NCBI GenBank assembly: GCA_048499955.1 | Contig: JASNYX010000001.1 | Location: 2,452-66,451 of the forward strand | Source: Patescibacteria group bacterium | GTDB lineage: Bacteria; Patescibacteriota; WWE3; 2-01-FULL-39-13 | Direction of reading: 5' to 3' | DNA: 64,000 nucleotides | Shown: one piece after another, positions 1 to 64,000 of the stretch | How the letters are laid out: each line of letters begins with the position of its first letter | Numbering within the stretch: position 1 is the first letter of the stretch | The notes under the pieces: model-generated | Told to the model about the DNA's origin: nothing | Database searches by the model: none | The model's input: only the letters and a program-made list of their open reading frames with translations | Translations under genes and position numbers: made by a program

Positions 1-188
1 ATTTCGGAAGAATAGTTGCGGTAGGTCCCGGCAGAAAAACGGATACGGGCGAACTGATAGTTCCGGAAATGAAAGAGGGTGACCTCGTGGTAATTAGCGG
101 AAAATGGGTAGGAGAAAACGTTACCGTAGATGGAGTTGAATATAAAATTGTTTCTAGTTCAGATATTTTAGCGATTGTAAAAAATTAA
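1..188 (+). CDS. groES: Co-chaperonin GroES, C-terminal part (5' end outside window)
   Basis: Frame 3 translates to ...GRIVAVGPGRKTDTGELIVPEMKEGDLVVISGKWVGENVTVDGVEYKIVSSSDILAIVKN*, a typical GroES C-terminus; lies 33 nt upstream of groEL. Confidence 0.85.
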   Translation, partial: FGRIVAVGPGRKTDTGELIVPEMKEGDLVVISGKWVGENVTVDGVEYKIVSSSDILAIVKN

Positions 189-221
189 AAACAATCGCAA
201 ATTTTTGAAAGTTATATACAT

Positions 222-1850
222 ATGGCAAAAAAAATTATTTACGACCAAGAAGCTAGAATCAAACTTAAAAATGGAGTAGATGCAGTTGCAAACGCAGTAG
301 GTGCAACATTAGGTCCGTTAGGTAGAAATGTCGCCATTTCAAAAGAATGGGGCAGTCCGACTTTGACACACGATGGAGTAACAGTCGCCAAAGAAGTCGA
401 ACTTGCTGATCCTTTTGAAAATATGGGTGCCAAGCTTGTAGTTGAAGCCGCTAATAAAACAAACGATGTCGCCGGTGATGGAACAACATCCTCAACTGTT
501 CTTGCGCAAGCAATGGTTGAAGAAGCCCTCAAAAATATAGCAGCAGGTGCAAATCCTATGATTATGCGACGAGGACTTGAAAAAGCTGTAGCAGAACTTG
601 TAGTAGCTATCAAAGAGATGTCCAAGCCTATAAAAACAAAAGAGGAAAAAGCTCAGGTAGCAACAAACTCCGCACAAGATGCAGAAATCGGAAACATAAT
701 AGCGAATGCAATGGAAGAAGTCGGAAACGACGGAATTATTTCGGTCGAAGAAGGCAAAGGTATTTCGATGGAAGAAGCAGAAATCAAAAGCGGATGGGGA
801 TGGGACAATGGATACCTTTCTTCATATTTTGTAACAAACTCCGATAAGATGGAAGCTGAAGTCGAATCACCATACATTCTTATTACGGATAAAAAAATCG
901 AGAACATTCAGGATCTAGTACCGATGCTCGAGAACTTGGTTAAAGTAACTCAAAATCTGGTAATCATTGCAGATGATGTAGGTGGACAAGCTTTAGCTAC
1001 GTTGGTAGTAAATAAACTAAGAGGTACCTTGAAAATTTTAGCGGTTAAAGCACCGGGCTTTGGAGACCGAAGAAAAGCAATGCTTCAAGATATCGCGATT
1101 GTAACCGGTGGTACCGTAATCAGTGAGGATCTTGGTAGAAAGCTGGACTCCATAACAATAGAAGATCTTGGAAGAGCAGACAAAATCACTTCCACTAAAG
1201 ATGAAACACGTATTATCGCCGGAAAAGGTTCTGAAGAATCAATCAAAGACAGAGAATCTCAACTCAGAAGAGAGATCGATGAAACCACAAGTGATTATGA
1301 TAGAGAAAAACTTCAGGAAAGACTCGCTAAACTTGTTGGAGGAGTTGCGATCATCAGAGTCGGTGCTGCAACCGAGTCAGAAATGAAAGAAAAGAAATAT
1401 AGAGTGGAAGATGCGGTTAATGCAACCAAAGCTGCGGTCGCCGAAGGAATAGTCCCCGGAGGAGGAGTTGCTCTACTTAAAGCTAGAAACATACTGAAAG
1501 ATCTTAATCTTGAAGGCGAAGAAAAAATCGGAGCAGATATGCTATACAATGCTCTCGAAATGCCTTTTCGAAAAATCTTAGGAAACGCAGGCTTAGAACC
1601 GGGAAGATACATCAAAGAAGTCGAAGAAAATCTTGATAAAAACATCGGAGTCAACGTGCTTAAGGGTGGAGAACTAGAAGACATGATAAAAGCAGGAGTT
1701 ATTGATCCTGCAAAGGTAACACGAGCCGTCGTTGAAAATGCCGGAAGTGTAACTATTAATATTATGTGTACTTCAGCACTTATTGCTCCGGAAAAAGAAG
1801 ACAAACCTGAACCTGAACATAACCATGGTGCCGGTATGGGAATGATGTAA
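222..1850 (+). CDS. groEL: Chaperonin GroEL (60 kDa), 542 aa with C-terminal GGM-type tail (GAGMGMM)
   Basis: Canonical GroEL sequence over full length (AAGANP, DGTTSS, GGGVALL motifs) and groES-groEL operon order. Confidence 0.97.
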
Positions 1851-1873
1851 CCTTAACTGCTTCCTTGTAGATC

Positions 1874-1905
1874 AAAAAAAGCCCTCAGTACAGAGGGCTT
1901 TTTTG
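1874..1905 (+). terminator. Rho-independent terminator after groEL (A-run, GCCCTC stem, loop, GAGGGC stem, T-run)
   Basis: aaaaaaaGCCCTCagtacaGAGGGCtttttt read directly; perfect 6-bp GC-rich stem flanked by A7/T6, 24 nt after groEL stop. Confidence 0.6.
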
Positions 1906-2006
1906 TTCTTTCAATTAAAAAAGACTAGACAATTTCGAATACTGAATATACACTCTACAGTTCCCTAAAAGAAGATTTATAATGCGTTTCCTGATAAACT
2001 TTTTGT

Positions 2007-3326
2007 ATGAATGAAAATAATTTAACACCCTTGTCTGATAAAAATCCCTTTCCGGAAAATAACCAGAATCAAACTCCGACCAATACGGCAAACAACGGCC
2101 ACTCCGAATCAGAATATGCAGAGAAACAACCTTTAATCAAACCTGGCAAATTGAGGAGGTTAAAAGCGCTAGGAATCGGATTGGCGATCTTTCTTTTTCT
2201 AGGAGTCGTAGCGTTATTCGCAGTTGCATCATTAACTCAAAATTCGCAGATTCCCTTGCCGACAGCTCCGATAGATGATGATACAGAACAAATCGTCGAG
2301 ATGTCGAAAACCCCTCAATTTGCTTATATAAAGAATGGGAAAGAAATATGGGCAGTAGACGTTACCGGTGAGAACAAAATACTTGTACTGGAATTATCGC
2401 CCGTGGAACAAACTTCATTCACCGCATTATCATGGAAATCTCCGGGTAATTTAACCTATACAATATGTCCGGAGCTATCCGGCTCAAACCAAAATTCAAG
2501 CTGCAAAATTAAGACGATAAACCTTGAGAACCGAGCAGTATTTGATGAATTCGAACTAAATGAGCAAATAAAGAAGATGTCTTGGGATATAACCGGTAGG
2601 TATATGGCTATAGTTTCAGAAGATAATGAGAGTACTTACTTCAAGTTGAAAACAGGAACAATAGTTACAACATTAAATCAGTTTTTAAAAATGCCTGATC
2701 CTGCAGGTACAGATTCAAGGGTGTTTTTTACGCCTGATAGTCAGAATGTTATTTTCTCAGCTATTAGTAGGGTAGTCATCGAAAGAACTAACCGTGAAGA
2801 CGAAGTAATCATAACTCCACTTATTAACACTTACCTGCTTAATGGAACAAAGATAGATGAAATTGAGCAAGCAAAAGATCCTTTCTTAATGTCTCCTAAC
2901 CAAATAGGGTATAGGGTTGAAGATCGATTGGTCTATAGAACCCTTGGTGAAAATGAGGACACCGTGATTACCGACCTTAACGGTTTCAGTCCGGCAATTT
3001 CTCCCGATAAAAGCCAAATTGCATACTGGTATGCGGAAGGTAATCTTAATAATGTGATATTAGGAGTTTTTGATGCGAAATTAAATATTCATAGAAATAT
3101 ATTGCGGGGCATAATTCTTCCCCTTTGGTTGGATGATAAAAAAATAGTAGGAATTAAAGCTGATAATTGTGCTTCCAGTAATTGCCAATTGTATCAATTT
3201 CAGACGAACAGCATTTCGATATTCGATCTTTCAAGAGGGAACGTAATACAAATCGATCATGGGAAAAAAATTATAGAACCAACTTTCACTGATTTTTCAG
3301 AAGTAGCTCGTAATCCGTCGGAATAA
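2007..3326 (+). CDS. Membrane-anchored hypothetical protein, N-terminal TM helix then beta-propeller-like (TolB/PD40-like) ectodomain
   Basis: Long ORF with one hydrophobic helix (LAIFLFLGVVALFAVASL) and repeated propeller-like segments (SPDKSQIAYWY, TPDSQNVIFSA); no specific family recognised. Confidence 0.6.
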   Translation: MNENNLTPLSDKNPFPENNQNQTPTNTANNGHSESEYAEKQPLIKPGKLRRLKALGIGLAIFLFLGVVALFAVASLTQNSQIPLPTAPIDDDTEQIVEMSKTPQFAYIKNGKEIWAVDVTGENKILVLELSPVEQTSFTALSWKSPGNLTYTICPELSGSNQNSSCKIKTINLENRAVFDEFELNEQIKKMSWDITGRYMAIVSEDNESTYFKLKTGTIVTTLNQFLKMPDPAGTDSRVFFTPDSQNVIFSAISRVVIERTNREDEVIITPLINTYLLNGTKIDEIEQAKDPFLMSPNQIGYRVEDRLVYRTLGENEDTVITDLNGFSPAISPDKSQIAYWYAEGNLNNVILGVFDAKLNIHRNILRGIILPLWLDDKKIVGIKADNCASSNCQLYQFQTNSISIFDLSRGNVIQIDHGKKIIEPTFTDFSEVARNPSE

Positions 3327-3327
3327 A

Positions 3328-5013
3328 ATGCCAATCAAAGAAGATAGTCAAAGTACACTAGATGTTTTAAGTGCAATAGCCGGAGGAACAGGGCGTAAAC
3401 ACCCGGTTCCCCAAAACGTAATGGATGTTGAATTCAAAGTGGTGGGAGATTTGTCTCTGAGGCAAGTAGCCTACGCTTTTGCCGGAGTTGGAGTCGCATA
3501 TTTGTTTTTTAAATCCGGCCTTCCGAACTTTTGGGCTTATTCTTTAGCCATTTTCTCCCTAGTTGCAGGAGCTGCAATTGCGTTCGTACCTTATGAAGAA
3601 AGAACTTTAGATAAATGGCTGGTGTTATTTATTCGAGGAATGTTCAGACCCACTCAAATGATATGGAGAAAAGACGAGTATTCCCCGGCATACTTTCTTG
3701 CTGATTATGCGGATATTATCAAAAATGAGATCATAACCCTAACTCCAACAAAAAGCAGAAACAAACTGGATGACTATCTTGGACGTCTCCCCGACGACCC
3801 CGATAACATGGATATTTATAGTAAGGATAGAGTCCAGGATATCTTCCTACAAGTTGAGAATTTAAATATAGGAGCCGAAGTCGTCACTAATGATAATCTC
3901 ATCTCAATGAGAGCAAAGGAAGACGAGCCCAAATTAAAATTCCCTGATATTCACACAACAAAACCTGTCGTAACTGCTAACCAAGCTTCTGAAATACAAA
4001 CACCTGCACAAACTTTACCTACCACACCAACAGAAACAGCACCTCCCATAAGCCCTAAAGAACCGCAATTGGTAGTACAAGACAAAATTGATAACCAAAC
4101 AAGAAATGCACCCTCAAGCGAACCATATGTACCACCCAACAAAAATGAAATAGTTAACGCAGAAATTGAAACCAAAAAAGAACTCGTTGAGGCACTTAAC
4201 ACTAACTATGTAGAAGTTGTATCTTCCGATCATATTGATAGACCAATAAAAAATTGGCCAACCGAACTCGACTCACAAATTAAAGGTGAATTTAAAATAA
4301 AAACATCTACCAAACTGCCACCGACAATCGTGGCACAAGATATAAAAGTAATTAAGGAACAAGAAGAATCTCTAGAAAAGAAGGTGCATGAGCTACTTGA
4401 GGTTGCAGATAGAGCTAAGAAAGAATTCCAGGGTAAAGGATTTCAAATTGATAATAATTCGAGAATGGAATTCTACAAGAACAAATACCATGAATTAAAG
4501 CAAGAAAAAGAGACACTCACTACGGAAATAAGCAAAAATACGTCAAGAGTAAATATGCTTGAGGGGCATAAACAAAAAGAACCTCTGGAAAAACAGGTAA
4601 ATGAATTAACAGATAGAAACAAAGAACTTGAAGAAAAACTAATGCAAATACAAGAACAACTTTTCAATCTCCAGAAAAAACCCGAAGAAAAACCGGTTAT
4701 CAAAGAACCGGAACCTCCAAAAGATCGTGTTTTAAATACTTCTGATTCTGAAAATATAAATATTATTAGCGGAACTGTAAAAGGTAAATCAGGTGATCTG
4801 ATAGAAAACGCAGTTGTACTGATTAAGGATTTGCAAGGTAATGTTTCCAGGGCTTTGAAAACTAATAAGCTCGGCCAATTTAAAACCCAAACACCAATGC
4901 CTAACGGTTCATACGACATACACATCATAAAAGGCGGTGAAAACTTTGATATAATTCGTGTTGAAGCCGTTGGTGCAGAAATAAGCCCCGTTTATATGAT
5001 TGGAAAGCCTTAA
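3328..5013 (+). CDS. PrgI/VirB3-like T4SS membrane protein with long coiled-coil/Pro-Thr-rich extension and C-terminal carboxypeptidase-regulatory-like beta domain
   Basis: N-terminal two-helix hydrophobic core (VAYAFAGVGVAYLFF...LAIFSLVAGAAIAFVPY) typical of VirB3/PrgI, directly upstream of VirB4-like ATPase; heptad-rich KE segment; C-terminal SGTVKGKSGDLIENAVVLIKDLQGN beta-sandwich-like segment. Confidence 0.5.
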   Translation: MPIKEDSQSTLDVLSAIAGGTGRKHPVPQNVMDVEFKVVGDLSLRQVAYAFAGVGVAYLFFKSGLPNFWAYSLAIFSLVAGAAIAFVPYEERTLDKWLVLFIRGMFRPTQMIWRKDEYSPAYFLADYADIIKNEIITLTPTKSRNKLDDYLGRLPDDPDNMDIYSKDRVQDIFLQVENLNIGAEVVTNDNLISMRAKEDEPKLKFPDIHTTKPVVTANQASEIQTPAQTLPTTPTETAPPISPKEPQLVVQDKIDNQTRNAPSSEPYVPPNKNEIVNAEIETKKELVEALNTNYVEVVSSDHIDRPIKNWPTELDSQIKGEFKIKTSTKLPPTIVAQDIKVIKEQEESLEKKVHELLEVADRAKKEFQGKGFQIDNNSRMEFYKNKYHELKQEKETLTTEISKNTSRVNMLEGHKQKEPLEKQVNELTDRNKELEEKLMQIQEQLFNLQKKPEEKPVIKEPEPPKDRVLNTSDSENINIISGTVKGKSGDLIENAVVLIKDLQGNVSRALKTNKLGQFKTQTPMPNGSYDIHIIKGGENFDIIRVEAVGAEISPVYMIGKP

Positions 5014-5019
5014 AATTAG

Positions 5020-5715
5020 ATGCCGAAAATTAACTTATCGACACAAAGCCATCTTGATATAGCACAAATCAAAAATAATATCGTGGTACTGAAAAATGGC
5101 GGAGCTGCAGCGATAATAGAAACCAATGCAATTAACTTCGATTTATTGGCAGTACAAGAACAAGATGCGGCAATTGCGGCGTATAGTTCACTCCTGAATT
5201 CCCTTACTTTTCCTATACAAGTAACAATCAGATCAAAAAAGATGGATATCACAGACTATCTGGAAAGGGTAAAAGAATTCGAGGAAAAACAAACGAACCC
5301 AAAAGTTAAAAGCCAAATACAAATGTACAGATCCTTTATTAAAGATGAACTGGTAACAAAAGAAAATGTATTAGAAAAACGATTTTATGTAACCATACCT
5401 TATAAAACTTTCGATCTCGGAAATTCTTCTAGCCCATTAGGGTTCCTTGAAGGATTTTTGGATTTACAACCCAAGCCGAAAACAAAAATAAACGTTGACC
5501 AGATATTAGAAGAAGCTAAAACCGAGTTGGATCCCAAAGTAATATTTTTAATTAAAGAATTTGGTAGGATAGGTATTAAAGCAAATCAAGTAAAAACTCC
5601 CGATCTTATCAAACTATTTTATGAGATTTATAACAGTGAAACAGCACAGAATCAGAGAATTAAAGGCGACATGGAACACTTTACTTCAACTTTAGTAGAA
5701 CCGAAAATTATTTAA
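5020..5715 (+). CDS. Hypothetical protein between VirB3-like and VirB4-like genes (T4SS-associated by position)
   Basis: 231-aa ORF, tightly packed (6-nt and 9-nt gaps) in the same operon; no recognisable motif. Confidence 0.6.
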   Translation: MPKINLSTQSHLDIAQIKNNIVVLKNGGAAAIIETNAINFDLLAVQEQDAAIAAYSSLLNSLTFPIQVTIRSKKMDITDYLERVKEFEEKQTNPKVKSQIQMYRSFIKDELVTKENVLEKRFYVTIPYKTFDLGNSSSPLGFLEGFLDLQPKPKTKINVDQILEEAKTELDPKVIFLIKEFGRIGIKANQVKTPDLIKLFYEIYNSETAQNQRIKGDMEHFTSTLVEPKII

Positions 5716-5724
5716 TAGCTTAAT

Positions 5725-7956
5725 ATGAATTTGCCTTTCCTAAAAAAGAAAACTCCAGAAACAACACCCAACACAAACCAACAAAACAATATTGGGGTTT
5801 CAGTGCCGGGTATGGCTACTTCTACTGCCTCATTAGCAAAACAAACTTCGTCGGCGAAACTTCCTGAAACAGCGGAAAAAGCTCTGGCAAAAGGCATACC
5901 AAGCGTTCAGGATATCATTGCTCCGAGTGCAATAGAGGTGGATTATAACTATGTCAAAATCGGTGATAAATACTTTAGAACTTTATTTGTGTCTGCGTAT
6001 CCACGTTTTGTAGGGGCAAACTGGTTAGAGCCTATTATTAACTTTGATCATGCTTGTACGGTTACGATGTTTTACTACCCGATGAATGCCAGGAATGTTT
6101 TAGATGATTTAAGAAGAAAAATCGCTGAAATGGAGGCGACACTGAGCATGGCGAAAGAGCGGGGGAGAGTCGTTGACCCGGCAGTCCAAGCAGCCTTGGG
6201 GGATGCAAAATCTTTACAGGAACAGCTGGTTAAAGGTATCGAAAGGTTTTTCCACTTTTCATTCTATATTACATTGTCAGCACCAACATTAGAGGAACTA
6301 AACAACGTAAGTTATCAAATGGAATCCACACTGGGCTCTCTTTCTTTAATTTCGAAGAAAGCTACTCTGGACATGGAAAACGCTTTTAAATCGACCCTAC
6401 CATTATGTTTGGATAGGCTGAAAGTCATCAGAAATATGGATACTACTTCGGTAGCAACAACATTTCCTTTTACCTCAAGTGAACTTACCGCCAACGAAGG
6501 TATTTTATATGGAATCAACAAACACAATGGATCACTTATTATCTTCGATAGATTTTCACTTGAAAACGCCAACGCTGTAATTTTTGCTAAATCAGGTTCA
6601 GGTAAATCCTACTTCGTTAAACTGGAAGCCCTAAGATCGTTATTATTCGGAACCGGTGTTATCGTACTTGATCCTGAAACAGAATATAAGAAATTGTGCG
6701 AAGCAGTAGGAGGAGATTACATTGATTTCAGTATTAACACAAAAGCAAAAATAAACCCGTTCGAGCTCTCCGTGACGGAAGACAATGAAGATAATTTAAG
6801 TATGAAAATTCTGAGTCTTCATGCTCTTTTGAAAATCATGTTAGGAGACATGTCCAGTGCGGAAGCTGCCGTGCTTGACCGAGCCTTAATTGATACTTAT
6901 CGACTAAAAGGAATTACACAAGATCCGGCCTCACAACAACATAATGAACCACCTCTGATGGAAGACCTTTATAAAACCCTTCAAGTCATGGAAGAACCTG
7001 AATCAAAGGCATTAGCTGCCAGGCTTGAACGATTCGTAAAAGGTTCTCTTGCCGGTATTTTTGACCAAAGATCTAACCTTGATTTAAGTAATGACTTTAC
7101 TGTTTTTTCTATCCGAAACCTACAAGATGTGCTAAGGCCAATTGCAATGTTTATGATACTTGATTTTATTTGGACTAAAGTCAAATACAATCTTAAACGT
7201 CGAATGCTGATTCTCGACGAAGCATGGACTTTAATGCAATATCCTGACTCGGCCGCTTTCGTATATTCATTAGCGAAAAGAGCTAGAAAATACTATCTTG
7301 GGTTAACAACTATCACTCAAGACGTAAATGACTTTTTAAATTCAGACTATGGAAAAGCAGTAGTAACAAACTCTTCTATTCAAGTTCTCTTAAAGCAGCA
7401 TCCTGCTTCGATGGAGGCGCTTACTGAAATTTTCTACCTCTCAGGTGGGGAAAGGAACTTTTTGCTCTCAGCGGGCATTGGAGAGGGCTTATTCTTTGCA
7501 GGAACCAATCACGTTGCTATGTCAGTTAAGGCTTCGAAACAGGAACACGCACTGATAACTACAAATCCTGCAGAAGTTATGAAGATGCAAAAAGATCAGG
7601 ATATTGAAAAGCTAATTCAGCAAAATATAAACAGCAACAATTTGGCAAACATGCAATCGCAAGCTATGAATAATAATTCCCTAAAGATCAACACAGTTCC
7701 CAACGTACAACCCGGAGTACCACCTGTCACAAACAACAATCCTGGCAGCACTGTAATACCGGTAGTAACACCCATTAACCAGGCACCTATAAATACGCCA
7801 ACCAATGTTGGTCAGGTTAATCCTTATGAAAGTAAATCGGTACCACCGAATAATTCTTCGGTACAAATGCCAAACCCGATGGTAGGCGAAGATCAGGAAA
7901 ACAACTACACAAGTGGCACAATAATGCTGAATCCGAATAGAAATAATCAGGAATAA
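5725..7956 (+). CDS. virB4: VirB4/TrbE/CagE-family type IV secretion ATPase with Q/N/P-rich C-terminal tail
   Basis: Walker A AKSGSGKSY, Walker B LILDEAWTL, overall VirB4 (DUF87) layout; last ~130 aa low-complexity (NNNSLKINTVPNVQPGVPPVTNNNPGS...). Confidence 0.85.
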   Translation: MNLPFLKKKTPETTPNTNQQNNIGVSVPGMATSTASLAKQTSSAKLPETAEKALAKGIPSVQDIIAPSAIEVDYNYVKIGDKYFRTLFVSAYPRFVGANWLEPIINFDHACTVTMFYYPMNARNVLDDLRRKIAEMEATLSMAKERGRVVDPAVQAALGDAKSLQEQLVKGIERFFHFSFYITLSAPTLEELNNVSYQMESTLGSLSLISKKATLDMENAFKSTLPLCLDRLKVIRNMDTTSVATTFPFTSSELTANEGILYGINKHNGSLIIFDRFSLENANAVIFAKSGSGKSYFVKLEALRSLLFGTGVIVLDPETEYKKLCEAVGGDYIDFSINTKAKINPFELSVTEDNEDNLSMKILSLHALLKIMLGDMSSAEAAVLDRALIDTYRLKGITQDPASQQHNEPPLMEDLYKTLQVMEEPESKALAARLERFVKGSLAGIFDQRSNLDLSNDFTVFSIRNLQDVLRPIAMFMILDFIWTKVKYNLKRRMLILDEAWTLMQYPDSAAFVYSLAKRARKYYLGLTTITQDVNDFLNSDYGKAVVTNSSIQVLLKQHPASMEALTEIFYLSGGERNFLLSAGIGEGLFFAGTNHVAMSVKASKQEHALITTNPAEVMKMQKDQDIEKLIQQNINSNNLANMQSQAMNNNSLKINTVPNVQPGVPPVTNNNPGSTVIPVVTPINQAPINTPTNVGQVNPYESKSVPPNNSSVQMPNPMVGEDQENNYTSGTIMLNPNRNNQE

Positions 7957-7962
7957 ATTTCT

Positions 7963-9072
7963 TTACCAGGAAGCCCTCATAGGCATCACAATATACAGGT
8001 AATCGTCATTTCCTGTAACCTTAAAGGCAGCTGGCTTTAACGGATCGTTAGCTTCAAAAGAAATTTCATCACCTTCCGCATTGCTTACAAGGTCTATCAG
8101 ATACTTTGCATTAAATGCAATTTCAATAGGAGTACCTGTGAATTCTCCTTGGACTTTTATGATGTTACTACCGGACTCAGTAGGTTGAGAGCGAACTTCA
8201 ACAAGATCTGCATTCGCAACCATTTTTACCATGTTGTCCTGATCTTTCGAAAATACACTAGCCAACTTAATGGCATTACTCACTTCCGATTTGGCGATTA
8301 AAACTTTGGTATTAAATTCAGAAGGAATAATTGCTCTATAATCAGGATATTCGCCTTCGATCATTCTAAGTTGAGCCTGCATATCTTTCACCCTAAGATT
8401 CACAACATTTCGGTTATTGTTAATAAACATCTCCACATACTCATTTTCGGAAGAAAAAGATTTTACGATATCAGTAAAGGATCGGGAAGGTACAATGCAG
8501 GAAGACTCAAATCCATAGTCTTTATCTAGCTTAATTTTATACTCCGCCATTCTGAAACCATCCGTCACAGCAAGAGTCATCTGATCCTTCGATATCATGA
8601 TATAAATACCGGTTAATACCGGCCTGCTTTCATTTACACCGGGAACAAATTGAATATGCTGAAGTGCCCTCACCAAATCTTCTGATTTAAGCTTCACATG
8701 ATCGCCCTCTTCTATAACTTCAATATCAGGAAACTCTGATGCGGGTAGTGTAGTAAAGGTGGAAGTTATCTTCTCGGTCTGAACGTGAAATTTACCATCT
8801 GCGACGGAGCAATCGACTTTATCTTCGTTTATCTGACCGATGAAGCTTTGTAATAGTTTAGCGGGTATAGTAGTCTCGCCCGGTTGTTCGATGTTGGCAT
8901 TCGTCCATATTGAAATAGTTACCTGCAAGTCAGAAGCGGTCATTTTAATTTGACCCTCTTCAGTTTTAACCAGAATATTGGATAAAGCAGGGATAGCAAC
9001 TTTAGGGTTAACAGCTTTGTTAACAATGTTTACGCCTTTGTTAAAAGGTCCTCTAATAATGCTGAATTTCAT
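7963..9072 (-). CDS. dnaN: DNA polymerase III beta sliding clamp
   Basis: 369-aa three-domain clamp-like sequence (MKFSIIRG..., DGFRMAEY). Sequence check: revcomp of 9061-9072 is ATGAAATTCAGC, and the tail 7963-7974 ttaccaggaagc reverse-complements to ...gct tcc tgg taa (ASW*). The ORF is therefore minus-strand, despite the '+' label in the supplied track. Confidence 0.9.
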   Translation of the reverse strand: MKFSIIRGPFNKGVNIVNKAVNPKVAIPALSNILVKTEEGQIKMTASDLQVTISIWTNANIEQPGETTIPAKLLQSFIGQINEDKVDCSVADGKFHVQTEKITSTFTTLPASEFPDIEVIEEGDHVKLKSEDLVRALQHIQFVPGVNESRPVLTGIYIMISKDQMTLAVTDGFRMAEYKIKLDKDYGFESSCIVPSRSFTDIVKSFSSENEYVEMFINNNRNVVNLRVKDMQAQLRMIEGEYPDYRAIIPSEFNTKVLIAKSEVSNAIKLASVFSKDQDNMVKMVANADLVEVRSQPTESGSNIIKVQGEFTGTPIEIAFNAKYLIDLVSNAEGDEISFEANDPLKPAAFKVTGNDDYLYIVMPMRASW

Positions 9073-9084
9073 ATGTAAATAGAA

Positions 9085-9585
9085 TTACTGAGAATCCACA
9101 CTGATATCCGCACCTGAGTCATTTTCCGAATCCATGGAAATTATAACTTTCCTGTTAGGGCCGTCACCTTCAGAATATGACCTGACCCCTTCGATGGCGT
9201 TGACTACTTCATGCACAATTTTGCGTTCATAACTGCTCATCGGATATAGACTAACGGATTTATTAAGTTCTTTAGCTTTTGAGGCAGCATTCGAAGCCAT
9301 TTCCCTCAATTTTGTTTCCTTATTTTTTCTGTAATTGCTAACATCAATAACTATGGGAGCATGCTCGCCAAGTTCTTTGGATAGAAAAATGTTAATAAGA
9401 AACTGTAAGGAATTTAATGTATGTCCATGATAACCGACTAAAAGGCTATCACTTGTGGTTCTCAAATTAAAATAGAGCTTTTCTTCTGTCGGATGTTCCA
9501 CTTCAGAGGAATACTCAATGTCCAGATATCCTAAAATTTCTGAAAGAAGTTCTTTAACTCGCTGTTCCAGGTTTTGATTTTCCAT
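9085..9585 (-). CDS. jag: Jag/KhpB-like RNA-binding protein (KH + R3H domain)
   Basis: R3H-like segment YERKIVHEVVNAIEGVRSYSEGDGPNRKVII; conserved position downstream of yidC. Confidence 0.8.
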   Translation of the reverse strand: MENQNLEQRVKELLSEILGYLDIEYSSEVEHPTEEKLYFNLRTTSDSLLVGYHGHTLNSLQFLINIFLSKELGEHAPIVIDVSNYRKNKETKLREMASNAASKAKELNKSVSLYPMSSYERKIVHEVVNAIEGVRSYSEGDGPNRKVIISMDSENDSGADISVDSQ

Positions 9586-10336
9586 AATAATTCAAATATA
9601 AGTACTGAAGTGCAGTCAAAACTGTAGACACAAGCCAATACCAAACTAAACCAGCGGGAAGACTAATGCCAATAACTAAAGTTAAAATCGGCATAGTATA
9701 CAACATTTGTTCTTGCATATTATACATAATGTCGTCAACCTTGTCAGGCGTGTTTTCTGCGACTTTCTCTACTTTTTTGGTTGCAGGAGCCATTAATCTG
9801 GATAAATAAAACTGGGCAGCCGCAGCTAAGACCGGTAAAACGTAGTTAGGTCGTGCCAAATCTATGTTGAATAAATTAGTATTTAACTGCTGATCGGGTT
9901 GAAACTTGAGATAATCCCAATTATAAAGCATCGAATTTATCGTATCCAACATTACCTGGTGATCCTGAAAGAGCGTGTTAAAAATGCTGTATAAGGGTGC
10001 CAAAATGAAAATAAAAGTGAACAGCTGAGGCAAACAACCGGACGCAGGATTTATGCCTTCCTGCTTATAAAGCTCCATCTGTTTTTGAGCAAGTTTCTGC
10101 TTGTCATCTTTATATTTTGCCTTCAGTTCATCAAATTTGGGTTTAAGCTCCCTTTGTTTCTTAGCAATCTCATAGGAGTTTTTTGTCATAGGGTAGGTGA
10201 CAACTTTCACAAGCAATGTGACAGCTAAAATAGCGAGTGCCATATTATCAGAACAAAGGTGATAAAAGAAAACCAGAAGGTTGAAGAGAGGATAATATAT
10301 TATGTTGTTCCAAAGGAAAACGATGGGATTTGCCAT
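9554..10336 (-). CDS. yidC: Membrane protein insertase YidC/Oxa1 (short form)
   Basis: Polytopic 260-aa protein with YidC-like helices and a KKQ-rich amphipathic loop; operon position rnpA-yidD-yidC-jag. Confidence 0.85.
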   Translation of the reverse strand: MANPIVFLWNNIIYYPLFNLLVFFYHLCSDNMALAILAVTLLVKVVTYPMTKNSYEIAKKQRELKPKFDELKAKYKDDKQKLAQKQMELYKQEGINPASGCLPQLFTFIFILAPLYSIFNTLFQDHQVMLDTINSMLYNWDYLKFQPDQQLNTNLFNIDLARPNYVLPVLAAAAQFYLSRLMAPATKKVEKVAENTPDKVDDIMYNMQEQMLYTMPILTLVIGISLPAGLVWYWLVSTVLTALQYLYLNYYGKSKPGTAS

Positions 10337-10349
10337 AAATACTACTAAA

Positions 10350-10583
10350 TTATCTCACTGGATCATAACCGCCTTTTGACAAGGGATTGCATCTTAATAT
10401 TCTCCAGAAGCCTAAAAATGACCCTTTAAAAAGTCCGTACTTATCAATTGCCTCATATGTATACTGGGAACAATACGGCTCAAATTTACAAACCCTGATA
10501 CCTAAACCTTTTAGGATTCCTTGATCAAGCGACAGCCATTTTTGGTAGAAGCGTATTAATTTCAGAGCTAATATCTTTAGCAT
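10350..10583 (-). CDS. yidD: Membrane protein insertion efficiency factor YidD
   Basis: 77 aa; [10 protein letters not shown]...[10 protein letters not shown] matches the YidD (DUF37) signature. Confidence 0.85.
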
Positions 10584-10878
10584 TGAGACTTATTTTACCA
10601 CTAAAACCTAAGAGGTTTTTCTTAGGAATAAACACATATCGACCATCAGGAAAATAGTTTAAATTCTCACGAATGGCTTCGGAAATTATTCTTTTCGCCT
10701 TACTTTTAATGACCGCCTTCTTATTGAACTTACTAGATACGATAATCCCAAATTGCTTGCCTCCCTCGGAATGTCTATATGACTTCACCATTAAGTTAGG
10801 AGTATAGAAAGTTTCACCGTTCTGCAAAACTGCCTTGAAGTTATATTTTCCTTTGAGACTAAATTTACGTTGCAACAA
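10525..10878 (-). CDS. rnpA: Ribonuclease P protein component
   Basis: 117-aa basic protein, [24 protein letters not shown] motif typical of RnpA; directly downstream of rpmH. Confidence 0.85.
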
Positions 10879-10902
10879 GGTATTATCCTAGGAAGTTCTA
10901 TA

Positions 10903-11058
10903 TTAATCTTGACGGCCTCTATTAATGGCCAAACGTTTTCGTCCTTTATATCGGCGTCTTTTCAACACATTTCGGCCATCTTTTGAGGACATTCGTTTTA
11001 GGAAACCATGCTTTCTGTTTCCTTTTTTCTTTTTTGGTTGCCAGGTTCTTTTAGGCAT
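10903..11058 (-). CDS. rpmH: 50S ribosomal protein L34 (51 aa; not in the ORF track because it is under 60 aa)
   Basis: Manual minus-strand translation: [51 protein letters not shown], the L34 signature (KRT.QP...HGF..RM....GR.VL.RRR.KGRK.L); 25 nt upstream of rnpA. Confidence 0.85.
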
Positions 11059-11295
11059 AACGAGGGAATTTTAACACAAACTCAACGTTTTTCGTATGGG
11101 AAATTCAATAGATTCAGTTTAATTCAGATAATTTAGTTAATACCTCTAGAAGCTATCTGAAAACCTCAAGAATCCTCATAATTACAACGGATCTAAAAAG
11201 CTTTCCAAAATGAGCTTGAGGCACGGAAAAGTATCGAAAGGACAACGACATCCACCGAAACCGTTTCGAACTTTAGAAAGGTTTTAAGAAGAGTT

Positions 11296-13002
11296 CTAGT
11301 ACGATTCAAACTCAAAATCGTCAATACTTTTGAGGTACTTAACGTGATCTTCCCTAAAATGTTCGTATTTTTTCAGGTTACTACCATTCGTAGATATGAA
11401 ATCTGCGGCAAAATGAGCTCCGATATAGTGAGAAAGTACCACAACAGTAACTCCCGCAGAGTACAATTCAAGAGCATTTTTCATTGTATCCGAGATTACG
11501 ATAATGATCGCTTGGTCATTAATCTTTCTAACCGCCTGACTAATTAGCATGTTGGTTTCTAAATCAGGTATTGTCGAAACAATAAACTTAGAGCTTTTTA
11601 ATGGAAGTTCCCCCAAAAATTCAACATCGGAAGCATCTCCATATTCATAGAGGCCATTCGTGTTCTGTATTTTTCCCGTACAGTTGGGATTGTAATCAAC
11701 CACAAGAAATTTCATGCCTTTTTCCTTAAATAATCTTCCGAATTCCGGACCCGCCCGCTTATATCCGAAGATGATCGCCTCGAAATCTTCTTCCTCGCGT
11801 TTAACTACCTTTCCAACCTTACGAAATTCAAGGAGTGCGAGATACTTTCCAATATAAGAAAATATTTTTTCGGAATATAAGATTAAATATGTAGAACCTG
11901 CGATCGTGAATATTCCTACAAGGGTAATCATAGACAAAATCTCTCTCGATAAATGTCCTGAATCAAAACCAAGCTTTATCAATATAAGAGAAAACTCACT
12001 AATCTGAGCTACTGTAAGCCCGGCCATAAACCCTGTTTTTCTCGTATATCCCATTAGATTTAGAAGTATAAGAACAATAATTGGGTTACCAATAAGAATA
12101 AAAGTGGAAAAAAGAACTGTTGGCGCAAGCAGGGAACTCCAATTATCGAAAACCATTTGATATCCAAGAAGTATAAAAAATAGAGTAATAAAAAAATCTC
12201 GGAGTGGCTTCATTCTTGAGGATATCTCATTAGAATACGGCGTCATTGATAAAGTTACTCCCGCTACTAAAGCACCAATTTCTATAGATAAACCCAAAAT
12301 ATGATATAGCGAGGCAATCATCATTCCCCAAGCCAAAGAAGAAATAAATAAGAATTCCTGAGATTTAGCAAAAAATACCGTCATTCTGGAAAGAACGTGT
12401 GTCGAAAACATGAACAGAAACATTAATAGAAACAAACCTTGCATTAACAGAAACAACAAACTTAATACCGCATCAGTAGAAATTCCACCGTGAAAAGAAC
12501 TCAAGCTTGAAATACCAACTAAGATAATGGTTGCGATTAAATCCTGAACAAGAAGAAAACCAATAGATATTCGTCCATATAATTTATTAACATCGCCCTT
12601 ATCTGAAAGTAGTTTAAGAATGATTATTGTACTGCTGAAAGTAAGTGCAACCGCAATATATATAGATTCAAGCGTACTGAACCCCAATAAAATTCCCAGA
12701 ATATAACCGAATATTGAAGTGAATAATACCTGTCCTACTCCGGTTACGGTTGAAACTACCCCTAACTCTTTTAAAACCTTAGGGCTTAAACCCAAACCGA
12801 CAATGAACAACAATGCAGTTATTCCAAGTTTTGAGAATAATTCCACAACCTCTACAGAGGTTAAGATATTTAAAAAATACGGACCCACTAACAAGCCGGT
12901 GATAATGTACCCGATCACTAAAGGTTGTTTTAAAAACCTCATTACAATCGAAATAAGAAGTGCAACAAAAAGTATTAAGCTTATTTCCGTAAACTGTTCC
13001 AT
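11296..13002 (-). CDS. Kef-type monovalent cation:proton antiporter (CPA2) with C-terminal RCK/TrkA-N domain
   Basis: About 12 TM helices followed by Rossmann-like IIFGYKRAGPEFGRLFKEKGMKFLVVDYNP. Confidence 0.8.
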   Translation of the reverse strand: MEQFTEISLILFVALLISIVMRFLKQPLVIGYIITGLLVGPYFLNILTSVEVVELFSKLGITALLFIVGLGLSPKVLKELGVVSTVTGVGQVLFTSIFGYILGILLGFSTLESIYIAVALTFSSTIIILKLLSDKGDVNKLYGRISIGFLLVQDLIATIILVGISSLSSFHGGISTDAVLSLLFLLMQGLFLLMFLFMFSTHVLSRMTVFFAKSQEFLFISSLAWGMMIASLYHILGLSIEIGALVAGVTLSMTPYSNEISSRMKPLRDFFITLFFILLGYQMVFDNWSSLLAPTVLFSTFILIGNPIIVLILLNLMGYTRKTGFMAGLTVAQISEFSLILIKLGFDSGHLSREILSMITLVGIFTIAGSTYLILYSEKIFSYIGKYLALLEFRKVGKVVKREEEDFEAIIFGYKRAGPEFGRLFKEKGMKFLVVDYNPNCTGKIQNTNGLYEYGDASDVEFLGELPLKSSKFIVSTIPDLETNMLISQAVRKINDQAIIIVISDTMKNALELYSAGVTVVVLSHYIGAHFAADFISTNGSNLKKYEHFREDHVKYLKSIDDFEFESY

Positions 13003-13074
13003 TCTTTTTATTCTACATGAACATGTAACACAAAATCTCGAGTTTTCTTTCTATATACTTCGATTCGGGTAAGC

Positions 13075-13104
13075 TGTGGATAATTTGTAATTGACTGTGG
13101 ATAA
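13075..13104. promoter_or_regulatory. Two perfect DnaA boxes (TGTGGATAA = TTATCCACA) 12 nt apart in the dnaA upstream region
   Basis: tgtggataa at 13075-13083 and 13096-13104 read directly; 13-42 nt upstream of the dnaA ATG. Confidence 0.65.
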
Positions 13105-13116
13105 CTGACGCATACA

Positions 13117-14514
13117 ATGAAGTTTATGACCTCACCTGATCCTGATTTTATTTGGAACGAAGTAAAAGGCGAATTACAAAAAGTGACAAATCCGGCTCAC
13201 TACAAAGCTTATATTCCGGGAACTTTTATCAAGAAAATAGATGAAACAGATTACCTAATAGAAATAACCGCACCAAGCGAATTCCAACGAAATTTTATAG
13301 AAGATCGAATGTATGGCCACATAAAGGATTCAATTTCCAGACTAGTAGGCCCCAAGTACAGGTTAATGTTTAGCGTAACTAAAAAAGAACCGGCCCAAAT
13401 GAGTATTGATGATTTTGGCCCTTTATTCGAACAAAAACAGGAGCAAGAACTTAGTATCCAAAGCGTCAAGCAAGATGCAGGTTTAAATCCTCAATATACT
13501 TTTGAAAGATTTGTTGTCGGTAATCATAATCGTCTTGCCTATGCTGTATCTACAGCTATCGCAGAGAATCCCGGTAAAATTTATAACCCGTTCTTCTTAT
13601 ATTCAGGAGTTGGATTAGGTAAAACACATTTAGTTCAGGCAATCGGGCATAAAATTATTGAAAAACATCCGAATTTAAAAATTCTTTACAAAACAGGTGA
13701 GCAGTTTCTGAATGAAGTTGTAGATGCCATTCGGAAAAATAAAAATGGCCCCATGGATAACAGAAGAAATAATCTTAAAAAGATGTATAGAAATATAGAT
13801 GTCTTGATCGTCGATGATATACACTCGATAGCGGGAAAAGAATCCACACAGGAAGAGTTTTTCCATACATTTAATGCTTTATATATGTCTCAAAAGCAAA
13901 TTATCCTGACTTCAGATAGATCCCCTAAAGAAATAAAAACTTTAGAAGAAAGGTTATCTTCTAGATTTGCCAGTGGCATGATGGCAGATATACAAAAACC
14001 CGACATGGAAACACGTCTGGCCATTCTTAAAGATAGAAACGACGAACTACATTTGAATTTAAATGAGGATGTACTTGAGCATATAGCGGTAATGGTTGAT
14101 ACAAATATTAGGGAGCTGGAAGGGAAACTTCTTCAAACAGCTATCAGAGCCAAAAGTGAAGGAATGGAATTAAATAAAGAAAATGCAACTCAAATAATAG
14201 GCGAGATAGATAAAGCAAAAGGAAAACTTATAACTCCAAATCATATTATGCATGAGGTTTGCCAATTCTATAATGTAACTCAAAAAGAGTTAAAAGGAGC
14301 AAGAAGATTAAAAACAATCGTCGTTCCCAGACAGATATGTATGTATATGCTAAGAGATATCACCAAGATGGGTCTACAATCTATTGGTGAGATCCTAGGG
14401 AAAAAAGATCATACAACGGTTATTCATGCCTTACAAAAGATAGAATTGGAAATCAAAAAAAATTCTCGTGTATTCAAAGAAATAGAAACCATTAGATCCC
14501 GCTTATATCTTTAA
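13117..14514 (+). CDS. dnaA: Chromosomal replication initiator DnaA
   Basis: 465 aa; AAA+ Walker A GVGLGKTHL, Walker B LIVDDIH, C-terminal DNA-binding helix (ICMYMLRDITKMGLQSIGEILGKKDHTTVIHA). Confidence 0.95.
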   Translation: MKFMTSPDPDFIWNEVKGELQKVTNPAHYKAYIPGTFIKKIDETDYLIEITAPSEFQRNFIEDRMYGHIKDSISRLVGPKYRLMFSVTKKEPAQMSIDDFGPLFEQKQEQELSIQSVKQDAGLNPQYTFERFVVGNHNRLAYAVSTAIAENPGKIYNPFFLYSGVGLGKTHLVQAIGHKIIEKHPNLKILYKTGEQFLNEVVDAIRKNKNGPMDNRRNNLKKMYRNIDVLIVDDIHSIAGKESTQEEFFHTFNALYMSQKQIILTSDRSPKEIKTLEERLSSRFASGMMADIQKPDMETRLAILKDRNDELHLNLNEDVLEHIAVMVDTNIRELEGKLLQTAIRAKSEGMELNKENATQIIGEIDKAKGKLITPNHIMHEVCQFYNVTQKELKGARRLKTIVVPRQICMYMLRDITKMGLQSIGEILGKKDHTTVIHALQKIELEIKKNSRVFKEIETIRSRLYL

Positions 14515-14834
14515 ATTAACTTATAAATTTTCCACACCCTTTGTAGTTACTTTATGTATATATATTCAGTAGCAGTATTAGTAGGGGATGTGGATATGTT
14601 TATAACAATTAAATACATTTTAATATCAACATAATTAATATGACATGAATGTGTAAAAGTCGATTTTGCCTATAACAACGCCTATATAAATTCCCCTATT
14701 CAATAAAAACCTGCCGGATGAGCGTTTGTTCTTTCCACAGAATGTTAAAGTTCGGGTTAACTTCTGTTCATTAATTTCCACAGTTACCAACAAAGACCGA
14801 TAGCGTAATCCTATTTTACCAACATAAAGCAACT
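14515..14834. promoter_or_regulatory. Candidate oriC: AT-rich non-coding tract downstream of dnaA with at least four DnaA-box-like 9-mers and an AT-rich putative DNA-unwinding element (DUE)
   Basis: ttttccaca (14528-14536), tgtggatat (14589-14597), tttccacag (14732-14740), tttccacag (14775-14783), each one mismatch from TTATCCACA; AT-rich run 14600-14660; 320 nt without a credible ORF. Confidence 0.4.
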
Positions 14835-14948
14835 ATGGGGTATGGTTATGAAAAAGCCTGTAAAATAAGCACTATAATATGGGTATGTGTGAGGGAATTT
14901 AAATCTTGTTCTTATCAGGTTTATAAATTTGTTCGCATTTTTGCTAAA

Positions 14949-16310
14949 ATGTCTTTAATGGATATGAATCAAATTAACGCTTCTTCAGCTAACATGAGTC
15001 GGAATATTAAGCTTTTTATAATAATTTTTGCCGCAATTGTTTTTGTTTTTGGAATTGTAACCCTGGCTTTTAGGTTTTTTAATCCTGGTGCTGAATTGAT
15101 TCCGGGTCAGAAGACGACTCTTGAGTATTGGGGTTTATTTGAGTCGGAGCAAGTTATGATGCCACTAATTAAACAATATGAGGCAGAGAACCCCGATGTG
15201 AAAATTAACTACGTTGAGAAGTCATTTACAAACTTAGAAGAGTATAAACAAACATTGCTTGCGAGAGCTAAGTCAGGAACTTCTCCGGATATTTATCGAA
15301 TGCACGCTACTTGGTCTCCTAAGTTTTCCAATTATCTTGCTCCCGCCGGAGGGGTTTTGAGTGCACAATCCTTTACGGATAAATTTTATGATCCTGCAAG
15401 AGGGGCATGTGTAAATGAGGTTCAGGAGGTTAAATGTATTCCGCTAATGCATGATGGATTGGTGCTGGCTTATAACGTTGATATGTTTAGGGATTCCGGT
15501 GTTAGTCCGAATATACAATCCTGGGAGGATTTGAGATTGGCTGCTAAAAGGCTTTCCAGATATGAAGATGAAACCGAACGTGTTCTGTTACGTGCTGGGG
15601 TCGGTTTAGGTTCGATCGATAATGTAGACAATTTTTCTGATATTTTGATGATTATGTTTTATCAAAGCGGGATCAATAGATTTGAAGAATTTGCTTCAGA
15701 AAAGGCTCAATCTGCCTTTCGGTTTTATGCAAGCTTTGTAAAAGATGATTATATTTGGGACCACGCCTTCCCCAACTCCATAAATGCATTTGCTTCAGAA
15801 CGGTCTGCAATGGTTTTTGTAAAAACATCACAAATGCTAGATATCCTTGAGATAAATCCAACAATTAATATGGCGGTTCTCCCTGTTCCTCAATTACCTA
15901 AATTGGGTGGGGGTACAACTAGTGACTATTTGGCATCAATATGGGTTGAAACTGTTTCTTCGAATTCTTCTTCAAATAAAAAAGTTGAAGCGTGGAAATT
16001 TCTTGAATGGTTGAGTCGTCCGGAACAGCAGATTGCACGATTCAATGAATCCTCGTTATACAAAAAGTTTGGGGAAGCATACAGCCACAAGCAGTTGAGA
16101 AATAATTTGATTAACGCACCGCTTTTGGGGCCAGTAGTTAAAGTTGCTCCGGTATCTCGAATCTCTATTTTTGCTGATGGAATAGGAAACGATCAATATG
16201 TCAATTTATTAAAGGAGACTGCCGAAAAAATGACTACGTTAGGTGGGGGACAAGAGGACCTGATTTTAGAAGAATTTATTGAAGATTATAAGAAACTCCT
16301 GCAAGAATAA
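14949..16310 (+). CDS. ABC transporter extracellular solute-binding protein (family 1, sugar-type), N-terminal TM/signal anchor
   Basis: SBP-like sequence after a hydrophobic anchor (IIIFAAIVFVFGIVTLAF); the track ORF starts at 14835, but MSLMDM (14949) or MSRNIK (14994) are more plausible starts. Confidence 0.7.
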   Translation: MSLMDMNQINASSANMSRNIKLFIIIFAAIVFVFGIVTLAFRFFNPGAELIPGQKTTLEYWGLFESEQVMMPLIKQYEAENPDVKINYVEKSFTNLEEYKQTLLARAKSGTSPDIYRMHATWSPKFSNYLAPAGGVLSAQSFTDKFYDPARGACVNEVQEVKCIPLMHDGLVLAYNVDMFRDSGVSPNIQSWEDLRLAAKRLSRYEDETERVLLRAGVGLGSIDNVDNFSDILMIMFYQSGINRFEEFASEKAQSAFRFYASFVKDDYIWDHAFPNSINAFASERSAMVFVKTSQMLDILEINPTINMAVLPVPQLPKLGGGTTSDYLASIWVETVSSNSSSNKKVEAWKFLEWLSRPEQQIARFNESSLYKKFGEAYSHKQLRNNLINAPLLGPVVKVAPVSRISIFADGIGNDQYVNLLKETAEKMTTLGGGQEDLILEEFIEDYKKLLQE

Positions 16311-16312
16311 TT

Positions 16313-18631
16313 ATGGAAAAAACATATAATCCCGGTGATTCTGAAATCCGGATATACAATAAATGGCAGAGCTCTAATCTTTTTTCTCCCGAAGGCTTAG
16401 AAGCCATTCGTGAAAAATACGGCTTACATGCAAATGGCCAAACTTATTCTATTTTGATGCCACCTCCAAATGCGAATGCTGCTTTACACTGCGGCCATGC
16501 TACATATTCTTTGCAGGATCTAATGATCAGGTTTAAACGTATGCAAGGTTATGATGTTCTATATTTGCCTGGTACCGATCATGCAGGATTTGAAACCCAG
16601 GTCGTTTATGAACGTAAACTTAAATCAGAAGGAAAAAGTCGCTTTGATTTTGATAGAGAAACTTTCTTTAACGATGTTTTAAATTTTGTTAAGGATAATT
16701 CAACTTTGGCAATCGACCAATTAAAAAAATTAGGGATGAGTGCCGACTGGTCAAGAAACACATTTACTCTTGATCCTTATGTTGTTGATTTCGTATATGA
16801 CACATTTATAAAAATGTATAAAGACGGAATGGTGTACCGGGATGGCTATATGGTTAATTATTCAACCCATTATGGCACCACTTTCAGCGACTTAGAGGTA
16901 GATTATAAAGACACGATTTCTCCTCTTTATTATGTAAAGTATCTAATAAAAGAGATTCCCGATAAATACATTACTGTGGCTACAGTACGGCCCGAAACCA
17001 TATATGCGGATGTTGCAGTTGCTGTTAACCCTGCAGACAAAAGGTATAAACATCTCGTCGGGAAGACAGCTATTAACCCTTTAAACGGAAGAAACATCCC
17101 TATCATTGAAGATGAATACGTTGAAGTTGAATTTGGTACAGGTGCCTTAAAGATAACTCCCGGTCATGATCCAAATGATTATAAAATCGGCAAAAAGTAT
17201 AACCTTGATCTTATTTCTTTAATAAATTTGGATGGAAAAATGAACGAGCATGCAATCGAATGTGCAGGGTTATATCCATCGCAAGCCAGAAAGAAAGCGG
17301 CTGAGATATTGTCGGAAATGGGTGCGTTAGAAAAAGTGGATGAAAAATATCGAAATCGTGTTCTAGTGGATTACAAAGATGGGTTTCCGATAGAGCCCAT
17401 GATTTTGCCTAACTGGTTTATAAATATTGATGAGTTAGCTGATAAGGCAATGGAAGCCATTAATTCGGACCGGGTCAGATTTAATCTTCCTGAATGGAAG
17501 AGAGATATCAGCCGGTGGATAGTCGAAAAGAAGCCTTGGCCAGTAAGTCGTCAAACTGTTTTCGGTATTAGAATTCCGGTTTGGTACAGTGTTGAGCTCA
17601 ACCCCACCTTACAGATTACCTTCATTAACTCTAAAAAAGAAAATATTACGGGTAGTATTAAAAACCTCTTAGCTGAATACCCATTAAGTGAAATAAAAGA
17701 AGGGTTGCAGAAAGTATTTGCTACCGAAAATTCTATTTTTGAAGTTTCTAAGCTTGCTCCTGATGAAAACTTTCTTCCCGAGACTGATACTTTTGATACA
17801 TGGTTTAGTTCCGGCCAGTGGCCCTTTGTTACATTAATTGAAAAGAACTTGAAGAGCGCCTCTGCCGAAGGCTCAGATAGCTTAAACGAGAAATTAAAAG
17901 CGTCAAGTGATTTAAAAAAATATTTCCCTACTGATTTATTGGATTCGGGTTATGACATTATGTTTTTCTGGATTGCCAGAATGATTATGTTCAGTTTGTA
18001 TCTGACTGATGAAGTTCCATTTAAAATGGTTTACTTTCACGGAATGGTCACCGATAAAAAGGGTCAGAAAATGAGCAAAAGTAAGGGAAATGTTGTTAAC
18101 CCTCTCGAAATGGCTGAAAAATACGGGGCAGATTCCTTAAGGATGGGAATCATAGTGGGCGGGAATACCGAAGCCAGAGTGTCCCCTTTTGATGAAGAAA
18201 AAGTTCGTGGCTATCGGAATTTTGCCAATAAAATTTGGAACATGGGTAGATATTTAAATATGAAGATAGATGAGTCCAAGAACGTGCCGGTTTATTCCCC
18301 TGGGATTTCGACTAATTCCGATGACTTGGAAATAATTTCCAAGTTTAACAGTTTGGTTTCATACGTTACCGATCGTATTGAGAAACTTCAATTTAAGCAT
18401 TCAGGTGAGGCGGTTTATCACTTTATTTGGGATGACTTGGCTAACAATTATCTGGAGAAAATTAAAGATCGGAATGATTCTGAAGCTTTAAGTGTGTTTA
18501 GATATGTTTTTAGTGGATGTCTTAAGCTTTTGCATCCGTTTATGCCTTTCGTGACTGAAGCTGTCTGGGAAGAGGTTTCAGAAACGCCGGAAGTTCCCTT
18601 AATAGTTTCGGGCTGGCCTGAATCTGAGTAA
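16313..18631 (+). CDS. valS: Valyl-tRNA synthetase (compact 772-aa form)
   Basis: Class I motifs PPPNANAALHCGHA (HIGH-type), GTDHAGFETQ, DTWFSSGQWPF, KMSKSKGN; the pattern matches ValRS rather than IleRS/LeuRS. Confidence 0.8.
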   Translation: MEKTYNPGDSEIRIYNKWQSSNLFSPEGLEAIREKYGLHANGQTYSILMPPPNANAALHCGHATYSLQDLMIRFKRMQGYDVLYLPGTDHAGFETQVVYERKLKSEGKSRFDFDRETFFNDVLNFVKDNSTLAIDQLKKLGMSADWSRNTFTLDPYVVDFVYDTFIKMYKDGMVYRDGYMVNYSTHYGTTFSDLEVDYKDTISPLYYVKYLIKEIPDKYITVATVRPETIYADVAVAVNPADKRYKHLVGKTAINPLNGRNIPIIEDEYVEVEFGTGALKITPGHDPNDYKIGKKYNLDLISLINLDGKMNEHAIECAGLYPSQARKKAAEILSEMGALEKVDEKYRNRVLVDYKDGFPIEPMILPNWFINIDELADKAMEAINSDRVRFNLPEWKRDISRWIVEKKPWPVSRQTVFGIRIPVWYSVELNPTLQITFINSKKENITGSIKNLLAEYPLSEIKEGLQKVFATENSIFEVSKLAPDENFLPETDTFDTWFSSGQWPFVTLIEKNLKSASAEGSDSLNEKLKASSDLKKYFPTDLLDSGYDIMFFWIARMIMFSLYLTDEVPFKMVYFHGMVTDKKGQKMSKSKGNVVNPLEMAEKYGADSLRMGIIVGGNTEARVSPFDEEKVRGYRNFANKIWNMGRYLNMKIDESKNVPVYSPGISTNSDDLEIISKFNSLVSYVTDRIEKLQFKHSGEAVYHFIWDDLANNYLEKIKDRNDSEALSVFRYVFSGCLKLLHPFMPFVTEAVWEEVSETPEVPLIVSGWPESE

Positions 18632-18636
18632 TACTT

Positions 18637-19211
18637 ATGCCCCTAGACAGAAAGTACGTTTCAAGAGCTGGAGAAAAACTTGAATTCGGTTTGAATCATT
18701 TTGAAATAAACGTAGAAGGTTTAATTTGTGCTGATTTTGGAGCGAGCACAGGCGGTTTCACGGATTGCTTACTAAAGCACGGTGCTGCCAGAGTTTATGC
18801 AGTAGACACAGCTTATGGTGAACTCGATTGGGGATTACGCAACGATTCCAGAGTTATTGTATTAGAAAGAACCAACGTTCTTGACGTTTCGTTACCCGAG
18901 AATCCGGATTTTATATGTTCGGATTTAGGGTGGACCAGGCAGAAAGTATTTTTACCCAAAGCTTTATCCTTATTGAATCAACATGGTGTGCTTGATATCC
19001 CTAATTAAACCTCACTACGAGTCTCCCAAAAATATCTCCAAAAGGGCTTACTGAAACCTGAATATCTTGATGAAGTTCTAGGTGGTGTCTTGAAAGACAT
19101 AACCGATCTGACCTTAGATAATTATGACGTCAGTGAAATAATTGAATCACCTGTATTGGGTGACAAGGCTAAAAACAGGGAATTTCTGATAAAAATCCGT
19201 AAAAAATAAAT
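18637..19211 (+). pseudogene. tlyA: TlyA-family (FtsJ-like) rRNA 2'-O-methyltransferase interrupted by two frameshifts near 18990-19060
   Basis: Frame 1 gives the methyltransferase core (ADFGASTGGFTD...VYAVD) and stops at 19008. Frame 2 (about 18992-19056) reads ISLIKPHYESPKNISKR, the TlyA KPQFE motif. Frame 3 (19051-19211) reads LKPEYLDEVLGGVLKD...SPVLGDKAKNREFLIKIRKK*, the TlyA C-terminus. Confidence 0.5.
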
Positions 19212-19213
19212 TA

Positions 19214-19900
19214 TTATTCTTTATCGGAATCAGCTTTTTTAGATGTATCTTCCGGCTCGGAGACTTCTTTTGCGGTGATAACTCCTACATCGCTTACATC
19301 TGTTGGGCCATCTTCTGATTCTTCAAGTTGTTGTGCAAAATCAACTTTAACCACGACTTCTTCCATGTCAGTAAGGACTTCGACTTTGGAAGTATCAATC
19401 GGAAGGTCTGCCACGGTTAATACGGCTCCGACTTCTTTTAGTTGGCTTGCATCAGCTTCGAGTTCGTGAGGTATGTTTTGAGGAAGGCATCTAACTTCTA
19501 CATATGACAACACGGTGATCAGAATACCTTCGGCTGATTCTATCGGAGGGCATTTGTCTTCGTTTATGACTATCACGGGAACTTCAGCATCAATTTCTTG
19601 CTTCATATCTACCTCGAATAGACCAACGTGAATCGGCTCTAGGTTGAGAGGTTCAACCTGAACCTCAGATATTAGTATGTTCACGGCTTCCGCTTCATCG
19701 ATATTCAGCTTAATAAGAGTTGATTCTCCGGATTCCTTGTATACCTTTTTAAATTCTGAAAGATTTAGAGTCAGGTTTACAACCTCTTTTTCCCCTCTTG
19801 AAGAGCCTCTCGAAAACAATACTGCAGGTATATTACCTTTTCTTCTTAAGCTAGCTACTTTTTTTCCGTTCAGTTTTCTTTTTTGTGCAGATAGTTCCAT
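19214..19900 (-). CDS. rplY: Ribosomal protein L25/general stress protein Ctc with acidic C-terminal tail
   Basis: N-terminus MELSAQKRKLNGKKVASLRRKGNIPAVLF is the L25/Ctc signature; two-domain 228-aa length. Confidence 0.8.
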   Translation of the reverse strand: MELSAQKRKLNGKKVASLRRKGNIPAVLFSRGSSRGEKEVVNLTLNLSEFKKVYKESGESTLIKLNIDEAEAVNILISEVQVEPLNLEPIHVGLFEVDMKQEIDAEVPVIVINEDKCPPIESAEGILITVLSYVEVRCLPQNIPHELEADASQLKEVGAVLTVADLPIDTSKVEVLTDMEEVVVKVDFAQQLEESEDGPTDVSDVGVITAKEVSEPEDTSKKADSDKE

Positions 19901-20284
19901 ATATTCCTTTTTGTTTTTAAAACTTGCTTTAAATTACTGATGTCTTTCATTGATACCGGTTTTGCTTCCGGTTCCTTTATTAGGCTTTTCCGAAATTTTT
20001 CCGCTAAATCTTTTAATAATCTTTCATTTTTTGGTGCCATTTCTCGTTTCAGGTAAAGTTTGATTTTCTGACTTGCTATATGAAAACCAAGTTTTGTCCT
20101 GGGTATTTTCTATCAGATTCAATATTAAATATCTATATTAGAACACATTTCCTTACAAAAGCCTGACTTAACTGCAAAATTCTATCATCAAATTAGAGAT
20201 TTTGCTATATCGGCTTCAATCCGGTTTCATAGAGGGCAGTTTTTTAGTTCACTTTTCGCGAATTGTCGGTTCTGAGGGGGTATT

Positions 20285-22933
20285 TTAAAGCGGGAAGTTA
20301 AGGCTGATATTTTTATCAAAAACCCCTTCATATTGAATCGAGTTGTTATTGGTATTTATGGATGCAGATGGTTTGAAAACCCCGGGAACCCCAAGCGGAT
20401 AATCTAAGTTTACGGTTAGTGGAACATTACCCATAAAAGGGTTCTTTTGCGCTATTATGTGTAAATTTTTACTGTTCACGCTGTCGATTTCCGATGATTC
20501 GTAATTAAAACTTACAGTGCTGAAGCTATTTGATTTTATGATTAGCTCTGTTGAAAACATTGCTTTTCCGGAATAAGACTTCACCAAAACATTTCGTAGT
20601 ATATTTTTCTGCTCATTATCTTCAAACAAGTAGGCCTTATTCAAAAAAACTTCCTTGGGAAGCAACACTTTTACGTTTCGTACAACATCCTGTTGCCCTT
20701 TATTTTCTAAAACTATCGCTAATTCACGCGTATATTGGGCATTATCAGGTTTATTGCCTTTATATTGGAGTCTTACACTCAACAAGTCGGGATCTTCGGA
20801 TATGTTGGAAATTTCGTTGAAAGATGGTTCTATTGATACATAAAAGTAGTCGTCTCCAAGATTAAGAAGGTTACCGTCCCAGTTGTTTGAAGATAGAACG
20901 CTTCTGATTTGTTCGCTTTTATGGTTAAGTACCATCTTTTTAGAGGCGAGGCTTTGGAGAAGCATATTAGTTAGGTCAAATGTCATTCTTTCAGGTAGGC
21001 TTTCAATTAATTCTTTAAAATTCTTTGTCGGATCATTACCGGTATTTAGCTTTTGGCTCAAAGAAAGAAGAAAAGCTTCATCGATTAAAAGTACACCATC
21101 TACTGTTTCTCCTTTTGCATCTTTATATATTTGATAACCTTTTCCTGCCATATTACTGATATTCAGTTCTTCTGCTGATTTTTCAGGTTCAAGAAAGCGG
21201 GAGACATCATCGGTATCAAAATTGTTTAATTCAAGCTGGTCTTTTAGACTCTCTAGAGGTTGTAGATCCGACGCGGTAATTTTTCTGTTGTGCAGTTGAA
21301 GGATCGAGTAACTCTTATAGTGTGGAAAGCTAAGATTTCCGGTGACTTGATATGTGATAAGCAAATATTTTTTTTCTTCGCGGAGTCCGAAAAGTTCAGG
21401 CAAATGTTTTTCCAGATCGCTAAGGGCTTTAACATTATTCTTATTTGACAAAATTTCGTTATTTATTTTATTTACCCAAGAGGTTATCCAAGAGCCTTGT
21501 GATTTTATCGAATTAATATCGTTTTCAAGTGATTGCAAAGTTTCTATAGTGGAATCAAATTCGTTTACACTTGATTCCCCCAGTACGCGGTTATCTCCAC
21601 TTCCGGAGGCGTATGAAAGCAATCCTGTGGAAAGGGATTTAATTGCACGGGCTGATTTTCTGGAGGTGCTAACGAATAATGCTAAATCGTCATTTTTTGT
21701 GTGAAAGAGGCGACTTAGGGTTTTTATAAGAAAGGGAGGATTTCCTTCCGGAATGAATTTTAAAGCGGTTGAGCTTTCTTTTTCGGATTTTAAGACTTCA
21801 TAGTTGCTCAAATACTTAATGGATTGATCAAGGTGTGCGAGTCCTCTGCTTAGTTTAAAGGTATACAAGACCGATGGAGCCGCTAGCACGGCGATCAAGA
21901 TTAAGACTAGTCCGGCTATTTTCATGTTTGCAGTTTTTCGTTTTCTGCGTTGAGGTTTATTTTCTGCGATGGCAGTTTCAAAGACGTCTTCCTTTTGTAA
22001 ATCAGGAAAATTAGACGATCCGGGTGAAGTGTATTTGTCAAAAGTATGATTGTTTAAAACATATACAGGGGTATTGTCAGGCTCATCATATATATCCTGG
22101 GGATTATTTACGGAACTTGAATCCATATCGTATTCTTCGTCGGATGTTCCCAGTGCAGGGATCCCATAGATGTCCAGTAATTCCTTTAGCCCTTTTTCAA
22201 GATCTACTATTGGGTACCAGTTTTCGGGGTAGTTGGTGTCTACGTCAGCAACCATTGTTCTTTCGTAAACATCTTCTCGGTTTGAAAAATCTATTTTAGA
22301 AGGTAGCTCATTTAGGTCGTTAATAAAGTGAGCGAGCTCTATTTCTGTTATGGATTCCTCCGGAAGAAGGGTGAGATTTCTGACTCTAGCAGTTTGGGAG
22401 GAATTAGCAATATATTCAATTGACTTTATAAGGCCATCAAGAAAATCGTTCTCATGAATTAAGTAATATTCTCTGTTGTCATTCGTAACGTTCAAGGGAT
22501 CCCCGCTTACTATTGATTCAAGAAATTCAACTAGCTTATCGCAGGTATTAAGATTTTTCCCGTAGATTTCATCGATTAAAATCTGTGATGCTTTTACTTT
22601 TACCTGTGATGTATATGTATTTATGTAATCTAGATAAAGAGCTGTTGATGATTCAGATTCGCTCGACTCTTTGTATAGGAAGATAAAAGGAACATTAAGT
22701 TTTGCAGCTAGATCAATGAGATTTCTAATTTCCAGAAGATCAGCCTCTTGTGAATTTCTCACTGTGACGCCTAGAGCTGAGTTTGTGTCGATGACCGCTC
22801 CATACGATTTATGCGGGTCAAACTTGAAACTTGTGACATTGGAAATATCTTGGGAAAGGTAGTCCTTGTCGAGTAACGTATTATGCAGGTACTCAGATAT
22901 TTTATTGTTTCCCGAGATAAGGAAGTTGTTCAT
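20285..22933 (-). CDS. Large (882 aa) single-pass membrane protein; cytoplasmic N-terminal region, extracellular C-terminal region (DUF4012-like, tentative)
   Basis: One TM helix (MKIAGLVLILIAVLAAPSVLY) after a basic RRKRK stretch; no catalytic motif recognised. Confidence 0.65.
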   Translation of the reverse strand: MNNFLISGNNKISEYLHNTLLDKDYLSQDISNVTSFKFDPHKSYGAVIDTNSALGVTVRNSQEADLLEIRNLIDLAAKLNVPFIFLYKESSESESSTALYLDYINTYTSQVKVKASQILIDEIYGKNLNTCDKLVEFLESIVSGDPLNVTNDNREYYLIHENDFLDGLIKSIEYIANSSQTARVRNLTLLPEESITEIELAHFINDLNELPSKIDFSNREDVYERTMVADVDTNYPENWYPIVDLEKGLKELLDIYGIPALGTSDEEYDMDSSSVNNPQDIYDEPDNTPVYVLNNHTFDKYTSPGSSNFPDLQKEDVFETAIAENKPQRRKRKTANMKIAGLVLILIAVLAAPSVLYTFKLSRGLAHLDQSIKYLSNYEVLKSEKESSTALKFIPEGNPPFLIKTLSRLFHTKNDDLALFVSTSRKSARAIKSLSTGLLSYASGSGDNRVLGESSVNEFDSTIETLQSLENDINSIKSQGSWITSWVNKINNEILSNKNNVKALSDLEKHLPELFGLREEKKYLLITYQVTGNLSFPHYKSYSILQLHNRKITASDLQPLESLKDQLELNNFDTDDVSRFLEPEKSAEELNISNMAGKGYQIYKDAKGETVDGVLLIDEAFLLSLSQKLNTGNDPTKNFKELIESLPERMTFDLTNMLLQSLASKKMVLNHKSEQIRSVLSSNNWDGNLLNLGDDYFYVSIEPSFNEISNISEDPDLLSVRLQYKGNKPDNAQYTRELAIVLENKGQQDVVRNVKVLLPKEVFLNKAYLFEDNEQKNILRNVLVKSYSGKAMFSTELIIKSNSFSTVSFNYESSEIDSVNSKNLHIIAQKNPFMGNVPLTVNLDYPLGVPGVFKPSASINTNNNSIQYEGVFDKNISLNFPL

Positions 22934-23049
22934 GGCAGGTGTTCAATTGTATGTATTAGTAAGTTTTCAGATTTAAATCTTGATTTAGTTTATCAACTTC
23001 TGCTCAAATATTGTATATCCGAAAAAGATGAATATACTTAGGTAGTCTT

Positions 23050-23469
23050 ATGGAACAATACAACTTATTCACAGATGGCGGATCTAGGGGTAACCCGGGG
23101 CCTGCAGCAATCGGAGGCTGTGTAGTCTCTTTAAATGGCGAGATCTTATTCACTTTCAAAGAATTCATCGGAATAACTACGAACAACGCGGCAGAGTACA
23201 AGGCATTAATTAACGGTCTTATGTTATCTCTAGATAACGAAATTAAAGAATTATCATGTTTTCTTGACAGCGAATTGGTGGTTAAGCAACTCAATGGGCA
23301 ATATAAAGTTAAAAGCCCCGATATCAAGATTTTGTATGATGAGGTAAAAACATTGTCCCGGAAATTTTCAAAGTTAAGTTTTTCACATGTTCCAAGATCA
23401 AAAAATTCTGTGGCAGATAAATTGGTCAACGAGGCATTGGATGCGGAACTTAAAGGATACAAAAATTAA
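23050..23469 (+). CDS. rnhA: Ribonuclease H (RNase HI-like)
   Basis: FTDGGSRGNPGPAAIG active-site start, TNNAAEYKALI, C-terminal SKNSVADKLVN; 139 aa. Confidence 0.85.
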   Translation: MEQYNLFTDGGSRGNPGPAAIGGCVVSLNGEILFTFKEFIGITTNNAAEYKALINGLMLSLDNEIKELSCFLDSELVVKQLNGQYKVKSPDIKILYDEVKTLSRKFSKLSFSHVPRSKNSVADKLVNEALDAELKGYKN

Positions 23470-23522
23470 CTTTTGATATGGTATCTTGTAATCAGGAAAT
23501 AACTTCTGTTAATATTCAGTTA

Positions 23523-25316
23523 ATGCCAATATTGAACAAAAAAATCAGACCCCCTTTTTATTTTTTAGTACTGTCTGCCTTTGTGCTGTTGTTGTTAGGC
23601 AGCAGTAGTCCTGCAAATGCCCAATACACAACCGGAAACATAGTGAGGAATGGAGGATTTACCGGTAGTGTAAGCGATTGGAATTTCAACACAGATACGG
23701 GAGATACATTTACGGTGTTAAAAGGTGGATATCAGGATAGTGACGTAGGAAGAGTAACAATAAAGGCAACGCCTTCAAGCACTCAGGCGAAAGCTCAGGT
23801 ATATCAATTTGGGATGACGTTAAGAGCTCAGACCGAATACACTTTGAGATTCATGGCAAGGTCATCAAGAGCACATAACATAGGGACAGCAGTACACAAC
23901 CATGATTCACCATATACGAACTATGGATTATCAGAGACGGTTGCTTTGACTACAGGATGGAAAGAGTATGTATATAAGTTTAGGACAACGAATAGTTCAT
24001 CGGTAAGTAATGCAAGAGTGAGATTTTTAATGAGTGGCTCAAGAGCGGGAGATACTATAGATATAGAGGGCGTGTATTTAGGTTTAAGTTCACAGGCAAT
24101 GATAACGCCGACACCAACTCCAACTCCAACGCCCACCCCAATTCAATCATCGAAGAGGAGTGTAAGCGGATTACAAGCACTTTACTACTTCACTGAGAAA
24201 ACAGGTAAAGTGATTTACGATAGATCCGGAAATGGTGTTGATTTGAACATTTCAGTTGATACTTCTGTGGCATGTACAGTTGATGGAGCTTTAAGGCTCT
24301 ACGACAAAACCGAAGTTGCCGCTATTCCGGAAAAAGCCGCGAGATTGTCGAACGCAATTAAACAATCCGGGGAATTCACACTTGAAGCTTGGGTAAAACC
24401 CGGAAGCTTAGGTCAGGGGTGGAATATCGTTGGATTAGCTAATCATGGAGACGATGTAAATTTCGCACTGCGACAAATTCCTACGGATTTCTATTCTTTA
24501 AGACTCAGATCTTCTGAGACGAGTGCGAATGGCCTTCCCGCATATAACTCAACAAGAAAGGTTACAGCTAATAATTACGATCATTTAGTGGTTACCAGAA
24601 ATAAATCCGGTATGGTGACCTATTATATAAATGGCACGAAAGTAAATGAAGCGACTGTTGGAGGAAATCTTTCAAATTGGGGCAATGGGTTTAGATTTAT
24701 GTTAGGTGATATAACCGGTGATAATCTTGGTAATGTATCTATCTTACCGGTTTCAACACCAACTCCGACGCCTACACCTACGCCTAGTGCGACACCAAAC
24801 CCTACTGTTACGCCGACACCTACTCCGACGCCTACACCTAGTGGAGTTCAGGCAGTTGGGACAAATTTAATGCCGAATCCCGGATTTGAGTCATCATTAG
24901 GTAGTGACTATGGAAACCATGGAAGTGCAGTTTTTACACATGATAGTGTCAGAAATCGCACGTCCGGAGGCAAGAGATCGTTAAAGATAGTTTCAAATGA
25001 TACCGGATTAACAAGATGGTATAACGCGATTACTAGAGTTACAGCCATTCCTGAATCTAGATATGAGGCTAAAGTTTATGTGAACGTTGCAAGCTTATCC
25101 AATAACGTCAAACTATCCGTTACTTATTGGGATAAAGATCGTGTTTACATAAAAACCTTTGAATCCACTCCTATTGTAAAGACAACAGGAAGTTCATGGG
25201 CATTACTAACGGTTAACTCTACGGCACCAACAAACGCCGCTTATGCCAGACTCGAAATGAGGCTAACCGGTAAAGGTACTGTTTACTTTGATGATATTTC
25301 GTTCGTACCCAGGTAA
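23523..25316 (+). CDS. Secreted multi-domain protein: signal peptide, N- and C-terminal carbohydrate-binding-module-like domains, central LamG/concanavalin-like domain, (Thr-Pro)n linkers
   Basis: Signal peptide MPILNKKIRPPFYFLVLSAFVLLLLGSSSPANA (start moved to 23523 from the track's 23478); CBM4/9-like NGGFTGSVSDWNF and PNPGFESSLGSDYGN; TPTPTPTPTP linkers. Confidence 0.7.
   Translation: MPILNKKIRPPFYFLVLSAFVLLLLGSSSPANAQYTTGNIVRNGGFTGSVSDWNFNTDTGDTFTVLKGGYQDSDVGRVTIKATPSSTQAKAQVYQFGMTLRAQTEYTLRFMARSSRAHNIGTAVHNHDSPYTNYGLSETVALTTGWKEYVYKFRTTNSSSVSNARVRFLMSGSRAGDTIDIEGVYLGLSSQAMITPTPTPTPTPTPIQSSKRSVSGLQALYYFTEKTGKVIYDRSGNGVDLNISVDTSVACTVDGALRLYDKTEVAAIPEKAARLSNAIKQSGEFTLEAWVKPGSLGQGWNIVGLANHGDDVNFALRQIPTDFYSLRLRSSETSANGLPAYNSTRKVTANNYDHLVVTRNKSGMVTYYINGTKVNEATVGGNLSNWGNGFRFMLGDITGDNLGNVSILPVSTPTPTPTPTPSATPNPTVTPTPTPTPTPSGVQAVGTNLMPNPGFESSLGSDYGNHGSAVFTHDSVRNRTSGGKRSLKIVSNDTGLTRWYNAITRVTAIPESRYEAKVYVNVASLSNNVKLSVTYWDKDRVYIKTFESTPIVKTTGSSWALLTVNSTAPTNAAYARLEMRLTGKGTVYFDDISFVPR
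24103..24150 (+). repeat. (ACN-CCN)n tandem repeat encoding a TPTPTPTPTPTP linker
   Basis: acgccgacaccaactccaactccaacgcccacccca read directly; a second longer tract at 24755-24846. Confidence 0.7.
24755..24846 (+). repeat. Second Thr-Pro-rich tandem-repeat tract (TPTPTPTPTPSATPNPTVTPTPTPTPTPS)
   Basis: Degenerate hexanucleotide repeats acn-ccn x ~15 within the same CDS. Confidence 0.7.
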
Positions 25317-25442
25317 GAATAACGCCAGGTACTGAAAATTCTTAATAGCTCCTTCCCGGTGAAAGCCGGGAAAGAGTTCCCCGATCACAGATTTCATAAA
25401 AAAGTTATGTTGTTGAAATTTTGCTACAATTAAATAGTAATT

Positions 25443-26039
25443 ATGAAATCAAGACTCCCTGCTGCTCCACAAGGGGTAACCCTTATAGAGCTCATGATTG
25501 CCATTGCTATCATCATATTGCTTACCGCAATTACAGTCCCCGGTTTTAGCGGATTTGCCCGATCCAGGGAATTCCAAAGATCTTCAGATACCTTCATTGC
25601 CGACCTCAGATCAACCCAAGGGAAAGCCCAGTCAGGAGTTCGATATGCAACCGGTGGTTTTATGAATCATGCTGACGACACTTGGGGACTTACTTTTTAC
25701 TGTTCACCGAGTTCAGGGCAAACCGGTAAATACGATATTATTTATAGGTTCAATGATCCCAACGGTGACGGATCCACTGCGGATAGGCGTACGGAAATTG
25801 TTGCTTCAAGGGTATTAGACGGAAAATCGCTTGCGAATCCCGAACTCTCCGAATTCTTATTTCAATGCTCTCCTGCCGGATTTAGAATCCTATATTTTGA
25901 AAGACTAACGGGTTTAGGGTGGCGTGGTTTTGGTAATTTTAGTTCTGCCTCATTTGTCACATTTCAAATAAGAGACCGTATTTCCAACCGCACACGAAAC
26001 ATAACTATTAATCGTAATGGGAAGTTTGAAGTAAATTAA
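25443..26039 (+). CDS. Type IV prepilin-like protein (pseudopilin/minor pilin)
   Basis: Class III signal: short basic leader ...PQG then VTLIELMIAIAIIILL with Glu at +5. Confidence 0.7.
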   Translation: MKSRLPAAPQGVTLIELMIAIAIIILLTAITVPGFSGFARSREFQRSSDTFIADLRSTQGKAQSGVRYATGGFMNHADDTWGLTFYCSPSSGQTGKYDIIYRFNDPNGDGSTADRRTEIVASRVLDGKSLANPELSEFLFQCSPAGFRILYFERLTGLGWRGFGNFSSASFVTFQIRDRISNRTRNITINRNGKFEVN

Positions 26040-26053
26040 TTATAATAGGTTTA

Positions 26054-26590
26054 ATGCCGAATACTGCTGATTTTAAATTGATCAAGAAAAACTTAAAGGG
26101 TATAACAATAGTCGAGGTTCTTATTTCGGTTACTTTGGCTGTTATGGTAATTACAGCATTAATGGTTTTGAGTGCCGCTACCACAAAAATCAACTCATCG
26201 TCTTTAAGAAGAGTGCAAGCAACTCGTATTGCGACTTTGGCACTAGAGGCAGTTAGATTTTATAGAGATAAAGAATCATATAATGCATTTCCATCGGGAA
26301 CTGTATGCTATACGGTTCCTCAGGACCTTTTGGATCCGACTAAAGCAGATGTTGAAGCATTACCCGGTAATGCAAATACTCCGATTGTTTTGACTGATTG
26401 CTCTACCTTTGCTGATGTACAACTCGAAGGCGCGAGTTTTCAAAGAAAAATCCAAGTTAACCCTGAGGTTTCCGGCTCGAGTTCCAGAAGAATAACAGTA
26501 ATCGTTCGGTGGGAAGAATCTGTCGGTACGAATGAGGGTGGAACTTTTTATCAACAAGTGGCTTTAAATACTATTTTAGGAAATTGGTAA
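26054..26590 (+). CDS. Type IV prepilin-like protein (minor pilin)
   Basis: Leader ...KKNLKG then ITIVEVLISVTLAVMVI, Glu at +5. Confidence 0.7.
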   Translation: MPNTADFKLIKKNLKGITIVEVLISVTLAVMVITALMVLSAATTKINSSSLRRVQATRIATLALEAVRFYRDKESYNAFPSGTVCYTVPQDLLDPTKADVEALPGNANTPIVLTDCSTFADVQLEGASFQRKIQVNPEVSGSSSRRITVIVRWEESVGTNEGGTFYQQVALNTILGNW

Positions 26591-27159
26591 TGATACATTA
26601 CATTGCAAAAAATAAAAAAAGAGCATTTACCCTTATAGAAATGACTATGGCCATTGGACTACTTGCCATGTCCCTTAGTATTACAGGAGGTGTTCTTCTT
26701 TCGGTTGTGAAAAATTTTCAAAAGCAAAATGCTCTCAAAGAGGTTGAGCGTAACGGTGACTTTGTAATTAAGTTACTTGAAGAAAACGTTCGGAAAGCCA
26801 GCTATATATATGTTGATCCAAGCAATTATATGCTTTTGCATATTTCAAGTGTTAGTGGGAGCAGTTATGATGGTAAGTATATAGGGTTTGTAGATCATGC
26901 AGGAACTCCGGACTGCAATGGAAATGATAATTATATGTTTAGTACTTTGGATAGCCTAACCGGACACACTGATAACGCCAATAAAATCACAAATGATACT
27001 CCGGATGGTGTGTTTATTGATCCAAGCACCTTCGAAATAAGAGTGTTTGATCAATTTAAGCCTACTCAGGTATTTGTGCGAATAATAATGCATAGCTGTG
27101 CTGATCCCACAGTTAGTAAAGATTTCCAAACTTTCATTACTGCCAGAGGAACTTATTAA
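26584..27159 (+). CDS. Type IV prepilin-like protein (minor pilin)
   Basis: Leader ...KNKKRA then FTLIEMTMAIGLLAMSL (Phe +1, Glu +5); overlaps previous gene by 7 nt. Confidence 0.7.
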   Translation: MVMIHYIAKNKKRAFTLIEMTMAIGLLAMSLSITGGVLLSVVKNFQKQNALKEVERNGDFVIKLLEENVRKASYIYVDPSNYMLLHISSVSGSSYDGKYIGFVDHAGTPDCNGNDNYMFSTLDSLTGHTDNANKITNDTPDGVFIDPSTFEIRVFDQFKPTQVFVRIIMHSCADPTVSKDFQTFITARGTY

Positions 27160-27161
27160 AT

Positions 27162-27968
27162 ATGACTGATCTTTTGGGAAACAAAAACCAAATAACTCAT
27201 CCACAAGGGCAAGCAACTCTTATTTTCGTCATGGTTACCATGATTGCAGTGTTGGGGATTGCTACCGCAAGTTCGTCTCAGTCGGGCATAAATCTTAGAA
27301 ATACTGTTTATTCGGTACAATCTGAGCAAGCATTATCTTGTGCCGAAGCGGGAGTTGAGAAGCTTCTGGCTCAGTATAGTGGGACAGATACTCCTTTCGC
27401 CTTAGGGGAGGTCATTAATGATGTTGGTACACTTTCTGAAAGTGGTTGTACTTATAGCGCCAGCATACGAAATTTTCCCATTGCTGGAGTGATACACATC
27501 CGTAGACTGGAAGAAAACCATGTTCAGCAACTCGTCAATACTTCACCGGTTACTTTAAACAGTGTCAATATTTTCATGGATCCTCTAAACTCGATTCCGA
27601 CCCGATTTGGTCAGCTTGCAGTGTATATATATCAGCCAAGCGGGATAGTAAACAGAAGAATGCTCCATTGCGGGGATGTTCCTGCTCCTACAGATTTTGA
27701 AACCCCGGTGGCTCCTTCTCCGGATGGTATTTGTAGACATATCGCCTTAGGCCCCATTCCCTCAGGTTCTTTTGTGAGATTCAGAGCACTGAAAAACGAT
27801 TTTAGTATAAGAGTTGGAGGTTGGAGCCGTTCCGGTAATGGTGTTCCCACCGGCTACTACATTAGATCTATTGGAACTTCCGGGAGTGTGGAACGAACTG
27901 TTAGTGCTACCCGATTTTATAGGCAATTACCTGCTTTTTTTGATGAAGCAGTTGTAATTCTGGATTAA
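27162..27968 (+). CDS. PilX-like pilus assembly/minor pilin protein
   Basis: N-terminal hydrophobic helix then SSQSGINLRNTVYSVQSEQALSCAEAGVEKLL, resembling the PilX N-terminal motif (QA..AAEAG). Confidence 0.55.
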   Translation: MTDLLGNKNQITHPQGQATLIFVMVTMIAVLGIATASSSQSGINLRNTVYSVQSEQALSCAEAGVEKLLAQYSGTDTPFALGEVINDVGTLSESGCTYSASIRNFPIAGVIHIRRLEENHVQQLVNTSPVTLNSVNIFMDPLNSIPTRFGQLAVYIYQPSGIVNRRMLHCGDVPAPTDFETPVAPSPDGICRHIALGPIPSGSFVRFRALKNDFSIRVGGWSRSGNGVPTGYYIRSIGTSGSVERTVSATRFYRQLPAFFDEAVVILD

Positions 27969-27999
27969 CCTATAATATAAATTTATACTTGACCCTTAT

Positions 28000-28028
28000 C
28001 ACTCTCGGTGCTAGATTGACAGTGTAGT
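28000..28028 (+). promoter_or_regulatory. Sigma70-like promoter candidate upstream of hsp20 (TTGACC-17 nt-TAGATT)
   Basis: ttgacccttatcactctcggtgctagatt read directly, about 80 nt upstream of the hsp20 ATG. Confidence 0.35.
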
Positions 28029-28108
28029 TGATATTTCCAAAAAACCTAAGACGTTATGGAAATACTTCATTCCCGTATTTCCTATAATTACTTAAGGTTT
28101 TAGATCAT

Positions 28109-28537
28109 ATGATGTTAGTCAGAGATAAAAGAAACCGGCCGTTGGTGCCCTGGTTCAATTTCCCTAGTGTATTTGAAGACTTTGATCTGGATATTAGGCC
28201 CTCTGATTCAGGTCTCAATATGTGGGAAGATGATGAAAAAAATAAAATAATGGTAAGGGCAGCTTTACCCGGAATGAATGAAGACGATATAGATGTACAG
28301 GTTAAAGATGGCCTTCTTACGATAAGAGCGAATAAAGAAGACAGAACAGATAAAGAAGTCGAAGGGAAAAAAGTTCACTCATGGTCAATGAAATCAAGCT
28401 ATTACTACAGCACAGTATTACCGGGGAGTGCGAGCAACGAAGTAGATGCAAATCTTGAAGATGGAGTGCTGACTTTGGAAATCGCCAAGTCCGAAGAATC
28501 TAAGCCCAAGAAGATTCAAGTAAAAAGATCAAAGTAA
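28109..28537 (+). CDS. Hsp20/alpha-crystallin family small heat-shock protein
   Basis: ACD core: MVRAALPGMNEDDIDVQVKDGLLTIRANKE...GVLTLEIAK; 142 aa. Confidence 0.9.
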   Translation: MMLVRDKRNRPLVPWFNFPSVFEDFDLDIRPSDSGLNMWEDDEKNKIMVRAALPGMNEDDIDVQVKDGLLTIRANKEDRTDKEVEGKKVHSWSMKSSYYYSTVLPGSASNEVDANLEDGVLTLEIAKSEESKPKKIQVKRSK

Positions 28538-28548
28538 ATAAATAGTGA

Positions 28549-28579
28549 AGGGGTGCCTCTACCAAGTACAGGTGCCCCT
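28549..28579. terminator. Bidirectional hairpin terminator between convergent hsp20 and the GH5-like giant gene
   Basis: AGGGGTGCCT-tctaccaagtac-AGGTGCCCCT: a 9-10 bp stem with two G-U pairs, U-rich flanks on both strands. Confidence 0.45.
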
Positions 28580-28581
28580 CT

Positions 28582-31500
28582 TTAAAGTTTCATTGTGAGA
28601 AGCTTCTGTTCGTATTTCACTCTAATTCTTTTTAGCTCGTCCTGTACTTTTCGAGGAACTTCTTTGCTGTTTCTCAGTAAATGAGCGTTCTTTTTTGCAA
28701 GTATTTCCAATTCTGATTGTATTTGTGATTTTAATGTTGCTTTTTCTTGTGGCGTTAGGGCGTGGAGAAGAACTTCCCATTTTACTTCTTCATATTCAGG
28801 ATCATTCACAATTCTGCTATTAAATTCGTTTTCGTTATCGAATTCTATATTTTGTTTGAGGAGATTTCTTAGTTGTGAAGCATCTGATTGTAAGGTTAGC
28901 TTTTGAGGGGTCTCATTTTTTGCAGTTTGAGATGAGGTAAAGGATGTCCCGCTTCCAGTGTAACCAGGCATAAAGTCCATTGTGTCGCATAGTCCACTTT
29001 CGCCGACAGTCGCAGGAATTCTCTTTTCTTCTGACAGTGGAGGAGTAAGCATCCTTTGGTGGAGGCAGTAACCGCTCACTTGTGGCTGTTCGAATAGGTA
29101 GTACTCAACATACATAGTTCTTACGTCATCATTCGGGTTACTGAAACCTACATATTGTACTCGGTCTTCATCAAGTGCCTGTGCAGCACTTGATGCACCG
29201 GGTAAAGCCTTGTCAGTTTCAACTTTGTTAATTCCCAATGTTAGTGAGACCGCTTGTTTTGCACTCTGAGGAGTGAAATATCTATCAGTGAAATTCGGAA
29301 GGCTGAACATTGCATCATTTGCATCCATGTGTTTTAGTCCTCTGCCGACCATATCTCCTGTTAATGGATCCGGATAAGTATAGATGAGGTAATGCCTCGA
29401 ATTGAATTTACATATAACTTGGTCAGGGTCAGTTCCGATCACTGCACCTGTTGCATCATAAATAGTTCGTCCATCTTCAACATCACAATTAAGGATTGTG
29501 GATCCAACGAGGGAAGTTACTAGTCCTCCAAGCCAGCTACTTAGGTTCGGGATACTGAAATTCCAATCGGCATCATCGGAAAACGGCAATCTTTCTTCAA
29601 TTCTCGTATTTGCTCGACATTCACCATCAACACATTCTCGTGCTTCTACTAACTCGTTAGCCATAATTTTCTGACAAAGTGCAGGAGGTGCCCATGATTC
29701 ACATACCCTACAATCGATTGGAGGCAATGGTCTATCATCAACAAATTGGCAATGCTCGCCTTCGCATCTGCATGATGCGGTTTGGCTACATCCCGGAACC
29801 CAAGGGGCGTTACTATGATCAATAACAAAGTTGACTTCAAATTTTCCTTCCTGCCTTGGTGTTACAGGTACGGGGCACATATCGCTGATAGATAAGCCGT
29901 ACTGTTCCTTTTCAGTTCCGTCTGGTACATATTTAGGCATCGCACCGGATTGAATAGGACTGCTACAACTTCCGATTTTTATCCCATCAAGGAAGTATTC
30001 AACAGTCCACGAGTAATCAAATAGGTACGGACAGCTCCACGGTTGGGTATCCCAAGCTTTCACTCCATAAGAGTCACCTTTATTTTCTATAAGCAAGCTC
30101 ATATTCTGACAGCCCGGGGATGTTACGGATTGGTATGATCCGTTATTCAATTGTTCTTCATCAACCGCATTTGCGGATGATGGGTACATCAAGCTTTGAA
30201 AGTTATTTGTAGTGTTTGTAGTGTTTACTTTTGGAGGCTCGTATTGAGGCCGTTTGTTCACATTCGACAATACTTCTTCCCTACTAACGTTGGAAAATTG
30301 CACGTCACCACTATCCGCAAGTTGGTTCCCGGGAAGATAAGTTTCGTGGCGAGTGTAGTAACCCTTTCTTGTTCCACCCAACCCAAAATTTGCGAGTCTC
30401 TCTGTTACATATTCATAAAGATTTCCTGTATCTTGAAGTTCCGGAGGTTCCTCATAGAGCATTTGTCCTGTAAATGAAAACAACCTTCCAAAAGACACGC
30501 ATTCAGATTCATCTGCACCTGAATGGCAGTAAAAAGATTCACTATCTCTATCTGCGGGGTTGTACACAACATCTTTTTTCAGACATCTAAATGCAGTTGC
30601 TACATCATCTCCCGGATCAGGTTCTAGATCCGGATCGCATCCAATTCTTTGAATACAAGCGTTAAATCTTAGTACCGGCATGTCAGCCATAAGCCCATAA
30701 GTAGTTTCTCCACTCTCGGTTTTAGTACTAATTCTTCTCCATCTTTCGCTCAAACTTTCATATGTTTCCCCTGATTCCCATTCGATATCAGGTTGTTCTC
30801 CTACTCCATATGGGGGGCTATACGGCTTATAATTAGGGATATTCATAGAAAGGTAAGGGATATTTGCATGTTCCATTTTTGTTCTTTTTTGTATCGAATG
30901 AACCCCGTCGCCCATTGATCCGAACATTGATTTTGCCATTTGTGAAAAATTAGTATGATCATAAGAAGCGGTTAAACTCATTTCAGCAGAAAGCCATCTT
31001 GCTAAATCTCCAATACTATCTCCATCTTCTTTGTCGTTAACTACTGATTCAAGGCTAAAAGGCGGAAAGCCATTATGTCCAACGACTTCTCCTCTGTATC
31101 CAACCCAATCCATATCGATAGGACCTCCACAGAATTTACGATAGTCGTTCTGCATACGACACATTTCAATATTTGTAGCGTATCCTATTACGTTGCCAAA
31201 ACTATCTACGCAAGGTTGATACATCGCACATTGTATTTCGCTCACTGCATATCCCATAAAATTCCCATCTGGTGTCATGCATCTTACAAAAGAGTTTGCT
31301 AACAAAAGTGCTATTTGCTCCGGAGTTAATGGGTGACCGGCTAAATATTCAAGAAGTGCTAACCATGCCAACTTAGGTTGTAAATTAGCATCCAATAAAC
31401 CAAAACCAGGGTTTTGGGCGTCAGAAAACCCATACCACATGACAGAATTAAGTTGGCTACCGCTTAGTAATTGTTGCAAACTGAATACTTGGGCTAGCCA

Positions 31501-32220
31501 GGCCGCTTGTGCAGCTTGATCCGAGGTTGGCCATCCGAACTCTGTTATCCATACGGGAGCTCCTGAGATGCTATTGAGGGCATTTATTTGATCTATGATT
31601 TGTTGAAGTGATCCCGGCTGGCTAGGGTCAGGTATATATGGGTGAATTGCAAATCCGTCTGCTGTTCCTCCTGCTGCGATCACTTGCATAATAAATTGAA
31701 GATCTCCGGAAACAAAACCCGCTGAGATCGTGGCTTGCCCATGAGCTTGCAAAGTTGCGTGTGCTAAACCTAATAGCATTCCGTATGACGCCGCATCCAT
31801 GTATTTTACTGAGTTACTCATGGCATGATCATCAGGTTCGTTCCAAATTTGATACGCGTATAAGCTACCAAAAGTTTGGTATGCGTGTTCTACAACGTTG
31901 GTTGAAAAATGATGTATATAATTAGGGTTGCTTGAACTCCCTTGTGGAAATGCCCCCTGATCTCCGTACTCCCAGTTTATTATTCCGACAACCCTTATTC
32001 CTGCATTTTGTATGCTTTGCACATAGTTCCTTGTGACTTCATCATTTCTAAGCACGATTCGAACCTGTGTAATTCCAGCTTCTACTAGCATTTCCGGGTT
32101 AGGTGAAGCTCCGGGGTTATGGGGATCTAAAGAAATAGCATAAACATTTCCTGCACAAAAAAATAGGAGAGATAAAGATATTAATATTAATGCTGATAAT
32201 CTTTTCAAGCTTAAATACAT
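28582..32220 (-). CDS. Giant secreted protein (~1210 aa): signal peptide, N-terminal GH5-like TIM-barrel glycoside hydrolase domain, long Cys-rich region, C-terminal coiled coil
   Basis: Signal MYLSLKRLSALILISLSLLFFCAGNVYA (start moved to 32220 from the track's 32265); GH5-type motifs IWNEPD (acid/base) and WITEFGW (nucleophile); many CxxC/Cys clusters downstream; KE-rich heptads at the end. Confidence 0.7.
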   Translation of the reverse strand: MYLSLKRLSALILISLSLLFFCAGNVYAISLDPHNPGASPNPEMLVEAGITQVRIVLRNDEVTRNYVQSIQNAGIRVVGIINWEYGDQGAFPQGSSSNPNYIHHFSTNVVEHAYQTFGSLYAYQIWNEPDDHAMSNSVKYMDAASYGMLLGLAHATLQAHGQATISAGFVSGDLQFIMQVIAAGGTADGFAIHPYIPDPSQPGSLQQIIDQINALNSISGAPVWITEFGWPTSDQAAQAAWLAQVFSLQQLLSGSQLNSVMWYGFSDAQNPGFGLLDANLQPKLAWLALLEYLAGHPLTPEQIALLLANSFVRCMTPDGNFMGYAVSEIQCAMYQPCVDSFGNVIGYATNIEMCRMQNDYRKFCGGPIDMDWVGYRGEVVGHNGFPPFSLESVVNDKEDGDSIGDLARWLSAEMSLTASYDHTNFSQMAKSMFGSMGDGVHSIQKRTKMEHANIPYLSMNIPNYKPYSPPYGVGEQPDIEWESGETYESLSERWRRISTKTESGETTYGLMADMPVLRFNACIQRIGCDPDLEPDPGDDVATAFRCLKKDVVYNPADRDSESFYCHSGADESECVSFGRLFSFTGQMLYEEPPELQDTGNLYEYVTERLANFGLGGTRKGYYTRHETYLPGNQLADSGDVQFSNVSREEVLSNVNKRPQYEPPKVNTTNTTNNFQSLMYPSSANAVDEEQLNNGSYQSVTSPGCQNMSLLIENKGDSYGVKAWDTQPWSCPYLFDYSWTVEYFLDGIKIGSCSSPIQSGAMPKYVPDGTEKEQYGLSISDMCPVPVTPRQEGKFEVNFVIDHSNAPWVPGCSQTASCRCEGEHCQFVDDRPLPPIDCRVCESWAPPALCQKIMANELVEARECVDGECRANTRIEERLPFSDDADWNFSIPNLSSWLGGLVTSLVGSTILNCDVEDGRTIYDATGAVIGTDPDQVICKFNSRHYLIYTYPDPLTGDMVGRGLKHMDANDAMFSLPNFTDRYFTPQSAKQAVSLTLGINKVETDKALPGASSAAQALDEDRVQYVGFSNPNDDVRTMYVEYYLFEQPQVSGYCLHQRMLTPPLSEEKRIPATVGESGLCDTMDFMPGYTGSGTSFTSSQTAKNETPQKLTLQSDASQLRNLLKQNIEFDNENEFNSRIVNDPEYEEVKWEVLLHALTPQEKATLKSQIQSELEILAKKNAHLLRNSKEVPRKVQDELKRIRVKYEQKLLTMKL

Positions 32221-32274
32221 AAATGAATTTTTAACATCACATAGTATCACGAATAAACTTCGCACTCTACCATT

Positions 32275-33303
32275 CTATCTCGGCACAGCTTCCATAAGTA
32301 GTGTCACTCTACCGCCGACTGCCGGTCCTGAACTTGCATTTCCTGTAATTATAAAAACAGGAACTAATCTATTATCAAAGGCAAAGTAACCTAGTTCAAC
32401 CTGATCTACCGCTAATGTAGTTATTGGTGCATTCGACATAAATTCCGCTTGAATTATCTGAAACTTTTTTTCACGCAACTCTTTTAGTAGTGTTTCACGA
32501 TTTTTTAATGGAGTGTCGGTTATTTCCGATCCGACAGAACCGATAGTTTCCACATATAAAGTGTTTATAGAAAAATCTGCTGAGTAATTGATAGAAATAT
32601 GATTTGGGGAAGTGCTTCTATCTTTGTCGATTATAGCGAGGTCATTTAGTCTTGCTTCATAAATAATTTCGATTCCGTTTGCTGCTCCGGGCACATTAAC
32701 ATTGTATTGGCGTATTGCCTCCATTCTTTTAAAACCATATCTTGTGGAGGTATAACGTGCCGGATCGAGTCCGAGTGATCTTATTGAGTCGTAACCTCTA
32801 TTTACATAATCCTTCGGATTTTTATTTTCGAAGGATTCGGTGTTAGGCTCAAATTGGTTTTTTCCGTAAGTAAAGATTCCGCGGTCTTTTTCTATTGATA
32901 GAGAATACCCGTTTCCTGATGCATAAATTAGGTCGCCTTGCACAGGGCTATTAACTCTATTGGTAATATTCAAATTCAAAGTTTTGACTAACTTATCTAT
33001 ATTTTCGTCAGTAAAAAAATTTTTCGGAGTGTATTCGTAAACAGGTAAATCGGTTCTATTGGGAAGGGTTTTTTCCAACTCGGGATTCAGCAGTACAGAC
33101 ATTTGGTTAGTCAACCCCTGAAGGGCTTCGGATCCTTTGAATTCATCAGCGAGGTTAACCTGTGCGATATCCGGCAGGTCGGTAGTCGGCGTAGATAATG
33201 AATTAATCATTATCCAGACAACTAGGCCTATGATTAATATCACTAACCCTATACTAAGTGCTTTCGAATTTTTTAACTTATATAAAATATCTGTTAAGTT
33301 CAT
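32275..33303 (-). CDS. Membrane-anchored hypothetical extracellular protein (342 aa)
   Basis: N-terminal TM LSIGLVILIIGLVVWIMI; 9-nt gap to the downstream giant gene (operon). Confidence 0.65.
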   Translation of the reverse strand: MNLTDILYKLKNSKALSIGLVILIIGLVVWIMINSLSTPTTDLPDIAQVNLADEFKGSEALQGLTNQMSVLLNPELEKTLPNRTDLPVYEYTPKNFFTDENIDKLVKTLNLNITNRVNSPVQGDLIYASGNGYSLSIEKDRGIFTYGKNQFEPNTESFENKNPKDYVNRGYDSIRSLGLDPARYTSTRYGFKRMEAIRQYNVNVPGAANGIEIIYEARLNDLAIIDKDRSTSPNHISINYSADFSINTLYVETIGSVGSEITDTPLKNRETLLKELREKKFQIIQAEFMSNAPITTLAVDQVELGYFAFDNRLVPVFIITGNASSGPAVGGRVTLLMEAVPR

Positions 33304-33329
33304 ATTTCTCTATAAATAATCTATCACTA

Positions 33330-36300
33330 TTATGGTGCCGGTCTGTACGGAACATATGGTGGGTTCATCGTTACCGGTTGCCCTGGGTGGCATTCAGGAT
33401 ATCTACCTCCGGATTTTCTGAATTCATAGTGTAAGTGTGGTCCTGTAGAGTTCCCGGTACTTCCGGAAATTCCAATTTCTTGACCTTTTATAATTGGGTC
33501 GCCTGCGTTGACTAGTATTCCTGATAAGTGAGCGTACATTGACCTGAATCCCAACTCAGATATGACTTCAACAAAATTACCATAGCCGCCGTTGCAGGTA
33601 GAATACGCATCGCCTTCTCCGCAACCAGTTCCAATTCTTGCTGTGCCATCGTGTGTAGCATAAATAGTTGAATCTCTGCCAACATTACCAAAATCTATAG
33701 CTTCAACTCCGGAGTGTGAGTATGATCCGTTCGGTCCCTGTGTAACAGTGACAGGGCAAGTTCCCGCACCTGCACATACCGGCCAACCACTCGGGCATCT
33801 TGCACATCCACCGTTTCCAACAGGTATGTTTTCTGAAGCGATAGCGGTTCGGCCTGATTCTTCAACCGTGCCCACCTCAACACTATTGTAGTATGTGTGA
33901 TGTAGTGTTCCTGCATTTAGCTCGTTAAAGTAATCTACCAAGTCAACATATATGACTAACTCTATAGATTCTCCTGCAGGTATGGTTTGCCCAACGAATT
34001 GAGTGGAGATCCATTGAGGGGTAATACTGTCATTTTCTGTATTGACTAGCTTTCCTATGAATCCGGACGAGCCATATGATATTACCTGACCACCTGAGTC
34101 ACATGAAGTTACCATGCTTAAGTTGTCGTCGAATCTGCCGATTGTTACGGTTTGCGTTGATATATTTTGGACTACAATTTTGAAGGCTTTCAGTCGGATT
34201 CCTGCAAAACCTGTAGATTCCTCAGTTTTAGTAACTCTTATGAGTTCGGAGTCTACTCTACCGGAAAGACCTGCCGAAAGTGGCTCATAAGGAGCTATCA
34301 TTCCTCCGATTAAAGCAATTATCAGAGCTACGATAATTCCACAACACCCACAAGGTATGGATATAACAACGAAAAAAGGATAAATAACTATTTTTTTAAC
34401 GAGGTTAATTAGCGAAACTACATCATCTTTAATAGCATTACCTGCACCTCTTAAATCGAATCTCATTAATGATTTCGTAACTTTCCAGATAGTTCCGCCT
34501 GCAAATGTAATTACGTATGAGATTCCTCCTGTGAATATACCTGCAGCTGCCCCAAGGATTTTCGCAATCGTAAGAGCTAAAGCTTTGTTAGACAATAGCT
34601 TGGCCATTACAGGGATTTTAGAAAGCACGGGGAGTGCCAGATTGTCACCAAGTGCTGCCCTTTGTATCATTTTCCCCCACATCCTCATTTTTCTGATGGG
34701 TTTCCAGGTTCTTATTACTTGAGATAGTCCTCTTTCATCTGAAAATCCTAACCTTTTGATGAATTTCTGAACCGGCGCGTACATACTGCCGATAACAGGC
34801 ATACTCGTTAGGGTTTCGCCAAAGATCAAATTCTTATATATATAGTTTCTGATTGCATTAGCACCGCGGTTCCAGCTATCGAGCAATCCGGTATATTGTG
34901 TTTTAAATTGTGCGGCTCTTCCGCTTGCACCAAATTGTTCAAGCCATGCCCAACGATCTTTCGGGTGCATAATGTTTGCACCAAATTTGGAAGCATCGCT
35001 GAGTTCTTCAAGCATTTTCCGACCATTGGCATCAAATATGCTTTTGCCTTGAAAAACCTTATCCAGACTCGCAAAGTCTCCGAGTGAAATTAGTCCTGTA
35101 TTTGGATCTCGAGTGAATAGTCCCGCTTCAGCCATGAAGTCGATAAACTCTTGTTGAGCTGCAGGAAATGGTCCGACTCCACCGGAAGAAAGTAACAATT
35201 GTTTTGTATCATCAAGTCTCTGATAGAAATCATCCAGTTTGGTGAAATCTTCAAACATTTCTTGTGCGTTAAAGCCATAATGAGATAGCTTGTCTGCAAA
35301 ACCTTCGGACTCAATCTTTTGTATAAGAGTGAATGCACCAAAGTCGTCAAGACCTTTTCCTGCATCGTATATCCCGAATCCTTGCCCGCCTTTAACTGTG
35401 TGAAAGTTAAATTTGTTTGCCGGGTTTCCGACTGCATCTTTCACTTCCCATTCAATCGAAACCCTTGAATCAAATAGGCCTGTTTTTTCTAGTAGCTTTG
35501 GGATTCCTTTTAAATCAGATGAGTCCCTAACTTCAAATCTTATGCCTAAGTTCTCGGCGATTTTTTCACCCATAACCGATATCGATGCGTACGTTTTGGC
35601 AATAGGTCTCAAGGCGGGTGGCAGTGTGTCGACTAAGCCTCCCGGAGTGAACGCAGCGCCCCAGTTTTGTATTGATCGAAGTCTTTTATCTATGAAAGGT
35701 AAGGTTGAAATTGCACGAGAAGTACCGAATACTGCTGTAAAATATTTCCCGGCTTGTATGTTTTCGAGTATTTCTTTTGTTGTGGCAGCAGCAAACAGAT
35801 CGTTTCCCATGTCGGCGGTAAGCTTTGCAGCCTTTAGTCTTTTTTTTGCTTTGTTTGTTTCATCTGCGATATATTGATCTTTTGCATAATCTGCAAGCAT
35901 CGAGGCGTCTGCAGGTGAGTGTGTTGCCAAAAGTGTGTTATAGGTTTCGTCCCTAATTTGTACGGATTTTTTTTCTATTGCATCTCGAACGAGTTTGTTT
36001 GCTTTTGCTTCAAAGGTAGTAGAAATTACATATCCGGCAGATAACTCCTGATTAGCCATGTGACGTAAATCTCCATCAACATAGCTTAGTCTTGAATTCC
36101 CTTTATGTTCAAAGTTTGCATAATCCGGAGATCCGGCAGGTAGACGGAATGCTTTATTTTTTGCGGCAACTTTGGCAAGTTCCAGTTCGTCAACATATCG
36201 GGTTGTACCGAGAGTAGGTGATAGCCCTGCCTTATACCATTCTGTAAGTGATACCATCCCGCTTCCTTTTGCGAGTCCCATTTTCAAGTCGATTTCTTCG

Positions 36301-37367
36301 GCTCTCAGAAACTGAGTTACGATGAGTTTTTGTTGGTCATCGAGGGCATTAAAAGTTCCGGGGGCAAAACTCATAGCCCTGTCGATCCTAGAAGGATCTG
36401 ACAACAGACTATCAATGGAATTTCTTTTATCCATTGAGGCATATTGTTCTAATGTAATACGCCCGGATTCGAGCTCGTTCTTTGCTGCAACGGCATACGT
36501 TGTAAGTTCTTTTCTGAAACTGGAGTCAATAACCCGACTTCCGGTTCCGATTTTTGACACAGACTTGCCCAAAACTTTTTCAAGATCCACATCAGCTTCA
36601 CGCATTACGGTTCGCATATAGTCTCTATAAATTTTATTTCTATTGGTGATTCGTGCTCCGGGACTTTCAAGATTGCTGCCCAAGGTCGCGAGACCGGCGG
36701 CTAGCGAAGCATATGTTTTGTATTGATATCGATCGGATTCACTCTGTTCGACGGTTCTTCGGTCTTCCCATACACCCCGATTGTTAGGATCTGCTCCGTT
36801 GGTTTTGTCTATCAATAGTTGGGCTTCAGATTCTTTTCTGCCGGTAACAGGGTTTAGCACTAGGGGAGAGGCTTTTTCAATTGCAGCTCTAAAGGGTTTA
36901 AGAAAAAGACTGTCAGGGTCATCAAGACTTTGTCCTACATCAGTGTATTTTGAATTGGGTACGGCAATATCATCACCGTCTGTTGTTTGACCTCTAACTA
37001 AACGTCCGAGTAGCTCGGCTCGTCGATCTTGAGAAATTTCATCTAGTGAAAGAATGTCGTTCTTTGTTTTTTGAACAAGCTTTTCGATTGTTCTTATCGG
37101 ATCAGAACCTAAATCTTTTAAAGTGAACGCATTGTTAACATATTTTAAATCGCTGAAGGCTTCAGGACCTTCAATTAAAGCTCGGACAATTTCTCTATCT
37201 CCTACTTGAGGGCTAGGGCCTCTCTTGCTCACTAACATGTATATGTTATTTTCGTGCTCTTGTTTTATGATGGCGAGAACTTCTCTTGGGATCGTTGTTG
37301 GCGATCCGAAAACTTCTCTTACCCATTGTTCAAAAGAAATAGGTTCGGGTCTTCTTGGTGGAGGCAT
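33330..37367 (-). CDS. Giant (1345 aa) membrane protein: about 900-aa cytoplasmic N-terminal region, Cys-containing TM segments, extracellular C-terminal M23/LytM metallopeptidase domain
   Basis: No signal peptide; TM segments (ILGAAAGIFTGGISYVITFAGG; FFVVISIPCGCCGIIVALIIALIGGMI); M23 motifs YGNFVEVISELGFRSMYAHLS and GSTGNSTGPHLHYEF. Confidence 0.8.
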   Translation of the reverse strand: MPPPRRPEPISFEQWVREVFGSPTTIPREVLAIIKQEHENNIYMLVSKRGPSPQVGDREIVRALIEGPEAFSDLKYVNNAFTLKDLGSDPIRTIEKLVQKTKNDILSLDEISQDRRAELLGRLVRGQTTDGDDIAVPNSKYTDVGQSLDDPDSLFLKPFRAAIEKASPLVLNPVTGRKESEAQLLIDKTNGADPNNRGVWEDRRTVEQSESDRYQYKTYASLAAGLATLGSNLESPGARITNRNKIYRDYMRTVMREADVDLEKVLGKSVSKIGTGSRVIDSSFRKELTTYAVAAKNELESGRITLEQYASMDKRNSIDSLLSDPSRIDRAMSFAPGTFNALDDQQKLIVTQFLRAEEIDLKMGLAKGSGMVSLTEWYKAGLSPTLGTTRYVDELELAKVAAKNKAFRLPAGSPDYANFEHKGNSRLSYVDGDLRHMANQELSAGYVISTTFEAKANKLVRDAIEKKSVQIRDETYNTLLATHSPADASMLADYAKDQYIADETNKAKKRLKAAKLTADMGNDLFAAATTKEILENIQAGKYFTAVFGTSRAISTLPFIDKRLRSIQNWGAAFTPGGLVDTLPPALRPIAKTYASISVMGEKIAENLGIRFEVRDSSDLKGIPKLLEKTGLFDSRVSIEWEVKDAVGNPANKFNFHTVKGGQGFGIYDAGKGLDDFGAFTLIQKIESEGFADKLSHYGFNAQEMFEDFTKLDDFYQRLDDTKQLLLSSGGVGPFPAAQQEFIDFMAEAGLFTRDPNTGLISLGDFASLDKVFQGKSIFDANGRKMLEELSDASKFGANIMHPKDRWAWLEQFGASGRAAQFKTQYTGLLDSWNRGANAIRNYIYKNLIFGETLTSMPVIGSMYAPVQKFIKRLGFSDERGLSQVIRTWKPIRKMRMWGKMIQRAALGDNLALPVLSKIPVMAKLLSNKALALTIAKILGAAAGIFTGGISYVITFAGGTIWKVTKSLMRFDLRGAGNAIKDDVVSLINLVKKIVIYPFFVVISIPCGCCGIIVALIIALIGGMIAPYEPLSAGLSGRVDSELIRVTKTEESTGFAGIRLKAFKIVVQNISTQTVTIGRFDDNLSMVTSCDSGGQVISYGSSGFIGKLVNTENDSITPQWISTQFVGQTIPAGESIELVIYVDLVDYFNELNAGTLHHTYYNSVEVGTVEESGRTAIASENIPVGNGGCARCPSGWPVCAGAGTCPVTVTQGPNGSYSHSGVEAIDFGNVGRDSTIYATHDGTARIGTGCGEGDAYSTCNGGYGNFVEVISELGFRSMYAHLSGILVNAGDPIIKGQEIGISGSTGNSTGPHLHYEFRKSGGRYPECHPGQPVTMNPPYVPYRPAP

Positions 37368-37567
37368 ACTTATAAATGATTTTATCAGATTCTGTTGAGA
37401 TCCTGCTTAAGCAACATTTTGAATTTTCAAAATTTATGTTATGAGTTTGTAATTGAATTTATTTGAATATTAAATATTGTTAAGGTATCATACTCTGTTC
37501 GGTGTAGTATTTAATAAGTGATGATTGTCAATCAACTCATCTTCGATTATCATTTTTTTAAACGACA

Positions 37568-39094
37568 ATGCAAATAATAAAAACCTTAACCACTACAATT
37601 AATATCGTGCAAAGCAAGTTGCAAAGACATCGAATGATTTTATATGTAGTGTTTGTTGCTTTCCTTGCCTTTACACAAACTGCTATCTTTGCCCAAAATA
37701 ACGCTAATCAGCAAGCTCCATCAATGGAAGAAAGTACGCAAATACCCGTGTATGCACCATCCGGAACTTCAGGTGTGAACAGCCCGGCTACCGGCGAGAA
37801 GTCAAACTTGCAGAACCTGACTTCTCCTGATCAGGCAGATGCTCAAATATTCCAAACATTAACGAGAACCGTTAGTAGCATGTATAGCTTTTTTTGCTCA
37901 GTTGGATCTCTAAACGGTGCAGGTGAATGTGAAATAACTCGTCCGATGTGGGCGGCAAGTCTTTTAGTAAAGGATTTGCTAATTGATATGGCGTTCGTGT
38001 CTATTTGTTCTAAGACAGGTGAAGAGGTGGTTTCAGATCGTGCTTGCGGTAATGCGGCTTTAACTGCTCAATTATTAGAAAATCCTCAGGCTCTACGCGG
38101 AACTCCGGAGAATCCCTATGTGAGATTTGAGGGAGATGGAGCATTTTTTATAGCTTCTAACTTCCATTCGGTTGCAAACGAACCTCCTATCCCCACTGAT
38201 TTAGCACTTTTTATTGATGATACTTTCCAAGATACTATAATGCCGGGTTCATCAGCGTATGCACAAGGAATTTTCGTGGAACCATATAGAGCTTTTGTAA
38301 TTCGAGGTTGGAGATTGTCTAGAAATATTGCACTTTCACTGTTAGGTGCCTTCGTTGGTATAGCCGCGTTAATGGTGATGTTCAGAACTCAGATTGCACC
38401 AAAGGTCGCGGTTTCCGTTTATAGCGTTTTGCCTATGATACCTATCTCGTTAGGACTAATATTACTTTCGTATCCGATATTATCTTTGATATACGGATTT
38501 ATTCCCCCGTTCGTTGGGTTCGTAATGGCTTTTAGCAGTACGATTATTGTTGAGGTGTTTAGCATTTCCGGAGGAGTTGCAAATTTGGCATCCCTTGCAT
38601 TTACCGGGTTGATTCTTAGTGCGGCATCAGGCGGAACTTTCACTTTAATTATCGCTATTTTAGCGGCACTTGGAGTTGGAATTCTATTTATATTGGGATT
38701 AACAATCTTGTGGCAGCTATGTAAGATTTTTGCATCTTTGATATTTTATACTTTTGCTGCGCCTTTCGTTTTCCTTATGGCTGTTATTCCCGGTAAGAGT
38801 GGGCTCATCATGAATTTTTTCAAAAAAATTGCAGTTGATGTTTTTACAGTTCCGGCAATCATACTTATGGCAACCTTAGGTTTTGCGATAATTGCTTACG
38901 GTCCGGACTCTGCTGATATTTTCAGTTGGAATATCGGAGCCAGTTTTGCCGCGGTTGGTTTTACCTTCTTCGCATCATTTATTAAGCTTTTCATTGGTAT
39001 GGGTATTTTGTGGAATGCGAAAAATGCTCGAGGTAGCATTGAACGGTTGATGGGAGCCGGTAACCTTTGGGGAATGGATCCACCCAAGAGATAA
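37568..39094 (+). CDS. Polytopic membrane protein, VirB6/TrbL-like (signal peptide, ~250-aa periplasmic domain, 6-7 TM helices)
   Basis: Architecture only (no motif): cleavable-looking leader MILYVVFVAFLAFTQTAIFAQ, then a dense TM bundle from aa ~255 to 480; divergent from the M23 giant operon. Confidence 0.45.
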   Translation: MQIIKTLTTTINIVQSKLQRHRMILYVVFVAFLAFTQTAIFAQNNANQQAPSMEESTQIPVYAPSGTSGVNSPATGEKSNLQNLTSPDQADAQIFQTLTRTVSSMYSFFCSVGSLNGAGECEITRPMWAASLLVKDLLIDMAFVSICSKTGEEVVSDRACGNAALTAQLLENPQALRGTPENPYVRFEGDGAFFIASNFHSVANEPPIPTDLALFIDDTFQDTIMPGSSAYAQGIFVEPYRAFVIRGWRLSRNIALSLLGAFVGIAALMVMFRTQIAPKVAVSVYSVLPMIPISLGLILLSYPILSLIYGFIPPFVGFVMAFSSTIIVEVFSISGGVANLASLAFTGLILSAASGGTFTLIIAILAALGVGILFILGLTILWQLCKIFASLIFYTFAAPFVFLMAVIPGKSGLIMNFFKKIAVDVFTVPAIILMATLGFAIIAYGPDSADIFSWNIGASFAAVGFTFFASFIKLFIGMGILWNAKNARGSIERLMGAGNLWGMDPPKR

Positions 39095-39111
39095 TCTTTT
39101 AGACTTTCAAT

Positions 39112-39140
39112 AAAAGGCACCACATCAGGTGCCTTTTTTT
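39112..39140. terminator. Bidirectional rho-independent terminator (aaaaGGCACC-acatca-GGTGCCttttttt) between convergent genes
   Basis: Perfect 6-bp GC stem with A4/T7 flanks, read directly. Confidence 0.55.
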
Positions 39141-39189
39141 ATTCATGCATAAGCTAGCTAACTTTATATCTTGGAAAAAGTTTTGTTGT

Positions 39190-39630
39190 TTATGGAGTGG
39201 TAAAGCTATCTAACCAGTCGAGAACTGAGTTAAGCGGATTGATCCAGAGAGATAAATCTCCAAGGCCAAGAAGTTTAAATACCAAGTTTAATACGGTTCC
39301 GCCTGCTCCTACTGCAAGTAGCAAAAATATAATTGTATAGAACCATTGAGTCGGCATCTGTTCCAGTTCTTTTGAATTTTCTCTATTTATAACTGTGTGG
39401 AATATCCTCCACATCAGAACCACTATTGCGATCCCTATCATCAAATATTGAACAATCTGCCAGGCCCTGGGGATCATGCACTTTAAAAAAGCTCCCAACA
39501 TAGGGGGAGTTCCGGCATTGATGCTGCCATAACAGTTTGTCTGAGCGTATGAAGCTTCAGGCAAAACAGTCGAAAGTACTGCAGCAAATAAAATAATGAG
39601 TGTTATAAAATATCCGTCTTTTGTGTGCAT
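39190..39630 (-). CDS. Small secreted two-helix membrane protein, VirB2/TrbC-pilin-like
   Basis: Signal peptide (ITLIILFAAVLSTVLPEASYAQ) plus two hydrophobic helices separated by a short polar loop; 146 aa. Confidence 0.5.
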   Translation of the reverse strand: MHTKDGYFITLIILFAAVLSTVLPEASYAQTNCYGSINAGTPPMLGAFLKCMIPRAWQIVQYLMIGIAIVVLMWRIFHTVINRENSKELEQMPTQWFYTIIFLLLAVGAGGTVLNLVFKLLGLGDLSLWINPLNSVLDWLDSFTTP

Positions 39631-39753
39631 AACAACTACGATAATTATACCTTAAGAAAATTGTTAAGTTAATGGGGGCAAATCACAGGTCCCGAAGAGT
39701 TTTCCCAATTATGGTAAGTATTCATCAGTTTAATTTTCTGTTAGAATTTTTTT

Positions 39754-40059
39754 GTGAATATTCCTAGTAAATTTATTCTTATATTTTTATTTGTCTTCGC
39801 TTTTTTAGCTTCGGCTACTAAGGTTTCCGCTCAGTGGAATCCGGAAACAGGTGGTGTGAACGAGCCAGCGACTCAAATACAGTTGAGGCCGTACAATATG
39901 GTTGATATGGGAGATGGTACGAATACAAATTCCCAGCCTGTGTATCAAATCGTGGGATATATAAATTCTGCTCACGTTTTTGATCGACCGGGAAATTTCC
40001 TCGATGATAATTTCTATTTGTATATCAAAGAAGATGATATTAAAAATTGCGACAATTGA
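39754..40059 (+). CDS. Small secreted protein (signal peptide); same frame as the next ORF, separated by a single in-frame TGA (possible 5' part of one gene)
   Basis: Signal FILIFLFVFAFLASATKVSAQ. 40105-39754 = 351 nt = 117 codons, and the 45-nt gap (FNAAGSSLSHNITNL) has no further stop. Confidence 0.5.
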   Translation: MNIPSKFILIFLFVFAFLASATKVSAQWNPETGGVNEPATQIQLRPYNMVDMGDGTNTNSQPVYQIVGYINSAHVFDRPGNFLDDNFYLYIKEDDIKNCDN

Positions 40060-40104
40060 TTTAATGCAGCAGGCTCTAGTCTGTCGCACAACATTACCAA
40101 TTTA

Positions 40105-40728
40105 ATGAGGTCTGAGGATGGTGTTTACCATGGCTTATACATCGATATGACCCTTACTCTTGATTTTGTTCATCCTGCTAAGGTTGAGCTTTGGGAAGAA
40201 GATTTCCTCGGATTTGATGATCATTATTTCACAGTTTCAGACAGTTATAGCTTTCCTGATCAAAGAGCGTGTTTAGCTGCCCGGCTTTGCGGAACAGATG
40301 CTTGGATGGCCGGGGCTGACATTGAAGGTCCTGGTGGTCCGGGGGGGCCCGGAGGTCCGGGTGGTCCTCCGCCAGGAGATGGTGGTGATCCAAGCCCACC
40401 TGGGGGCGGTGGAGGAAATACTGGAGGTGCTCCGGAACTGAGTCTTATAGGTGGTTGTGGCCAAGGAGTGACAGTGACAGATGGAGAAGGCATTGTAGCT
40501 TGTGTAAAGGGTTGGAGTAAAAATCTGACGATTATACTCGTCGGACTTGGAATCGTAAGTGCGATCTTTATACTTCCTTGGATCGGGCTTCTTTATGCGA
40601 GCGGTAATCCCGGTAACTTCCAGAAGGCGAACGATATCCTTTTCTCGTGGATCTCGGGATTATTGTTGTTGGTATTGTCCGGTGCGATTATCACGATCGT
40701 AGGGAGAGATATTTTCGGTGCAACCTAA
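40105..40728 (+). CDS. Gly/Pro-rich linker protein with C-terminal VirB2-like two-helix pilin domain (no signal peptide of its own)
   Basis: GPGGPGGPGGPGGPPPGDGGDPSPPGGGGG linker, then LTIILVGLGIVSAIFILPWIGLLYASGNP...ILFSWISGLLLLVLSGAIITIV; the WIG motif is shared with the 43381 and 43843 paralogs. Confidence 0.55.
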   Translation: MRSEDGVYHGLYIDMTLTLDFVHPAKVELWEEDFLGFDDHYFTVSDSYSFPDQRACLAARLCGTDAWMAGADIEGPGGPGGPGGPGGPPPGDGGDPSPPGGGGGNTGGAPELSLIGGCGQGVTVTDGEGIVACVKGWSKNLTIILVGLGIVSAIFILPWIGLLYASGNPGNFQKANDILFSWISGLLLLVLSGAIITIVGRDIFGAT

Positions 40729-40801
40729 GGGTCTCCCCTTTTTAATGAACTCTTATTAACAAATTCATACCTCTTTCATATTGTTATGGTAGGTTTTTTC
40801 C

Positions 40802-41344
40802 ATGCCGGGAAAAAACCTTAAACGACAGCTATTACCAAATGGAATTTACCATGCTTATAATCGAGGCTTCGAAAAGCGAGAAGTATTCAAGGATGGTGCG
40901 GATTATTTAAACTATACTGAGCTAGTTAGACAGGAAATCATAAAAAATCCGGGAAAAGTCATCATATACGCATATTGTTTGTTGCCGAATCATTTTCATT
41001 TCTTAATAAAGCAGAGTAGTAAATATGATATGCCAAGGTTTATGCAGGTTGTGACCGCCGAATATACCCGCTATTTCAATCACAGATACAAACGTTATGG
41101 CAGATTATGGGAAAATGCATACCGTGCGGTACTGATTAAAGATCACTATCAATTTGTTACGGTGCAAAACTACATTCATCGAAATCCATCAGATATCACT
41201 GAAAATATAGAAAAATATCCGTATTCAAGTTACGGACACTATAAACATAGATTTAAACTGGATTTCATTAAAAAGGGGAGACCCCTAAGACCTCTATCGC
41301 CATCTACCGAGCCCCTATCATTTCCGAACCTCGATATTGAATAA
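40802..41344 (+). mobile_element. tnpA: IS200/IS605-family HuH (Y1) transposase TnpA, possibly RAYT-like (180 aa)
   Basis: YHAYNRG start, HuH motif LLPNHFHFLI, catalytic Tyr context VQNYIHRNP; 3' end overlaps the convergent SpoIID-like gene by 27 nt. Confidence 0.7.
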
Positions 41345-43153
41345 CGCACTTTTTAGTTGAAGTGCTCCCGGGGCTCGAAGATTAAAGATTGCTCTGAAAT
41401 CTTCTCCTGAAAATTTCAGCTCGCCTTTATTTGTTGTGATTCTAACTTCAGATGTGAATCCGCTGCTGGAGTAGCTGACTTTTACATCGCTGACTTCTTT
41501 GATGCCGCTTTCTTCGCGAACTTTATCCATGCTCCAGGTTCCGTCGATGTTTTTGCCCCAACAGCTCTTGGCGTCTAGTTGTGAAAGATGTGTCTGGTTA
41601 TTACTACTTTCTTTGTAAAGAACTACCGCCCCAACAATATCTGCAAATTCTTTTTCGCTTAACCAAGGATGGCTTCTTGAGCACGATTGGCCGCTTCTGG
41701 TTTTATACCAACCTTTATAGAACCATGGCGAAGAAGCTTTGCTCTCGTATGCTTTGCTTGTCCAGCATTCCCGTGATCCGCATTCTGTATCCCAACCGCC
41801 TCCTGTGTTGTGCCCGTTACTTGAGTATCCATAGTTGTAGCCACCTGAAGTAGCGGCGTAATAAGTCGAAAAGATTTGTCCGGTTTTCTTGCTGACAAGC
41901 ACCTGTTTCTTAGTTTTTGAAACAGCATCGTGCCATCTGGCGGCACTCGAACTTGTGGCTTTACTTTCCGACCATACTTGGCAGTTTTCTGTTGTGCATA
42001 TTGTTCCCGGAATACTTGAGCTACCCATAGCCCATCCTTGTCGTGCCAATGCATAGGTTCGGGCTGCAACTGCTTGTGCTTTTAAGGCTTCAATCGGCCA
42101 ACTTGAGGGCATCTCTGCCATGCCTTTTAGGTATTTGCCTTCAAAACTCATAGTGCCTTTGTCGGTTTTGATATTATCGGGAACTTCAACTTCCTTGATT
42201 TCTACGTCGCCGTAGTATGCTCTGAGTATTTGTTTATAGTCTTGCCCGGCATCGGCTCGGCCCTTGGCTCCATACTGGCTCATACCTTTTCTATGAGGTG
42301 CTCCGAAAGAAAACCCTGCAAAGGCTTTTTTAAAGCCGGGGTTAAATCCGGCACCGGAACTTGCGTCTCCTGTTGAGGGCACATCTCCAACGCTAGTCGA
42401 GAAGGTTTCTGTTTTCTCATCAAGCAGACCTTTTTGTGCTGCAGACAGCTCACTTAATTTTCTTTGAATTTGTTGTTTCTCTTGCTGTAGTGCTAATTGC
42501 TTTTGTGATACCGAAGAAAGGTCATTTTGTGTCGCTGCAACTTGAGCAGCAAGTCTGGCGGAAAGAGCTTGAAGACTTTTTTTCTGTCCTTCTGCCTGAG
42601 TTTTAAGACCTTCTATTTCGGTTTTAGCATCTTCGTACCCTTTAATTTCTTTTCCTACCAGTTCGATTAGGTTATTGGAGGTATCTATAAAAGCAAAATA
42701 ATAGTTTGCGATCTGTGATCCTTCCGATAGACTTCCCCCTGTAAAAAAAAGATCCATAAAGTTTCTTTGAGTTGCAATGTACATGTCTCGAAGGACAATA
42801 TCTTTCACTTTACTTTTCTCATCAAGTTCATCTTTTTTGATCTCAAGCTTTCGGGATAGATTGGAAATATCAGCAGATAGCTCGTTTATTTGAGATTCAA
42901 CGGAGTTTATCTGGGATTGTGTGACAGTAAGGTTCTTTGAAAAGTTGTTCAAATTTGCGGTGATTTCATTCGCTTTTGCTTTTACTTTTTCTAATTCTGT
43001 CTCTTTTGTTACTAATTCTTTTGTCTTTTTTTGAATCTCTTTATCTAGATCATCTTCAGCACGAGAAAGGCCGACGCCCCAGAGCGATAGCAGCAATATT
43101 GAAAGCGTTATATAGAATATAATCCCTAAAGATCCCTTATATTGATATTTCAT
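41318..43153 (-). CDS. Secreted coiled-coil + SpoIID/LytB-domain protein (peptidoglycan remodelling)
   Basis: Signal/TM then ~250 aa of heptad coiled coil (PcsB-like), then the SpoIID/LytB signature WPIEALKAQAVAARTYAL and a Cys/Trp-rich C-terminus. Confidence 0.7.
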   Translation of the reverse strand: MKYQYKGSLGIIFYITLSILLLSLWGVGLSRAEDDLDKEIQKKTKELVTKETELEKVKAKANEITANLNNFSKNLTVTQSQINSVESQINELSADISNLSRKLEIKKDELDEKSKVKDIVLRDMYIATQRNFMDLFFTGGSLSEGSQIANYYFAFIDTSNNLIELVGKEIKGYEDAKTEIEGLKTQAEGQKKSLQALSARLAAQVAATQNDLSSVSQKQLALQQEKQQIQRKLSELSAAQKGLLDEKTETFSTSVGDVPSTGDASSGAGFNPGFKKAFAGFSFGAPHRKGMSQYGAKGRADAGQDYKQILRAYYGDVEIKEVEVPDNIKTDKGTMSFEGKYLKGMAEMPSSWPIEALKAQAVAARTYALARQGWAMGSSSIPGTICTTENCQVWSESKATSSSAARWHDAVSKTKKQVLVSKKTGQIFSTYYAATSGGYNYGYSSNGHNTGGGWDTECGSRECWTSKAYESKASSPWFYKGWYKTRSGQSCSRSHPWLSEKEFADIVGAVVLYKESSNNQTHLSQLDAKSCWGKNIDGTWSMDKVREESGIKEVSDVKVSYSSSGFTSEVRITTNKGELKFSGEDFRAIFNLRAPGALQLKSALFNIEVRK

Positions 43154-43380
43154 CGGCGTTCCGCCTGCCGTTTAACTGACTTCAGGAACCGGCAGGTGCT
43201 AGAATTCGTCCCTTACATTATAACCCATTCTACAAATTGCCTGTTGCATAGCAACTGTTGTGATTTTATACTTTCTAGTTTAGAATTTATGCAGGACAAG
43301 GAAAAAGTGGAGGTTTGGCCTTCACGCCGGCTGGAAAACACGGTTGGCAGTCATAAATTTATACATATTAAGGAGGTGCT

Positions 43381-43815
43381 ATGACAAAATTAACAAGAAT
43401 TAATACTTCTTTATTCACTAAAGCTGGTTATGTTGTGGTAGCGGCTCTGGCCTTTGTGACTAAAGCGTATGCCCAAGCTGTTCCTTCTGGATCAATAGTT
43501 GTTCCATCTAACAGATTTGGAAGCATCACTAATTTGCAGACACTGTTTCAATGGATCTTTAATTTCCTTCGATGGATAGGATGGGTTGGGGTAGTACTCG
43601 GTATTTTATGGATTATCGTTGTTTTGATATACAAGATATTCTTCGCCCCAGATAGCGAAGAAGCCATGAAGAATGTTCAAAGCCAGCTTACAAAAGCTGT
43701 CTTGGTTGTTATCGCCGGACTATTACTAGTGAGTATGGGATATATCGTCACGACAGTGTTCACACTGTTTGGTGCTGGAACCGTGCCTCCGTTAAATTTA
43801 GATCCGACTATTTAA
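43381..43815 (+). CDS. VirB2/TrbC-like T4SS pilin candidate (signal peptide + two TM helices)
   Basis: Leader ...AALAFVTKAYAQA; FNFLRWIGWVGVVLGILWIIVVLIY - loop - AVLVVIAGLLLVSMGYIVTTVF; SD-like aaggagg 6 nt upstream of the ATG. Confidence 0.6.
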   Translation: MTKLTRINTSLFTKAGYVVVAALAFVTKAYAQAVPSGSIVVPSNRFGSITNLQTLFQWIFNFLRWIGWVGVVLGILWIIVVLIYKIFFAPDSEEAMKNVQSQLTKAVLVVIAGLLLVSMGYIVTTVFTLFGAGTVPPLNLDPTI

Positions 43816-43842
43816 GGTTTTGTAACCGAATTTCAAGAGGGG

Positions 43843-44229
43843 GTGATTATTTACCCCCTCTTGACTCAATGTATGTTCATAACAAAGGCACTTGCGCAAA
43901 TAACTGTAGAAAGCGTGGGAGTTGATCCAACAGGATTAGGCAATATTAGTAGTATTGCCGGGTTTTTTTTCTGGGGGTTAAATTTCCTTAGGTGGATAGG
44001 ATGGGCGGGTGTCGTCTTGGGCACTTTATACACGATTGTCACGATAATATATAATCTTTGGACCGCAGAAGATGCGAGTTCCTCATATGAAATTGTAGTC
44101 AAAAGCATTAGGAAGACAATTGTTATCTCAGTTCTCGGTTTAGTTTTGGTCTCTATCGCTGGAGTGATTTCGATTATTGCAGGTCTATTCGGTGCGAGCG
44201 TGCCATTCAAACTCCCTTTTACTCCTTGA
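43843..44229 (+). CDS. VirB2/TrbC-like pilin paralog
   Basis: LNFLRWIGWAGVVLGTLYTIVTIIY - loop - TIVISVLGLVLVSIAGVISIIAGLF; tandem with the 43381 paralog (shared FLRWIGW.GVVLG motif). Confidence 0.6.
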   Translation: MIIYPLLTQCMFITKALAQITVESVGVDPTGLGNISSIAGFFFWGLNFLRWIGWAGVVLGTLYTIVTIIYNLWTAEDASSSYEIVVKSIRKTIVISVLGLVLVSIAGVISIIAGLFGASVPFKLPFTP

Positions 44230-44417
44230 TAGTCTTTCTCTTTCCGATTAACTTGTAAAATTTCCCTCAAAGTAATAAATTAGGCAGTTTTGGTTCAAAT
44301 AGTAGAAATATCCGGCGAATAGTAGATATATTAATGTGATCGCTAGTCCGGCTTGAGAAAATCTTGTCTTACCGAAGTTGAGGTGAAATTTCATATCAGC
44401 TAGAATGATATTATCTT

Positions 44418-45497
44418 ATGAATAAAATTGCTTCACTTTTTATTATCAGTTTTATTTTCTTTGTAGCAATTGGGTTTCTCTTCAGAAATACTTGGAAAAA
44501 CAGCTTCCTTACAACTAACAATCAACCTCAGGCAATCTATTTTATACGAGATGGCGATCTGTGGTATTTGAATAAAGATACCTCTAATATTAATCAGATT
44601 ACTGATTTGGGTGGCATAGAAGAGTATTGGGTCTTTGAATCCGGAGCCGTCGTAATAAAACGTATTAACTATGAGTCTCATCGCCTAGTAGCGGAGCTTC
44701 TTTATTCTCAAGACAGTTTAAAAACATTTGAAGTAGTTGTTAATAAAACCTTTGAATTCAGTAATCGACCTGATGACATTTACCCCCATTTTGAATTTAA
44801 AGTTTCTGTTGCACCGGATGGGAATAGTTTAGTATATGGTGGTGATTTCTCAGATAGCCTTCAACTTTATGATTTACAAAAAAAATCCACGATTGATTTA
44901 CAACACAAATCGATCTTCGAGTTTGCCTTATCTCGCGATGGAAAGCGTTTAGCTTTTATCAAAGATGCAAACATTGAAGTCCTCGATTTGCCTACGGGTG
45001 ATCAACTTGCGAAAACCGAATTCATTCGCGGGAATGTTTCATACGAAAGTTTTATGAATCCTCAAAAATTAGTCGGATGGACAGCAGATGGGTTATCAGT
45101 CATTTACTTGCATGGTAATTATGGCCAAGGTATGCCTGTAAGTAAGTCAGTTCAGCATTTATATGCGTTTGATATTCCAAACAACCTAGTGCATAAGTTA
45201 AGTAAATCGGAAGAGGGACTGATCGATAACCCCACAAGTGATCTATCTATGGGCGGTTATCTCTACTATGTAACTAGTAAGGCTAATTTTCAGAAAAGTG
45301 CTTGGAGATTGAACTTGGATAATTACGAAATCGTAGAGGTTCCGGACCTAATTAATATGCAAGTTGTATTGAACTCGGGGCAAGGTCTAATTTTTTCGAA
45401 GAGAGGATTTGAAAATAATAGCCATGAAATTTGGAAGTCTGATCTGTTAGGTAAGAATGCCCAGATATTGATTGAGAACGGTACAATTTCGAAGTGA
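44418..45497 (+). CDS. Membrane-anchored beta-propeller-like (TolB/PD40-like) hypothetical protein
   Basis: N-terminal TM (ASLFIISFIFFVAIGFLF) then WD-like repeats; same architecture as the 2007-3326 protein; its 3' end is duplicated (degenerately) 5 kb downstream. Confidence 0.65.
   Translation: MNKIASLFIISFIFFVAIGFLFRNTWKNSFLTTNNQPQAIYFIRDGDLWYLNKDTSNINQITDLGGIEEYWVFESGAVVIKRINYESHRLVAELLYSQDSLKTFEVVVNKTFEFSNRPDDIYPHFEFKVSVAPDGNSLVYGGDFSDSLQLYDLQKKSTIDLQHKSIFEFALSRDGKRLAFIKDANIEVLDLPTGDQLAKTEFIRGNVSYESFMNPQKLVGWTADGLSVIYLHGNYGQGMPVSKSVQHLYAFDIPNNLVHKLSKSEEGLIDNPTSDLSMGGYLYYVTSKANFQKSAWRLNLDNYEIVEVPDLINMQVVLNSGQGLIFSKRGFENNSHEIWKSDLLGKNAQILIENGTISK
45385..45460. repeat. Left copy of an imperfect direct repeat (att-like) inside the 3' end of the 44418-45497 gene
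   Basis: gtctaattttttcgaa ... tggaagtctgatctgttaggtaagaatgc matches 50415-50490 (16/16 and 28/29 nt, same 47-nt spacing); weaker colinear similarity extends about 60 nt upstream. Confidence 0.55.
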
Positions 45498-45507
45498 AAA
45501 CAAGGTA

Positions 45508-46764
45508 TTATCGTCTTTGTAATAAGCTTTTTATTGAAGATAAGTCAAAACCTTTTTTCCCGGATTCGAGTTTCTGAATTTTTTGTAGTAACGTTCTTGC
45601 ATTAGGACTCCCATGCTCGCTATTTGCCCATGCTGTCGAAACTTCCTTTAGTCGCCCCTGTATCGCTTCCATTAGGTCTTCTTCTTTGAAAGATCTGCTA
45701 AAAGCGAATTTTTGAGCTTCTTCTGCTAAATATTGTCTTCTGACTTCAGGATCATCGCTATATAGATTCCGAAGGTAGTTTCCTATCGTGTAATCTTGGT
45801 CGCCATCTTGCTGTGTTCCATCCCCCATTTCGCTTATACCTTCAGATAATAAATGTAAAACCATTAAATTTACCCTGAATGGTTTGCCGTCTTTTCCGAT
45901 TACCGTAAAATCGGGGTTTTTAAAGATTCTGCCGAAATGAAACCCGCTGTTCAGAAATGGAGAGGGAATCCCATTTAGTTTTGTTACTCTTGAGTCTACA
46001 TGTCTAGCTTGACAACCTCTAGCGCTGAGTCTGTACCAATTGCTGGGATCGCTTTCAGTCCAGTTCATAATATCTGCAAGATGGTTTGCAATGAACTCCT
46101 GCTCATCGCCATATATGTTTACCGGATTTGTAAAGTTGATTTTTTTGTATTCTGCCCATAGTTGTTTATAAACAGCATTTATTTGAACTAATCGTGGATT
46201 CTTTTCCCGACTACTTGATCCATAGAGATTCTCGAGGGGATAGTCAAGGTTAGCCGCACACGCTCTAAGAAAATTAACCTTATGTTCGATATGCATAGGA
46301 AGAGCATAGTTGGAAGAAATGAGCATGCTTAATACGTCTTTCCTAAACTCGTCTGATTCTATTCTTTCATCTCCATACATTTCGGGATTCGCTCGCTGGA
46401 ATTCTTTAATCATATCGAGTTCCTCCTGTGTTAGGAATTTTCTTTGTCCATAATTTACGCCGTTAATGGTTACATTTAAGAGTGGTTTTTCAACACTAGG
46501 AAACGGGTAGTTGTTAAATACAAACCCGGCATTAAGTAGTTGCTCTCTTGTCAAATTGCCTATAGAAATGTCTTCTGCTGAAACTCCGGTTTCCAGTAAT
46601 GTAACGAATTCAGGATCATCTTTGGTGATTTTTCCTGAAGGTATTACTTCTAGAGGGTCGTGAGGTGGTTGGCTTTCTTGTATGACAAGCATTTCATAAA
46701 TACTATCTAGTGGGTTTTCGTTTAAATCCTCTTCTTCTAAGGTTTGGGGCAGATGGGTTGCCAT
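45508..46764 (-). CDS. Hypothetical protein (418 aa), first gene inside the putative inserted segment
   Basis: Long intact ORF, no recognisable catalytic motif (no tyrosine or serine recombinase signatures). Confidence 0.6.
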   Translation of the reverse strand: MATHLPQTLEEEDLNENPLDSIYEMLVIQESQPPHDPLEVIPSGKITKDDPEFVTLLETGVSAEDISIGNLTREQLLNAGFVFNNYPFPSVEKPLLNVTINGVNYGQRKFLTQEELDMIKEFQRANPEMYGDERIESDEFRKDVLSMLISSNYALPMHIEHKVNFLRACAANLDYPLENLYGSSSREKNPRLVQINAVYKQLWAEYKKINFTNPVNIYGDEQEFIANHLADIMNWTESDPSNWYRLSARGCQARHVDSRVTKLNGIPSPFLNSGFHFGRIFKNPDFTVIGKDGKPFRVNLMVLHLLSEGISEMGDGTQQDGDQDYTIGNYLRNLYSDDPEVRRQYLAEEAQKFAFSRSFKEEDLMEAIQGRLKEVSTAWANSEHGSPNARTLLQKIQKLESGKKGFDLSSIKSLLQRR

Positions 46765-47019
46765 AATGTTTTGCTGCTAATTTAGCTGAGATTTAAAACA
46801 ATCAGCTTAATATAAGCATTTAAATTATAACTCAAGTTTGATCTAATTAATTGAATTTCGCCACAAGTAGCTGTACAGCAAATTTATTATGGAATATAAT
46901 AATTGCCTGTATAAATTCCTTCCCTTAGAACGGAAATACTCGTAATATAGAGGATTCGACCCACAGTTATGGCTCAAGAATAACGACCTTAGACCTAGTG
47001 GACGTAATTAATAAATTAT

Positions 47020-48393
47020 ATGACAAGCAACGAAATTAAACAGAGACTCAAAGAATATTTTTCCTCATGCTCTGATATGAATTTAGTGAGCGTTTGTTTG
47101 ACAGGCTCGTCTTTAACTAAGCCCCTCTCTGAAGTGGGTGATATAGACTTGGCGTTTATCCTAAAAATAATAGACCATGAAAGTTTGGTACAACTTAGTG
47201 AATACATTTCAGATTTAGAAAAGATTTTTAACAAAAAAATTGGATTTAGTGTACTTTCTGAGGATGAAATTACAAGGGCTAGAGATACCGGCTACTTCCT
47301 TATTGAGGGAAGAAGTGCGAACTATGCAGACGATTTTAAGAATTGTGAAAGCGTTTATGGAGCTTCACTAGGCATAGAAAATATTGAGTTCAATAGTGAC
47401 CCAATAAGTTCCTACTCGAGTTTGAATCGGGTTTTTCATAATCTTGTAAAAGCCATTGTTGTAAAGAATCATGATATAAAAACAATCGAGAAACTAATAA
47501 CAAAGGCTATAAAAATAGTAAATTATAAAACTTTTCAAGATGAGTCAGATTTAAAAAAGCATAGGATAACTAATCAGGATTTTACCAGTGTGAAAGATAT
47601 TTTTTCTAATAAGAAGCAAGGGCAACAATTAGATTCAAAGGAAATTTCCTCTATTTTAAATTTCGTGAACAACCTGAGGACCTATTTGGCAGAAGATATT
47701 ACTAAGCAAAGCATATTTTCCTATGGTATACGTCCTAATAACCTGCCTCCTGAAACAAAATTTATTTTTATTTCGGGTGTAAATCTTTCGGGAAAGTCGA
47801 CTGTTTCACGCAAACTTGCCGGAATCTTAAATTACAATCTTATTCACCTTGACAGCATAAAAGATTCATACAAATCCGTGTACGATTTCCTTGAAATGAA
47901 CACCGTTGATGCTCATCAGGTTATGCCGCACCTTGAGGATTTGAACTTATCCCATGACCGGAAATTGATTCTTAGCTACCAACAAATCAGCAATATTCTT
48001 ATGTACCACCTGAGGTTAATGCTTAAGCCTCTGGCTGTTAAAGGGAAAAGTTGCATTATCGAAGGTTTACATCTTGATCCAGTCGGGCTTAAGTATTTTA
48101 CTGATTATTTCGAAAGCCAAGGAGTGGAAGTTCAAAAATATTATTTATCTACGGATATTCATGATGCATATCAAAATCTTGAACAACTGAAAAAAGAAAA
48201 TGCACCACATAGAGATTTTAAGAAATTCGAATATAAAATTTCCAAGGACAATCCTAATAATGTTTGGCTCATCGATAAACATTTTAAGGAAAGTGCCGAT
48301 AAATATGGCTGGCAGATAATTAAAAACCCACACGGATATTTAGATCAAACTATTTTCGACATTTATTCAAAGATAATATCTTTCCCCCGATGA
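47020..48393 (+). CDS. Fusion protein: N-terminal Pol-beta-superfamily nucleotidyltransferase (NTase) plus C-terminal P-loop (CoaE/PNK-like) kinase domain
   Basis: NTase motif GSSLTKPLSEVGDIDL (GS-x10-DhD); Walker A FISGVNLSGKSTVSRKLA, then IIEGLHLD. Confidence 0.7.
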   Translation: MTSNEIKQRLKEYFSSCSDMNLVSVCLTGSSLTKPLSEVGDIDLAFILKIIDHESLVQLSEYISDLEKIFNKKIGFSVLSEDEITRARDTGYFLIEGRSANYADDFKNCESVYGASLGIENIEFNSDPISSYSSLNRVFHNLVKAIVVKNHDIKTIEKLITKAIKIVNYKTFQDESDLKKHRITNQDFTSVKDIFSNKKQGQQLDSKEISSILNFVNNLRTYLAEDITKQSIFSYGIRPNNLPPETKFIFISGVNLSGKSTVSRKLAGILNYNLIHLDSIKDSYKSVYDFLEMNTVDAHQVMPHLEDLNLSHDRKLILSYQQISNILMYHLRLMLKPLAVKGKSCIIEGLHLDPVGLKYFTDYFESQGVEVQKYYLSTDIHDAYQNLEQLKKENAPHRDFKKFEYKISKDNPNNVWLIDKHFKESADKYGWQIIKNPHGYLDQTIFDIYSKIISFPR

Positions 48394-49433
48394 TGAAATT
48401 AGAATCAATAGATCTGGGCAACTACAACTCTGAATTAATAGAACCACCGATTCCTATTAATCCCCTTAATCGCCATGAAACATATGTTTATAAATTAATT
48501 ACCACGAACGGTGTCTTTGCGTTATATGTTTCAAATCGATTACCAAAATTTCCCCATACTCAGGAGTATTTATCAGAAATAATAGAATCCAATTTCCCGA
48601 AAATAAAAACACCAACTTATATAAAGTCATTTAATGGAGATTTTTATATAGAAAAGATAGTGGATCAACAAACATATTATTTAAGTGTCAAAAAGTGGAT
48701 CGATGGAAATCCCTACACAAATAAGCTCAGCGAGTTGAAAAATTCGGCACAAGCTCTTGCTTCCATACATGGTGTCTCTGCAGATTATAGAATCGACAAA
48801 GATCTTTCATTAAAAAATAAAAGCGGATTAAATAAATCATTTTCACTTGGATCTGATATGCTCTTTATCGAGTATCTGGACCTTTTTTTATCAAAACATC
48901 GTAAATCTAATCGTGTATGTAGCTGGATAGAAAAAAATAAGAAAACTTTAATAAAAGAGTGGCAAGAGTGCATAAGTTTTTACAACGCAGACATATATTC
49001 GAAGCTCCCACGAGGTATACTTCATGGCGATTTTACTCCGCAAAATATTTTATTTGAAAATGATTTTGTTGTAGGAGTTCTTGATTTCAACTCCATCAAA
49101 TACGATGCGTACTTACGGGAAATCGTTTGGTCTGCTTTGACATTCTCGCAAAGTAAAAGTTCCTCGAGCACGTTGAGTTTTGAGAGATTCGCAACCTTTA
49201 TTAAGGAGTATGTTCGTATGGCAGAGAATTCGGATTCTTACTCCGATGATTATCTTGATTATTGTTATGAGGTTTCTATTTCCAGATGTTTGAAAGTTTT
49301 TAAGAATTTGATAAAGAAGGACGTAACCGACTCATGGTACTTGTCGGAATATCTTGAAGGAAATATGAGAAATATTGATTTTCTACTTACAGAACGAAGC
49401 CGGATTTCCTGTCGGAAGAATTATTCCAGATAA
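48390..49433 (+). CDS. Aminoglycoside phosphotransferase (APH)/choline-kinase-fold phosphotransferase
   Basis: Brenner motif ILHGDFTPQNILF and VVGVLDFNS (DxD metal-binding); 4-nt overlap with the upstream fusion gene (operon). Confidence 0.7.
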   Translation: MMKLESIDLGNYNSELIEPPIPINPLNRHETYVYKLITTNGVFALYVSNRLPKFPHTQEYLSEIIESNFPKIKTPTYIKSFNGDFYIEKIVDQQTYYLSVKKWIDGNPYTNKLSELKNSAQALASIHGVSADYRIDKDLSLKNKSGLNKSFSLGSDMLFIEYLDLFLSKHRKSNRVCSWIEKNKKTLIKEWQECISFYNADIYSKLPRGILHGDFTPQNILFENDFVVGVLDFNSIKYDAYLREIVWSALTFSQSKSSSSTLSFERFATFIKEYVRMAENSDSYSDDYLDYCYEVSISRCLKVFKNLIKKDVTDSWYLSEYLEGNMRNIDFLLTERSRISCRKNYSR

Positions 49434-49447
49434 GTAATATTGGTAAA

Positions 49448-49699
49448 GTGAAAATTATTGAAGTGGGGGATGACTCTTTAACAATAGATGTTATTGAGGA
49501 TCAGAGCTTTGATGGGGAATTTTATCCGAGAATCCCTGTCGATAGATTATTAATTAAAGATGAAATTTGCACTTCAGGGTTCCCGCTTGCAATGGATGTT
49601 GAGTATGATTATTGTTTTAACATTGAGAATCAGGGTGATATTATCGCTTTAAAATATATAATCCAAGGAAGAAGTACTTTTCCTAACCCTAATCGGTAA
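49448..49699 (+). CDS. Small hypothetical protein (83 aa), third gene of the NTase-kinase operon
   Basis: Starts 14 nt after the upstream stop; acidic; no motif. Confidence 0.4.
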   Translation: MKIIEVGDDSLTIDVIEDQSFDGEFYPRIPVDRLLIKDEICTSGFPLAMDVEYDYCFNIENQGDIIALKYIIQGRSTFPNPNR

Positions 49700-49959
49700 C
49701 TTTTTATTGAAGAAGATTATGATTTTAACAAAAAAAGACCTGTGAAGGGCTTTTATGGTGGGGAGTCTAGACGACCATTGGAATCAAATAGCTGAGTTCA
49801 GTTATGGGCCAGAGGATGTTTGTGAAATAGAAAAAATGTCCAATAGTGATCTGCTTTGTATATGAAGAGTCGATTTGACTCTAATACTTAGCTTTTCACT
49901 AGCAAGGACTTGGTTTTACCCAAGTGTTGGACAGACGTCCTTGCCTTTGTCGATACTAA

Positions 49960-50170
49960 CTACAGATCTTCGATCCAGGTGAAGTCGAATGAATAGCCCT
50001 CTGGGGGTGAGCCCGCAGCTTTCTTCAGCGGCTTTTCTGGGTCATTGACCCAGAAGGGAACCTGGTAGGTTCCTTTGTCAATTTCATGAACGATGGGGTA
50101 TTGCCCATCACTTTCTCGAGGCCCGTACTTCCGAAAGAAGACCTTGTAGGTACTATTTTTATTAGCCATG
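49960..50170 (-). CDS. Small hypothetical protein (70 aa) with a strong Shine-Dalgarno sequence
   Basis: aaggag 6 nt upstream of the ATG at 50170 (MANKNSTYKVFF...). The track ORF extends to 50217, but the SD supports the internal start. Confidence 0.5.
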
Positions 50171-50350
50171 TTTTCTCCTTTTTGGCTAATTACAGCATGA
50201 AAAATCGACCCGCTCATTTTATCCTATAGTAGTTAGTTTTTCAATTGGGAAATAGGTTCAATGTTTTAGAGTGTTTAGCGGTAATGCCTGAACTGATACC
50301 ACATACGTAGGTCAAATTTACAGAAAAGTACTTGGAAACTAAGTTAAGAA

Positions 50351-50503
50351 AATTTCGAAATGGAAGAAGTATCAGGATTGGCTAATGTTAAGTATGTTTC
50401 TAGTGACGATAATAGTCTAATTTTTTCGAAAACCGATGCTTTAAACCAACCCACTTAGATATGGAAGTCTGATCTGTTAGGTAGAAATGCTGAAATTGTT
50501 TAG
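50351..50503 (+). pseudogene. Decayed duplicate of the 3' end of the TolB-like gene (right att-like repeat); no intact reading frame
   Basis: Colinear similarity to 45321-45460 with two near-identical blocks (50415-50430, 50462-50490); lies in a 525-nt gene-free stretch. Confidence 0.5.
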
Positions 50504-50742
50504 ATAATGTCGAATGCTATCAATGGAGATGAACGATACTTGAATTTTGTATGAACTCGATTATTTTTGAGTATTGAAGCCTAAATGTGTGTTAGATATA
50601 CTGTTGCTTGTCAAACTTGCAAAGGTAGATAGGTATTACCACCTAAATTTTTCTTGTTTAATGAATATTTAGTTCCCTCCCAAAGCTCTAAATCCTCTCC
50701 TTAATTATATTTGAGTGAAGAAGATTATTCGCTTAACCGCTA

Positions 50743-51810
50743 ATGGATAGACAGACTCCGCTTGTGCAATTGTTAAAGTCAACCAGCACTATAATTCCCT
50801 CATCAAATAACGCTAATCTTGATACTTTTATGTTCGAAACCCCTCTATTGGCAGAGCTGACTAAAAAGATAACAGAACTATATAAAGATGATCTTGTTTT
50901 CGCATTATTATTTGGGTCTAGAGTAGATGGTGAGTTTAAACAAAACAGTGATTACGATATTTTGATTGTTGAGAAGTCTCCCTATAAAGATCAATCTAGA
51001 CACGAACAAATAAAGAGGATTTTTATAGAGTTACAGGAAAAGGAAGAGTTGAAGGTTGATTATGATTATCCCGGGGAATACATAGATATTTTTACATTGA
51101 ATAAAGCTATTTTAGGTTACGGTTTTGTTTATGACGATAAAGAAGTCATCATTGAGAAAGTCGGAGCAAAAGACTGGAATAGATTTAATGAATATAGGCA
51201 ATGGTTATCTGCAATGTCAGGCCCCAACATATTATTGGCCGGAAATATAAAAGATTTTGTTGAATATAAAGAGCGGGCAATTAAAACTTTAATCAAACTA
51301 GTGATTTGTAAAAGGGACTTTACTTTTAAAGACTCGAGTGAATTAGTAGATCTGCTTGTTTTGGGTGGGAAAGAGTACTTGGGTATGAAAAATATACCGA
51401 GTGTCAGAAAATACCTCGAGGATCTTATTGAATTAGTTCTCCATGAATTAATTCAAGAAAACATAATAATAAAAGGGGATAACAAATTCCATGTTAATTT
51501 TGAAATATGTGTAAAATCTATTGAGCTATTAATATCTACAGATGAAAACGAATTTCGTAAAAGTTTTTTTGGGGGTATTACGGATTTTGATAAACAAGTA
51601 ATCACTGATGTGGTATCAGATAATCTGAGTTATGTTAGTAGTTTGAATAAGACTATCGACTACAGGTCAGATAAAGATTTACAAGAAGATATTTCTGAAG
51701 ATTTGCCAATGGACGCAACTGGACATTATAATGTTCAGAAACAATACGCTTCAATTCGGTTAGAAATACAAAATATAAATCAAACCGTCCGGGATATTGC
51801 TTTTTCCTGA
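50743..51810 (+). CDS. Nucleotidyltransferase-domain protein (MNT/KNTase-like NTase with ~200-aa C-terminal extension)
   Basis: LLFGSRVDGEFKQNSDYDILIV (GS-x9-DhD). Confidence 0.7.
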   Translation: MDRQTPLVQLLKSTSTIIPSSNNANLDTFMFETPLLAELTKKITELYKDDLVFALLFGSRVDGEFKQNSDYDILIVEKSPYKDQSRHEQIKRIFIELQEKEELKVDYDYPGEYIDIFTLNKAILGYGFVYDDKEVIIEKVGAKDWNRFNEYRQWLSAMSGPNILLAGNIKDFVEYKERAIKTLIKLVICKRDFTFKDSSELVDLLVLGGKEYLGMKNIPSVRKYLEDLIELVLHELIQENIIIKGDNKFHVNFEICVKSIELLISTDENEFRKSFFGGITDFDKQVITDVVSDNLSYVSSLNKTIDYRSDKDLQEDISEDLPMDATGHYNVQKQYASIRLEIQNINQTVRDIAFS

Positions 51811-53056
51811 TGGAAATTCTATCTCAGGATTAGTCGGAAACATCAATGAAATCTTTGCGAATCAGAATCTTATTGCTACAACAAAGAGCGCTCCAAGTGG
51901 TACTTTTGTTGAAATACAAACTATTGAATGGTTCAGGAAACTAGTTGGGTATCCTGTTATTGGGAGACCTGAGGATGCATTAGGTGCCGGCGGAGCATTT
52001 GTATTTGGAGGTACTATGGCAAACACTATCAGCTTAATGGCTGCTAGAGAAAAAGCCTTTCCCGGATGCAAGAAAAAAGGGCTAACTTCATTTAATGAAA
52101 AGCCTGTTCTATTAGTCGCTGAAAATACAATTAATCATTATTCACATGCAGGCGCTTTTGGTTGGCTAGGATTAGGTGAGGACAATATTGTTGAAGTATC
52201 GATTACAGAAGACTTTAGGCTTGATCAAAACGATCTTAAAAAGAAACTGAAAAAATATAAAAATGACTCAGGTTATAAAATAATTGCATTAGTAGCTCAA
52301 GCGGGAGATTCCAGAACAACAACTATTGAAGACTTCGACGCAATTTCAAAGATAACCAAACAATTTGGTGTATGGTTACATGTTGATGCTTGTCATGGAG
52401 GAGTTTTGATCTTTTCGAATAAACATAAACACAAATTAAAGGGAATGGAATTGGCCGATTCCATTAGTATGGATCCTCATAAAGGTTTGGCAGTTACGTA
52501 TCCCGCAAGTCTTGTACTGGTTAAAGATAGAGAAAGTTTGGGTCTTATTGCAAAACATACTGATATTACAATTAATAAAGGGAGCTTTGATCTTGGTCAA
52601 ATGACGCCAATGATTGGAAGTAAGCCATTTATTGCTTTGAAATTATGGTTTTTGATTAAATCGTTGGGAATCAAAAATATCGGTAAAATAATTGATTCAA
52701 GAATGGATCTAGCTCAGAGTTGGAAAAGGAAAATAGATGACTCGAAATATTTCAGATCGCTAAATGACATTGAATTAAATAGTGTCGTTTTTAGTTTATG
52801 CCCGAAAAAGATTAAGACTATTGATGATTCGAAAAAACTTAGTGAGTTAAATAAAGCACTTCATGACGCTGTCTATAAAGATGGTTATATGTGTATACAC
52901 AATTTTGATATTGTTGATTACAAAAATGTTTTGAAGTTTGGAAAAGTTAAAATCAGAACGTTAGGTGCAATTTTTGGGAATCCGTTAACGGATGAATATG
53001 ATTTCAATGCATATATTAATTATTTAGAATCTGTAGCAGAGAGATATATAAGATGA
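51797..53056 (+). CDS. Pyridoxal-phosphate-dependent group II amino-acid decarboxylase
   Basis: FGGTMANTISL, HVDACHGG, and the PLP-lysine motif SISMDPHKGL. Confidence 0.8.
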   Translation: MLFPDGNSISGLVGNINEIFANQNLIATTKSAPSGTFVEIQTIEWFRKLVGYPVIGRPEDALGAGGAFVFGGTMANTISLMAAREKAFPGCKKKGLTSFNEKPVLLVAENTINHYSHAGAFGWLGLGEDNIVEVSITEDFRLDQNDLKKKLKKYKNDSGYKIIALVAQAGDSRTTTIEDFDAISKITKQFGVWLHVDACHGGVLIFSNKHKHKLKGMELADSISMDPHKGLAVTYPASLVLVKDRESLGLIAKHTDITINKGSFDLGQMTPMIGSKPFIALKLWFLIKSLGIKNIGKIIDSRMDLAQSWKRKIDDSKYFRSLNDIELNSVVFSLCPKKIKTIDDSKKLSELNKALHDAVYKDGYMCIHNFDIVDYKNVLKFGKVKIRTLGAIFGNPLTDEYDFNAYINYLESVAERYIR

Positions 53057-53967
53057 TTATTATCACCCCATATCATGCCAAAAAAAATCATCATGACTTT
53101 GGTAAAAGACAAAAATATTTAACAGAAACAATTAGCTCAATTGACAAACAAAATCTTCACAGCTTAACTCATATCATTGTTGATGACGGTAGTACTGATA
53201 ACTTTTGCGACACAATTAAAACTGTTTATACCACCACAGAGAGAATTTGGCTTAGGCGTGAAAAACTAGCGGGTGAAATTCTAACTTGCACAAATGCGTT
53301 AAATTTCGGAATCAAATATATCTTAGATAATCCAGACCGATTTAAAGATAGCGAACTCGTAACATTTATTCACTCTGATGATTTAGCCATTAGCCTAGGC
53401 GATCGAGAAGATTTTATGGTTAGGAATAATCTGGATTTTATGTATTCGGATGCATTGATATTCTTTGATGATCGTGAGTATGGCTTTTTATGGGAAGGTT
53501 TACCGATTAATACAAATAACATCGAGAAAAAACTTTGGATTCAAGGGAGAATGCCATATATAACAATGACTTGGAAGCTTTCGCTAGTAAAAGACCTAAT
53601 AAAACAGAATAAGCAAAAATACGCACAGGAAGCTCTTCTTGACCCTTATGTTGGTTGTGGAGAGGATGTCGATCTTGCAATTAATACATTGAAGTTCATA
53701 GAAGATAGTGAATACAAGGGAGGGTATTTGCCTGAAATTACTGCGGCTTACAGAATTCATGGTAAATCATTAGCAGAAATACGTGATCAAAAAATCAGAA
53801 AGAATGAAGAAAATTCTGTTCTTCAAAAACATTTCGGAAGACATAGTATTAAGTTGCTTCATATTCAAAGATTTATAAATAGGCCTTGGTTGTACTTTCC
53901 TCTTTTCAGAAAGTTTAAGAAATCAATTAAATTGAAAGTTAGTGATTATTTACACAAAAATGCATAA
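53053..53967 (+). CDS. Family 2 glycosyltransferase
   Basis: SLTHIIVDDGSTDN (GT2 DDGSTD motif), DxD-like HSDD; 4-nt overlap with the decarboxylase. Confidence 0.8.
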   Translation: MIIITPYHAKKNHHDFGKRQKYLTETISSIDKQNLHSLTHIIVDDGSTDNFCDTIKTVYTTTERIWLRREKLAGEILTCTNALNFGIKYILDNPDRFKDSELVTFIHSDDLAISLGDREDFMVRNNLDFMYSDALIFFDDREYGFLWEGLPINTNNIEKKLWIQGRMPYITMTWKLSLVKDLIKQNKQKYAQEALLDPYVGCGEDVDLAINTLKFIEDSEYKGGYLPEITAAYRIHGKSLAEIRDQKIRKNEENSVLQKHFGRHSIKLLHIQRFINRPWLYFPLFRKFKKSIKLKVSDYLHKNA

Positions 53968-54946
53968 ACAATATTTACTCATAAGTTTCTTTGTTACGAA
54001 TCCCGATGCACTTGCGAAACTTAAAGCTCAGTGGTTGGGTAATGAAGAACAGAAAGACAGAAAATTTCTCGGACGTTCAGAAGAGGAAACTGCTGAAGTT
54101 ACGAACGAGCAGTTAGGTGGAAAAGTGATTTTAGTTGATCCCGAGAATTTTGAGAGAGGCATATTGCACGAAATAGATATTCCGGTTCCTATGGGATTGG
54201 TTTTCGATGAAAGAAGTAATAGTTTATTGGTTACTAGTGACTTTGATGTTTATAGCTTATCGAAAGGAAATTATAAGACGCATATATCCAATGGGTTGTT
54301 TAATAATTTGCACAGTATTTCAGTAAATAATCATGGAGATTTATTAGTTACATCTACCGGCCTTGATTCCATCTTGCAATTTGATTCGGAATCAAAAGAC
54401 TTAAAATGGAAATGGTTAGGTACTCATAATGGTTATAATAAGACTCCGGAAGGAGAAGGAGTAATGCCTATCGATGAAACATTCGATTATAGAAATAGAA
54501 CTATCGCAACTTCTGATCAAACCACTCATGTAAATAGCGCAATATTCGAAAATGATTATATTCTTGCAACTTTTTTCCATCAGGGAGAATTGGTCAAAAT
54601 AGATACAAATACCGGTAAAGTGAGCACGATTCTTGGGAACATGAAGTCTCCGCACGCTATAAGAAAAACCGATTTTGGTTATTCAGTTGTTGATACCAGA
54701 AACAACAAAGTAATGCTTTTAGATCATGAGTTCAAAATTATAAAAGAGATTTCAAATGACTATGATTGGGTGCAAGATGCGATTGAAATCGACAATCAGT
54801 TTTACATTGCTGATGCAAATAATGGAAATATCGAGAAAGTTGACTTGGATGGCATCAGTAAAGCAAAGTTCGTGTGGGATCCAAACTCTTGGAAAGTCGG
54901 TGGTTTAGCAACATTAGATGCTGATAAGATTGATTTGGTATTTTAA
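53960..54946 (+). CDS. Beta-propeller (NHL/SMP-30-like) hypothetical protein
   Basis: Repeated blade-like segments (LLVTSTGLDSILQFD; YIADANNGNIEKVD); start taken at MHKQYL (the track starts at 53942). Confidence 0.6.
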   Translation: MHKQYLLISFFVTNPDALAKLKAQWLGNEEQKDRKFLGRSEEETAEVTNEQLGGKVILVDPENFERGILHEIDIPVPMGLVFDERSNSLLVTSDFDVYSLSKGNYKTHISNGLFNNLHSISVNNHGDLLVTSTGLDSILQFDSESKDLKWKWLGTHNGYNKTPEGEGVMPIDETFDYRNRTIATSDQTTHVNSAIFENDYILATFFHQGELVKIDTNTGKVSTILGNMKSPHAIRKTDFGYSVVDTRNNKVMLLDHEFKIIKEISNDYDWVQDAIEIDNQFYIADANNGNIEKVDLDGISKAKFVWDPNSWKVGGLATLDADKIDLVF

Positions 54947-54951
54947 GTAGT

Positions 54952-56031
54952 TCAAAAATAGCTTGTCCATTTTTTGGCGATGATATCCCAACTTTCTTGC
55001 ATTGCACTTTTAATAAATACATTTCGTAATGAGTTTTTATCTTTTTGATTATAAATTTGAGGAAGGTTGTTGTTTTTTATGAAATCAATAATTGTGTATG
55101 CAAGTTTTTGCTGAGTATTTTGATCAAATGGATTTCCATCAACTTTAATACTGTAATCTTTTTCGGATAAAGCCGCCCAATTTGTTGTAAATGGTATACA
55201 CCCTGCCATTGCTGCTTGTCGAACAGTAATGCAGTCTATTTCCAACATTGTACAACCATAATATAAAATATTCGCTTTGTGGTTAGCTTCAATTAGTGTT
55301 TCTATTCCAACGCGACCATATTCAGTAATACCCGGTTGATTCATAAGGTCAATCATTTTTGCTTTCCATTTTTGTTTTTCAATATCATTGCTGTAAACAG
55401 CGTTAAATAAATCCCAACCATAATATATATCCAGCGTGATATCGGGTAGTTCCTTTTTTAAAATCGGCCATCCGTATGTAAGCATATACTCAAGGCCACG
55501 GTAATAGCTTGAAGCATAGATTAATTTTTTTGGGTCACGATTAACGTGATTTGTGCTTGCAAATTTAACATCTGCTCCATTGGGAATTATTACAAACTTT
55601 TCTTCGGGAATTAAAGGTAATAAGTTTCTTTGGAATTCAGATTTAACAAAAATTCTATCAATCTTGTCTAATCTATTTTGTGTATACTCCTCTTGCTGTG
55701 GAGTGTCGTGCAAATCAAGAATAAGTAGGGATGCAGATAAGTTCATATCTACGAAACTGGGTTCTCTCCATAGTATTAGTATGTTGTATTTATCTTGAGG
55801 ATTAAATTTCTTGTAATCATAATATGTAATACCTTCGTATATACCTTCATGTTGTCCAATATTGCTGTATACTGTTACTTCGTACCCGAGAGATTTCCAA
55901 ATTTTTGATAGGTAAATTACCGCAGTTTGAGATCCTCCAAGACCGGTTTTTAACGAATTGGGAGACCAGTATTCTGATGTTTCCCCAGTGTAGTAGACGA
56001 TGGAATTTTTCGGCCAAATTTTTTGAGTCAT
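54952..56031 (-). CDS. GT-B fold (GT4-like) glycosyltransferase
   Basis: C-terminal EYGRVGIETLIEANHKANILYYG...AAMAGCIPFTT nucleotide-sugar-binding pattern; start taken at MTQKIW (the track's 56088 start overlaps the divergent gene). Confidence 0.65.
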   Translation of the reverse strand: MTQKIWPKNSIVYYTGETSEYWSPNSLKTGLGGSQTAVIYLSKIWKSLGYEVTVYSNIGQHEGIYEGITYYDYKKFNPQDKYNILILWREPSFVDMNLSASLLILDLHDTPQQEEYTQNRLDKIDRIFVKSEFQRNLLPLIPEEKFVIIPNGADVKFASTNHVNRDPKKLIYASSYYRGLEYMLTYGWPILKKELPDITLDIYYGWDLFNAVYSNDIEKQKWKAKMIDLMNQPGITEYGRVGIETLIEANHKANILYYGCTMLEIDCITVRQAAMAGCIPFTTNWAALSEKDYSIKVDGNPFDQNTQQKLAYTIIDFIKNNNLPQIYNQKDKNSLRNVFIKSAMQESWDIIAKKWTSYF

Positions 56032-56041
56032 AGATTTTCTA

Positions 56042-56983
56042 TTGAATAAGTATAATACCTCAATGCAAATTAACAATTTAGAAAACAAGATAAAAAATTT
56101 GATATCGAAGACTCACCCCGAACTTTCATTGTCGGAAGTTATCAAAATGTCGTTAGGTATATCTACAAATGTATACAGGCTTAGTACTTCTGATGGAATT
56201 TATTATTTCCGAATTCCGAAAAACATTAATGAAAATATTTCCGGTGAAGTATTAATTTTGCAAAGATTGCAAGAGAAAGGAATGAAAGTTCCAAAAGTAA
56301 TCGGCCATGAAAACTTTTGTCACGAATTAGATGGGTATTCATACTATATAACTTCCGAAATTAAAGGTACTCCAATTGATAACACAAATAGGGATACGGT
56401 TTTACATGATGCAGGTTCTCAGCTTGCATTGTTAAATTCGATTGAATATCCGGGATTTGGTGGTATAACCAGATATCAGGAAAATATTGAATCTGTAAGT
56501 GGACATTTAAATTCATATAGTGATTTCATTCTCTATAAATGGGAAAGTCACTTAAATAAATTGCAAAATAAAGGTATCCTTTCTGACAACAAAATAGTTT
56601 CGATTACAAAATTGCTCCGTGATAATCACGATTTCTTTAATCAATTGCAGGGATACTTAATGCACGGAGATCTTAATGTTAATCACATTTATTCACACAA
56701 GGGAAATTTTTCGGGATTTATTGATTTTAGTGATTGCAGAATTGCAAATAAATTTTTTGATTTAGCCTATTTCAAGATTTGTAACCGGGAAGACTTCGCT
56801 TCATTAGTAAATGGTTATGCAAAAGTTAATCCACAGATATTAAATGAAATTAATGGTCTAGACTTTTTAATTACTACTTTAATTGTTGGTATAAGAATTG
56901 TTTCTTCGCTAATTGATAATGAACAAGATTTGGTGAAAGTTTCTCAGGTTAGAAGTCTGATTTTAGAGCTTGATTCTATATAG
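56042..56983 (+). CDS. APH/choline-kinase-fold phosphotransferase (second copy in region)
   Basis: YLMHGDLNVNHIY and GFIDFSD motifs. Confidence 0.7.
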   Translation: MNKYNTSMQINNLENKIKNLISKTHPELSLSEVIKMSLGISTNVYRLSTSDGIYYFRIPKNINENISGEVLILQRLQEKGMKVPKVIGHENFCHELDGYSYYITSEIKGTPIDNTNRDTVLHDAGSQLALLNSIEYPGFGGITRYQENIESVSGHLNSYSDFILYKWESHLNKLQNKGILSDNKIVSITKLLRDNHDFFNQLQGYLMHGDLNVNHIYSHKGNFSGFIDFSDCRIANKFFDLAYFKICNREDFASLVNGYAKVNPQILNEINGLDFLITTLIVGIRIVSSLIDNEQDLVKVSQVRSLILELDSI

Positions 56984-57025
56984 ATATAGAGATGTCAGAA
57001 TTTAATTTATAAGTTGGGGAATATA

Positions 57026-57430
57026 TGGTGGAGATGGGGGGAATCGAACCCCCATGCTAAAAGCTTAATCAAATAAAAGTTACATGCTTAACGGTTTTAA
57101 TAATTTGTATATTCTGGAAAACCGTAAAATTAATATACAAATTTGATAATTTTTCTCTGATTTGGTTGGCCTGACAAGTGATTGATCAGAGGAACTTCCT
57201 TTAAAATGCCCGAGGGCAAAAAAAAGGGAAACGCGAGGTTTCTCTTGTCAAACTGCTGAATAAGGATAAATCCGTTTGTAGTGGCTAACTTATGCTATCG
57301 CGTAAGCGGGCACCATTACATCAGCATATTCATCTGCATTGTTTGCATTTATATTTTTGACAGTTTTAAGACTTAACGGTCTGCATGTTCTATTTGAAAT
57401 GTACTTCTAGGCGATGCCTGAAACATCCCC
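57026..57430 (-). ncRNA. ssrA: tmRNA (SsrA), about 405 nt
   Basis: Minus-strand 5' GGGGAUGUUUCAGG... and 3' ...GGGGGUUCGAUUCCCCCCAUCUCCACCA (T-arm plus encoded CCA). The 7-bp acceptor stem includes the G3-U pair. Putative tag ORF GCA AAC AAU GCA GAU GAA UAU GCU... resembles E. coli ANDENYA. smpB lies immediately upstream. Confidence 0.8.
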
Positions 57431-57536
57431 AAGCGAAAAGAATTATATCAAGAATATGCCTGATTTGTCAAAGATTCGTGAGGATTGCTAATGACCTGCG
57501 TAATAAATCAGATGGGGATTAAACAACATAAAATGC

Positions 57537-57989
57537 CTAGTTATAGCGGTTTTTTACAGTTTTGCGGATTTCTTTTTCTTGTTGCTTTTTGATCAGATCT
57601 TGTTTCTTCTGGTGCTTTTGTTTGCCTCTTGCTAGCCCTGCAAGGAGTTTTAGAAGTCTTCCCTGGGTGTATATTTTTAAAGGTACTAAGGTGAATCCTT
57701 TTTGCTCGATTTTTCCTGAAAGGCTTTTTATTTCCTCTTTGTTTAATAGTAGCTGCCTGGATCTTACCGGATCATAGTGGAATAATGCTGCCGCTTTAGA
57801 ATATTTAGGTAAATTGAAATTCACCAAATACGGCTTGCCTTTGGTGATTCTAATATAGGCACCTCTTAGCGATCCTCGGCCTTCTTTTATAGATTTAACC
57901 TCATGACCCTGGAGTTTCATTCCGGCTTCGATCTTCTCCACGACTTCATAGTCCCTATAAGCTTTTCGGTTTACTATATATACTGGCAT
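57537..57989 (-). CDS. smpB: SsrA-binding protein SmpB
   Basis: MPVYIVNRKAYRDYEVVEKIEAGMKLQGHEVKSIKEGRGSL is the SmpB N-terminal signature; the track ORF begins 5 codons upstream at a TTG (58004). Confidence 0.85.
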   Translation of the reverse strand: MPVYIVNRKAYRDYEVVEKIEAGMKLQGHEVKSIKEGRGSLRGAYIRITKGKPYLVNFNLPKYSKAAALFHYDPVRSRQLLLNKEEIKSLSGKIEQKGFTLVPLKIYTQGRLLKLLAGLARGKQKHQKKQDLIKKQQEKEIRKTVKNRYN

Positions 57990-58040
57990 GTGCTGATTAT
58001 ACAAGGGAAAGGCCCAATATTATACCGTTATGGAGGAGCC

Positions 58041-59852
58041 CTAATTCGGAGATTTATATAATTTACCGCCTTTTAGAAATAGTATCTCTGTTTTTGAAGT
58101 GCTCTTTAGCAAAGCAAATTTTTCGGGAGTGTCGATATCCTGATCTTCGGCAAGTTTAATGCGTTTTACCAAAGACATATTAGTTTTACCGAAAACAATA
58201 ACTTCTTTGGTTTCTTTGTCGAGAATATAGATGTTTTGGTTGTCCATTTCCATATGTGCGGGGCTTTTTAAGTGTTCTGAGAGATCATAAGAGGTTGTTT
58301 TGTTTCCGCCATAATATTTGTCGACTGTTTTATTGTTTAACACGTATACATTGCTATCGACCGTTATAGCTGTAGGGAAATTCAGAGTTCCGCCTTTTAG
58401 CCATACTTCAGCGGTTTCAGACTGGAGCGGTAACGAATGAATGTTATTTGTTGTTAATATGTAAGCTTTGTTTAAATATGGGTAAACATCCACGACATTA
58501 TTAATTTCCTCAAGTAAATATTTATCTACCTTGTCAGGTGTTTTGGTATTTACTACATGAAGCACTTTATTCGCGTAAACATAGCAGAGCTTGTCGTCGC
58601 ATTCGAGATATTCGAAGTTGTCTATATTGCTCAAAACGGCCTTCATTTCTGAATTAACAGGATTAAATTCGTAAAGGGTTCCTTGTGCTTTATCGAATAG
58701 AATCGGCTCTGTTGCTCTTCCTGATAATGCGTATATCGAGAGTTCACTACTTAATGATTTAGGGTCAAGGAGTACCGGATGTAAATCATTGACCTCGGGT
58801 GTATTCGCAATTTCAGATTTGACCTCGGGATCCTGAACAATTCTAAGGCCATTTGTTACGCTTGCTTGTAGTTCAATTTGTTGTGAACGTTTTTGAAGCA
58901 AATAGTACCCGGTAAAAGTTAAGAAGACAATGGCAGCCAAACCTATGGTGAACTTTACAGGTCTCATGTTTTTTTTACGGTTGGATAATCGTTTTGCGGT
59001 TTCTGTGGTGCTTCTTTCTATATTTTGATTTGAGGAAATCAATCCGCTAATCGAAGAAACCGGGGCAGTCTTTTTCCTCTGATATATATTAAATTTTTCC
59101 GACAGGCGAGGAACTCTAAATAGCGACTCTTTTACTTTTCCGATTTTATCGGGCAAGGAGCCTTTCATGTAAAGTTTTGTGAGCATTGAATTACCCGAGC
59201 CCGAACTTTCTTTTCCTGTGCTCCCTGCTATTTTTATTAATGTGGCAGCTATAAGATTTTTGTCGGGGTGTTCTGCTACCAACTGAGGAATTTCATTCAA
59301 GGCACCGATAATTTCTTGCGGGGGAAAGGTACTTGCAAACTTTTCTGTTCCAATTACGATGACATCTTCTAAATCAAGAATACTTGAGCTGGTCCATATT
59401 TCTCCGGAAGTTGAAGGTGTACCGGCAATATTTCTTACGCCTGATCCTCGTATAAGATATGCCGCGGGTTTACCAATATAGCTGACATACAAAACCTTAT
59501 TCCAGATTAGTGCTGTACAGAAAGAAACTTCAATATTCGAGTTTTGTTCCAAGTCTTTATCTTTGATCGAAAGCAACACCTGATACGCTCTGCTTAAGGC
59601 TTTCTCTATGGCATTGAGTGGTGTTTCGTCGGTGTTTCTATAATAGCTGTCACGGATATTATCGAGGAAAATTTTTAATGCAGGTTGAGCTTCAAAATGT
59701 TCATTTGATTCAAGACTTACTACGGTGAAAAGCTTGCCGCGTTTTTTGGAAAGCTCGGGGTCTTCCACGTCAAAAAAATGGGTCAGGGATAATTGCTTCT
59801 TATTATTCGGATCAACGTCCAGAATATTTTGAATCTTCAGGTTTAGTTCCAT
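58041..59852 (-). CDS. Hypothetical single-pass membrane protein (603 aa), cytoplasmic N-domain, extracellular beta-rich C-domain
   Basis: TM FTIGLAAIVFLTFTGYYLL in the middle; no motif recognised. Confidence 0.6.
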   Translation of the reverse strand: MELNLKIQNILDVDPNNKKQLSLTHFFDVEDPELSKKRGKLFTVVSLESNEHFEAQPALKIFLDNIRDSYYRNTDETPLNAIEKALSRAYQVLLSIKDKDLEQNSNIEVSFCTALIWNKVLYVSYIGKPAAYLIRGSGVRNIAGTPSTSGEIWTSSSILDLEDVIVIGTEKFASTFPPQEIIGALNEIPQLVAEHPDKNLIAATLIKIAGSTGKESSGSGNSMLTKLYMKGSLPDKIGKVKESLFRVPRLSEKFNIYQRKKTAPVSSISGLISSNQNIERSTTETAKRLSNRKKNMRPVKFTIGLAAIVFLTFTGYYLLQKRSQQIELQASVTNGLRIVQDPEVKSEIANTPEVNDLHPVLLDPKSLSSELSIYALSGRATEPILFDKAQGTLYEFNPVNSEMKAVLSNIDNFEYLECDDKLCYVYANKVLHVVNTKTPDKVDKYLLEEINNVVDVYPYLNKAYILTTNNIHSLPLQSETAEVWLKGGTLNFPTAITVDSNVYVLNNKTVDKYYGGNKTTSYDLSEHLKSPAHMEMDNQNIYILDKETKEVIVFGKTNMSLVKRIKLAEDQDIDTPEKFALLKSTSKTEILFLKGGKLYKSPN

Positions 59853-59878
59853 TGCGTACTACGCTTTTTAGTTTATCT

Positions 59879-60211
59879 TTATAAAGCCAAAATGGCAAAA
59901 GCGAGACAGCATATAACTGCGATAAGGTGTGCATATCCTAAGATATAAATGTATTTATTGGTTGAAGACTTTATTGTTTGCGTCATTAAGCCAATCTGTT
60001 TTATCACCATTACAGCCACTATCAAGTATCCCATTAAAAAAATAATTAACAGGATTTTCACTATATCATATAGGTAATTTTGGATAGATGCTCCCAAAAG
60101 CGATTGAATTATTGCATTTGCATCCCCAGGAGGTGATAACAATACGTCTTGACTAAAGTTGAAGTTTTGAACTAATAAATTATCTGCCATTTGTTTTTTT
60201 GAATTCCTCAA
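59879..60211 (-). CDS. Small membrane protein (hypothetical)
   Basis: Two hydrophobic helices; overlaps the upstream gene by 32 nt, so the true start may be MADNLL. Confidence 0.45.
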   Translation of the reverse strand: MRNSKKQMADNLLVQNFNFSQDVLLSPPGDANAIIQSLLGASIQNYLYDIVKILLIIFLMGYLIVAVMVIKQIGLMTQTIKSSTNKYIYILGYAHLIAVICCLAFAILAL

Positions 60212-60737
60212 CTAAGTCTGTGAATTTATCATGAACTAGTCCTGGTTTGGGGATGTCATGGAATTCGAATTCGGTCTTCTGCGCAGCTGTTTGAACAAAT
60301 ATATGTCCATAGTCAAAAAGTACATGTAAAAACTTATGGGTTTCGTATGTTGCATCTTCGATTTGTCCCAAAGACGTTTCCGAAATTCTTTTTGTCCATA
60401 ATCCTTTAAAATCAACATCAATCAGGCGTTTATCGGTAATTATATAAACGTTAAAATACCAAGTAAGGAAAGACTCAAAAGTAATAAACATTGTAACGAG
60501 GTACCAAAGAAGGAGTACCACCATTTGGATTCCGGGATTTATAAACTCGAACGTATTAATACCATTTGACATCAGGATCACCATGATAATCGGGGGGAGT
60601 AAAACGAGAAAAATCGCTGTGATAATCCAAGCAATATTGGTAATTGGGTGTTTTCTTAACACGAAATAGAGTGTTTCCCCTGATTCTTGGGATTCGAAGG
60701 TTAAATCTTTGGGTTTTTCAATTATTGACTCGAACAT
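60180..60737 (-). CDS. Bacterial PH-domain (YdbS/YdbT, DUF304-like) membrane protein
   Basis: Two TM helices then WYFNVYIITDKRLIDVDFKGLWTKRISETSLGQIEDA, typical of the bPH_2 fold. Confidence 0.65.
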   Translation of the reverse strand: MFESIIEKPKDLTFESQESGETLYFVLRKHPITNIAWIITAIFLVLLPPIIMVILMSNGINTFEFINPGIQMVVLLLWYLVTMFITFESFLTWYFNVYIITDKRLIDVDFKGLWTKRISETSLGQIEDATYETHKFLHVLFDYGHIFVQTAAQKTEFEFHDIPKPGLVHDKFTDLVEEFKKTNGR

Positions 60738-60797
60738 ATATAGCCTAATTATACTCTAATTTCGGACTAAACGTGTATTTGTAAGAATTATGATGTT

Positions 60798-61499
60798 TTA
60801 TCCAAACCTCTTTAAGTCTTTCAATAATGCATATGCACAGACTTCTCTAGCTCCGTGTCTTTTTAATGTCTCTGCACAAGCCATAAGTGTTGCCCCTGTA
60901 GTACAAATATCATCTATAAGTAGAATGCTTTTTCCTTCAATAAGTGGTATTAACTTGGAATCGGTAATGTATTTGTTTATTATGTTTTGAAATCGACTTT
61001 CCCTTCTGAGTTCTTTTTGTTGTTTGTTTCTTAAGTTTTTGTTAATTCTTAAGAGAGGTAGTATCTTGATATTCAACTGAGCCGCTATGTTTCGGCTAAT
61101 ATACTTGCTTTGGTCAACCAGTCTCGATTTGCTAGTTGCCGGAATAGGCACGAGATAGTCGGGGTTATTTCGTAGTTCATTTTTTATAAAGTTATTATCT
61201 ATTAACACTTCGAGATAACGGTAAGCTTGGTTTCCGGATTTTGCTCTGTTTATGATTCTTTTTGCAGTTCTGTCGTAGGCATATAGGCATAGGAATTTAT
61301 CAACTGTCTTATTGTTGTAATTCCTCTTGCAGATTTCGTGTGTTTTGCCATCTATTGATAAATTTTCGCAAATTAGGCACATTGGAAAATCAATGTGTAT
61401 CAGTCGATTCTTGCATTTGATACAGAGTCTGCTACCATAATTTCCGCAGGCTATACATTTTGCAGGGAACAGTATTTTAGGTAAGTCTTTCCATCTCAT
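60798..61499 (-). CDS. comFC: ComF-family protein (zinc-ribbon + phosphoribosyltransferase-like domain)
   Basis: N-terminal double Cys pairs (CIACGNYGSRLCIKCK...CLICE), C-terminal PRTase loop ILLIDDICTTGATL. Confidence 0.75.
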   Translation of the reverse strand: MRWKDLPKILFPAKCIACGNYGSRLCIKCKNRLIHIDFPMCLICENLSIDGKTHEICKRNYNNKTVDKFLCLYAYDRTAKRIINRAKSGNQAYRYLEVLIDNNFIKNELRNNPDYLVPIPATSKSRLVDQSKYISRNIAAQLNIKILPLLRINKNLRNKQQKELRRESRFQNIINKYITDSKLIPLIEGKSILLIDDICTTGATLMACAETLKRHGAREVCAYALLKDLKRFG

Positions 61500-61602
61500 T
61501 ACTTATGAATATCATTTGTAATGAAAAACCCTGTTAACATCTGATAAAATAGTTAGATACAGTTTGTGAATTTTAGACAGCCGCCAAAGATTTTGTATCG
61601 TT

Positions 61603-63447
61603 ATGAAAACTAAAAAGAAAGACAATAAGTTCAACATGAACAATATGATGAATAAAGGGAGAAATGTTAATCCTTTTGTTATTTTAATCGCCGGTCTGAT
61701 TTTCTGGAGCGTCATTTCGATGTTTTCCGATCCTTTTTCTAAAAATACACAGAATATTTCCATTAATGAGGCCCTTTCTTTGATAAGAGGCGGTGAAGTC
61801 GAACGTGTAACCATCGAAAACGATAACGTAAAAATGGAGCTGAAAAATGGGGAAGAAGTTTCAACTACAAAAGAAGCTCAAATAAGTTTTTACGAACTCT
61901 TAAGTTTACAGAATATTGATCCTGATTTAGTTGCCGAAGGTATCTATGAAAACCGTAGATTTCCTTGGATCGAAATTATTTCGGGTGTCGCGTTTCCGAT
62001 TTTAAGTATCGCCTTTTTATGGTGGATTTTCCGCCAGGCAGGAAGATCAAGTGGTGGTCTATTTAGTATAGGTAAATCCAAGGCGAGACTATTTTCTAAA
62101 GGTGCAGTTAAAAAAGTAGGATTTGATGATGTTGCGGGTGTTGGAGAAGTTAAGGCTGAACTTGTTGAAATTGTGGATTTTCTGCAGCGACCAGAAAAAT
62201 ATAGAAAGCTTGGTGCAAGAATTCCAAAAGGGGTTTTGTTAATTGGCCCTTCTGGTGTTGGAAAAACATTGCTTGCGAGAGCTATTGCCGGTGAAGCGGA
62301 CGTTCCGTTTTATTCAGTTGCAGGGAGCGAATTTATTGAAATGATTGTTGGAGTTGGATCTGCAAGAGTTCGTGATCTCTTTAAGACCGCTAAGGAAACC
62401 TCTCCCTCGTTGGTTTTTATTGATGAAATAGATGCTATCGGTCGGCATAGAGGGCGTGCGATGGCAGTGAGTAACGACGAGCGTGAACAGACCTTAAATC
62501 AAATTCTTGTTGAAATGGATGGCTTTGACACTAGAGATAATGTAATTATCATCGCAGCAACAAATAGGCCGGATATGCTTGATCCTGCATTGGTTAGACC
62601 GGGTAGGTTTGATCGTCATATCAGAGTGGATCTTCCAAATGTCGAAGAACGAAAGGAAATCATTCAGATACACAAAAAAGGTAAGCCTATGTCTGAATCT
62701 GTAGATTTGGAAAAAATTGCTAAGCAAACGGTCGGTTTCAGCGGTGCAGATCTTGAAAACATGTTAAATGAGGCGGCTATCCTTGCTGCGAGGCGAGGTG
62801 CCACTGAAATTGAAATGAAGGATGTTTCAGAGGCTTCAACTAAAGTCCGATTAGGGCCGGGTAGAAAGCTATTGCAATCTGACCAGGAAAGAAAAGTTAC
62901 CGCATACCACGAGGCAGGGCATGCGTTAGTTTCCGCAAAAACAAAGTTTTCCGATCCGGTAAATAAAGTGACTATTGTTTCAAGGTCGATGTCGCTTGGG
63001 CATACACAGTACGAGCCTGATGATAATTATACTAATCAAACAAAGAGTAAATTAATCGCTTTAATACGAGGGTTATTGGGAGGTAGAGCTGCGGAAGAAG
63101 TTGTATTTAATGAACTTACCGTCGGTGCATCAAATGATATTGAAAGAGCGACACTGATTGCCCGAAAGATGGTTACCGACTTAGGGATGAGCTCGCTAGG
63201 CCCTGTAAACTACGTTAATGACAATGCCGGTATGTGGGAAGCGAACCCTGAATCTAAATCAATTGGGTATAGTGACGAGACTGCAAGGCAAATTGATGCC
63301 GAAATTAAAAATATTATTAAAACTGAGTACGAAGAAGCGAGAAAAATCCTTCAAACACATAGGGAAACACTCGATGTGATTGCTCGTGAGCTATTAGAGA
63401 AGGAAACCCTAGAGCAGGACGAACTAGAGCTTATATTGGCTCAATAA
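61603..63447 (+). CDS. ftsH: ATP-dependent zinc metalloprotease FtsH
   Basis: N-terminal TMs, AAA+ Walker A GPSGVGKT, Walker B FIDEIDA, second region of homology (SRH), zinc site HEAGHALV. Confidence 0.95.
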
Positions 63448-63698
63448 CAGCTTATTCTCCAAACCACTTTCATCCTTATATTTTTTTTAAAACGATATTG
63501 AGGATAACTCCCACATGTAGTTAATTAATAGTTATAGCCCGCGAGGGGAAGTGTCCTGTTCGAGTTGGTAAACGTTCCTGCCCAACCGTTTGGACCTCAT
63601 TCATTTCAACCAGATCGGCTATTTTTTTAATTTCTGTAGTTTATCTTTCAATAGAGCTTGGGCAAAATATTGAACGATACCCTGCCAAAATCCAAAAT

Positions 63699-64000
63699 AT
63701 GAGAACTCCAAAAACAACGGAGAAGATCCTCGTTAAGCAAGAGTACAAGACTTTACGGAAGGTCGATGAGATCAACGTTTCCGAAAACGCTAAAGAGATA
63801 TTTAAAAGAAGATATTTTTTAAAGGATCGAGATGGAAAACCTATTGAAACTTTAACTCAGGCTTTTAAACGTGTTGCGTATTTCGTGGCGGAGGGAGAAA
63901 AAACCCAGAAACTTCGCGACCAATACGGTGAATATTTTTATGATTTGATGACTGATTTAAGGTTTGTACCGAACTCTCCCACTTGGACCGGTGCGAATAC
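63699..64000 (+). CDS. Ribonucleotide reductase large subunit, N-terminal part (3' end outside window; probably class II/B12-dependent type)
   Basis: Manual translation: MRTPKTTEKILVKQEYKTLRKVDEINVSENAKEIFKRRYFLKDRDGKPIETLTQAFKRVAYFVAEG...RFVPNSPTWTGAN. The ...NSPT...G motif and the N-terminal helices are RNR hallmarks; no ATP cone. Confidence 0.7.
   Translation, partial: MRTPKTTEKILVKQEYKTLRKVDEINVSENAKEIFKRRYFLKDRDGKPIETLTQAFKRVAYFVAEGEKTQKLRDQYGEYFYDLMTDLRFVPNSPTWTGAN

Follow-up and report, generated by a model that had tools for sequence, protein, structure and literature searches.

A T4SS membrane and ATPase module of the WWE3 lineage with an oversized PrgI/VirB3 homologue whose extension is most likely cytoplasmic

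Introduction

VirB3 proteins are small, 10–15 kDa polypeptides with short cytoplasmic tails, and PrgI of pCF10 has 117 aa, whereas a homologue encoded in the window (the whole 64-kb stretch of DNA analysed here) has 561 aa. This raises the question of what the additional part consists of, on which side of the membrane it lies and what kind of machine it serves. The initial annotation had seen in these genes a T4SS module that pairs a VirB3/PrgI-like protein with a VirB4, which profile and structure matches confirm, and had described the extension as extracellular, a possible surface adhesin or spacer, against which the evidence speaks. The module itself is already known. It corresponds to the ATPase and inner-membrane core of the T4SS of the Patescibacteria type, described in 2025 in a study covering the abundance of TrsD, PrgI, the proximity of dnaA/dnaN and the lack of a relaxase (PMC12102498).

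The operon and its host

Positions 2007–7956 contain four genes, which are real as annotated and form a single operon:

2007..3326, + strand: gene of a 439-aa protein, the first of the operon
3328..5013, + strand: PrgI/VirB3 homologue, 561 aa (PF12666 match, AF2 model)
5020..5715, + strand: TrsD/TraC-like protein, 231 aa (NCBIfam, PF26593, Foldseek)
5725..7956, + strand: VirB4 ATPase, 743 aa (NF045971, PDB 4ag5)

All are co-directional, with the stop codon of the 439-aa gene 1 nt ahead of the PrgI start and spacers of 6 nt between prgI and trsD and 9 nt between trsD and virB4. The 439-aa protein possesses a single N-terminal TM anchor (aa 55–73) and weak WD40-type Pfam matches, while its orthologue in the related locus L001 has a faint PD40/Tricorn match. 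In the window and in seven of the fetched loci closest to it, a beta-propeller gene stands immediately 5' of PrgI. This protein is likely a TM-anchored beta-propeller (WD40/PD40-like) and an extracytoplasmic accessory component. The loci nearest to the window come from candidate division WWE3 and encode VirB4s with about 80% identity; the window belongs to a small-genome Patescibacterium of the WWE3 lineage, as its description as a small-genome bacterium had anticipated.

The PrgI/VirB3 homologue

Pfam PrgI (PF12666) matches aa 26–111 of the 561-aa protein (E 1.3e-10; 42.1 bits, cut-off 27), and CarboxypepD_reg matches aa 480–533 (E 1.5e-6), the latter slightly below the cut-off (28.9 against 32.3 bits). 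Pfam, AF2 and Foldseek agree with the two-helix core and the Pro/Thr-rich, helical and beta-rich regions that had been read from the sequence, and these can be placed as follows:

3400..3660, + strand: PrgI core (Pfam, alignment, hydropathy, AF2)
3871..4113, + strand: Pro/Thr/Gln-rich disordered linker, aa 182–262 (AF2 pLDDT <50)
4321..4674, + strand: three long coiled-coil-like helices, aa 332–370, 377–409 and 417–449 (AF2 pLDDT ~90)
4759..5010, + strand: transthyretin-like (CarboxypepD_reg-like) beta-sandwich, aa 478–561 (Pfam, AF2 pLDDT ~95, Foldseek)

A near-invariant N-terminal HPVPQN motif (aa 25–30) marks the core, in which TM1 (aa 44–62), a loop of ~6 aa and TM2 (about aa 67–87) form a hairpin, followed by a further helix at aa 94–106. 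The AF2 model is of low confidence at aa 100–330. Within this region, the linker varies in length among relatives, and its alignment columns are gapped and unconserved. Coiled-coil HMM matches are restricted to the window and to loci L001, L003, L004, L006 and L008–L010; judged from these matches, only the clade closest to the window has the helical insert, a clade-level elaboration.

The beta-sandwich, which spans aa 481–558 in the AF2 model and carries the conserved motif RALKTNxLGQF, resembles the regulatory domains of carboxypeptidases D/N in Foldseek (E 3e-5). It is found in 312 cluster representatives at E<=1e-10. The PF12666+PF13620 architecture is common to 57 homologues, and PrgI occurs together with the beta-sandwich in 63 of 63 informative WWE3/Microgenomates loci. 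In other words, the oversized PrgI is a conserved lineage variant and not an idiosyncratic protein, the beta-sandwich being the conserved part of its extension.

The divided VirB4 ATPase

The 231-aa protein had been described as lacking a recognisable family, which its profile matches and fold contradict. It matches the NCBIfam models VirB4_plasma (positions 107–234, E 5.6e-8) and TrsD/TraD (E 1.8e-7, 31 bits against a cut-off of 200), as well as positions 10–128 of the CD1110 model (E 2.3e-5). Pfam PF26593 (TraC-like) is present in 114 of 117 homologues, the other three being short fragments, and the top 14 Foldseek matches of the AF2 model are all TrwK/VirB4 chains. In 76 of 77 loci, the gene is located immediately 5' of virB4, and in locus L076 the TrsD-like protein is fused to VirB4. 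This protein is the initial portion of the VirB4 N-terminal domain, detached as a polypeptide of its own.

The 743-aa protein complements it. Its match to the CD1110-family VirB4 model NF045971 (387.5 bits, cut-off 325) covers model positions 177–740, and the first ~176 positions of a full-length VirB4 are missing; the VirB4 C-terminal domain of PDB 4ag5 is matched with E 3e-52. Walker A (AKSGSGKS, aa 288–295, nt 6586–6609) and Walker B (MLILDE, aa 494–499, nt 7204–7221) were located, intact as initially reported. By its motifs and profile match, it is the remainder of VirB4, with its ATPase motifs preserved. Two features lie at its C-terminus:

7570..7953, + strand: low-complexity C-terminal tail of VirB4, aa 616–743 (composition)
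7870-7929, + strand: tail-end motif PNP[YFM]..[FY]..G[TS]I.[LIM], aa 716–735 (clade-specific)

The tail follows TTNP and comprises 128 aa, of which 20% are N, 12% P and 9% Q. The richness in N, P and Q stated in the initial annotation holds, but its prion-like character is not supported; neither length nor composition is conserved among relatives. Tail length ranges from 0 to 375 aa in 83 VirB4s (median 42), and the terminal motif, found in nine of these but absent from the 4,245 other ORFs, is kept in the window's clade. Since a variable length is combined with a short conserved end, the tail is a disordered linker with a clade-specific terminal motif, again a clade-level elaboration, and not a demonstrated prion domain. 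Binding of this motif by the beta-sandwich was also considered but finds no support in co-occurrence, the sandwich being universal and both long tails and the motif confined to one clade.

Genomic context

The PrgI-TrsD-VirB4 trio occurs in the same order in 80 related loci (WWE3 and Microgenomates-group MAGs). In L001 and L003, the order is GroES/EL, beta-propeller, PrgI, TrsD, VirB4, dnaN, jag, yidC, rnpA and dnaA; a dnaN homologue is near virB4 in 69 loci and a dnaA homologue in 64. Profile searches of the whole 64-kb window revealed no T4CP (VirD4), relaxase or adjoining integrase. In systems of this type, VirB8, VirB10 and a locus-encoded T4CP are not recognisable. Of the other components sought on the contig, VirD4 is absent from the 64 kb, while a candidate for VirB6 is present 30 kb from virB4:

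37568..39094, + strand: 508-aa polytopic membrane protein with ~10 TM (HMM match, candidate VirB6 analogue)

This protein has no Pfam match and is matched with E 1.9e-29 by an HMM of the polytopic proteins encoded directly 5' of PrgI, built from L012, L027, L030, L032, L036 and L047; such a protein is present in 28 loci. Position and topology make it a candidate VirB6 analogue.

Location of the extension and alternative explanations

VirB3/PrgI proteins have two TM helices, with the N and C termini both in the cytoplasm (PMC12857230; PMC12624023). In 145 family members, the hairpin loop does not exceed 8 aa and has no K/R in 137, K/R being concentrated ahead of TM1 and behind TM2. Hydropathy indicates no TM segment after the hairpin in the window protein or its relatives. 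The extension is fused to PrgI in 55 of 63 loci, and in eight genomes it is a separate gene between prgI and trsD, which reflects eight independent prgI gene fissions with ATGA, TAAATG or TAGATG junctions; the stand-alone products (498–903 aa) contain no signal peptide, TM or hydrophobic segment. Among the top 150 beta-sandwich proteins, 84 carry the PrgI N-domain and 59 lack both PrgI and a TM, an N-terminal hydrophobic segment being seen only in unrelated repeat proteins (one of 882 aa and some of six giants). Given the VirB3 topology, the charge distribution of the hairpin and the signal-less stand-alone forms, the ~450-aa extension is most likely cytoplasmic, as far as homology, simple hydropathy and charge counts allow.

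The opposite placement, in which the extension crosses outward and the secretion apparatus brings its own attachment domain, draws on a terminal fold of the carboxypeptidase regulatory/Cna-B type, which is common in surface proteins (the Foldseek matches include many), and on P/T-rich linkers, which like CarboxypepD_reg/Cna-B-like sandwiches are more typical of extracytoplasmic proteins; the organism is also likely an epibiont. Such a surface spacer or adhesin would nevertheless need an inverted VirB3 topology or an additional TM, which is absent, and would turn outward conserved segments, N-terminal and post-TM, expected to bind cytoplasmic VirB4/TrsD. The stand-alone forms without signal peptide or TM also oppose it, and the operon has an extracytoplasmic protein with a classical anchor already (2007–3326), leaving this explanation a small chance. 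Encoded between prgI and trsD but devoid of a Sec signal, the stand-alone forms could instead mark the extension as a T4SS substrate or an exported tip- or needle-like component, the substrates of Patescibacteria T4SS being unknown (PMC10633639). A domain covalently joined to a membrane hairpin in most loci is incompatible with export, however, and makes this highly improbable. In addition, the known extracellular structural parts of T4SS (VirB2, VirB5, adhesins) use Sec.

It is likewise very unlikely that the whole module is left over from, or carried by, an integrated conjugative element, or that it serves as a Ced-like DNA importer, instead of being a housekeeping machine for secretion or a pilus. 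Its VirB4 does belong to a conjugative MPF-FATA-type family (CD1110 model above cut-off), and an IS200-like transposase (40802–41344) and a ComFC-like gene (60798–61499) lie in the window; yet throughout WWE3/Microgenomates the module has a fixed synteny with groEL, dnaN, yidC and dnaA, the 64 kb hold no relaxase, T4CP or integrase beside the module, and its GC content is unremarkable. The VirB4 match to CedB is weak (E 5e-14), its 51.8 bits being far under the cut-off of 700, and the T4SS of S. epibionticum is essential independently of ComEC (PMC12857230).

Comparison with known systems

In Southlakia epibionticum ML1, the neighbouring genes SEML1_0010 (PrgI family, 300 aa), 0009 (293 aa) and 0008 (VirB4-like, 612 aa) are all essential (PMC10633639). 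The order PrgI, TrsD-like protein of ~230–290 aa and VirB4 is that of the window (PMC10633639; PMC12102498), all three genes are required for epibiotic growth, and a relaxase is lacking in both. The PrgI of S. epibionticum also exceeds the canonical length and has a helical C-terminal part, but its record holds only a helical-domain match after the core, with no beta-sandwich match and no 120-aa helical insert. Its VirB4 lacks the long tail of the window protein, and pilin arrays and VirB6 adjoin virB4, whereas the window's candidates are ~30 kb away.

The conjugative plasmid pGO1 carries a relaxase and a T4CP, both absent in the window, and TrsC is small. Among classical T4SS subclasses, only the pGO1/pSK41 type of MPF-FATA has TrsD as a protein of its own, a remote homologue of the VirB4 N-terminus, and TrsC is a distant homologue of PrgI (PMC12102498). 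The series trsC (VirB3-like), trsD and trsE (VirB4) shares the separate TrsD with the window, although the window protein scores far below the cut-off of the NCBIfam TrsD/TraD model. As in the window, a gene for a two-TM hairpin adjoins virB4 in pCF10 (PrgI-PrgJ) and R388 (TrwM(VirB3)-TrwK(VirB4)). The AF2 model of the window TrsD superposes on the N-terminal region of R388 TrwK, and the VirB4 core matches TrwK and 4ag5; unlike in pCF10 and R388, VirB4 is made of two polypeptides and bears a C-terminal tail.

VirB3 and VirB4 also exist as natural fusions in one protein (PMC12102498; PMC12624023), in which the C-terminus of the hairpin runs into cytoplasmic protein (PMC12624023). The SCO6880 family weakly matches the PrgI hairpin (E 0.12) and aa 89–229 of VirB4 (E 8e-8), which points to actinobacterial fusions of the hairpin with the VirB4-NTD. 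The partner in these fusions is VirB4, whereas the window PrgI is joined to a linker, a helical region and a beta-sandwich; Quinonero-Coronel et al. report no VirB3-VirB4 fusion in Patescibacteria (PMC12102498).

Conclusions

Overall, the operon is likely to provide the membrane platform and motor of a chromosomal, origin-proximal, MPF-FATA-derived T4SS typical of Patescibacteria, in which the PrgI extension may be a cytoplasmic scaffold or adaptor. A 1:1 stoichiometry of VirB3 and VirB4 and a membrane-anchored ATPase hexamer are expected (PMC12857230; PMC12624023), and by homology with R388 TrwM-TrwK and pCF10 PrgI-PrgJ, six PrgI hairpins would anchor the TrsD+VirB4 hexamer to the membrane. 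The beta-sandwich probably lies beside the membrane-proximal TrsD/VirB4 collar, because in short family members (~270–330 aa) it is tethered only ~40–100 aa from the hairpin. Short conserved elements in the helical insert and in the tail of VirB4 are connected by disordered linkers. In such an arrangement, we infer that the extension may act on the split ATPase, either by stabilising it or by docking a partner or substrate.

The T4SS module in the replication-origin region

Four co-directional ORFs on the + strand fill positions 2007-7956, separated from one another by 1, 6 and 9 nt. The genes prgI and virB4 are in one operon with trsD between them, and this order is kept in all informative related loci, that is, those with readable upstream sequence. 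The operon and its neighbours are as follows.

Genes of the origin region
222-1850: GroEL, upstream of the four-ORF module
2007-3326 (+): TM-beta-propeller protein, 439 aa, first gene of the operon
3328-5013 (+): PrgI/VirB3 homologue, 561 aa
5020-5715 (+): TrsD/TraC-like protein, 231 aa
5725-7956 (+): VirB4 ATPase, 743 aa
7963-9072: dnaN, downstream and convergent
Beyond dnaN, downstream and convergent: jag/khpB, yidC, yidD and an rnpA-like ORF
After the rnpA-like ORF: Na+/H+ exchanger, then dnaA (13117-14514)

Since its neighbours include GroEL, dnaN, jag/khpB, yidC, yidD and dnaA, the module is placed in the replication-origin region of the chromosome. The GC content (35-40%) is unremarkable. 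The closest loci share the order GroES/EL, TM-beta-propeller, PrgI, TrsD, VirB4, dnaN, jag, yidC, rnpA, rpmH and dnaA, and over the full set of loci dnaN homologues were found near virB4 in 69 and dnaA homologues in 64. A 139-aa RNase H-like (RVT_3) protein is encoded further along (23050-23469, +), with homologues 8-10 kb or less from virB4 in 19 related loci; this proximity probably reflects origin-region synteny and not a T4SS link.

The initial reading of the locus as a T4SS stands. TrsD and PrgI adjoin virB4 and the locus is close to dnaA and dnaN, as is characteristic of Patescibacteria-type T4SSs, and the module probably belongs to the chromosomal, origin-proximal, relaxase-less Patescibacteria T4SS clade of Quinonero-Coronel et al. 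2025 (PMC12102498). The pair that distinguishes a conjugative T4SS was absent from the window, in which neither a relaxase nor a type IV coupling protein (T4CP) was recognised among ORFs of at least 110 aa across the 64 kb. The same trio occurs in Southlakia epibionticum, where three neighbouring genes, all of them essential, encode a "PrgI family protein" (SEML1_0010, 300 aa), a 293-aa protein (SEML1_0009) and a VirB4-like protein (SEML1_0008, 612 aa; PMC10633639). Among T4SSs, that of Patescibacteria was the first reported to be essential for growth of its bearer (PMC12857230). The module itself is thus already known.

Relatives were collected with a VirB4-alignment scan of one genome per species, and the best 80 loci were considered. 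The closest, whose VirB4 is about 80% identical, come from MAGs of candidate division WWE3, followed by the Microgenomates-group lineages Curtiss-, Shapiro-, Woyke-, Beckwith-, Collier- and Blackburnbacteria. All of these best 80 loci look Patescibacterial, with core identities of 52-80%, and the informatively named MAGs are assigned to WWE3, the Microgenomates group or other Patescibacteria. The remaining MAGs carry evidently wrong labels; many locus-bearing records are named as Gammaproteobacteria, Pseudomonadales, Nevskiaceae, Clostridia, Bathyarchaeia or Nanoarchaeia (L015-L017, L020, L022, L038, L039, L055, L060 and others; L numbers denote the loci fetched for comparison). These records are probably mislabelled or contaminated bins.

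Predicted division of VirB4 between TrsD and a core ATPase

The 743-aa protein reaches 387.5 bits against the NCBIfam model of CD1110 family VirB4 (NF045971; cut-off 325), and matches the solved VirB4 C-terminal domain (PDB 4ag5, E 3e-52) as well as TrwK. Its Walker A (AKSGSGKS, aa 288-295) and Walker B (MLILDE, aa 494-499) motifs are intact, as initially annotated, and both are invariant in the VirB4 alignment. The match to the CD1110 model begins at position 177, leaving the N-terminal domain incomplete.

The missing part appears to be supplied by the 231-aa protein, to which the initial annotation had wrongly given no family. This protein matches positions 107-234 of the VirB4_plasma model (E 5.6e-8), positions 10-128 of the CD1110 model (E 2.3e-5) and the TrsD/TraD model NF041427 (E 1.8e-7, 31.2 bits against a cut-off of 200). 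A local Pfam search of the protein itself returned no match; the "TraC-like" family PF26593 is precomputed on 114 of its 117 homologues, including one that is 98% identical, and the other three are short fragments. A TrsD profile run against PDB sequences found nothing, and the link to VirB4 came from the fold search. With the AlphaFold2 (AF2) model (pLDDT 78) as query, the best 14 PDB neighbours in Foldseek were all R388 TrwK/VirB4 chains (probability 0.97-1.0, TM about 0.4-0.5 over about 210 columns, E 2e-3 to 2e-2), with no other PDB match below E 0.1.

Because the 231-aa protein covers the N-terminus of the VirB4 models and the 743-aa protein starts at position 177, VirB4 is predicted to be made as two polypeptides, TrsD and a 743-aa core. 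In 76 of 77 loci trsD immediately precedes virB4; in locus L076 (7365-9728) the two are fused in a single 787-aa ORF, an "unsplit" VirB4. This arrangement agrees with published work, in which TrsD is remotely homologous to the N-terminus of VirB4 and is the accessory component most abundant in Patescibacteria T4SSs (PMC12102498).

A conserved beta-sandwich at the C-terminus of PrgI/VirB3

Canonical VirB3/PrgI proteins are of 10-15 kDa with short cytoplasmic tails (PMC12857230). The homologue in the window exceeds this small size, having 561 aa, of which about 450 form an extension. Both the PrgI/VirB3-like core and the beta-rich, carboxypeptidase-regulatory-like domain proposed from the sequence were borne out. 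Pfam PrgI (PF12666) matches aa 26-111 at E 1.3e-10 and 42.1 bits (cut-off 27), spanning model positions 1-89 of 91, and CarboxypepD_reg (PF13620) matches aa 480-533 just under its cut-off (E 1.5e-6, 28.9 bits against 32.3).

An AF2 model built from an alignment of 34 homologues (mean pLDDT 69) contains a TM hairpin with helices at 44-62 and 67-86 (pLDDT about 96), in agreement with hydropathy, and a post-TM helix at 94-106. Moderate-confidence helices continue up to aa 179 and are followed by a disordered P/T-rich stretch (182-262), three long helices within 332-449 (pLDDT about 90) and a beta-sandwich at 481-558 (pLDDT about 95). In Foldseek searches against the PDB only the sandwich was matched, to regulatory domains of carboxypeptidases D, N and M (E about 3e-5; 3mn8, 2nsm), with Cna-B and transthyretin/HIUase as further neighbours.

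Extensions of this kind are conserved across the family in WWE3 and Microgenomates. The PF12666 plus PF13620 architecture is common to 57 database homologues of 354-738 aa, and precomputed PF13620 is present on most homologues of the 561-aa protein. A census of the window and 83 fetched loci, 63 of them with readable upstream sequence, found a PrgI N-domain and a C-terminal sandwich in all 63; a single ORF holds both in 55 (272-890 aa, median 371). A full-library search with the sandwich alone gave 312 cluster representatives at E<=1e-10, with the sandwich almost always at the extreme C-terminus, and a homologue search with the PrgI N-terminus by itself returned 3 fragments only. Conservation is confined to the two ends, with HPVPQN, the hairpin and the region just past it at one and the sandwich with its RALKTNxLGQF motif at the other. 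Between them both length and composition vary, and the three-helix insert is restricted to the closest clade of the window. A mid-extension motif, "DRPIKN...GE", found by regular expression in fused and split forms (see below), was not robust and was dropped.

Location of the extension relative to the membrane

The initial annotation regarded the extension as extracellular and suggested surface-exposed domains that may act in adhesion or as a spacer. This assignment is probably wrong. VirB3/PrgI proteins cross the membrane with two TM helices and keep both termini in the cytoplasm, and natural fusions to the cytoplasmic VirB4 occur (PMC12857230; PMC12624023). Among 145 family members the inter-helix loop has at most 8 residues and is free of K/R in 137, while K/R residues cluster just ahead of TM1 and within 40 residues past TM2. 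Hydropathy revealed no hydrophobic segment beyond the hairpin. The fold of the sandwich leaves the location undecided, since its PDB neighbours include secreted and intracellular proteins alike.

Further evidence comes from eight Woykebacteria-like genomes in which prgI is split (L034, L041, L049, L053, L055, L060, L063 and L070). In these, a PrgI ORF of 174-250 aa is followed by a separate ORF of 498-903 aa with the same terminal sandwich. As the junctions (ATGA, TAAATG, TAGATG) are typical of coupled genes and differ among the genomes, the split is not a sequencing artefact. By hydropathy, the split-off proteins have neither a signal peptide nor a TM segment in any of the eight genomes. Similarly, among the best 150 sandwich-bearing proteins, 84 carry the PrgI N-domain and 59 lack both PrgI and any TM segment; N-terminal hydrophobic segments occur only in unrelated repeat proteins (one of 882 aa and some of six giants). 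A location of the PrgI extension in the cytoplasm is therefore favoured as likely; it is consistent with the predicted features of both fused and split forms, and the large PrgI domain is probably not a surface adhesin.

The extracytoplasmic element of the operon is probably its first product, a type-II-anchored beta-propeller. This 439-aa protein has one N-terminal TM segment and a WD40/PD40-like propeller, and its stop codon lies 1 nt ahead of the prgI start. The gene directly precedes prgI in the window and in 7 of the fetched loci closest to it; in other clades it is replaced by a gene for a polytopic membrane protein.

The C-terminal tail of VirB4

Past the conserved TTNP residues (aa 612-615), the VirB4 tail comprises 128 residues with 20% N, 12% P and 9% Q (N+Q 29%), and the initial description of it as N/Q/P-rich is accurate. 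Its further description as prion-like is not supported. Orthologous tails past TTNP (n=83) measure 0-375 aa (median 42), 19 of them reaching at least 100 aa, and their composition differs by genome (Q-, P- or E/K-rich), with no conserved Q/N-rich character. In the clade of the window, a tail-end peptide, PNP[YFM]-x-[FY]xxG[TS]Ix[LIM], lies within the last ~35-45 residues of VirB4. Of 83 VirB4s, 9 contain it (L001 having a variant), and 4,245 other ORFs gave no match. The tail as a whole is best regarded as a fast-evolving disordered linker with a clade-specific short linear motif.

In L077 (7899-10865), L078 and L064, the VirB4 tails are E/K-rich and 207-375 aa long, ending in "...YD.LFGDGIV" (L078, L064) or "...YEDLF" (L077). 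These indicate that other clades have tail types and terminal motifs of their own.

A second cluster of candidate T4SS genes

The check for VirD4 and VirB6 proposed in the initial annotation gave a divided answer: no T4CP was found among ORFs of at least 110 aa in the 64-kb window, and a VirB6 candidate is present 30 kb from virB4. A polytopic protein of about 460 aa is encoded immediately ahead of PrgI in other WWE3/Microgenomates loci, and an HMM of these proteins identified a counterpart in the window.

Features of the second cluster
28582-37367 (-): three successive large envelope proteins, of 1227, 342 and 1345 aa
37568-39094 (+): candidate divergent VirB6, 508 aa, ~10 TM, matched by the HMM of polytopic PrgI-upstream proteins (E 1.9e-29)
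40105-40728, 43381-43815 and 43843-44229 (+): small proteins with 2-3 hydrophobic helices, around the VirB6 candidate

The 508-aa protein is a VirB6 candidate by position, through synteny in other genomes. It has no Pfam match, and the polytopic proteins upstream of PrgI gave no Pfam hit to VirB6, in agreement with the reported difficulty of detecting VirB6 in Microgenomatia (PMC12102498). The small proteins may be divergent VirB2-like pilins. Their scores are sub-threshold, with TrbC/VirB2 at E 0.016 for 43381-43815 and T4SS_pilin at E 0.09 for 40105-40728 (range for the group, E 0.09-0.29). Among the envelope proteins, the 1227-aa one has a weak glycosyl-hydrolase match and the 342-aa one a weak Cna-B-like match. 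The 1345-aa protein, near the VirB6 candidate, has 3 TM segments and a C-terminal M23 peptidase domain, and may have a VirB1-like function. Proteins matching it, probably by way of the M23 domain, are encoded close to virB4 in 9 other loci; in L056, for instance, the gene immediately follows virB4. With the VirB6 candidate and the pilin-like proteins this far from virB4, the T4SS genes of the window appear to be divided between two clusters about 30 kb apart.

In L002 (Woesebacteria; 3692-4830 and 4971-9950) the parts scattered in the window are clustered: ahead of the trio come genes for a 1293-aa protein and a single-TM protein of 347 aa, and just upstream of these three PF18895 T4SS pilin genes lie on the opposite strand. 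Other observations from the window include an IS200/Y1-type transposase (40802-41344, +) within the second cluster and four successive small proteins at 25443-27968 (+), each with an N-terminal hydrophobic helix and two with a prepilin N-methylation motif, suggesting a type IV pilin/minor pilin cluster. A tmRNA gene (Rfam 116 bits; tag peptide ANNADEYADVMVPAYAIA) lies beside smpB (57026-57430, -; 57537-58004, -). Two proteins of 882 aa (20285-22933, -) and 603 aa (58041-59852, -) have one internal hydrophobic segment each and no Pfam match.

Possible roles of the tethered sandwich and their significance

By homology with R388 and pCF10, PrgI hairpins would anchor the VirB4 hexamer in the membrane, the hexamer here being built from TrsD and the 743-aa core. 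The sandwich would then be tethered at the cytoplasmic face. Because only about 40-100 residues separate it from the PrgI core in short family members, its conserved place is probably beside the membrane-proximal TrsD/VirB4 collar. There it is proposed to serve as a scaffold or adaptor, which may stabilise the split ATPase or dock a partner, in a system with VirB8, VirB10 and a locus-encoded T4CP all unrecognisable.

A peripheral-stalk-like reach of the extension to the distal end of VirB4 is unlikely as a general role, given the tether of ~40-100 aa in many members. Binding of the sandwich to the VirB4 tail motif is not supported by co-occurrence, the sandwich being present in 63 of 63 informative loci and the motif in 9 of 83 VirB4s; joint occurrence of the motif and the coiled-coil insert is not independent evidence, as it is confined to one clade. 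A bolder proposal is that the cytoplasmic extension and the tail motif form a built-in platform for docking substrates or partners in place of a type IV coupling protein in an essential T4SS that lacks a relaxase, with six tethered sandwich domains per machine. The proposal is considered improbable; if true, it would give T4SSs a novel means of choosing what they move.

The main text of PMC12102498, a truncated version of its tables and targeted full-text searches yielded no description of the near-universal tethered sandwich on VirB3 in WWE3/Microgenomates, the gene fission, the implied cytoplasmic location or the tail motif, and the CarboxypepD_reg domain and the PrgI extension are not mentioned in that main text or that portion of the tables. 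In WWE3 and Microgenomates, VirB3 always comes with a tethered sandwich, or the next gene encodes one, which provides a handle for structural and genetic work. The split VirB4 (TrsD plus core) and the clade-specific tail peptide offer further handles of this kind. Together, they suggest truncations, pull-downs and the assignment of cryo-ET density on the cytoplasmic face of this T4SS.

Follow-up and report, generated by a model that had tools for sequence, protein, structure and literature searches.

The 64-kb stretch of DNA that we analysed (hereafter the window) comes from an uncultured WWE3-type (candidate phyla radiation) bacterium, and the gene calls of its origin interval are backed by Pfam matches. 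On the minus strand lie rpmH, encoding ribosomal protein L34 (10903-11058; Ribosomal_L34), rnpA, encoding the RNase P protein (10525-10878; Ribonuclease_P), yidD (10350-10583; YidD), yidC, encoding a short membrane insertase of 260 aa (9554-10336; 60KD_IMP), jag/khpB, encoding the KH and R3H RNA-binding protein KhpB (9085-9585; R3H and KH_KhpA-B), and dnaN, encoding the DNA polymerase III beta clamp with all three of its domains (7963-9072; DNA_pol3_beta, _2 and _3). The junction sequence leaves 12 nt between the jag stop and the dnaN start, making dnaN the final gene of the rpmH-rnpA-yidD-yidC-jag string, as the original prediction had placed it. Also as predicted, a gene for a Kef-type cation:proton antiporter with an RCK/TrkA_N domain (11296-13002, minus strand; Na_H_Exchanger and TrkA_N) separates rpmH from dnaA (13117-14514, plus strand; DnaA_N, Bac_DnaA and Bac_DnaA_C), after which comes a gene for an extracellular solute-binding protein (sbp; 14994-16310, plus strand; SBP_bac_1), the first gene of the rightward replichore. 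The layout thus departs, as had been claimed, from the textbook arrangement of rpmH...jag and dnaA-dnaN: rather than following dnaA directly on the same strand, dnaN lies on the opposite strand 4 kb away, and the 1.7-kb Kef gene intervenes where rpmH would adjoin dnaA divergently. The reported change of gene orientation at 13 kb holds as a local feature and does not extend beyond it, genes at 222-7956 being again on the plus strand.

We moved the start of sbp from 14835, which is probably not its real start: homology of relatives to the long reading frame begins at residue 46-69, and the signal-peptide-like start is the ATG at 14994. The dnaA 3' spacer is therefore ~479 nt long (14515-14993), not 320 nt as first described for the AT-rich tract after dnaA, and is 69% A+T, compared to 62% across the window.

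Of the 11 genes left of 14.6 kb, 10 have a third-position G+T fraction below 0.5 on the plus strand; of the 36 genes to the right, 32 exceed 0.5. The switch holds on both coding strands, whatever the gene orientation. The best change point falls at the 14514/14994 boundary, between dnaA and the next gene (dLL 92.2; 85.1 at 13002/13117), and the maximum reached in 2000 permutations of gene order was 56.8. The third-position cumulative minimum lies at 14505 and the raw cumulative minima at 13061 (G-C) and 14833 (keto); within the 64-kb window, which includes only 13-14 kb left of the proposed origin, the skew minimum is thus at this locus and not elsewhere, as anticipated. The excess of G and T to the right on the plus strand has the polarity of an origin, bearing out the suggestion that this is an origin region. 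Among relatives, L002, L010, L011 and L063 (19-21 kb analysed for each) switch at precisely this point, in the dnaA 3' spacer (dLL 86, 21, 90 and 82, respectively); a clean switch at this spacer was not seen in L004 (from a complete chromosome), L008 or L009.

Perfect DnaA boxes (TTATCCACA) occur only twice in the window, both within the 114-nt dnaA leader (13075-13083 and 13096-13104, minus strand), as originally noted; 0.69 would be expected by chance in 64 kb, and the probability of at least two in 114 nt is ~8e-7. The dnaA 3' spacer adds two boxes with one mismatch, TTTTCCACA at 14528-14536 (plus strand, 13 nt after the dnaA stop) and ATATCCACA at 14589-14597 (minus strand), and at least five with two mismatches (14597-14605, 14731-14739, 14774-14782, 14784-14792 and 14816-14824). 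Boxes therefore do flank dnaA on both sides, and the earlier figure of four near-consensus boxes after the gene was a fair count. Considered alone, two one-mismatch boxes in 479 nt are only moderately unlikely (P ~0.01), and one-mismatch boxes show no excess across the window (18 vs 20.9 expected). A box at the position equivalent to 14528-14536 is present in 7 relatives, in degenerate form (2 mismatches) in L011 and L063. Bipartite origins of the B. subtilis, H. pylori and C. difficile type have box clusters in both spacers around dnaA; set against the three-box cluster rule cited in PMC7561715, the two leader boxes of this candidate bipartite oriC fall below the required number.

The leader boxes are interleaved with a promoter-like site of dnaA, TTGACT-16-TACAAT (13091-13118, plus strand; 10 of 12 matches), the top-scoring site of its kind within 10.8-15.1 kb: the first box, whose position is conserved in relatives, lies 8 nt upstream of the -35 hexamer, and the second, 21 bp from the first, lies inside the promoter spacer. 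This arrangement recurs in 7 relatives, and the 21-bp box pair is kept in L004, L008, L009, L010, L011 and L063. Because promoter-like sites as a class show no excess over chance in the region (15 vs 15.3), it is conservation that supports the dnaA promoter call. The -10 hexamer and the ATG at 13126 are 7 nt apart, so that the dnaA mRNA leader would be very short or absent, and the true start of dnaA may be 13126 rather than 13117. Promoters of dnaA that are autoregulated by DnaA through overlapping boxes have been described for E. coli and B. subtilis. Like these, the window has a pair of high-affinity boxes spaced by two helical turns, with one box between -35 and -10. Unlike in these, no more than 7-10 nt separate -10 and start codon, suggesting that the dnaA mRNA is leaderless or nearly so, and the same intergenic spacer also has to drive expression of the inserted Kef gene. 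We infer that an operator role at the dnaA promoter fits the leader boxes better than a role in oriC unwinding, with autoregulation as the simplest explanation: the pair, just upstream of -35 and inside the spacer, would autorepress dnaA, and may also aid the origin in the manner of the upstream box clusters of bipartite origins.

The dnaA 3' spacer holds, in order along the minus strand, two overlapping boxes, a TCCC spacer, six DnaA-trios and an AT tract. The tandem boxes, distal TTATAAACA (14597-14605, 2 mismatches) and proximal ATATCCACA (14589-14597, 1 mismatch), overlap by one base, as does the box 6/7 pair of B. subtilis. TCCC (14585-14588) separates the proximal box from the trios (14567-14584), which read CTA CTA ATA CTG CTA CTG on the minus strand, or GAT GAT TAT GAC GAT GAC when the plus strand is read 3' to 5', and these adjoin the proposed DNA unwinding element, an AT-rich tract at 14537-14566 (77% A+T; core tatgtatatatatt at 14552-14566). 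The published search for basal unwinding systems (PMC8287927) allows up to 2 mismatches to TTATCCACA in the box and up to 4 in a weaker second tandem box (here 1 and 2), accepts a gap of 0-16 bp from the located box to the first trio (here 4 nt for the proximal and 12 nt for the distal box), and asks for at least three consecutive trios of the form 3'-NAN-5', with central A and the consensus 3'-GAT-5' (here six), as well as an adjoining AT-rich unwinding element (here 14537-14566). An AT tract is conserved next to the trios in all relatives.

The box-box-GC-trios-AT order is kept in 8 WWE3 loci, and the trios are conserved in the same 6-trio frame in L002, L004, L008, L009, L010, L011 and L063, with a deviant third trio in L004, L011 and L063. 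In 1.1 Mb of loci, the 600 nt that follow dnaA are enriched ~22-fold in module-like patterns over the remaining sequence, and in canonical relatives and Clostridium acidisoli a profile of the WWE3 module picks out a site immediately upstream of dnaN (E down to 3e-7). A+T content reaches its peak beyond the boxes as seen from the trios, in 30-mers of 90% A+T at 14599-14641, a feature of the window only. Alignment and nhmmer searches also delimit a conserved block of ~100 nt, E90 (14744-14847, plus strand), containing TTCGGGT, TTCTGTT, CCTATA-like and TACTA-like motifs, CTATGGG, and two degenerate forward boxes 32 nt apart (14784-14792 and 14816-14824). With nhmmer, E90 matches only WWE3 dnaA 3' spacers (E 1e-18 to 1e-24); its alignment yielded no RNA consensus structure, and comparison with Rfam gave no match.

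In origins of the B. subtilis/Clostridioides difficile type, boxes lie on both sides of dnaA and the basal unwinding system lies downstream (PMC8287927, PMC7561715). The window shares with them boxes upstream and downstream of dnaA, and a downstream part in which tandem boxes are set off by a GC-rich spacer of 4 nt from six trios (3'-GAT-5' type, A at the centre) that lead into an AT tract; its minus strand, TTATAAACAtATCCACAtccc CTA CTA ATA CTG CTA CTG followed by the AT tract, can be compared with TTATACACAtATCAACAgccc CTA CTA CTA TTA CTA and AT tract in Clostridium acidisoli (L080). In the window, however, the module and dnaA occupy opposite strands, the AT tract being beside the dnaA stop, whereas known cases point away from dnaA to a downstream dnaN; dnaA is followed by sbp instead of dnaN, no more than two boxes lie upstream, both on the promoter, and E90 is an additional element.

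Judged by its likeness to the published basal unwinding system, the most likely unwinding site is the dnaA 3' spacer. DnaA would bind the tandem boxes (14589-14605), oligomerise onto the six adjacent trios and open the AT tract, with forks leaving both ways. It is unlikely that unwinding instead takes place in the kef-dnaA leader (13003-13116), the 3' spacer being merely an auxiliary region of DnaA binding or titration: the leader does hold the strongest boxes of the window and the raw cumulative G-C minimum, and the change-point score at its borders is near the best, but it has neither a trio array nor an AT tract (67% A+T overall) and is largely taken up by the conserved promoter, whereas the conserved box-GC-trio-AT module is found only in the 3' spacer, and in four relatives the composition switches 3' of dnaA. 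Nor do we give much credence to the view that all these boxes are there only to regulate genes and titrate DnaA while the true origin lies elsewhere, as happens where oriC is separate from dnaA. Promoters of dnaA carry DnaA boxes wherever the origin lies, and composition was followed within the 64-kb window; however, a switch that is independent of gene orientation falls exactly here, exceeds all 2000 permutations and recurs in four relatives, at a locus where a complete module of the unwinding type is conserved.

The Kef gene has no counterpart at the rpmH-dnaA position in any relative compared, and in L002, L004, L010, L011 and L063 rpmH and dnaA are divergent neighbours. Its homologues, 72-53% identical, are spread across WWE3 and Microgenomates, and the three closest lie in unrelated gene neighbourhoods. 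In the rpmH upstream spacer (11059-11295, minus strand), comparison of the rpmH-proximal sequence with L002, L004, L011 and L063 revealed a retained GGnATTTTAACAC block, which on the rpmH strand reads TTAAAAT (11068-11074, ~9 nt before the ATG) and is a putative -10 element of rpmH. A position unique among relatives, in a metagenome-assembled genome, might be taken for an assembly chimera with no real insertion behind it, which is very unlikely: L001, an independent contig of 4.5 kb that stems from a public sequencing run, has the identical kef-dnaA-sbp order together with 116 nt of the rpmH-kef spacer, conserved promoter blocks are retained on both flanks of the gene, and its third-position composition fits the left replichore. 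Kef is thus a single native gene that was inserted later, and in this genome specifically, between the divergent core promoters of rpmH and dnaA.

The position of dnaN has a different history. Among 81 loci sampled for gene order, all 12 of WWE3 type have rpmH-rnpA-yidD-yidC-jag-dnaN, and 56 others retain the canonical dnaA-dnaN; 5 of the 12 also share the solute-binding-protein gene and leuS after dnaA. Because all 12 share the order and their DnaN proteins form one clade with only 44-56% identity to that of the window, the event predates the clade, and the jag-dnaN order is ancestral to WWE3-type bacteria as a whole. The comparison with relatives proposed in the original prediction thus finds a lineage-typical dnaN layout, and of the rearrangement it had postulated only the genome-specific position of Kef remains. 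That dnaN was moved behind jag recently in this organism, as a layout unlike that of 56 of the 81 loci might suggest, is scarcely credible and already refuted for dnaN by those 12 loci, among which the virB4-like genes flanking dnaN and the sbp/leuS flank are conserved as well.

In canonical Patescibacteria (Microgenomates/Levybacteria-type), jag-yidC-yidD-rnpA-rpmH and dnaA-dnaN are divergent, and a virB4-like type IV secretion cluster comes next in convergent orientation; type IV secretion genes near dnaA and dnaN have been published for Patescibacteria (PMC12102498). The window has the same gene set, an unwinding module of the same kind, and, as in the canonical loci, a dnaN adjoined by virB4-like and upstream genes. 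Unlike in these loci, the block of jag...rpmH and dnaA plus origin is inverted relative to dnaN, with dnaN following jag and dnaA facing sbp/leuS, and the unwinding module points the opposite way with respect to dnaA. One inversion of this block relative to dnaN would give the gene order, and the flipped polarity of the module would need one further event. As the gene order shows, dnaN has no link to dnaA and is the last cistron after jag, co-directional with the leftward fork. Taken together, these observations make it probable that the locus is the chromosomal origin of a WWE3-type member of the Patescibacteria, with DnaA-dependent parts on both sides of dnaA, an unlinked dnaN, a gene order as old as the lineage, and a later insertion of Kef.

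On the minus strand of the window, rpmH (10903-11058), rnpA (10525-10878), yidD (10350-10583), yidC (9554-10336) and jag/khpB (9085-9585) are followed by dnaN (7963-9072), whose start codon is 12 nt from the jag stop codon. A Kef-type antiporter gene (Na_H_Exchanger plus TrkA_N; 11296-13002, minus strand) lies between rpmH and dnaA (13117-14514, plus strand), and dnaA is followed on its own strand by a solute-binding-protein gene (sbp) and then by a gene for a LeuRS-type class I aminoacyl-tRNA synthetase. Pfam matches bore out every gene call of the original prediction. The dnaA 3' spacer was likewise recognized correctly, but its length, put at 320 nt, is probably 479 nt, with the next gene starting at 14994 instead of 14835, because the open reading frame from 14835 shows homology to relatives only from residue 46-69 and a signal-peptide-like start is present at ATG 14994. 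A protein start at the conserved motif CTATGGG (ATG 14835) was rejected: In one relative (L002) this frame meets a stop after 8 codons, in another (L004) there is no ATG, and homology begins later. Elsewhere in the window are a tmRNA gene (57026-57430, minus strand) with the predicted tag peptide ANNADEYADVMVPAYAIA, a 123-aa reading frame (18637-19008, plus strand) that may be truncated or split, its match to the FtsJ methyltransferase profile covering only positions 1-107 of 181, and very large minus-strand reading frames at 20285-22933 and 28582-37367 (882, 1227, 342 and 1345 aa), the 882-aa frame having no Pfam match.

A DnaN search grouped the window with candidate division WWE3 and Patescibacteria (nearest non-self DnaN 60% identical; matches named WWE3 about 44% identical), and we placed the window's proteins on 80 loci that surround DnaN relatives in species-representative genomes, giving 81 loci with the window itself. 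The order rpmH-rnpA-yidD-yidC-jag-dnaN occurs on one strand in all 12 WWE3-type loci (window included), which group together as one cluster when DnaN is analysed by neighbour joining; in five of them dnaA and rpmH are divergent, with the same sbp and leuS genes downstream of dnaA. The canonical order, jag...rpmH divergent from dnaA-dnaN, was present in 56 sister-group loci (Levybacteria, other Microgenomates and a Clostridium). The original prediction was thus right that the layout is non-canonical but not that it is a local rearrangement: Because jag-dnaN is found throughout the WWE3-type cluster, the relocation of dnaN is a lineage trait, and the sole local feature is the Kef wedge. One further locus (L015) has jag-dnaN too, though it falls outside the cluster, and another Patescibacteria genome (L073, 8190-13209) carries dnaA-dnaN-rpmH-yidC-jag all in one orientation; its unwinding module (described below) still lies upstream of dnaN. 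Several of the loci L002-L006 and L008 are titled 'uncultured Candidatus Saccharibacteria bacterium', yet their DnaN clusters with WWE3 and they share the origin layout; 'uncultured Gammaproteobacteria' is the title given to many Levybacteria-like loci, and such record names look unreliable.

On its other side, dnaN is convergent with a VirB4/TraG-like ATPase gene (5725-7956), itself preceded by a PrgI-like gene. These belong to a type IV secretion-like cluster (3328-7956) encoding a member of the PrgI family, a 231-aa protein lacking any Pfam match and the VirB4/TraG P-loop ATPase, and the stop codons of this cluster and of dnaN are only 6 nt apart. The same two genes of the cluster come after dnaN in WWE3-type and canonical relatives alike, and it is already published that in Patescibacteria a type IV secretion cluster lies close to dnaA and dnaN (PMC12102498).

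The Kef gene between rpmH and dnaA is specific to the window genome, no relative among the mapped loci having Kef in this position; a separate 4.5-kb contig (L001) has kef, dnaA and sbp in the same order. Kef homologues with 72-53% identity are widespread in WWE3 and Microgenomates, which marks Kef as a native gene, and its third-position composition fits the replichore, so that horizontal transfer was rejected and the move of a native gene preferred. The three most similar homologues are found in unrelated gene neighbourhoods, and in the window the rpmH-proximal and dnaA promoter blocks flanking Kef are both intact. Judged from these sequence comparisons, Kef is a genome-specific one-gene insertion between two divergent core promoters.

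Because GC skew in 2-kb sliding windows mostly tracks gene orientation, we used third-codon-position statistics in its place, scoring gene by gene with all values expressed on the plus strand. Of the 11 genes left of 14.6 kb, 10 had a third-position G+T fraction below 0.5; of the 36 genes to the right, 32 had one above 0.5, irrespective of coding strand. The change point scores highest at the boundary 14514/14994, i.e., the dnaA 3' spacer, where the dLL is 92.2, against 85.1 at 13002/13117 and 70.6 at 16310/16313; none of 2000 gene-order permutations exceeded 56.8. A rightward excess of G+T on the plus strand indicates the polarity of an origin, not of a terminus, and with a switch that beats all 2000 permutations in the 64-kb window, the identification of this region as a replication origin is upheld. 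Cumulative minima within the window fall at 14505 (third-position), 13061 (raw G-C) and 14833 (raw keto). Among relatives, the switch lies exactly in the dnaA 3' spacer of L002, L010, L011 and L063 (dLL 86, 21, 90 and 82, respectively); the same third-position analysis gave no clear switch at this spacer in L004 and L008/L009.

DnaA boxes flank dnaA on both sides, as originally proposed. Exactly two perfect TTATCCACA boxes are present in the window, at 13075-13083 and 13096-13104, both within the 114-nt dnaA leader (0.69 expected by chance per 64 kb; P ~8e-7 for two in 114 nt). The 3' spacer contains two one-mismatch boxes, at 14528-14536 (plus) and 14589-14597 (minus), and at least five two-mismatch boxes; since one-mismatch boxes across the window are at chance level (18 seen, 20.9 expected), a raw tally of weak boxes carries little weight. 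The top promoter-like site in 10.8-15.1 kb, TTGACT-16-TACAAT (13091-13118), coincides with the leader boxes: The space between its -35 and -10 hexamers is filled by one of the perfect boxes, and the second stops 8 nt short of the -35 on the upstream side. The overall pattern (TGTGGATAA, then 12 nt whose last bases are TTGAC, a second TGTGGATAA, about 9 nt, TAnAAT, and 7 to 10 nt to the start codon) recurs in the dnaA leaders of seven relatives, with the 21-bp box spacing in six of the seven. The simplest reading is that these boxes would serve autorepression of dnaA; they might also help origin function, as in bipartite origins. The -10-like hexamers of dnaA (TACAAT) and rpmH (TTAAAAT) end only 7-10 nt before the start codons in the window (regions 13113-13126 and 11059-11074, respectively) and in relatives, and this closeness suggests that both mRNAs are leaderless or nearly so. 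The real dnaA start may be ATG 13126 instead of the annotated 13117, because the latter overlaps the -10 hexamer.

In a basal unwinding system, a single DnaA box or a tandem pair is separated by a short GC-rich spacer from three or more trios, each with adenine in the middle (consensus 3'-GAT-5'), beyond which comes an AT-rich element (PMC8287927; PMC7561715), and the window has this published arrangement on the minus strand of the dnaA 3' spacer. Read from 14605 to 14537, TTATAAACA and ATATCCACA, two boxes sharing one base (14589-14605), are followed by TCCC, by six trios (CTA CTA ATA CTG CTA CTG; 14567-14584) and by an AT tract (aatatatatacataaag...); on the plus strand the trios read 3' to 5' as GAT GAT TAT GAC GAT GAC. 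The module is in register in L002, L004, L008, L009, L010 (degenerate), L011 and L063, along with a forward box right after the dnaA stop, and such patterns are about 22-fold denser in the 600 nt 3' of dnaA than in the rest of the 1.1 Mb of loci. Most canonical relatives, with a spacer of about 12 nt, escaped a pattern scan limited to spacers of up to 8 nt but were recovered by direct reading and a profile search. In canonical relatives, matches to a profile built from the WWE3 modules point immediately upstream of the dnaN start, and matches include L054, L071 and the Firmicute Clostridium acidisoli (L080, E 6.5e-7); spacers read directly in the latter and in canonical relatives have the same box/trio grammar as WWE3. 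Because the box/trio/AT order fits the basal unwinding system, is kept in relatives and is found by profile near dnaN, we place the predicted unwinding site at ~14537-14584. A caveat to this placement is that a stretch beyond the boxes (14599-14641; 90% A+T) is more AT-rich still, in the window only and not in relatives. In canonical relatives the module is co-oriented with dnaA and abuts dnaN, whereas in WWE3 it is on the opposite strand to dnaA, with its AT tract beside the dnaA stop codon. From sequence, the WWE3-type origin appears to belong to the known DnaA-box/DnaA-trio kind, from which it departs in the genes around it and in the polarity of the module.

About 150 nt past the boxes lies a conserved non-coding block of ~100 nt (14744-14847), termed here E90. 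Each of the eight WWE3 dnaA 3' spacers has it (orthologues in L002, L004, L008-L011 and L063; E 1e-18 to 1e-24), and no copies were found elsewhere in the 81 loci. Its motifs are the invariant TTCGGGT and CTATGGG and others resembling CCTATA and TACTA, and it also carries a phased pair of degenerate forward boxes, spaced by 32 nt. A structured RNA in this spacer was rejected: Rfam at a permissive E-value returned only chance-level snoRNA-like matches, and RNAalifold predicted no pairs in the eight orthologous sequences. Our leading guesses are that E90 may be a DnaA oligomerisation region or an accessory-factor site. The heptamer TTCGGGT occurs near DnaA boxes in both dnaA-flanking spacers of the window (13064-13070 and 14751-14757) and between the two leader boxes of L004, L008 and L009; it is found eight times on the plus strand of the window and once on the minus strand, with ~2.8 expected per strand.

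The rpmH-proximal junction varies within the clade. In L002, L004, L010, L011 and L063, dnaA is adjacent to and divergent from rpmH; in L008 (6073-8000) and L009 (1072-2990), dnaA, the module and E90 are flipped as a whole, so that dnaA is co-directional with rpmH...dnaN and E90 faces rpmH, and E90 stays with dnaA even though the next gene differs. In L007 (1803-2729), a 308-aa multi-pass transporter-like gene, not dnaA, is upstream of rpmH. This junction appears from these comparisons to be an insertion hot spot. The jag-dnaN loci L006 (1-1163) and L015 (1-1700) likewise lack dnaA beside rpmH.

The WWE3 order would derive from the canonical one by inversion of a block comprising jag...rpmH, dnaA and the origin relative to dnaN, and the same inversion would account for leuS beyond dnaA. 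This model is a partial account, covering gene order but not module polarity: Because the module is on the opposite strand to dnaA in WWE3, a second event would be needed, possibly a local flip between the inverted boxes at 14528-14536 and 14589-14597, or an inverted transposition. A bolder reading, which we hold tentatively and rate somewhat below an even chance, is that WWE3 has a redesigned cassette of dnaA, unwinding module and E90 that moves as one unit, with the module pointing toward dnaA, that E90 is a new origin component (e.g., for docking of a lineage-specific accessory factor or for DnaA oligomerisation), and that dnaN expression is tied to the rpmH-yidC-jag operon instead of to DnaA autoregulation.

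Our literature search found no paper on the WWE3 origin region, and searches for Patescibacteria origins returned only the type IV secretion paper (PMC12102498). These results do not overturn current understanding and describe a lineage-typical variation on a well-known system. For annotation, they allow a WWE3-type origin to be placed in the dnaA 3' spacer by its box-trio module despite the absence of the dnaA-dnaN landmark, and E90 offers a concrete, clade-specific candidate for an origin or regulatory element. The lineage also provides a natural experiment, in which the same predicted unwinding module is reversed relative to dnaA and has no neighbouring dnaN, a context that bears on which features of origin surroundings are dispensable.

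Follow-up and report, generated by a model that had tools for sequence, protein, structure and literature searches.

A fast-evolving envelope island encoding a predicted membrane-tethered M23 peptidase in a Patescibacteria-like genome, and its possible link to type IV secretion

The window, the whole 64,000-nt stretch of DNA analysed here, contains three co-directional minus-strand open reading frames separated by gaps of 9 and 26 nt, as a reading of the sequence alone had claimed. The first gene of the operon, defined by its ORF and translation, encodes a 1345-aa protein ending in an M23 metallopeptidase domain (M23 giant; 33330-37367), the second a 342-aa protein (32275-33303), and the third a 1227-aa protein with a glycoside hydrolase domain in its longest reading, from GTG (GH giant; 28582-32265). 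Across an intergenic region of 200 nt (37368-37567), in which promoter-like hexamers on both strands were not more frequent than in shuffled sequence, a 508-aa polytopic protein is encoded divergently from the M23 giant on the plus strand (37568-39094), with a terminator-like hairpin 3’ of the gene at 39112-39137. The best GroEL match was to candidate division WWE3 (62% identity); this single match and the gene content are the basis for placing the uncultured, probably ultra-small source bacterium in the CPR.

The order of the polytopic gene and, divergent from it, the genes for the M23 giant, the 342-aa protein and a third protein recurs in seven other metagenomic loci. Conserved gene order was recorded for L001, L002, L003/L004, L085, L086, L087, L090 and L091 at an identity of only 20-36%, and the polytopic gene, previously noted as divergent in the window, is so in all related loci. 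Since the homologues of each gene keep the same order in the seven other loci, the locus is real beyond chance, and the three genes are predicted to form a conserved, co-transcribed unit.

The M23 giant belongs to a family with 32 representatives among 1.84 billion proteins at 50% clustering, nearly all of them 1160-1475 aa long, fragments aside. Its M23 domain (Pfam Peptidase_M23, PF01551, E=1.8e-18, residues 1229-1320) matched the PDB entries of TagE (1.2e-17) and ShyA (1.5e-12) and, together with a Cys-containing linker (GGCxxCPxGWP), occupies 33333-33809 on the minus strand. When checked for substitutions, the catalytic residues H1218, D1225, H1280, H1311 and H1313 were found intact and kept in 21-23 of the 24 family members over which residue conservation was counted. 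The HLH motif described earlier is present as PHLHYEF at position 1310, whereas the HxxxD motif is not; the first zinc motif reads S-H1218-SGVEAI-D1225, an H-x6-D spacing kept across the family (H in 21/24 members, D in 22/24).

Upstream of the linker lie a predicted extracellular beta-sandwich of the Ig/ApaG/DUF11 type (residues about 1036-1186; 33810-34262, minus strand) and a membrane region (residues 929-1027; 34287-34583, minus strand), in which a hydropathy scan identified hydrophobic segments at 929-955 and 992-1027 with a 36-aa basic loop between them. The unusual IPCGCCG sequence was confirmed at residues 1004-1010 within a hydrophobic segment; of the two Cys in its CxC motif, C1008 is conserved in 21/24 and C1006 in 14/24 members. 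The N-terminal region (residues 1-925; 34593-37367, minus strand) is predicted to be cytoplasmic and helical with few beta elements, and no relative of it was detectable, a negative that is weak on the structural side as the model was of low confidence (mean pLDDT 58.6). As claimed, the protein has no N-terminal signal peptide. These approximately 925 aa are Cys-free in the window protein and hold 0-2 Cys per 830-1070 aa across the 24 members, the conserved Cys of the family occur only after the membrane segments, and K/R far outnumber D/E ahead of the first hydrophobic segment (94 vs 19, compared to 62 vs 69 after the second). Because of this distribution of Cys and charge, a topology with the N-terminus inside and the C-terminus outside would fit, in line with the huge cytoplasmic N-terminus and extracellular peptidase proposed before. 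How often the chain crosses the membrane is ambiguous: with two crossing segments its ends would lie on one side, unless one segment forms a re-entrant hairpin. Judged from its sequence, the M23 giant carries at its C-terminus an intact M23 endopeptidase, set off from the N-terminal region by the membrane segments and by a spacer formed by the beta-sandwich.

The 342-aa protein encoded next to it on the minus strand is bitopic, with a TM helix at residues 14-35 followed by three helix/4-strand modules. Its confident AF2 model matched YycI, YycH and YpeB, which have membrane-anchored tandem PepSY-like domains, with YycH and YycI as top structural matches, while Pfam PepSY or YycH/YycI gave no match at the sequence level. 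The model thus indicates a membrane-anchored protein built, like YycI, YycH and YpeB, from PepSY-like modules in tandem. YycH and YycI regulate the cell-wall regulon of WalK (Bacillus WalRK), and YpeB is a PepSY chaperone-inhibitor that keeps the spore cortex lytic enzyme SleB inactive or stable until needed. On account of these structural matches the 342-aa protein is probably a chaperone-inhibitor (“keeper”) of the hydrolase. Compared to SleB-YpeB, the presumed partner here is not a soluble lytic transglycosylase but an M23 endopeptidase carried by a giant membrane protein, and the sporulation or WalK context of SleB-YpeB and YycH/YycI is missing from the island. The protein is not clearly VirB8-like; it lacks resemblance to VirB8, and hhalign comparisons with PrgL, Orf13 and TcpC gave no signal.

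For the GH giant, a 1227-aa ORF exists as read, but the GTG is not its likely start, since the signal-peptide-like segment (MYLSLKRLSALILISLSLLFFCAGNVYA followed by IS) begins at Met16 (ATG at 32220), which widens the upstream gap to ~54 nt. A clan GH-A domain (about 31306-32136, minus strand) precedes ~900 aa with 27 Cys and a charged helical tail; 25 of the 27 Cys in the mature protein fall within residues 329-1093. The motifs NEP (142-144) and TEFG (241-244) place two Glu 99 residues apart. The protein scored 22.3 bits against Pfam PF11790 (cut-off 21) and aligned to PDB chain 5JVK_A with E=5.7e-7, including WNEP (acid/base), IHPY and WxTExGW (nucleophile), and neither catalytic Glu is substituted. 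5JVK_A is the solved chain of an uncharacterised protein. While signal peptide, NEP/TEFG and Cys-rich tail had been described correctly, the protein is not a member of Pfam GH5, and “GH5-type” is valid at the level of clan GH-A only. Catalytic motifs are shared with GH39/PF11790-type clan GH-A glycosidases, to which the GH giant adds the ~900-aa Cys-rich region, for which no family was detectable. The protein has no anchor. It is predicted to be a secreted clan GH-A glycosidase, GH39/PF11790-like, with both catalytic Glu present. The L086 orthologue shares 55% identity with it across residues 42-282; from locus to locus the third gene varies strongly.

A hydropathy scan of the polytopic protein showed at least 6 TM segments besides a signal peptide and a ~200-aa ectodomain; P399, P408 and P429 are invariant in the family alignment. 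It had been called VirB6-like. No match was obtained in Pfam, NCBIfam or PDB sequences, and hhalign found none between the family and PrgH. The same method aligned the family profile to Orf15 of Tn916 and TcpH of pCW3 with a score of 32 (P=0.004 each) and to a joint Orf15+TcpH profile with a score of 39 (P=6.5e-4), at hhalign probabilities of only 8-27%. Ten other polytopic ORFs used as controls scored at most 18.5, and 0/120 and 2/120 window-shuffled decoys reached the real scores. In each comparison the same helix was aligned, with the consensus APFVxLMAILPGKQG against LPVSFILSMIPSFDG in Orf15 and LPFIMLIAIVPFFGG in TcpH. Like these proteins the window’s protein is polytopic and has the shared TM-helix motif; unlike them it lacks a C-terminal cytoplasmic domain and possesses a cleavable signal peptide and the ectodomain. 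It is a weakly supported candidate for a VirB6-like channel subunit.

Beyond the polytopic gene lies an array of small pilin-like genes. A conserved neighbour of the polytopic gene (39190-39630, minus strand; homologues in L001, L002, L003 and L090) codes for a 146-aa protein with a signal peptide and a 2-TM hairpin. Another protein, of 207 aa (40105-40728, plus strand), is rich in Gly and Pro in its middle part and ends in a pilin-like 2-TM hairpin; it matched Pfam T4SS_pilin below threshold (E=0.09; E=0.0011 for its L003 homologue) and the NCBIfam model for the Mbov_0395 pilin-like conjugal transfer protein (E=0.024). Two tandem genes for pilin-like proteins of 144 and 128 aa (43381-44229, plus strand), with paralogues and orthologues in L002 and L090, showed weak TrbC and T4SS_pilin matches. 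Sub-threshold T4SS pilin matches thus recurred in two independent model libraries (Pfam and NCBIfam). In all five loci that are long enough (the window, L001, L002, L003/L004 and L090), the unit is surrounded by small genes whose products combine a signal peptide with a 2-TM hairpin. Inside the array, a 611-aa SpoIID-like protein is encoded on the minus strand (41318-43153; Pfam PF08486, E=3e-19). Its gene occurs in 4/5 of these longer loci including the window, being absent from the 9.4-kb L001; in L002, L003/L004 and L090 it is separated from the polytopic gene by a distance of 1-3 genes. Between genomes SpoIID is 59-60% identical, compared to 26-30% for the M23 giant and 20-24% for the 342-aa protein. 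The module thus evolves much faster than its neighbours, as would be expected for exposed proteins that face interaction partners.

The Gram-positive-type type IV secretion system (T4SS) invoked earlier has its core in the window: at 3328-7956 on the plus strand, next to dnaN/dnaA, lie the genes for a VirB3-like protein of the PrgI family, a TrsD-like protein and the ATPase VirB4 (Pfam PrgI, TraG P-loop and AAA_10; NCBIfam TrsD and VirB4-family). No VirB6, VirB1, VirB8 or VirB2 was found beside these three genes. The arrangement near dnaA matches that reported for Patescibacteria, in which VirB6 and VirB8 are frequently undetectable, arrays of VirB2-like pilins are common and M23 occurs in some of the VirB1 homologues (PMC12102498). 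The window shares PrgI-TrsD-VirB4 by dnaN/dnaA and the divergent 2-TM hairpin array with described Patescibacterial T4SS; the island differs in forming a separate locus, in that none of its proteins reaches a curated threshold of the Pfam and NCBIfam T4SS models, and in that the giant, the 342-aa protein and the GH protein are not among the components described (PMC12102498, PMC10633639).

The genes for Gram-positive VirB1-type hydrolases (PrgK, TraG of pIP501, CwlT, Orf14 of Tn916, TcpG) lie, as here, beside a polytopic VirB6-like gene and one for a bitopic protein of 200-360 aa, and the island mirrors the order VirB6-like/hydrolase/bitopic (~320 aa) of orf15-orf14-orf13 in Tn916. PrgK, the T4SS wall hydrolase of pCF10, has the same plan as the M23 giant: its N-terminus is cytoplasmic, a single TM segment spans residues 245-263 of 871, and the hydrolase domains lie outside. 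The suggested analogy to PrgK and TcpG holds for this plan but not at the profile level, where hhalign against PrgK, TcpG and Orf14 was insignificant. Unlike PrgK-type hydrolases, the M23 giant carries M23 only, with no lytic transglycosylase, lysozyme or CHAP/NlpC, has a relative-less cytoplasmic part of ~925 aa, and its gene does not adjoin virB4.

We tentatively regard the locus as a chromosomal, lineage-specific envelope island, CPR/Patescibacteria-like, that may serve as a wall-spanning accessory to a Gram-positive-type T4SS and pilus, a plausible reading that we hold at somewhat less than even confidence. Its core would be a regulated, membrane-tethered peptidoglycan-cutting unit. The M23 giant, with ~925 aa in the cytoplasm and its peptidase outside, would cut the cell’s own wall in cis; the 342-aa protein would bind the M23 domain (or the glycosidase) and hold it in an inactive or stable state until required, much like YpeB with SleB; and the large cytoplasmic domain could couple release or positioning of the hydrolase to an intracellular partner, e.g. 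the VirB4 machinery. The polytopic protein may represent a channel subunit of VirB6 type that has diverged strongly, and the small hairpin proteins VirB2-like pilins, while the secreted GH giant might work further out, on capsule or host-surface polysaccharide. If this is true, the island may be the missing envelope half of this lineage’s T4SS. The accessory reading is weakened by the sub-threshold T4SS models, by the lack of VirB8 likeness in the 342-aa protein and by the distance to virB4, as the island lies not inside the T4SS operon but about 21-30 kb, or roughly 18-22 genes, away. In the other island loci, most of them on short contigs, no virB4 was visible. With only 32 family representatives, the M23 giant is not a general part of Patescibacterial T4SS.

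Alternatively, the unit may be a housekeeping complex for wall remodelling or division with no link to secretion, in which M23, a SpoIID-like lytic transglycosylase and a YycI/YycH-like regulator act together and the polytopic and small membrane proteins are unrelated envelope proteins; we consider this rather unlikely. The well-conserved SpoIID, syntenic in four genomes, the WalK regulon regulators as top structural matches, the growth and division enzymes ShyA, MepM and DipM among the NCBIfam M23 matches, and the T4SS models remaining below threshold all speak for it. However, such machines are usually widespread and slow-evolving, whereas the M23 giant family is rare and diverges at two to three times the rate of the neighbouring SpoIID. 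Moreover, the hairpin array with its weak pilin matches, the weak VirB6-type signal and the giant secreted glycosidase would be left without explanation.

Use as weapons against a bacterial host, where M23 (released or at a contact site) and the glycosidase would degrade wall and polysaccharides and give an epibiont access to host contents, appears improbable. The fast evolution of the proteins and a secreted, Cys-rich GH giant lacking an anchor would suit this role, and in the saccharibacterium Southlakia envelope proteins bearing domains that bind or degrade polysaccharides are indispensable for epibiotic growth (PMC10633639), and virB4-adjacent peptidase and lysozyme homologues are reported as essential for this organism (PMC12102498). 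Yet the M23 domain sits on the producer’s membrane with a spacer of only ~170 aa, implying a short reach, neither an immunity-like gene nor a cleavage site could be identified, and a PepSY-like keeper suits control of self-damage equally well. The present data point to no host, and nothing here favours the predatory action on a host wall that had been put forward.

That the M23 giant is a phage tape-measure-like protein, domesticated or left as a remnant, and the island a degraded prophage or tailocin, is very improbable: the plan of a long helical region, hydrophobic segments and C-terminal M23 resembles M23-bearing tape-measure proteins, tape-measure families are among the PHROG matches of its M23 domain (phrog_10030, 4e-18), and one weak database match combines PF10145 with M23, but all PHROG matches fall within residues 1115-1336 (the M23 domain and at most ~70 aa before it), the N-terminal 1190 aa had no match in 50,697 phage genomes (tblastn) or in IMG/VR, capsid, tail, terminase and integrase genes are absent nearby, and the island keeps the same housekeeping neighbours, Hsp20 and SpoIID, in distant relatives.

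The three co-directional open reading frames (ORFs) described in the sequence-only reading were recovered at 33330-37367(-), encoding a 1345-aa protein (the M23 giant), at 32275-33303(-), encoding a 342-aa bitopic protein (the mid protein), and at 28582-32265(-), encoding a 1227-aa secreted glycosidase (the GH giant), which is the third gene in order of transcription. The divergent ORF at 37568-39094(+), encoding a 508-aa membrane protein (the polytopic protein), was likewise confirmed. Gaps of 26 and 9 nt hold for the operon ORFs as read, but the 1227-aa reading of the GH giant opens with GTG and its signal peptide begins at Met16 (ATG at 32220), so that it is probably separated from the gene upstream by about 54 nt instead of 9. 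Promoter-like and terminator-like matches around the operon were not commoner than in shuffled sequence; one good hairpin (39112-39137) lies 3' of the polytopic gene. The window is chromosomal and near the replication origin, and it contains groEL, dnaN, yidC, rnpA, dnaA, leuS, L25, smpB and ftsH. Among GTDB species genomes, the closest GroEL belongs to a MAG of candidate division WWE3 (62% identity), with Chloroflexota next (57-60%), which points tentatively to a CPR/Patescibacteria-like organism. At 24000-44000 the G+C content (0.39-0.43) mildly exceeds that of the flanks (0.33-0.38, 44 to 62 kb).

The only Pfam match of the M23 giant was Peptidase_M23 (PF01551; residues 1229-1320), which scored 67 bits (cut-off 28.7, E=1.8e-18), and the same model matched 22 of the 24 family members in our alignment A1, which is shallow like the other alignments of this analysis. 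The PHLHYEF motif was found at 1310 as expected, whereas the first zinc motif, previously read as HxxxD, is actually H1218-x6-D1225. TagE and ShyA were the best solved relatives of the domain, and gp13 of phi29 (3csq), in which the H-to-D spacing is presumably also x6, was among the PDB matches. When checked for substitution, H1218, D1225, H1280, H1311 and H1313 were all intact, and they are kept in 21-23 of the 24 members. By its sequence, the M23 giant is a member of peptidase family M23 with zinc ligands and catalytic His in place, and it is predicted to cleave peptidoglycan cross-bridges. C1188, C1191 and C1326 are conserved in A1, as is the extreme N-terminus (MPxP..TFxGWxED).

The lytic domain forms the end of a composite protein, in which an N-terminal region (residues 1-925) is followed by two hydrophobic segments identified by hydropathy (929-955 and 992-1027, with a basic loop of 36 aa between them), a beta-sandwich (about 1036-1186), a Cys-containing linker and the M23 domain. 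The N-terminal region matched no Pfam family in any member and no PDB sequence by profile search; its predicted structure is of low confidence, which limits fold searches with it. A word-index search with the whole giant returned generic M23 matches only, and a single-protein scan of GTDB genomes for related loci found nothing. When residues 1-1190 were searched exhaustively with phmmer among 1.84 billion representatives, only 32 proteins emerged, nearly all of 1160-1475 aa besides fragments. Judged by these searches, the region of about 925 aa is a new family that has no detected relatives and is fused to an M23 domain.

This N-terminal region is Cys-free across the family (0-2 Cys), the 24 residues preceding the first hydrophobic segment carry 94 K/R versus 19 D/E in the family sum, and the stretch past the second segment is neutral. 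These features favour an N-in/C-out topology, for which the chain would have to cross the membrane an odd number of times, as it would if one segment folded back as a re-entrant hairpin with the conserved TGGIS turn at its centre. The overall plan is shared with PrgK, in which the cytoplasmic part is 244 aa. The unusual IPCGCCG motif lies at 1004 within the second hydrophobic segment, as the sequence-only reading had placed it; its CxC (34338-34358, residues 1004-1010) comprises C1008, present in 21 of the 24 members, and C1006, present in 14. Inter-subunit disulfides, metal binding and lipid attachment are candidate roles for these residues.

The mid protein, whose gene adjoins that of the M23 giant, gave a confident AF2 model from eight sequences (mean pLDDT 78.7, pTM 0.69), consisting of a TM helix (14-35) and three modules in which a helix packs on a 4-stranded sheet. 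Its structural matches (score; extent) ranked from 5coz, an uncharacterised Eubacterium protein (15.2; 228), through YycI (11.1; 187), the C-terminal PepSY domains of YpeB (10.2; 146) and YycH (9.9; 187) to M36/M4 protease propeptides (7.8 and 6.5) and VirB8-type proteins (4.9-6.7; about 65). Alignment with hhalign to PrgL, Tn916 Orf13 and TcpC gave no signal. On the basis of this ranking and the null result with VirB8-like proteins, the modelled mid protein reads as a membrane-anchored protein of the YycI/YycH/YpeB kind, with PepSY-like modules in tandem. It has the architecture of that group, an N-terminal TM helix followed by tandem helix/antiparallel-sheet modules. The Pfam PepSY and YycH/YycI models gave no match at E<=0.01, and the family profile matched no PDB sequence. 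The bitopic VirB8 plan with an NTF2-like ectodomain was not found, and assignment to the VirB8-like proteins (VirB8, TcpC, PrgL, TraM) was rejected as unsupported, with both the structural matches and hhalign against it. The closest functional precedent for the pairing of M23 giant and mid protein is sleB-ypeB, in which the PepSY domains of YpeB have been proposed to embrace the lytic enzyme as a chaperone-inhibitor (bioRxiv 10.64898/2026.06.01.729290).

In the GH giant the predicted glycosidase motifs are present (NEP at residue 142, TEFG at residue 241), and the putative acid/base E143 and nucleophile E242 are spaced about 100 residues apart. Assignment to GH5 did not hold: PF00150 (Cellulase) gave no match, while PF11790 matched the N-terminal domain marginally (22.3 bits versus a cut-off of 21) and 5JVK_A was matched at E=5.7e-7 with WNEP, IHPY and WxTExGW aligned. 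The 5JVK alignment and PF11790 together indicate that the enzyme belongs to clan GH-A and keeps both catalytic Glu, and that its sequence is closer to the GH39/PF11790 types than to GH5 as defined in Pfam. The tail of about 900 aa contains 27 Cys and a charged helical end; no anchor and no family match were found in it.

Within the module formed with the polytopic, M23 giant and mid genes, conservation is lowest at the third gene, which is too variable for a reliable multiple alignment of its products across the related metagenomic loci. In L086 the product is 55% identical over the GH domain and conserves both catalytic Glu; in L003 it carries LANEP and IGEASWG motifs with a sub-threshold PF00150 match (18.9 bits), and in L085 it matches PF11790 weakly. 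For the product from L087, neither Pfam (E<=0.05) nor BLAST against the GH giant gave a match. In L001 (1-1605(-)) and L090 (11355-14369(+)) ITETG is followed about 170 aa later by GPNEPDLE, the reverse of the order in the window (NEP, then TEFG), which may reflect two GH-A-like domains or a rearranged one.

In the polytopic protein, hydropathy and family alignment A4 show a signal peptide, about 200 aa of ectodomain and six or more TM segments with invariant prolines. No Pfam or NCBIfam model matched it or the homologues scanned, its family profile had no PDB match, and tblastn against plasmids found nothing. VirB6-like proteins of Gram-positive origin, from pCF10/Tn916 and pCW3, were then aligned to the family profile with hhalign. 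Tn916 Orf15 scored 32.3 (P=0.0037), TcpH 32.1 (P=0.0044) and a joint Orf15/TcpH profile 39.2 (P=6.5e-4, probability 27.5%), all three alignments landing on one helix motif, while PrgH and ten other polytopic ORFs scored at most 18.5. Window-shuffled decoys reached the real score in 0 of 120 and 2 of 120 cases (238 of 240 below). These profile comparisons are suggestive of kinship with VirB6-type proteins. The polytopic build with at least five TM segments agrees with the VirB6-like label of the sequence-only reading. The gene is not encoded with virB4 (5725-7956), which lies about 30 kb away. The order VirB6-like protein, hydrolase, bitopic protein parallels orf15-orf14-orf13 of Tn916, with the difference that Gram-positive T4SS loci have a VirB8-like protein at the position held here by the PepSY-type partner.

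The T4SS core itself (3328-7956(+)), directly beside dnaN, encodes a PrgI-family (VirB3-like) protein, a TrsD-like protein and the VirB4 ATPase, an arrangement that agrees with the one published for Patescibacteria (PMC12102498). The PrgI-family protein has 561 aa with a long coiled-coil and a CarboxypepD_reg extension, the TrsD-like protein is a separate ORF (5020-5715), and the gene upstream of the core (2007-3326) has a 439-aa product that contains a TM segment and weakly matches a WD40-type beta-propeller in Pfam. No VirB6, VirB8, VirB1 or VirB2 gene adjoins virB4 in the window. VirB6, VirB8 and VirB1 often go undetected in Patescibacterial T4SS (PMC12102498, PMC10633639); VirB6 is scarce or absent in some classes and VirB8 almost never detectable, while VirB2-like pilin arrays are common and some VirB1 homologues have M23 domains (PMC12102498). 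In the single species examined, epibiotic growth depended on the system, few of whose envelope-spanning parts have been identified in Patescibacteria (PMC12102498, PMC10633639).

Small proteins encoded in the island around the operon (39190-40728, 43381-44229) resemble T4SS pilins in build, with a signal peptide and two hydrophobic helices separated by a short polar loop; this was seen in the 146-, 144- and 128-aa proteins and at the C-terminus of the 207-aa protein. Pilin models remained below threshold on them (PF18895 and PF04956, 9.6-19.5 bits versus cut-offs of 26.6 and 27.9; NF045849, which models a pilin-like Mycoplasma ICE protein, 10-14 bits versus 40). Amid these genes lies a SpoIID-like gene (41318-43153(-)), whose 611-aa product combines a coiled-coil N-terminus with PF08486.

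The divergent polytopic gene, the giant, a 300-370-aa protein and the third gene always occurred in this order (L001, L002, L003/L004, L085, L086, L087, L090, L091), and BLAST ties the proteins of these loci to those of the window. Apart from the proteins of the window itself and their counterparts in L001, L002 and L085, searches with the polytopic and mid proteins returned next to nothing. Most related contigs are short; small pilin-like genes were present in all five loci long enough to show them, with homologues of the 146-, 207-, 144- and 128-aa proteins in L001, L002, L003 and L090, and a SpoIID-like gene in four of the five, one to three genes from the polytopic gene in L002, L003/L004 and L090. 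Between the same genomes, SpoIID is 59-60% and Hsp20 49% identical, compared with 26-30% for the giant, 20-24% for the mid protein, 31-44% for the polytopic protein and 30-41% for the small proteins. This implies that the module evolves much faster than its neighbours.

We tentatively propose that the island is a tethered, guarded wall-cutting unit linked to the T4SS or pilus, a mechanism that we place, as a whole, somewhat below an even chance. The M23 giant, anchored N-in/C-out, would cut the producer's own peptidoglycan locally, with the mid protein keeping the enzyme folded yet inactive until release. The cytoplasmic domain would couple the hydrolase to an internal partner, possibly the VirB4 machinery, the polytopic protein would be a diverged VirB6, the small proteins would be VirB2-like pilins, and the glycosidase would act further out. 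A housekeeping wall-remodelling complex, which we consider possible though unlikely, would account for SpoIID, the likeness to YycH/YycI and the lack of any T4SS match above threshold, but the narrow distribution, the rapid evolution and the array of pilin-like genes are hard to reconcile with it. The same fast evolution, together with the secreted giant, could also speak for enzymes acting in trans in an attack on a host, as the sequence-only reading had considered; this reading, which we regard as distinctly improbable, does not fit the tethering of the M23 domain. That the M23 giant is a tape-measure protein or prophage remnant is hardly credible and was rejected, as it shows no homology outside the lytic domain (PHROG matches are confined to residues 1115-1336), no match of its N-terminal region among phage genomes by tblastn or among IMG/VR contigs, no phage or tail genes nearby and a stable housekeeping synteny.

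If the tethered wall-cutting unit does belong to the T4SS, a WWE3-like CPR branch may have rebuilt the wall-spanning half of this essential Patescibacterial system from unusual parts, a reading that we regard as doubtful when taken whole. In this scheme an M23 endopeptidase would be connected across the membrane to a cytoplasmic domain of about 925 aa that has not been described before, and a PepSY keeper of the YpeB/YycI type would take the place of VirB8. To these would be added a VirB6 of extreme divergence, a glycan cutter of the SpoIID type and the variable giant glycosidase. These parts would open the producer's wall, and perhaps the host surface, for a VirB2-like pilus. The enzymatic parts are each of a known kind, and we did not find the combination described in the literature examined, either for the N-terminal family of about 925 aa fused to an M23 domain, for the PepSY-type partner at the VirB8-like position or for the embedding in a pilin-like/SpoIID island apart from virB4. 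The island supplies concrete candidates for the missing envelope-spanning T4SS parts in one lineage and a new large domain family, predicted to be cytoplasmic, fused to an M23 enzyme, and the modelled fold of the mid protein would extend the pairing of hydrolase and PepSY keeper (SleB-YpeB) beyond spore formers. Even if unrelated to secretion, it would be a compact example of a minimal bacterium tethering and guarding a dangerous wall enzyme.

Several further features were observed in and around these loci. An IS200/Y1-type transposase ORF (40802-41344(+); PF01797, E=2e-12) is inserted in the island, overlaps the 3' end of the SpoIID-like ORF by 27 nt and is absent from the matching place in related loci. 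In L087 two paralogous polytopic genes, 125-1672(-) and 8409-9986(-), flank the unit of giant, mid and third genes. Between the T4SS core and the island, 20285-22933(-) encodes an 882-aa orphan envelope protein with a TM segment in mid-sequence and no match in Pfam, PHROG or NCBIfam. Just upstream of the operon, the region 23478-27968(+) is a possible cluster of type IV pilus minor pilins or adhesins: CBM4_9 and LamG-like domains occur in a 612-aa protein encoded there, and of the four ORFs that come after it (25443-27968), two bear the type IV pilin N-methylation motif.
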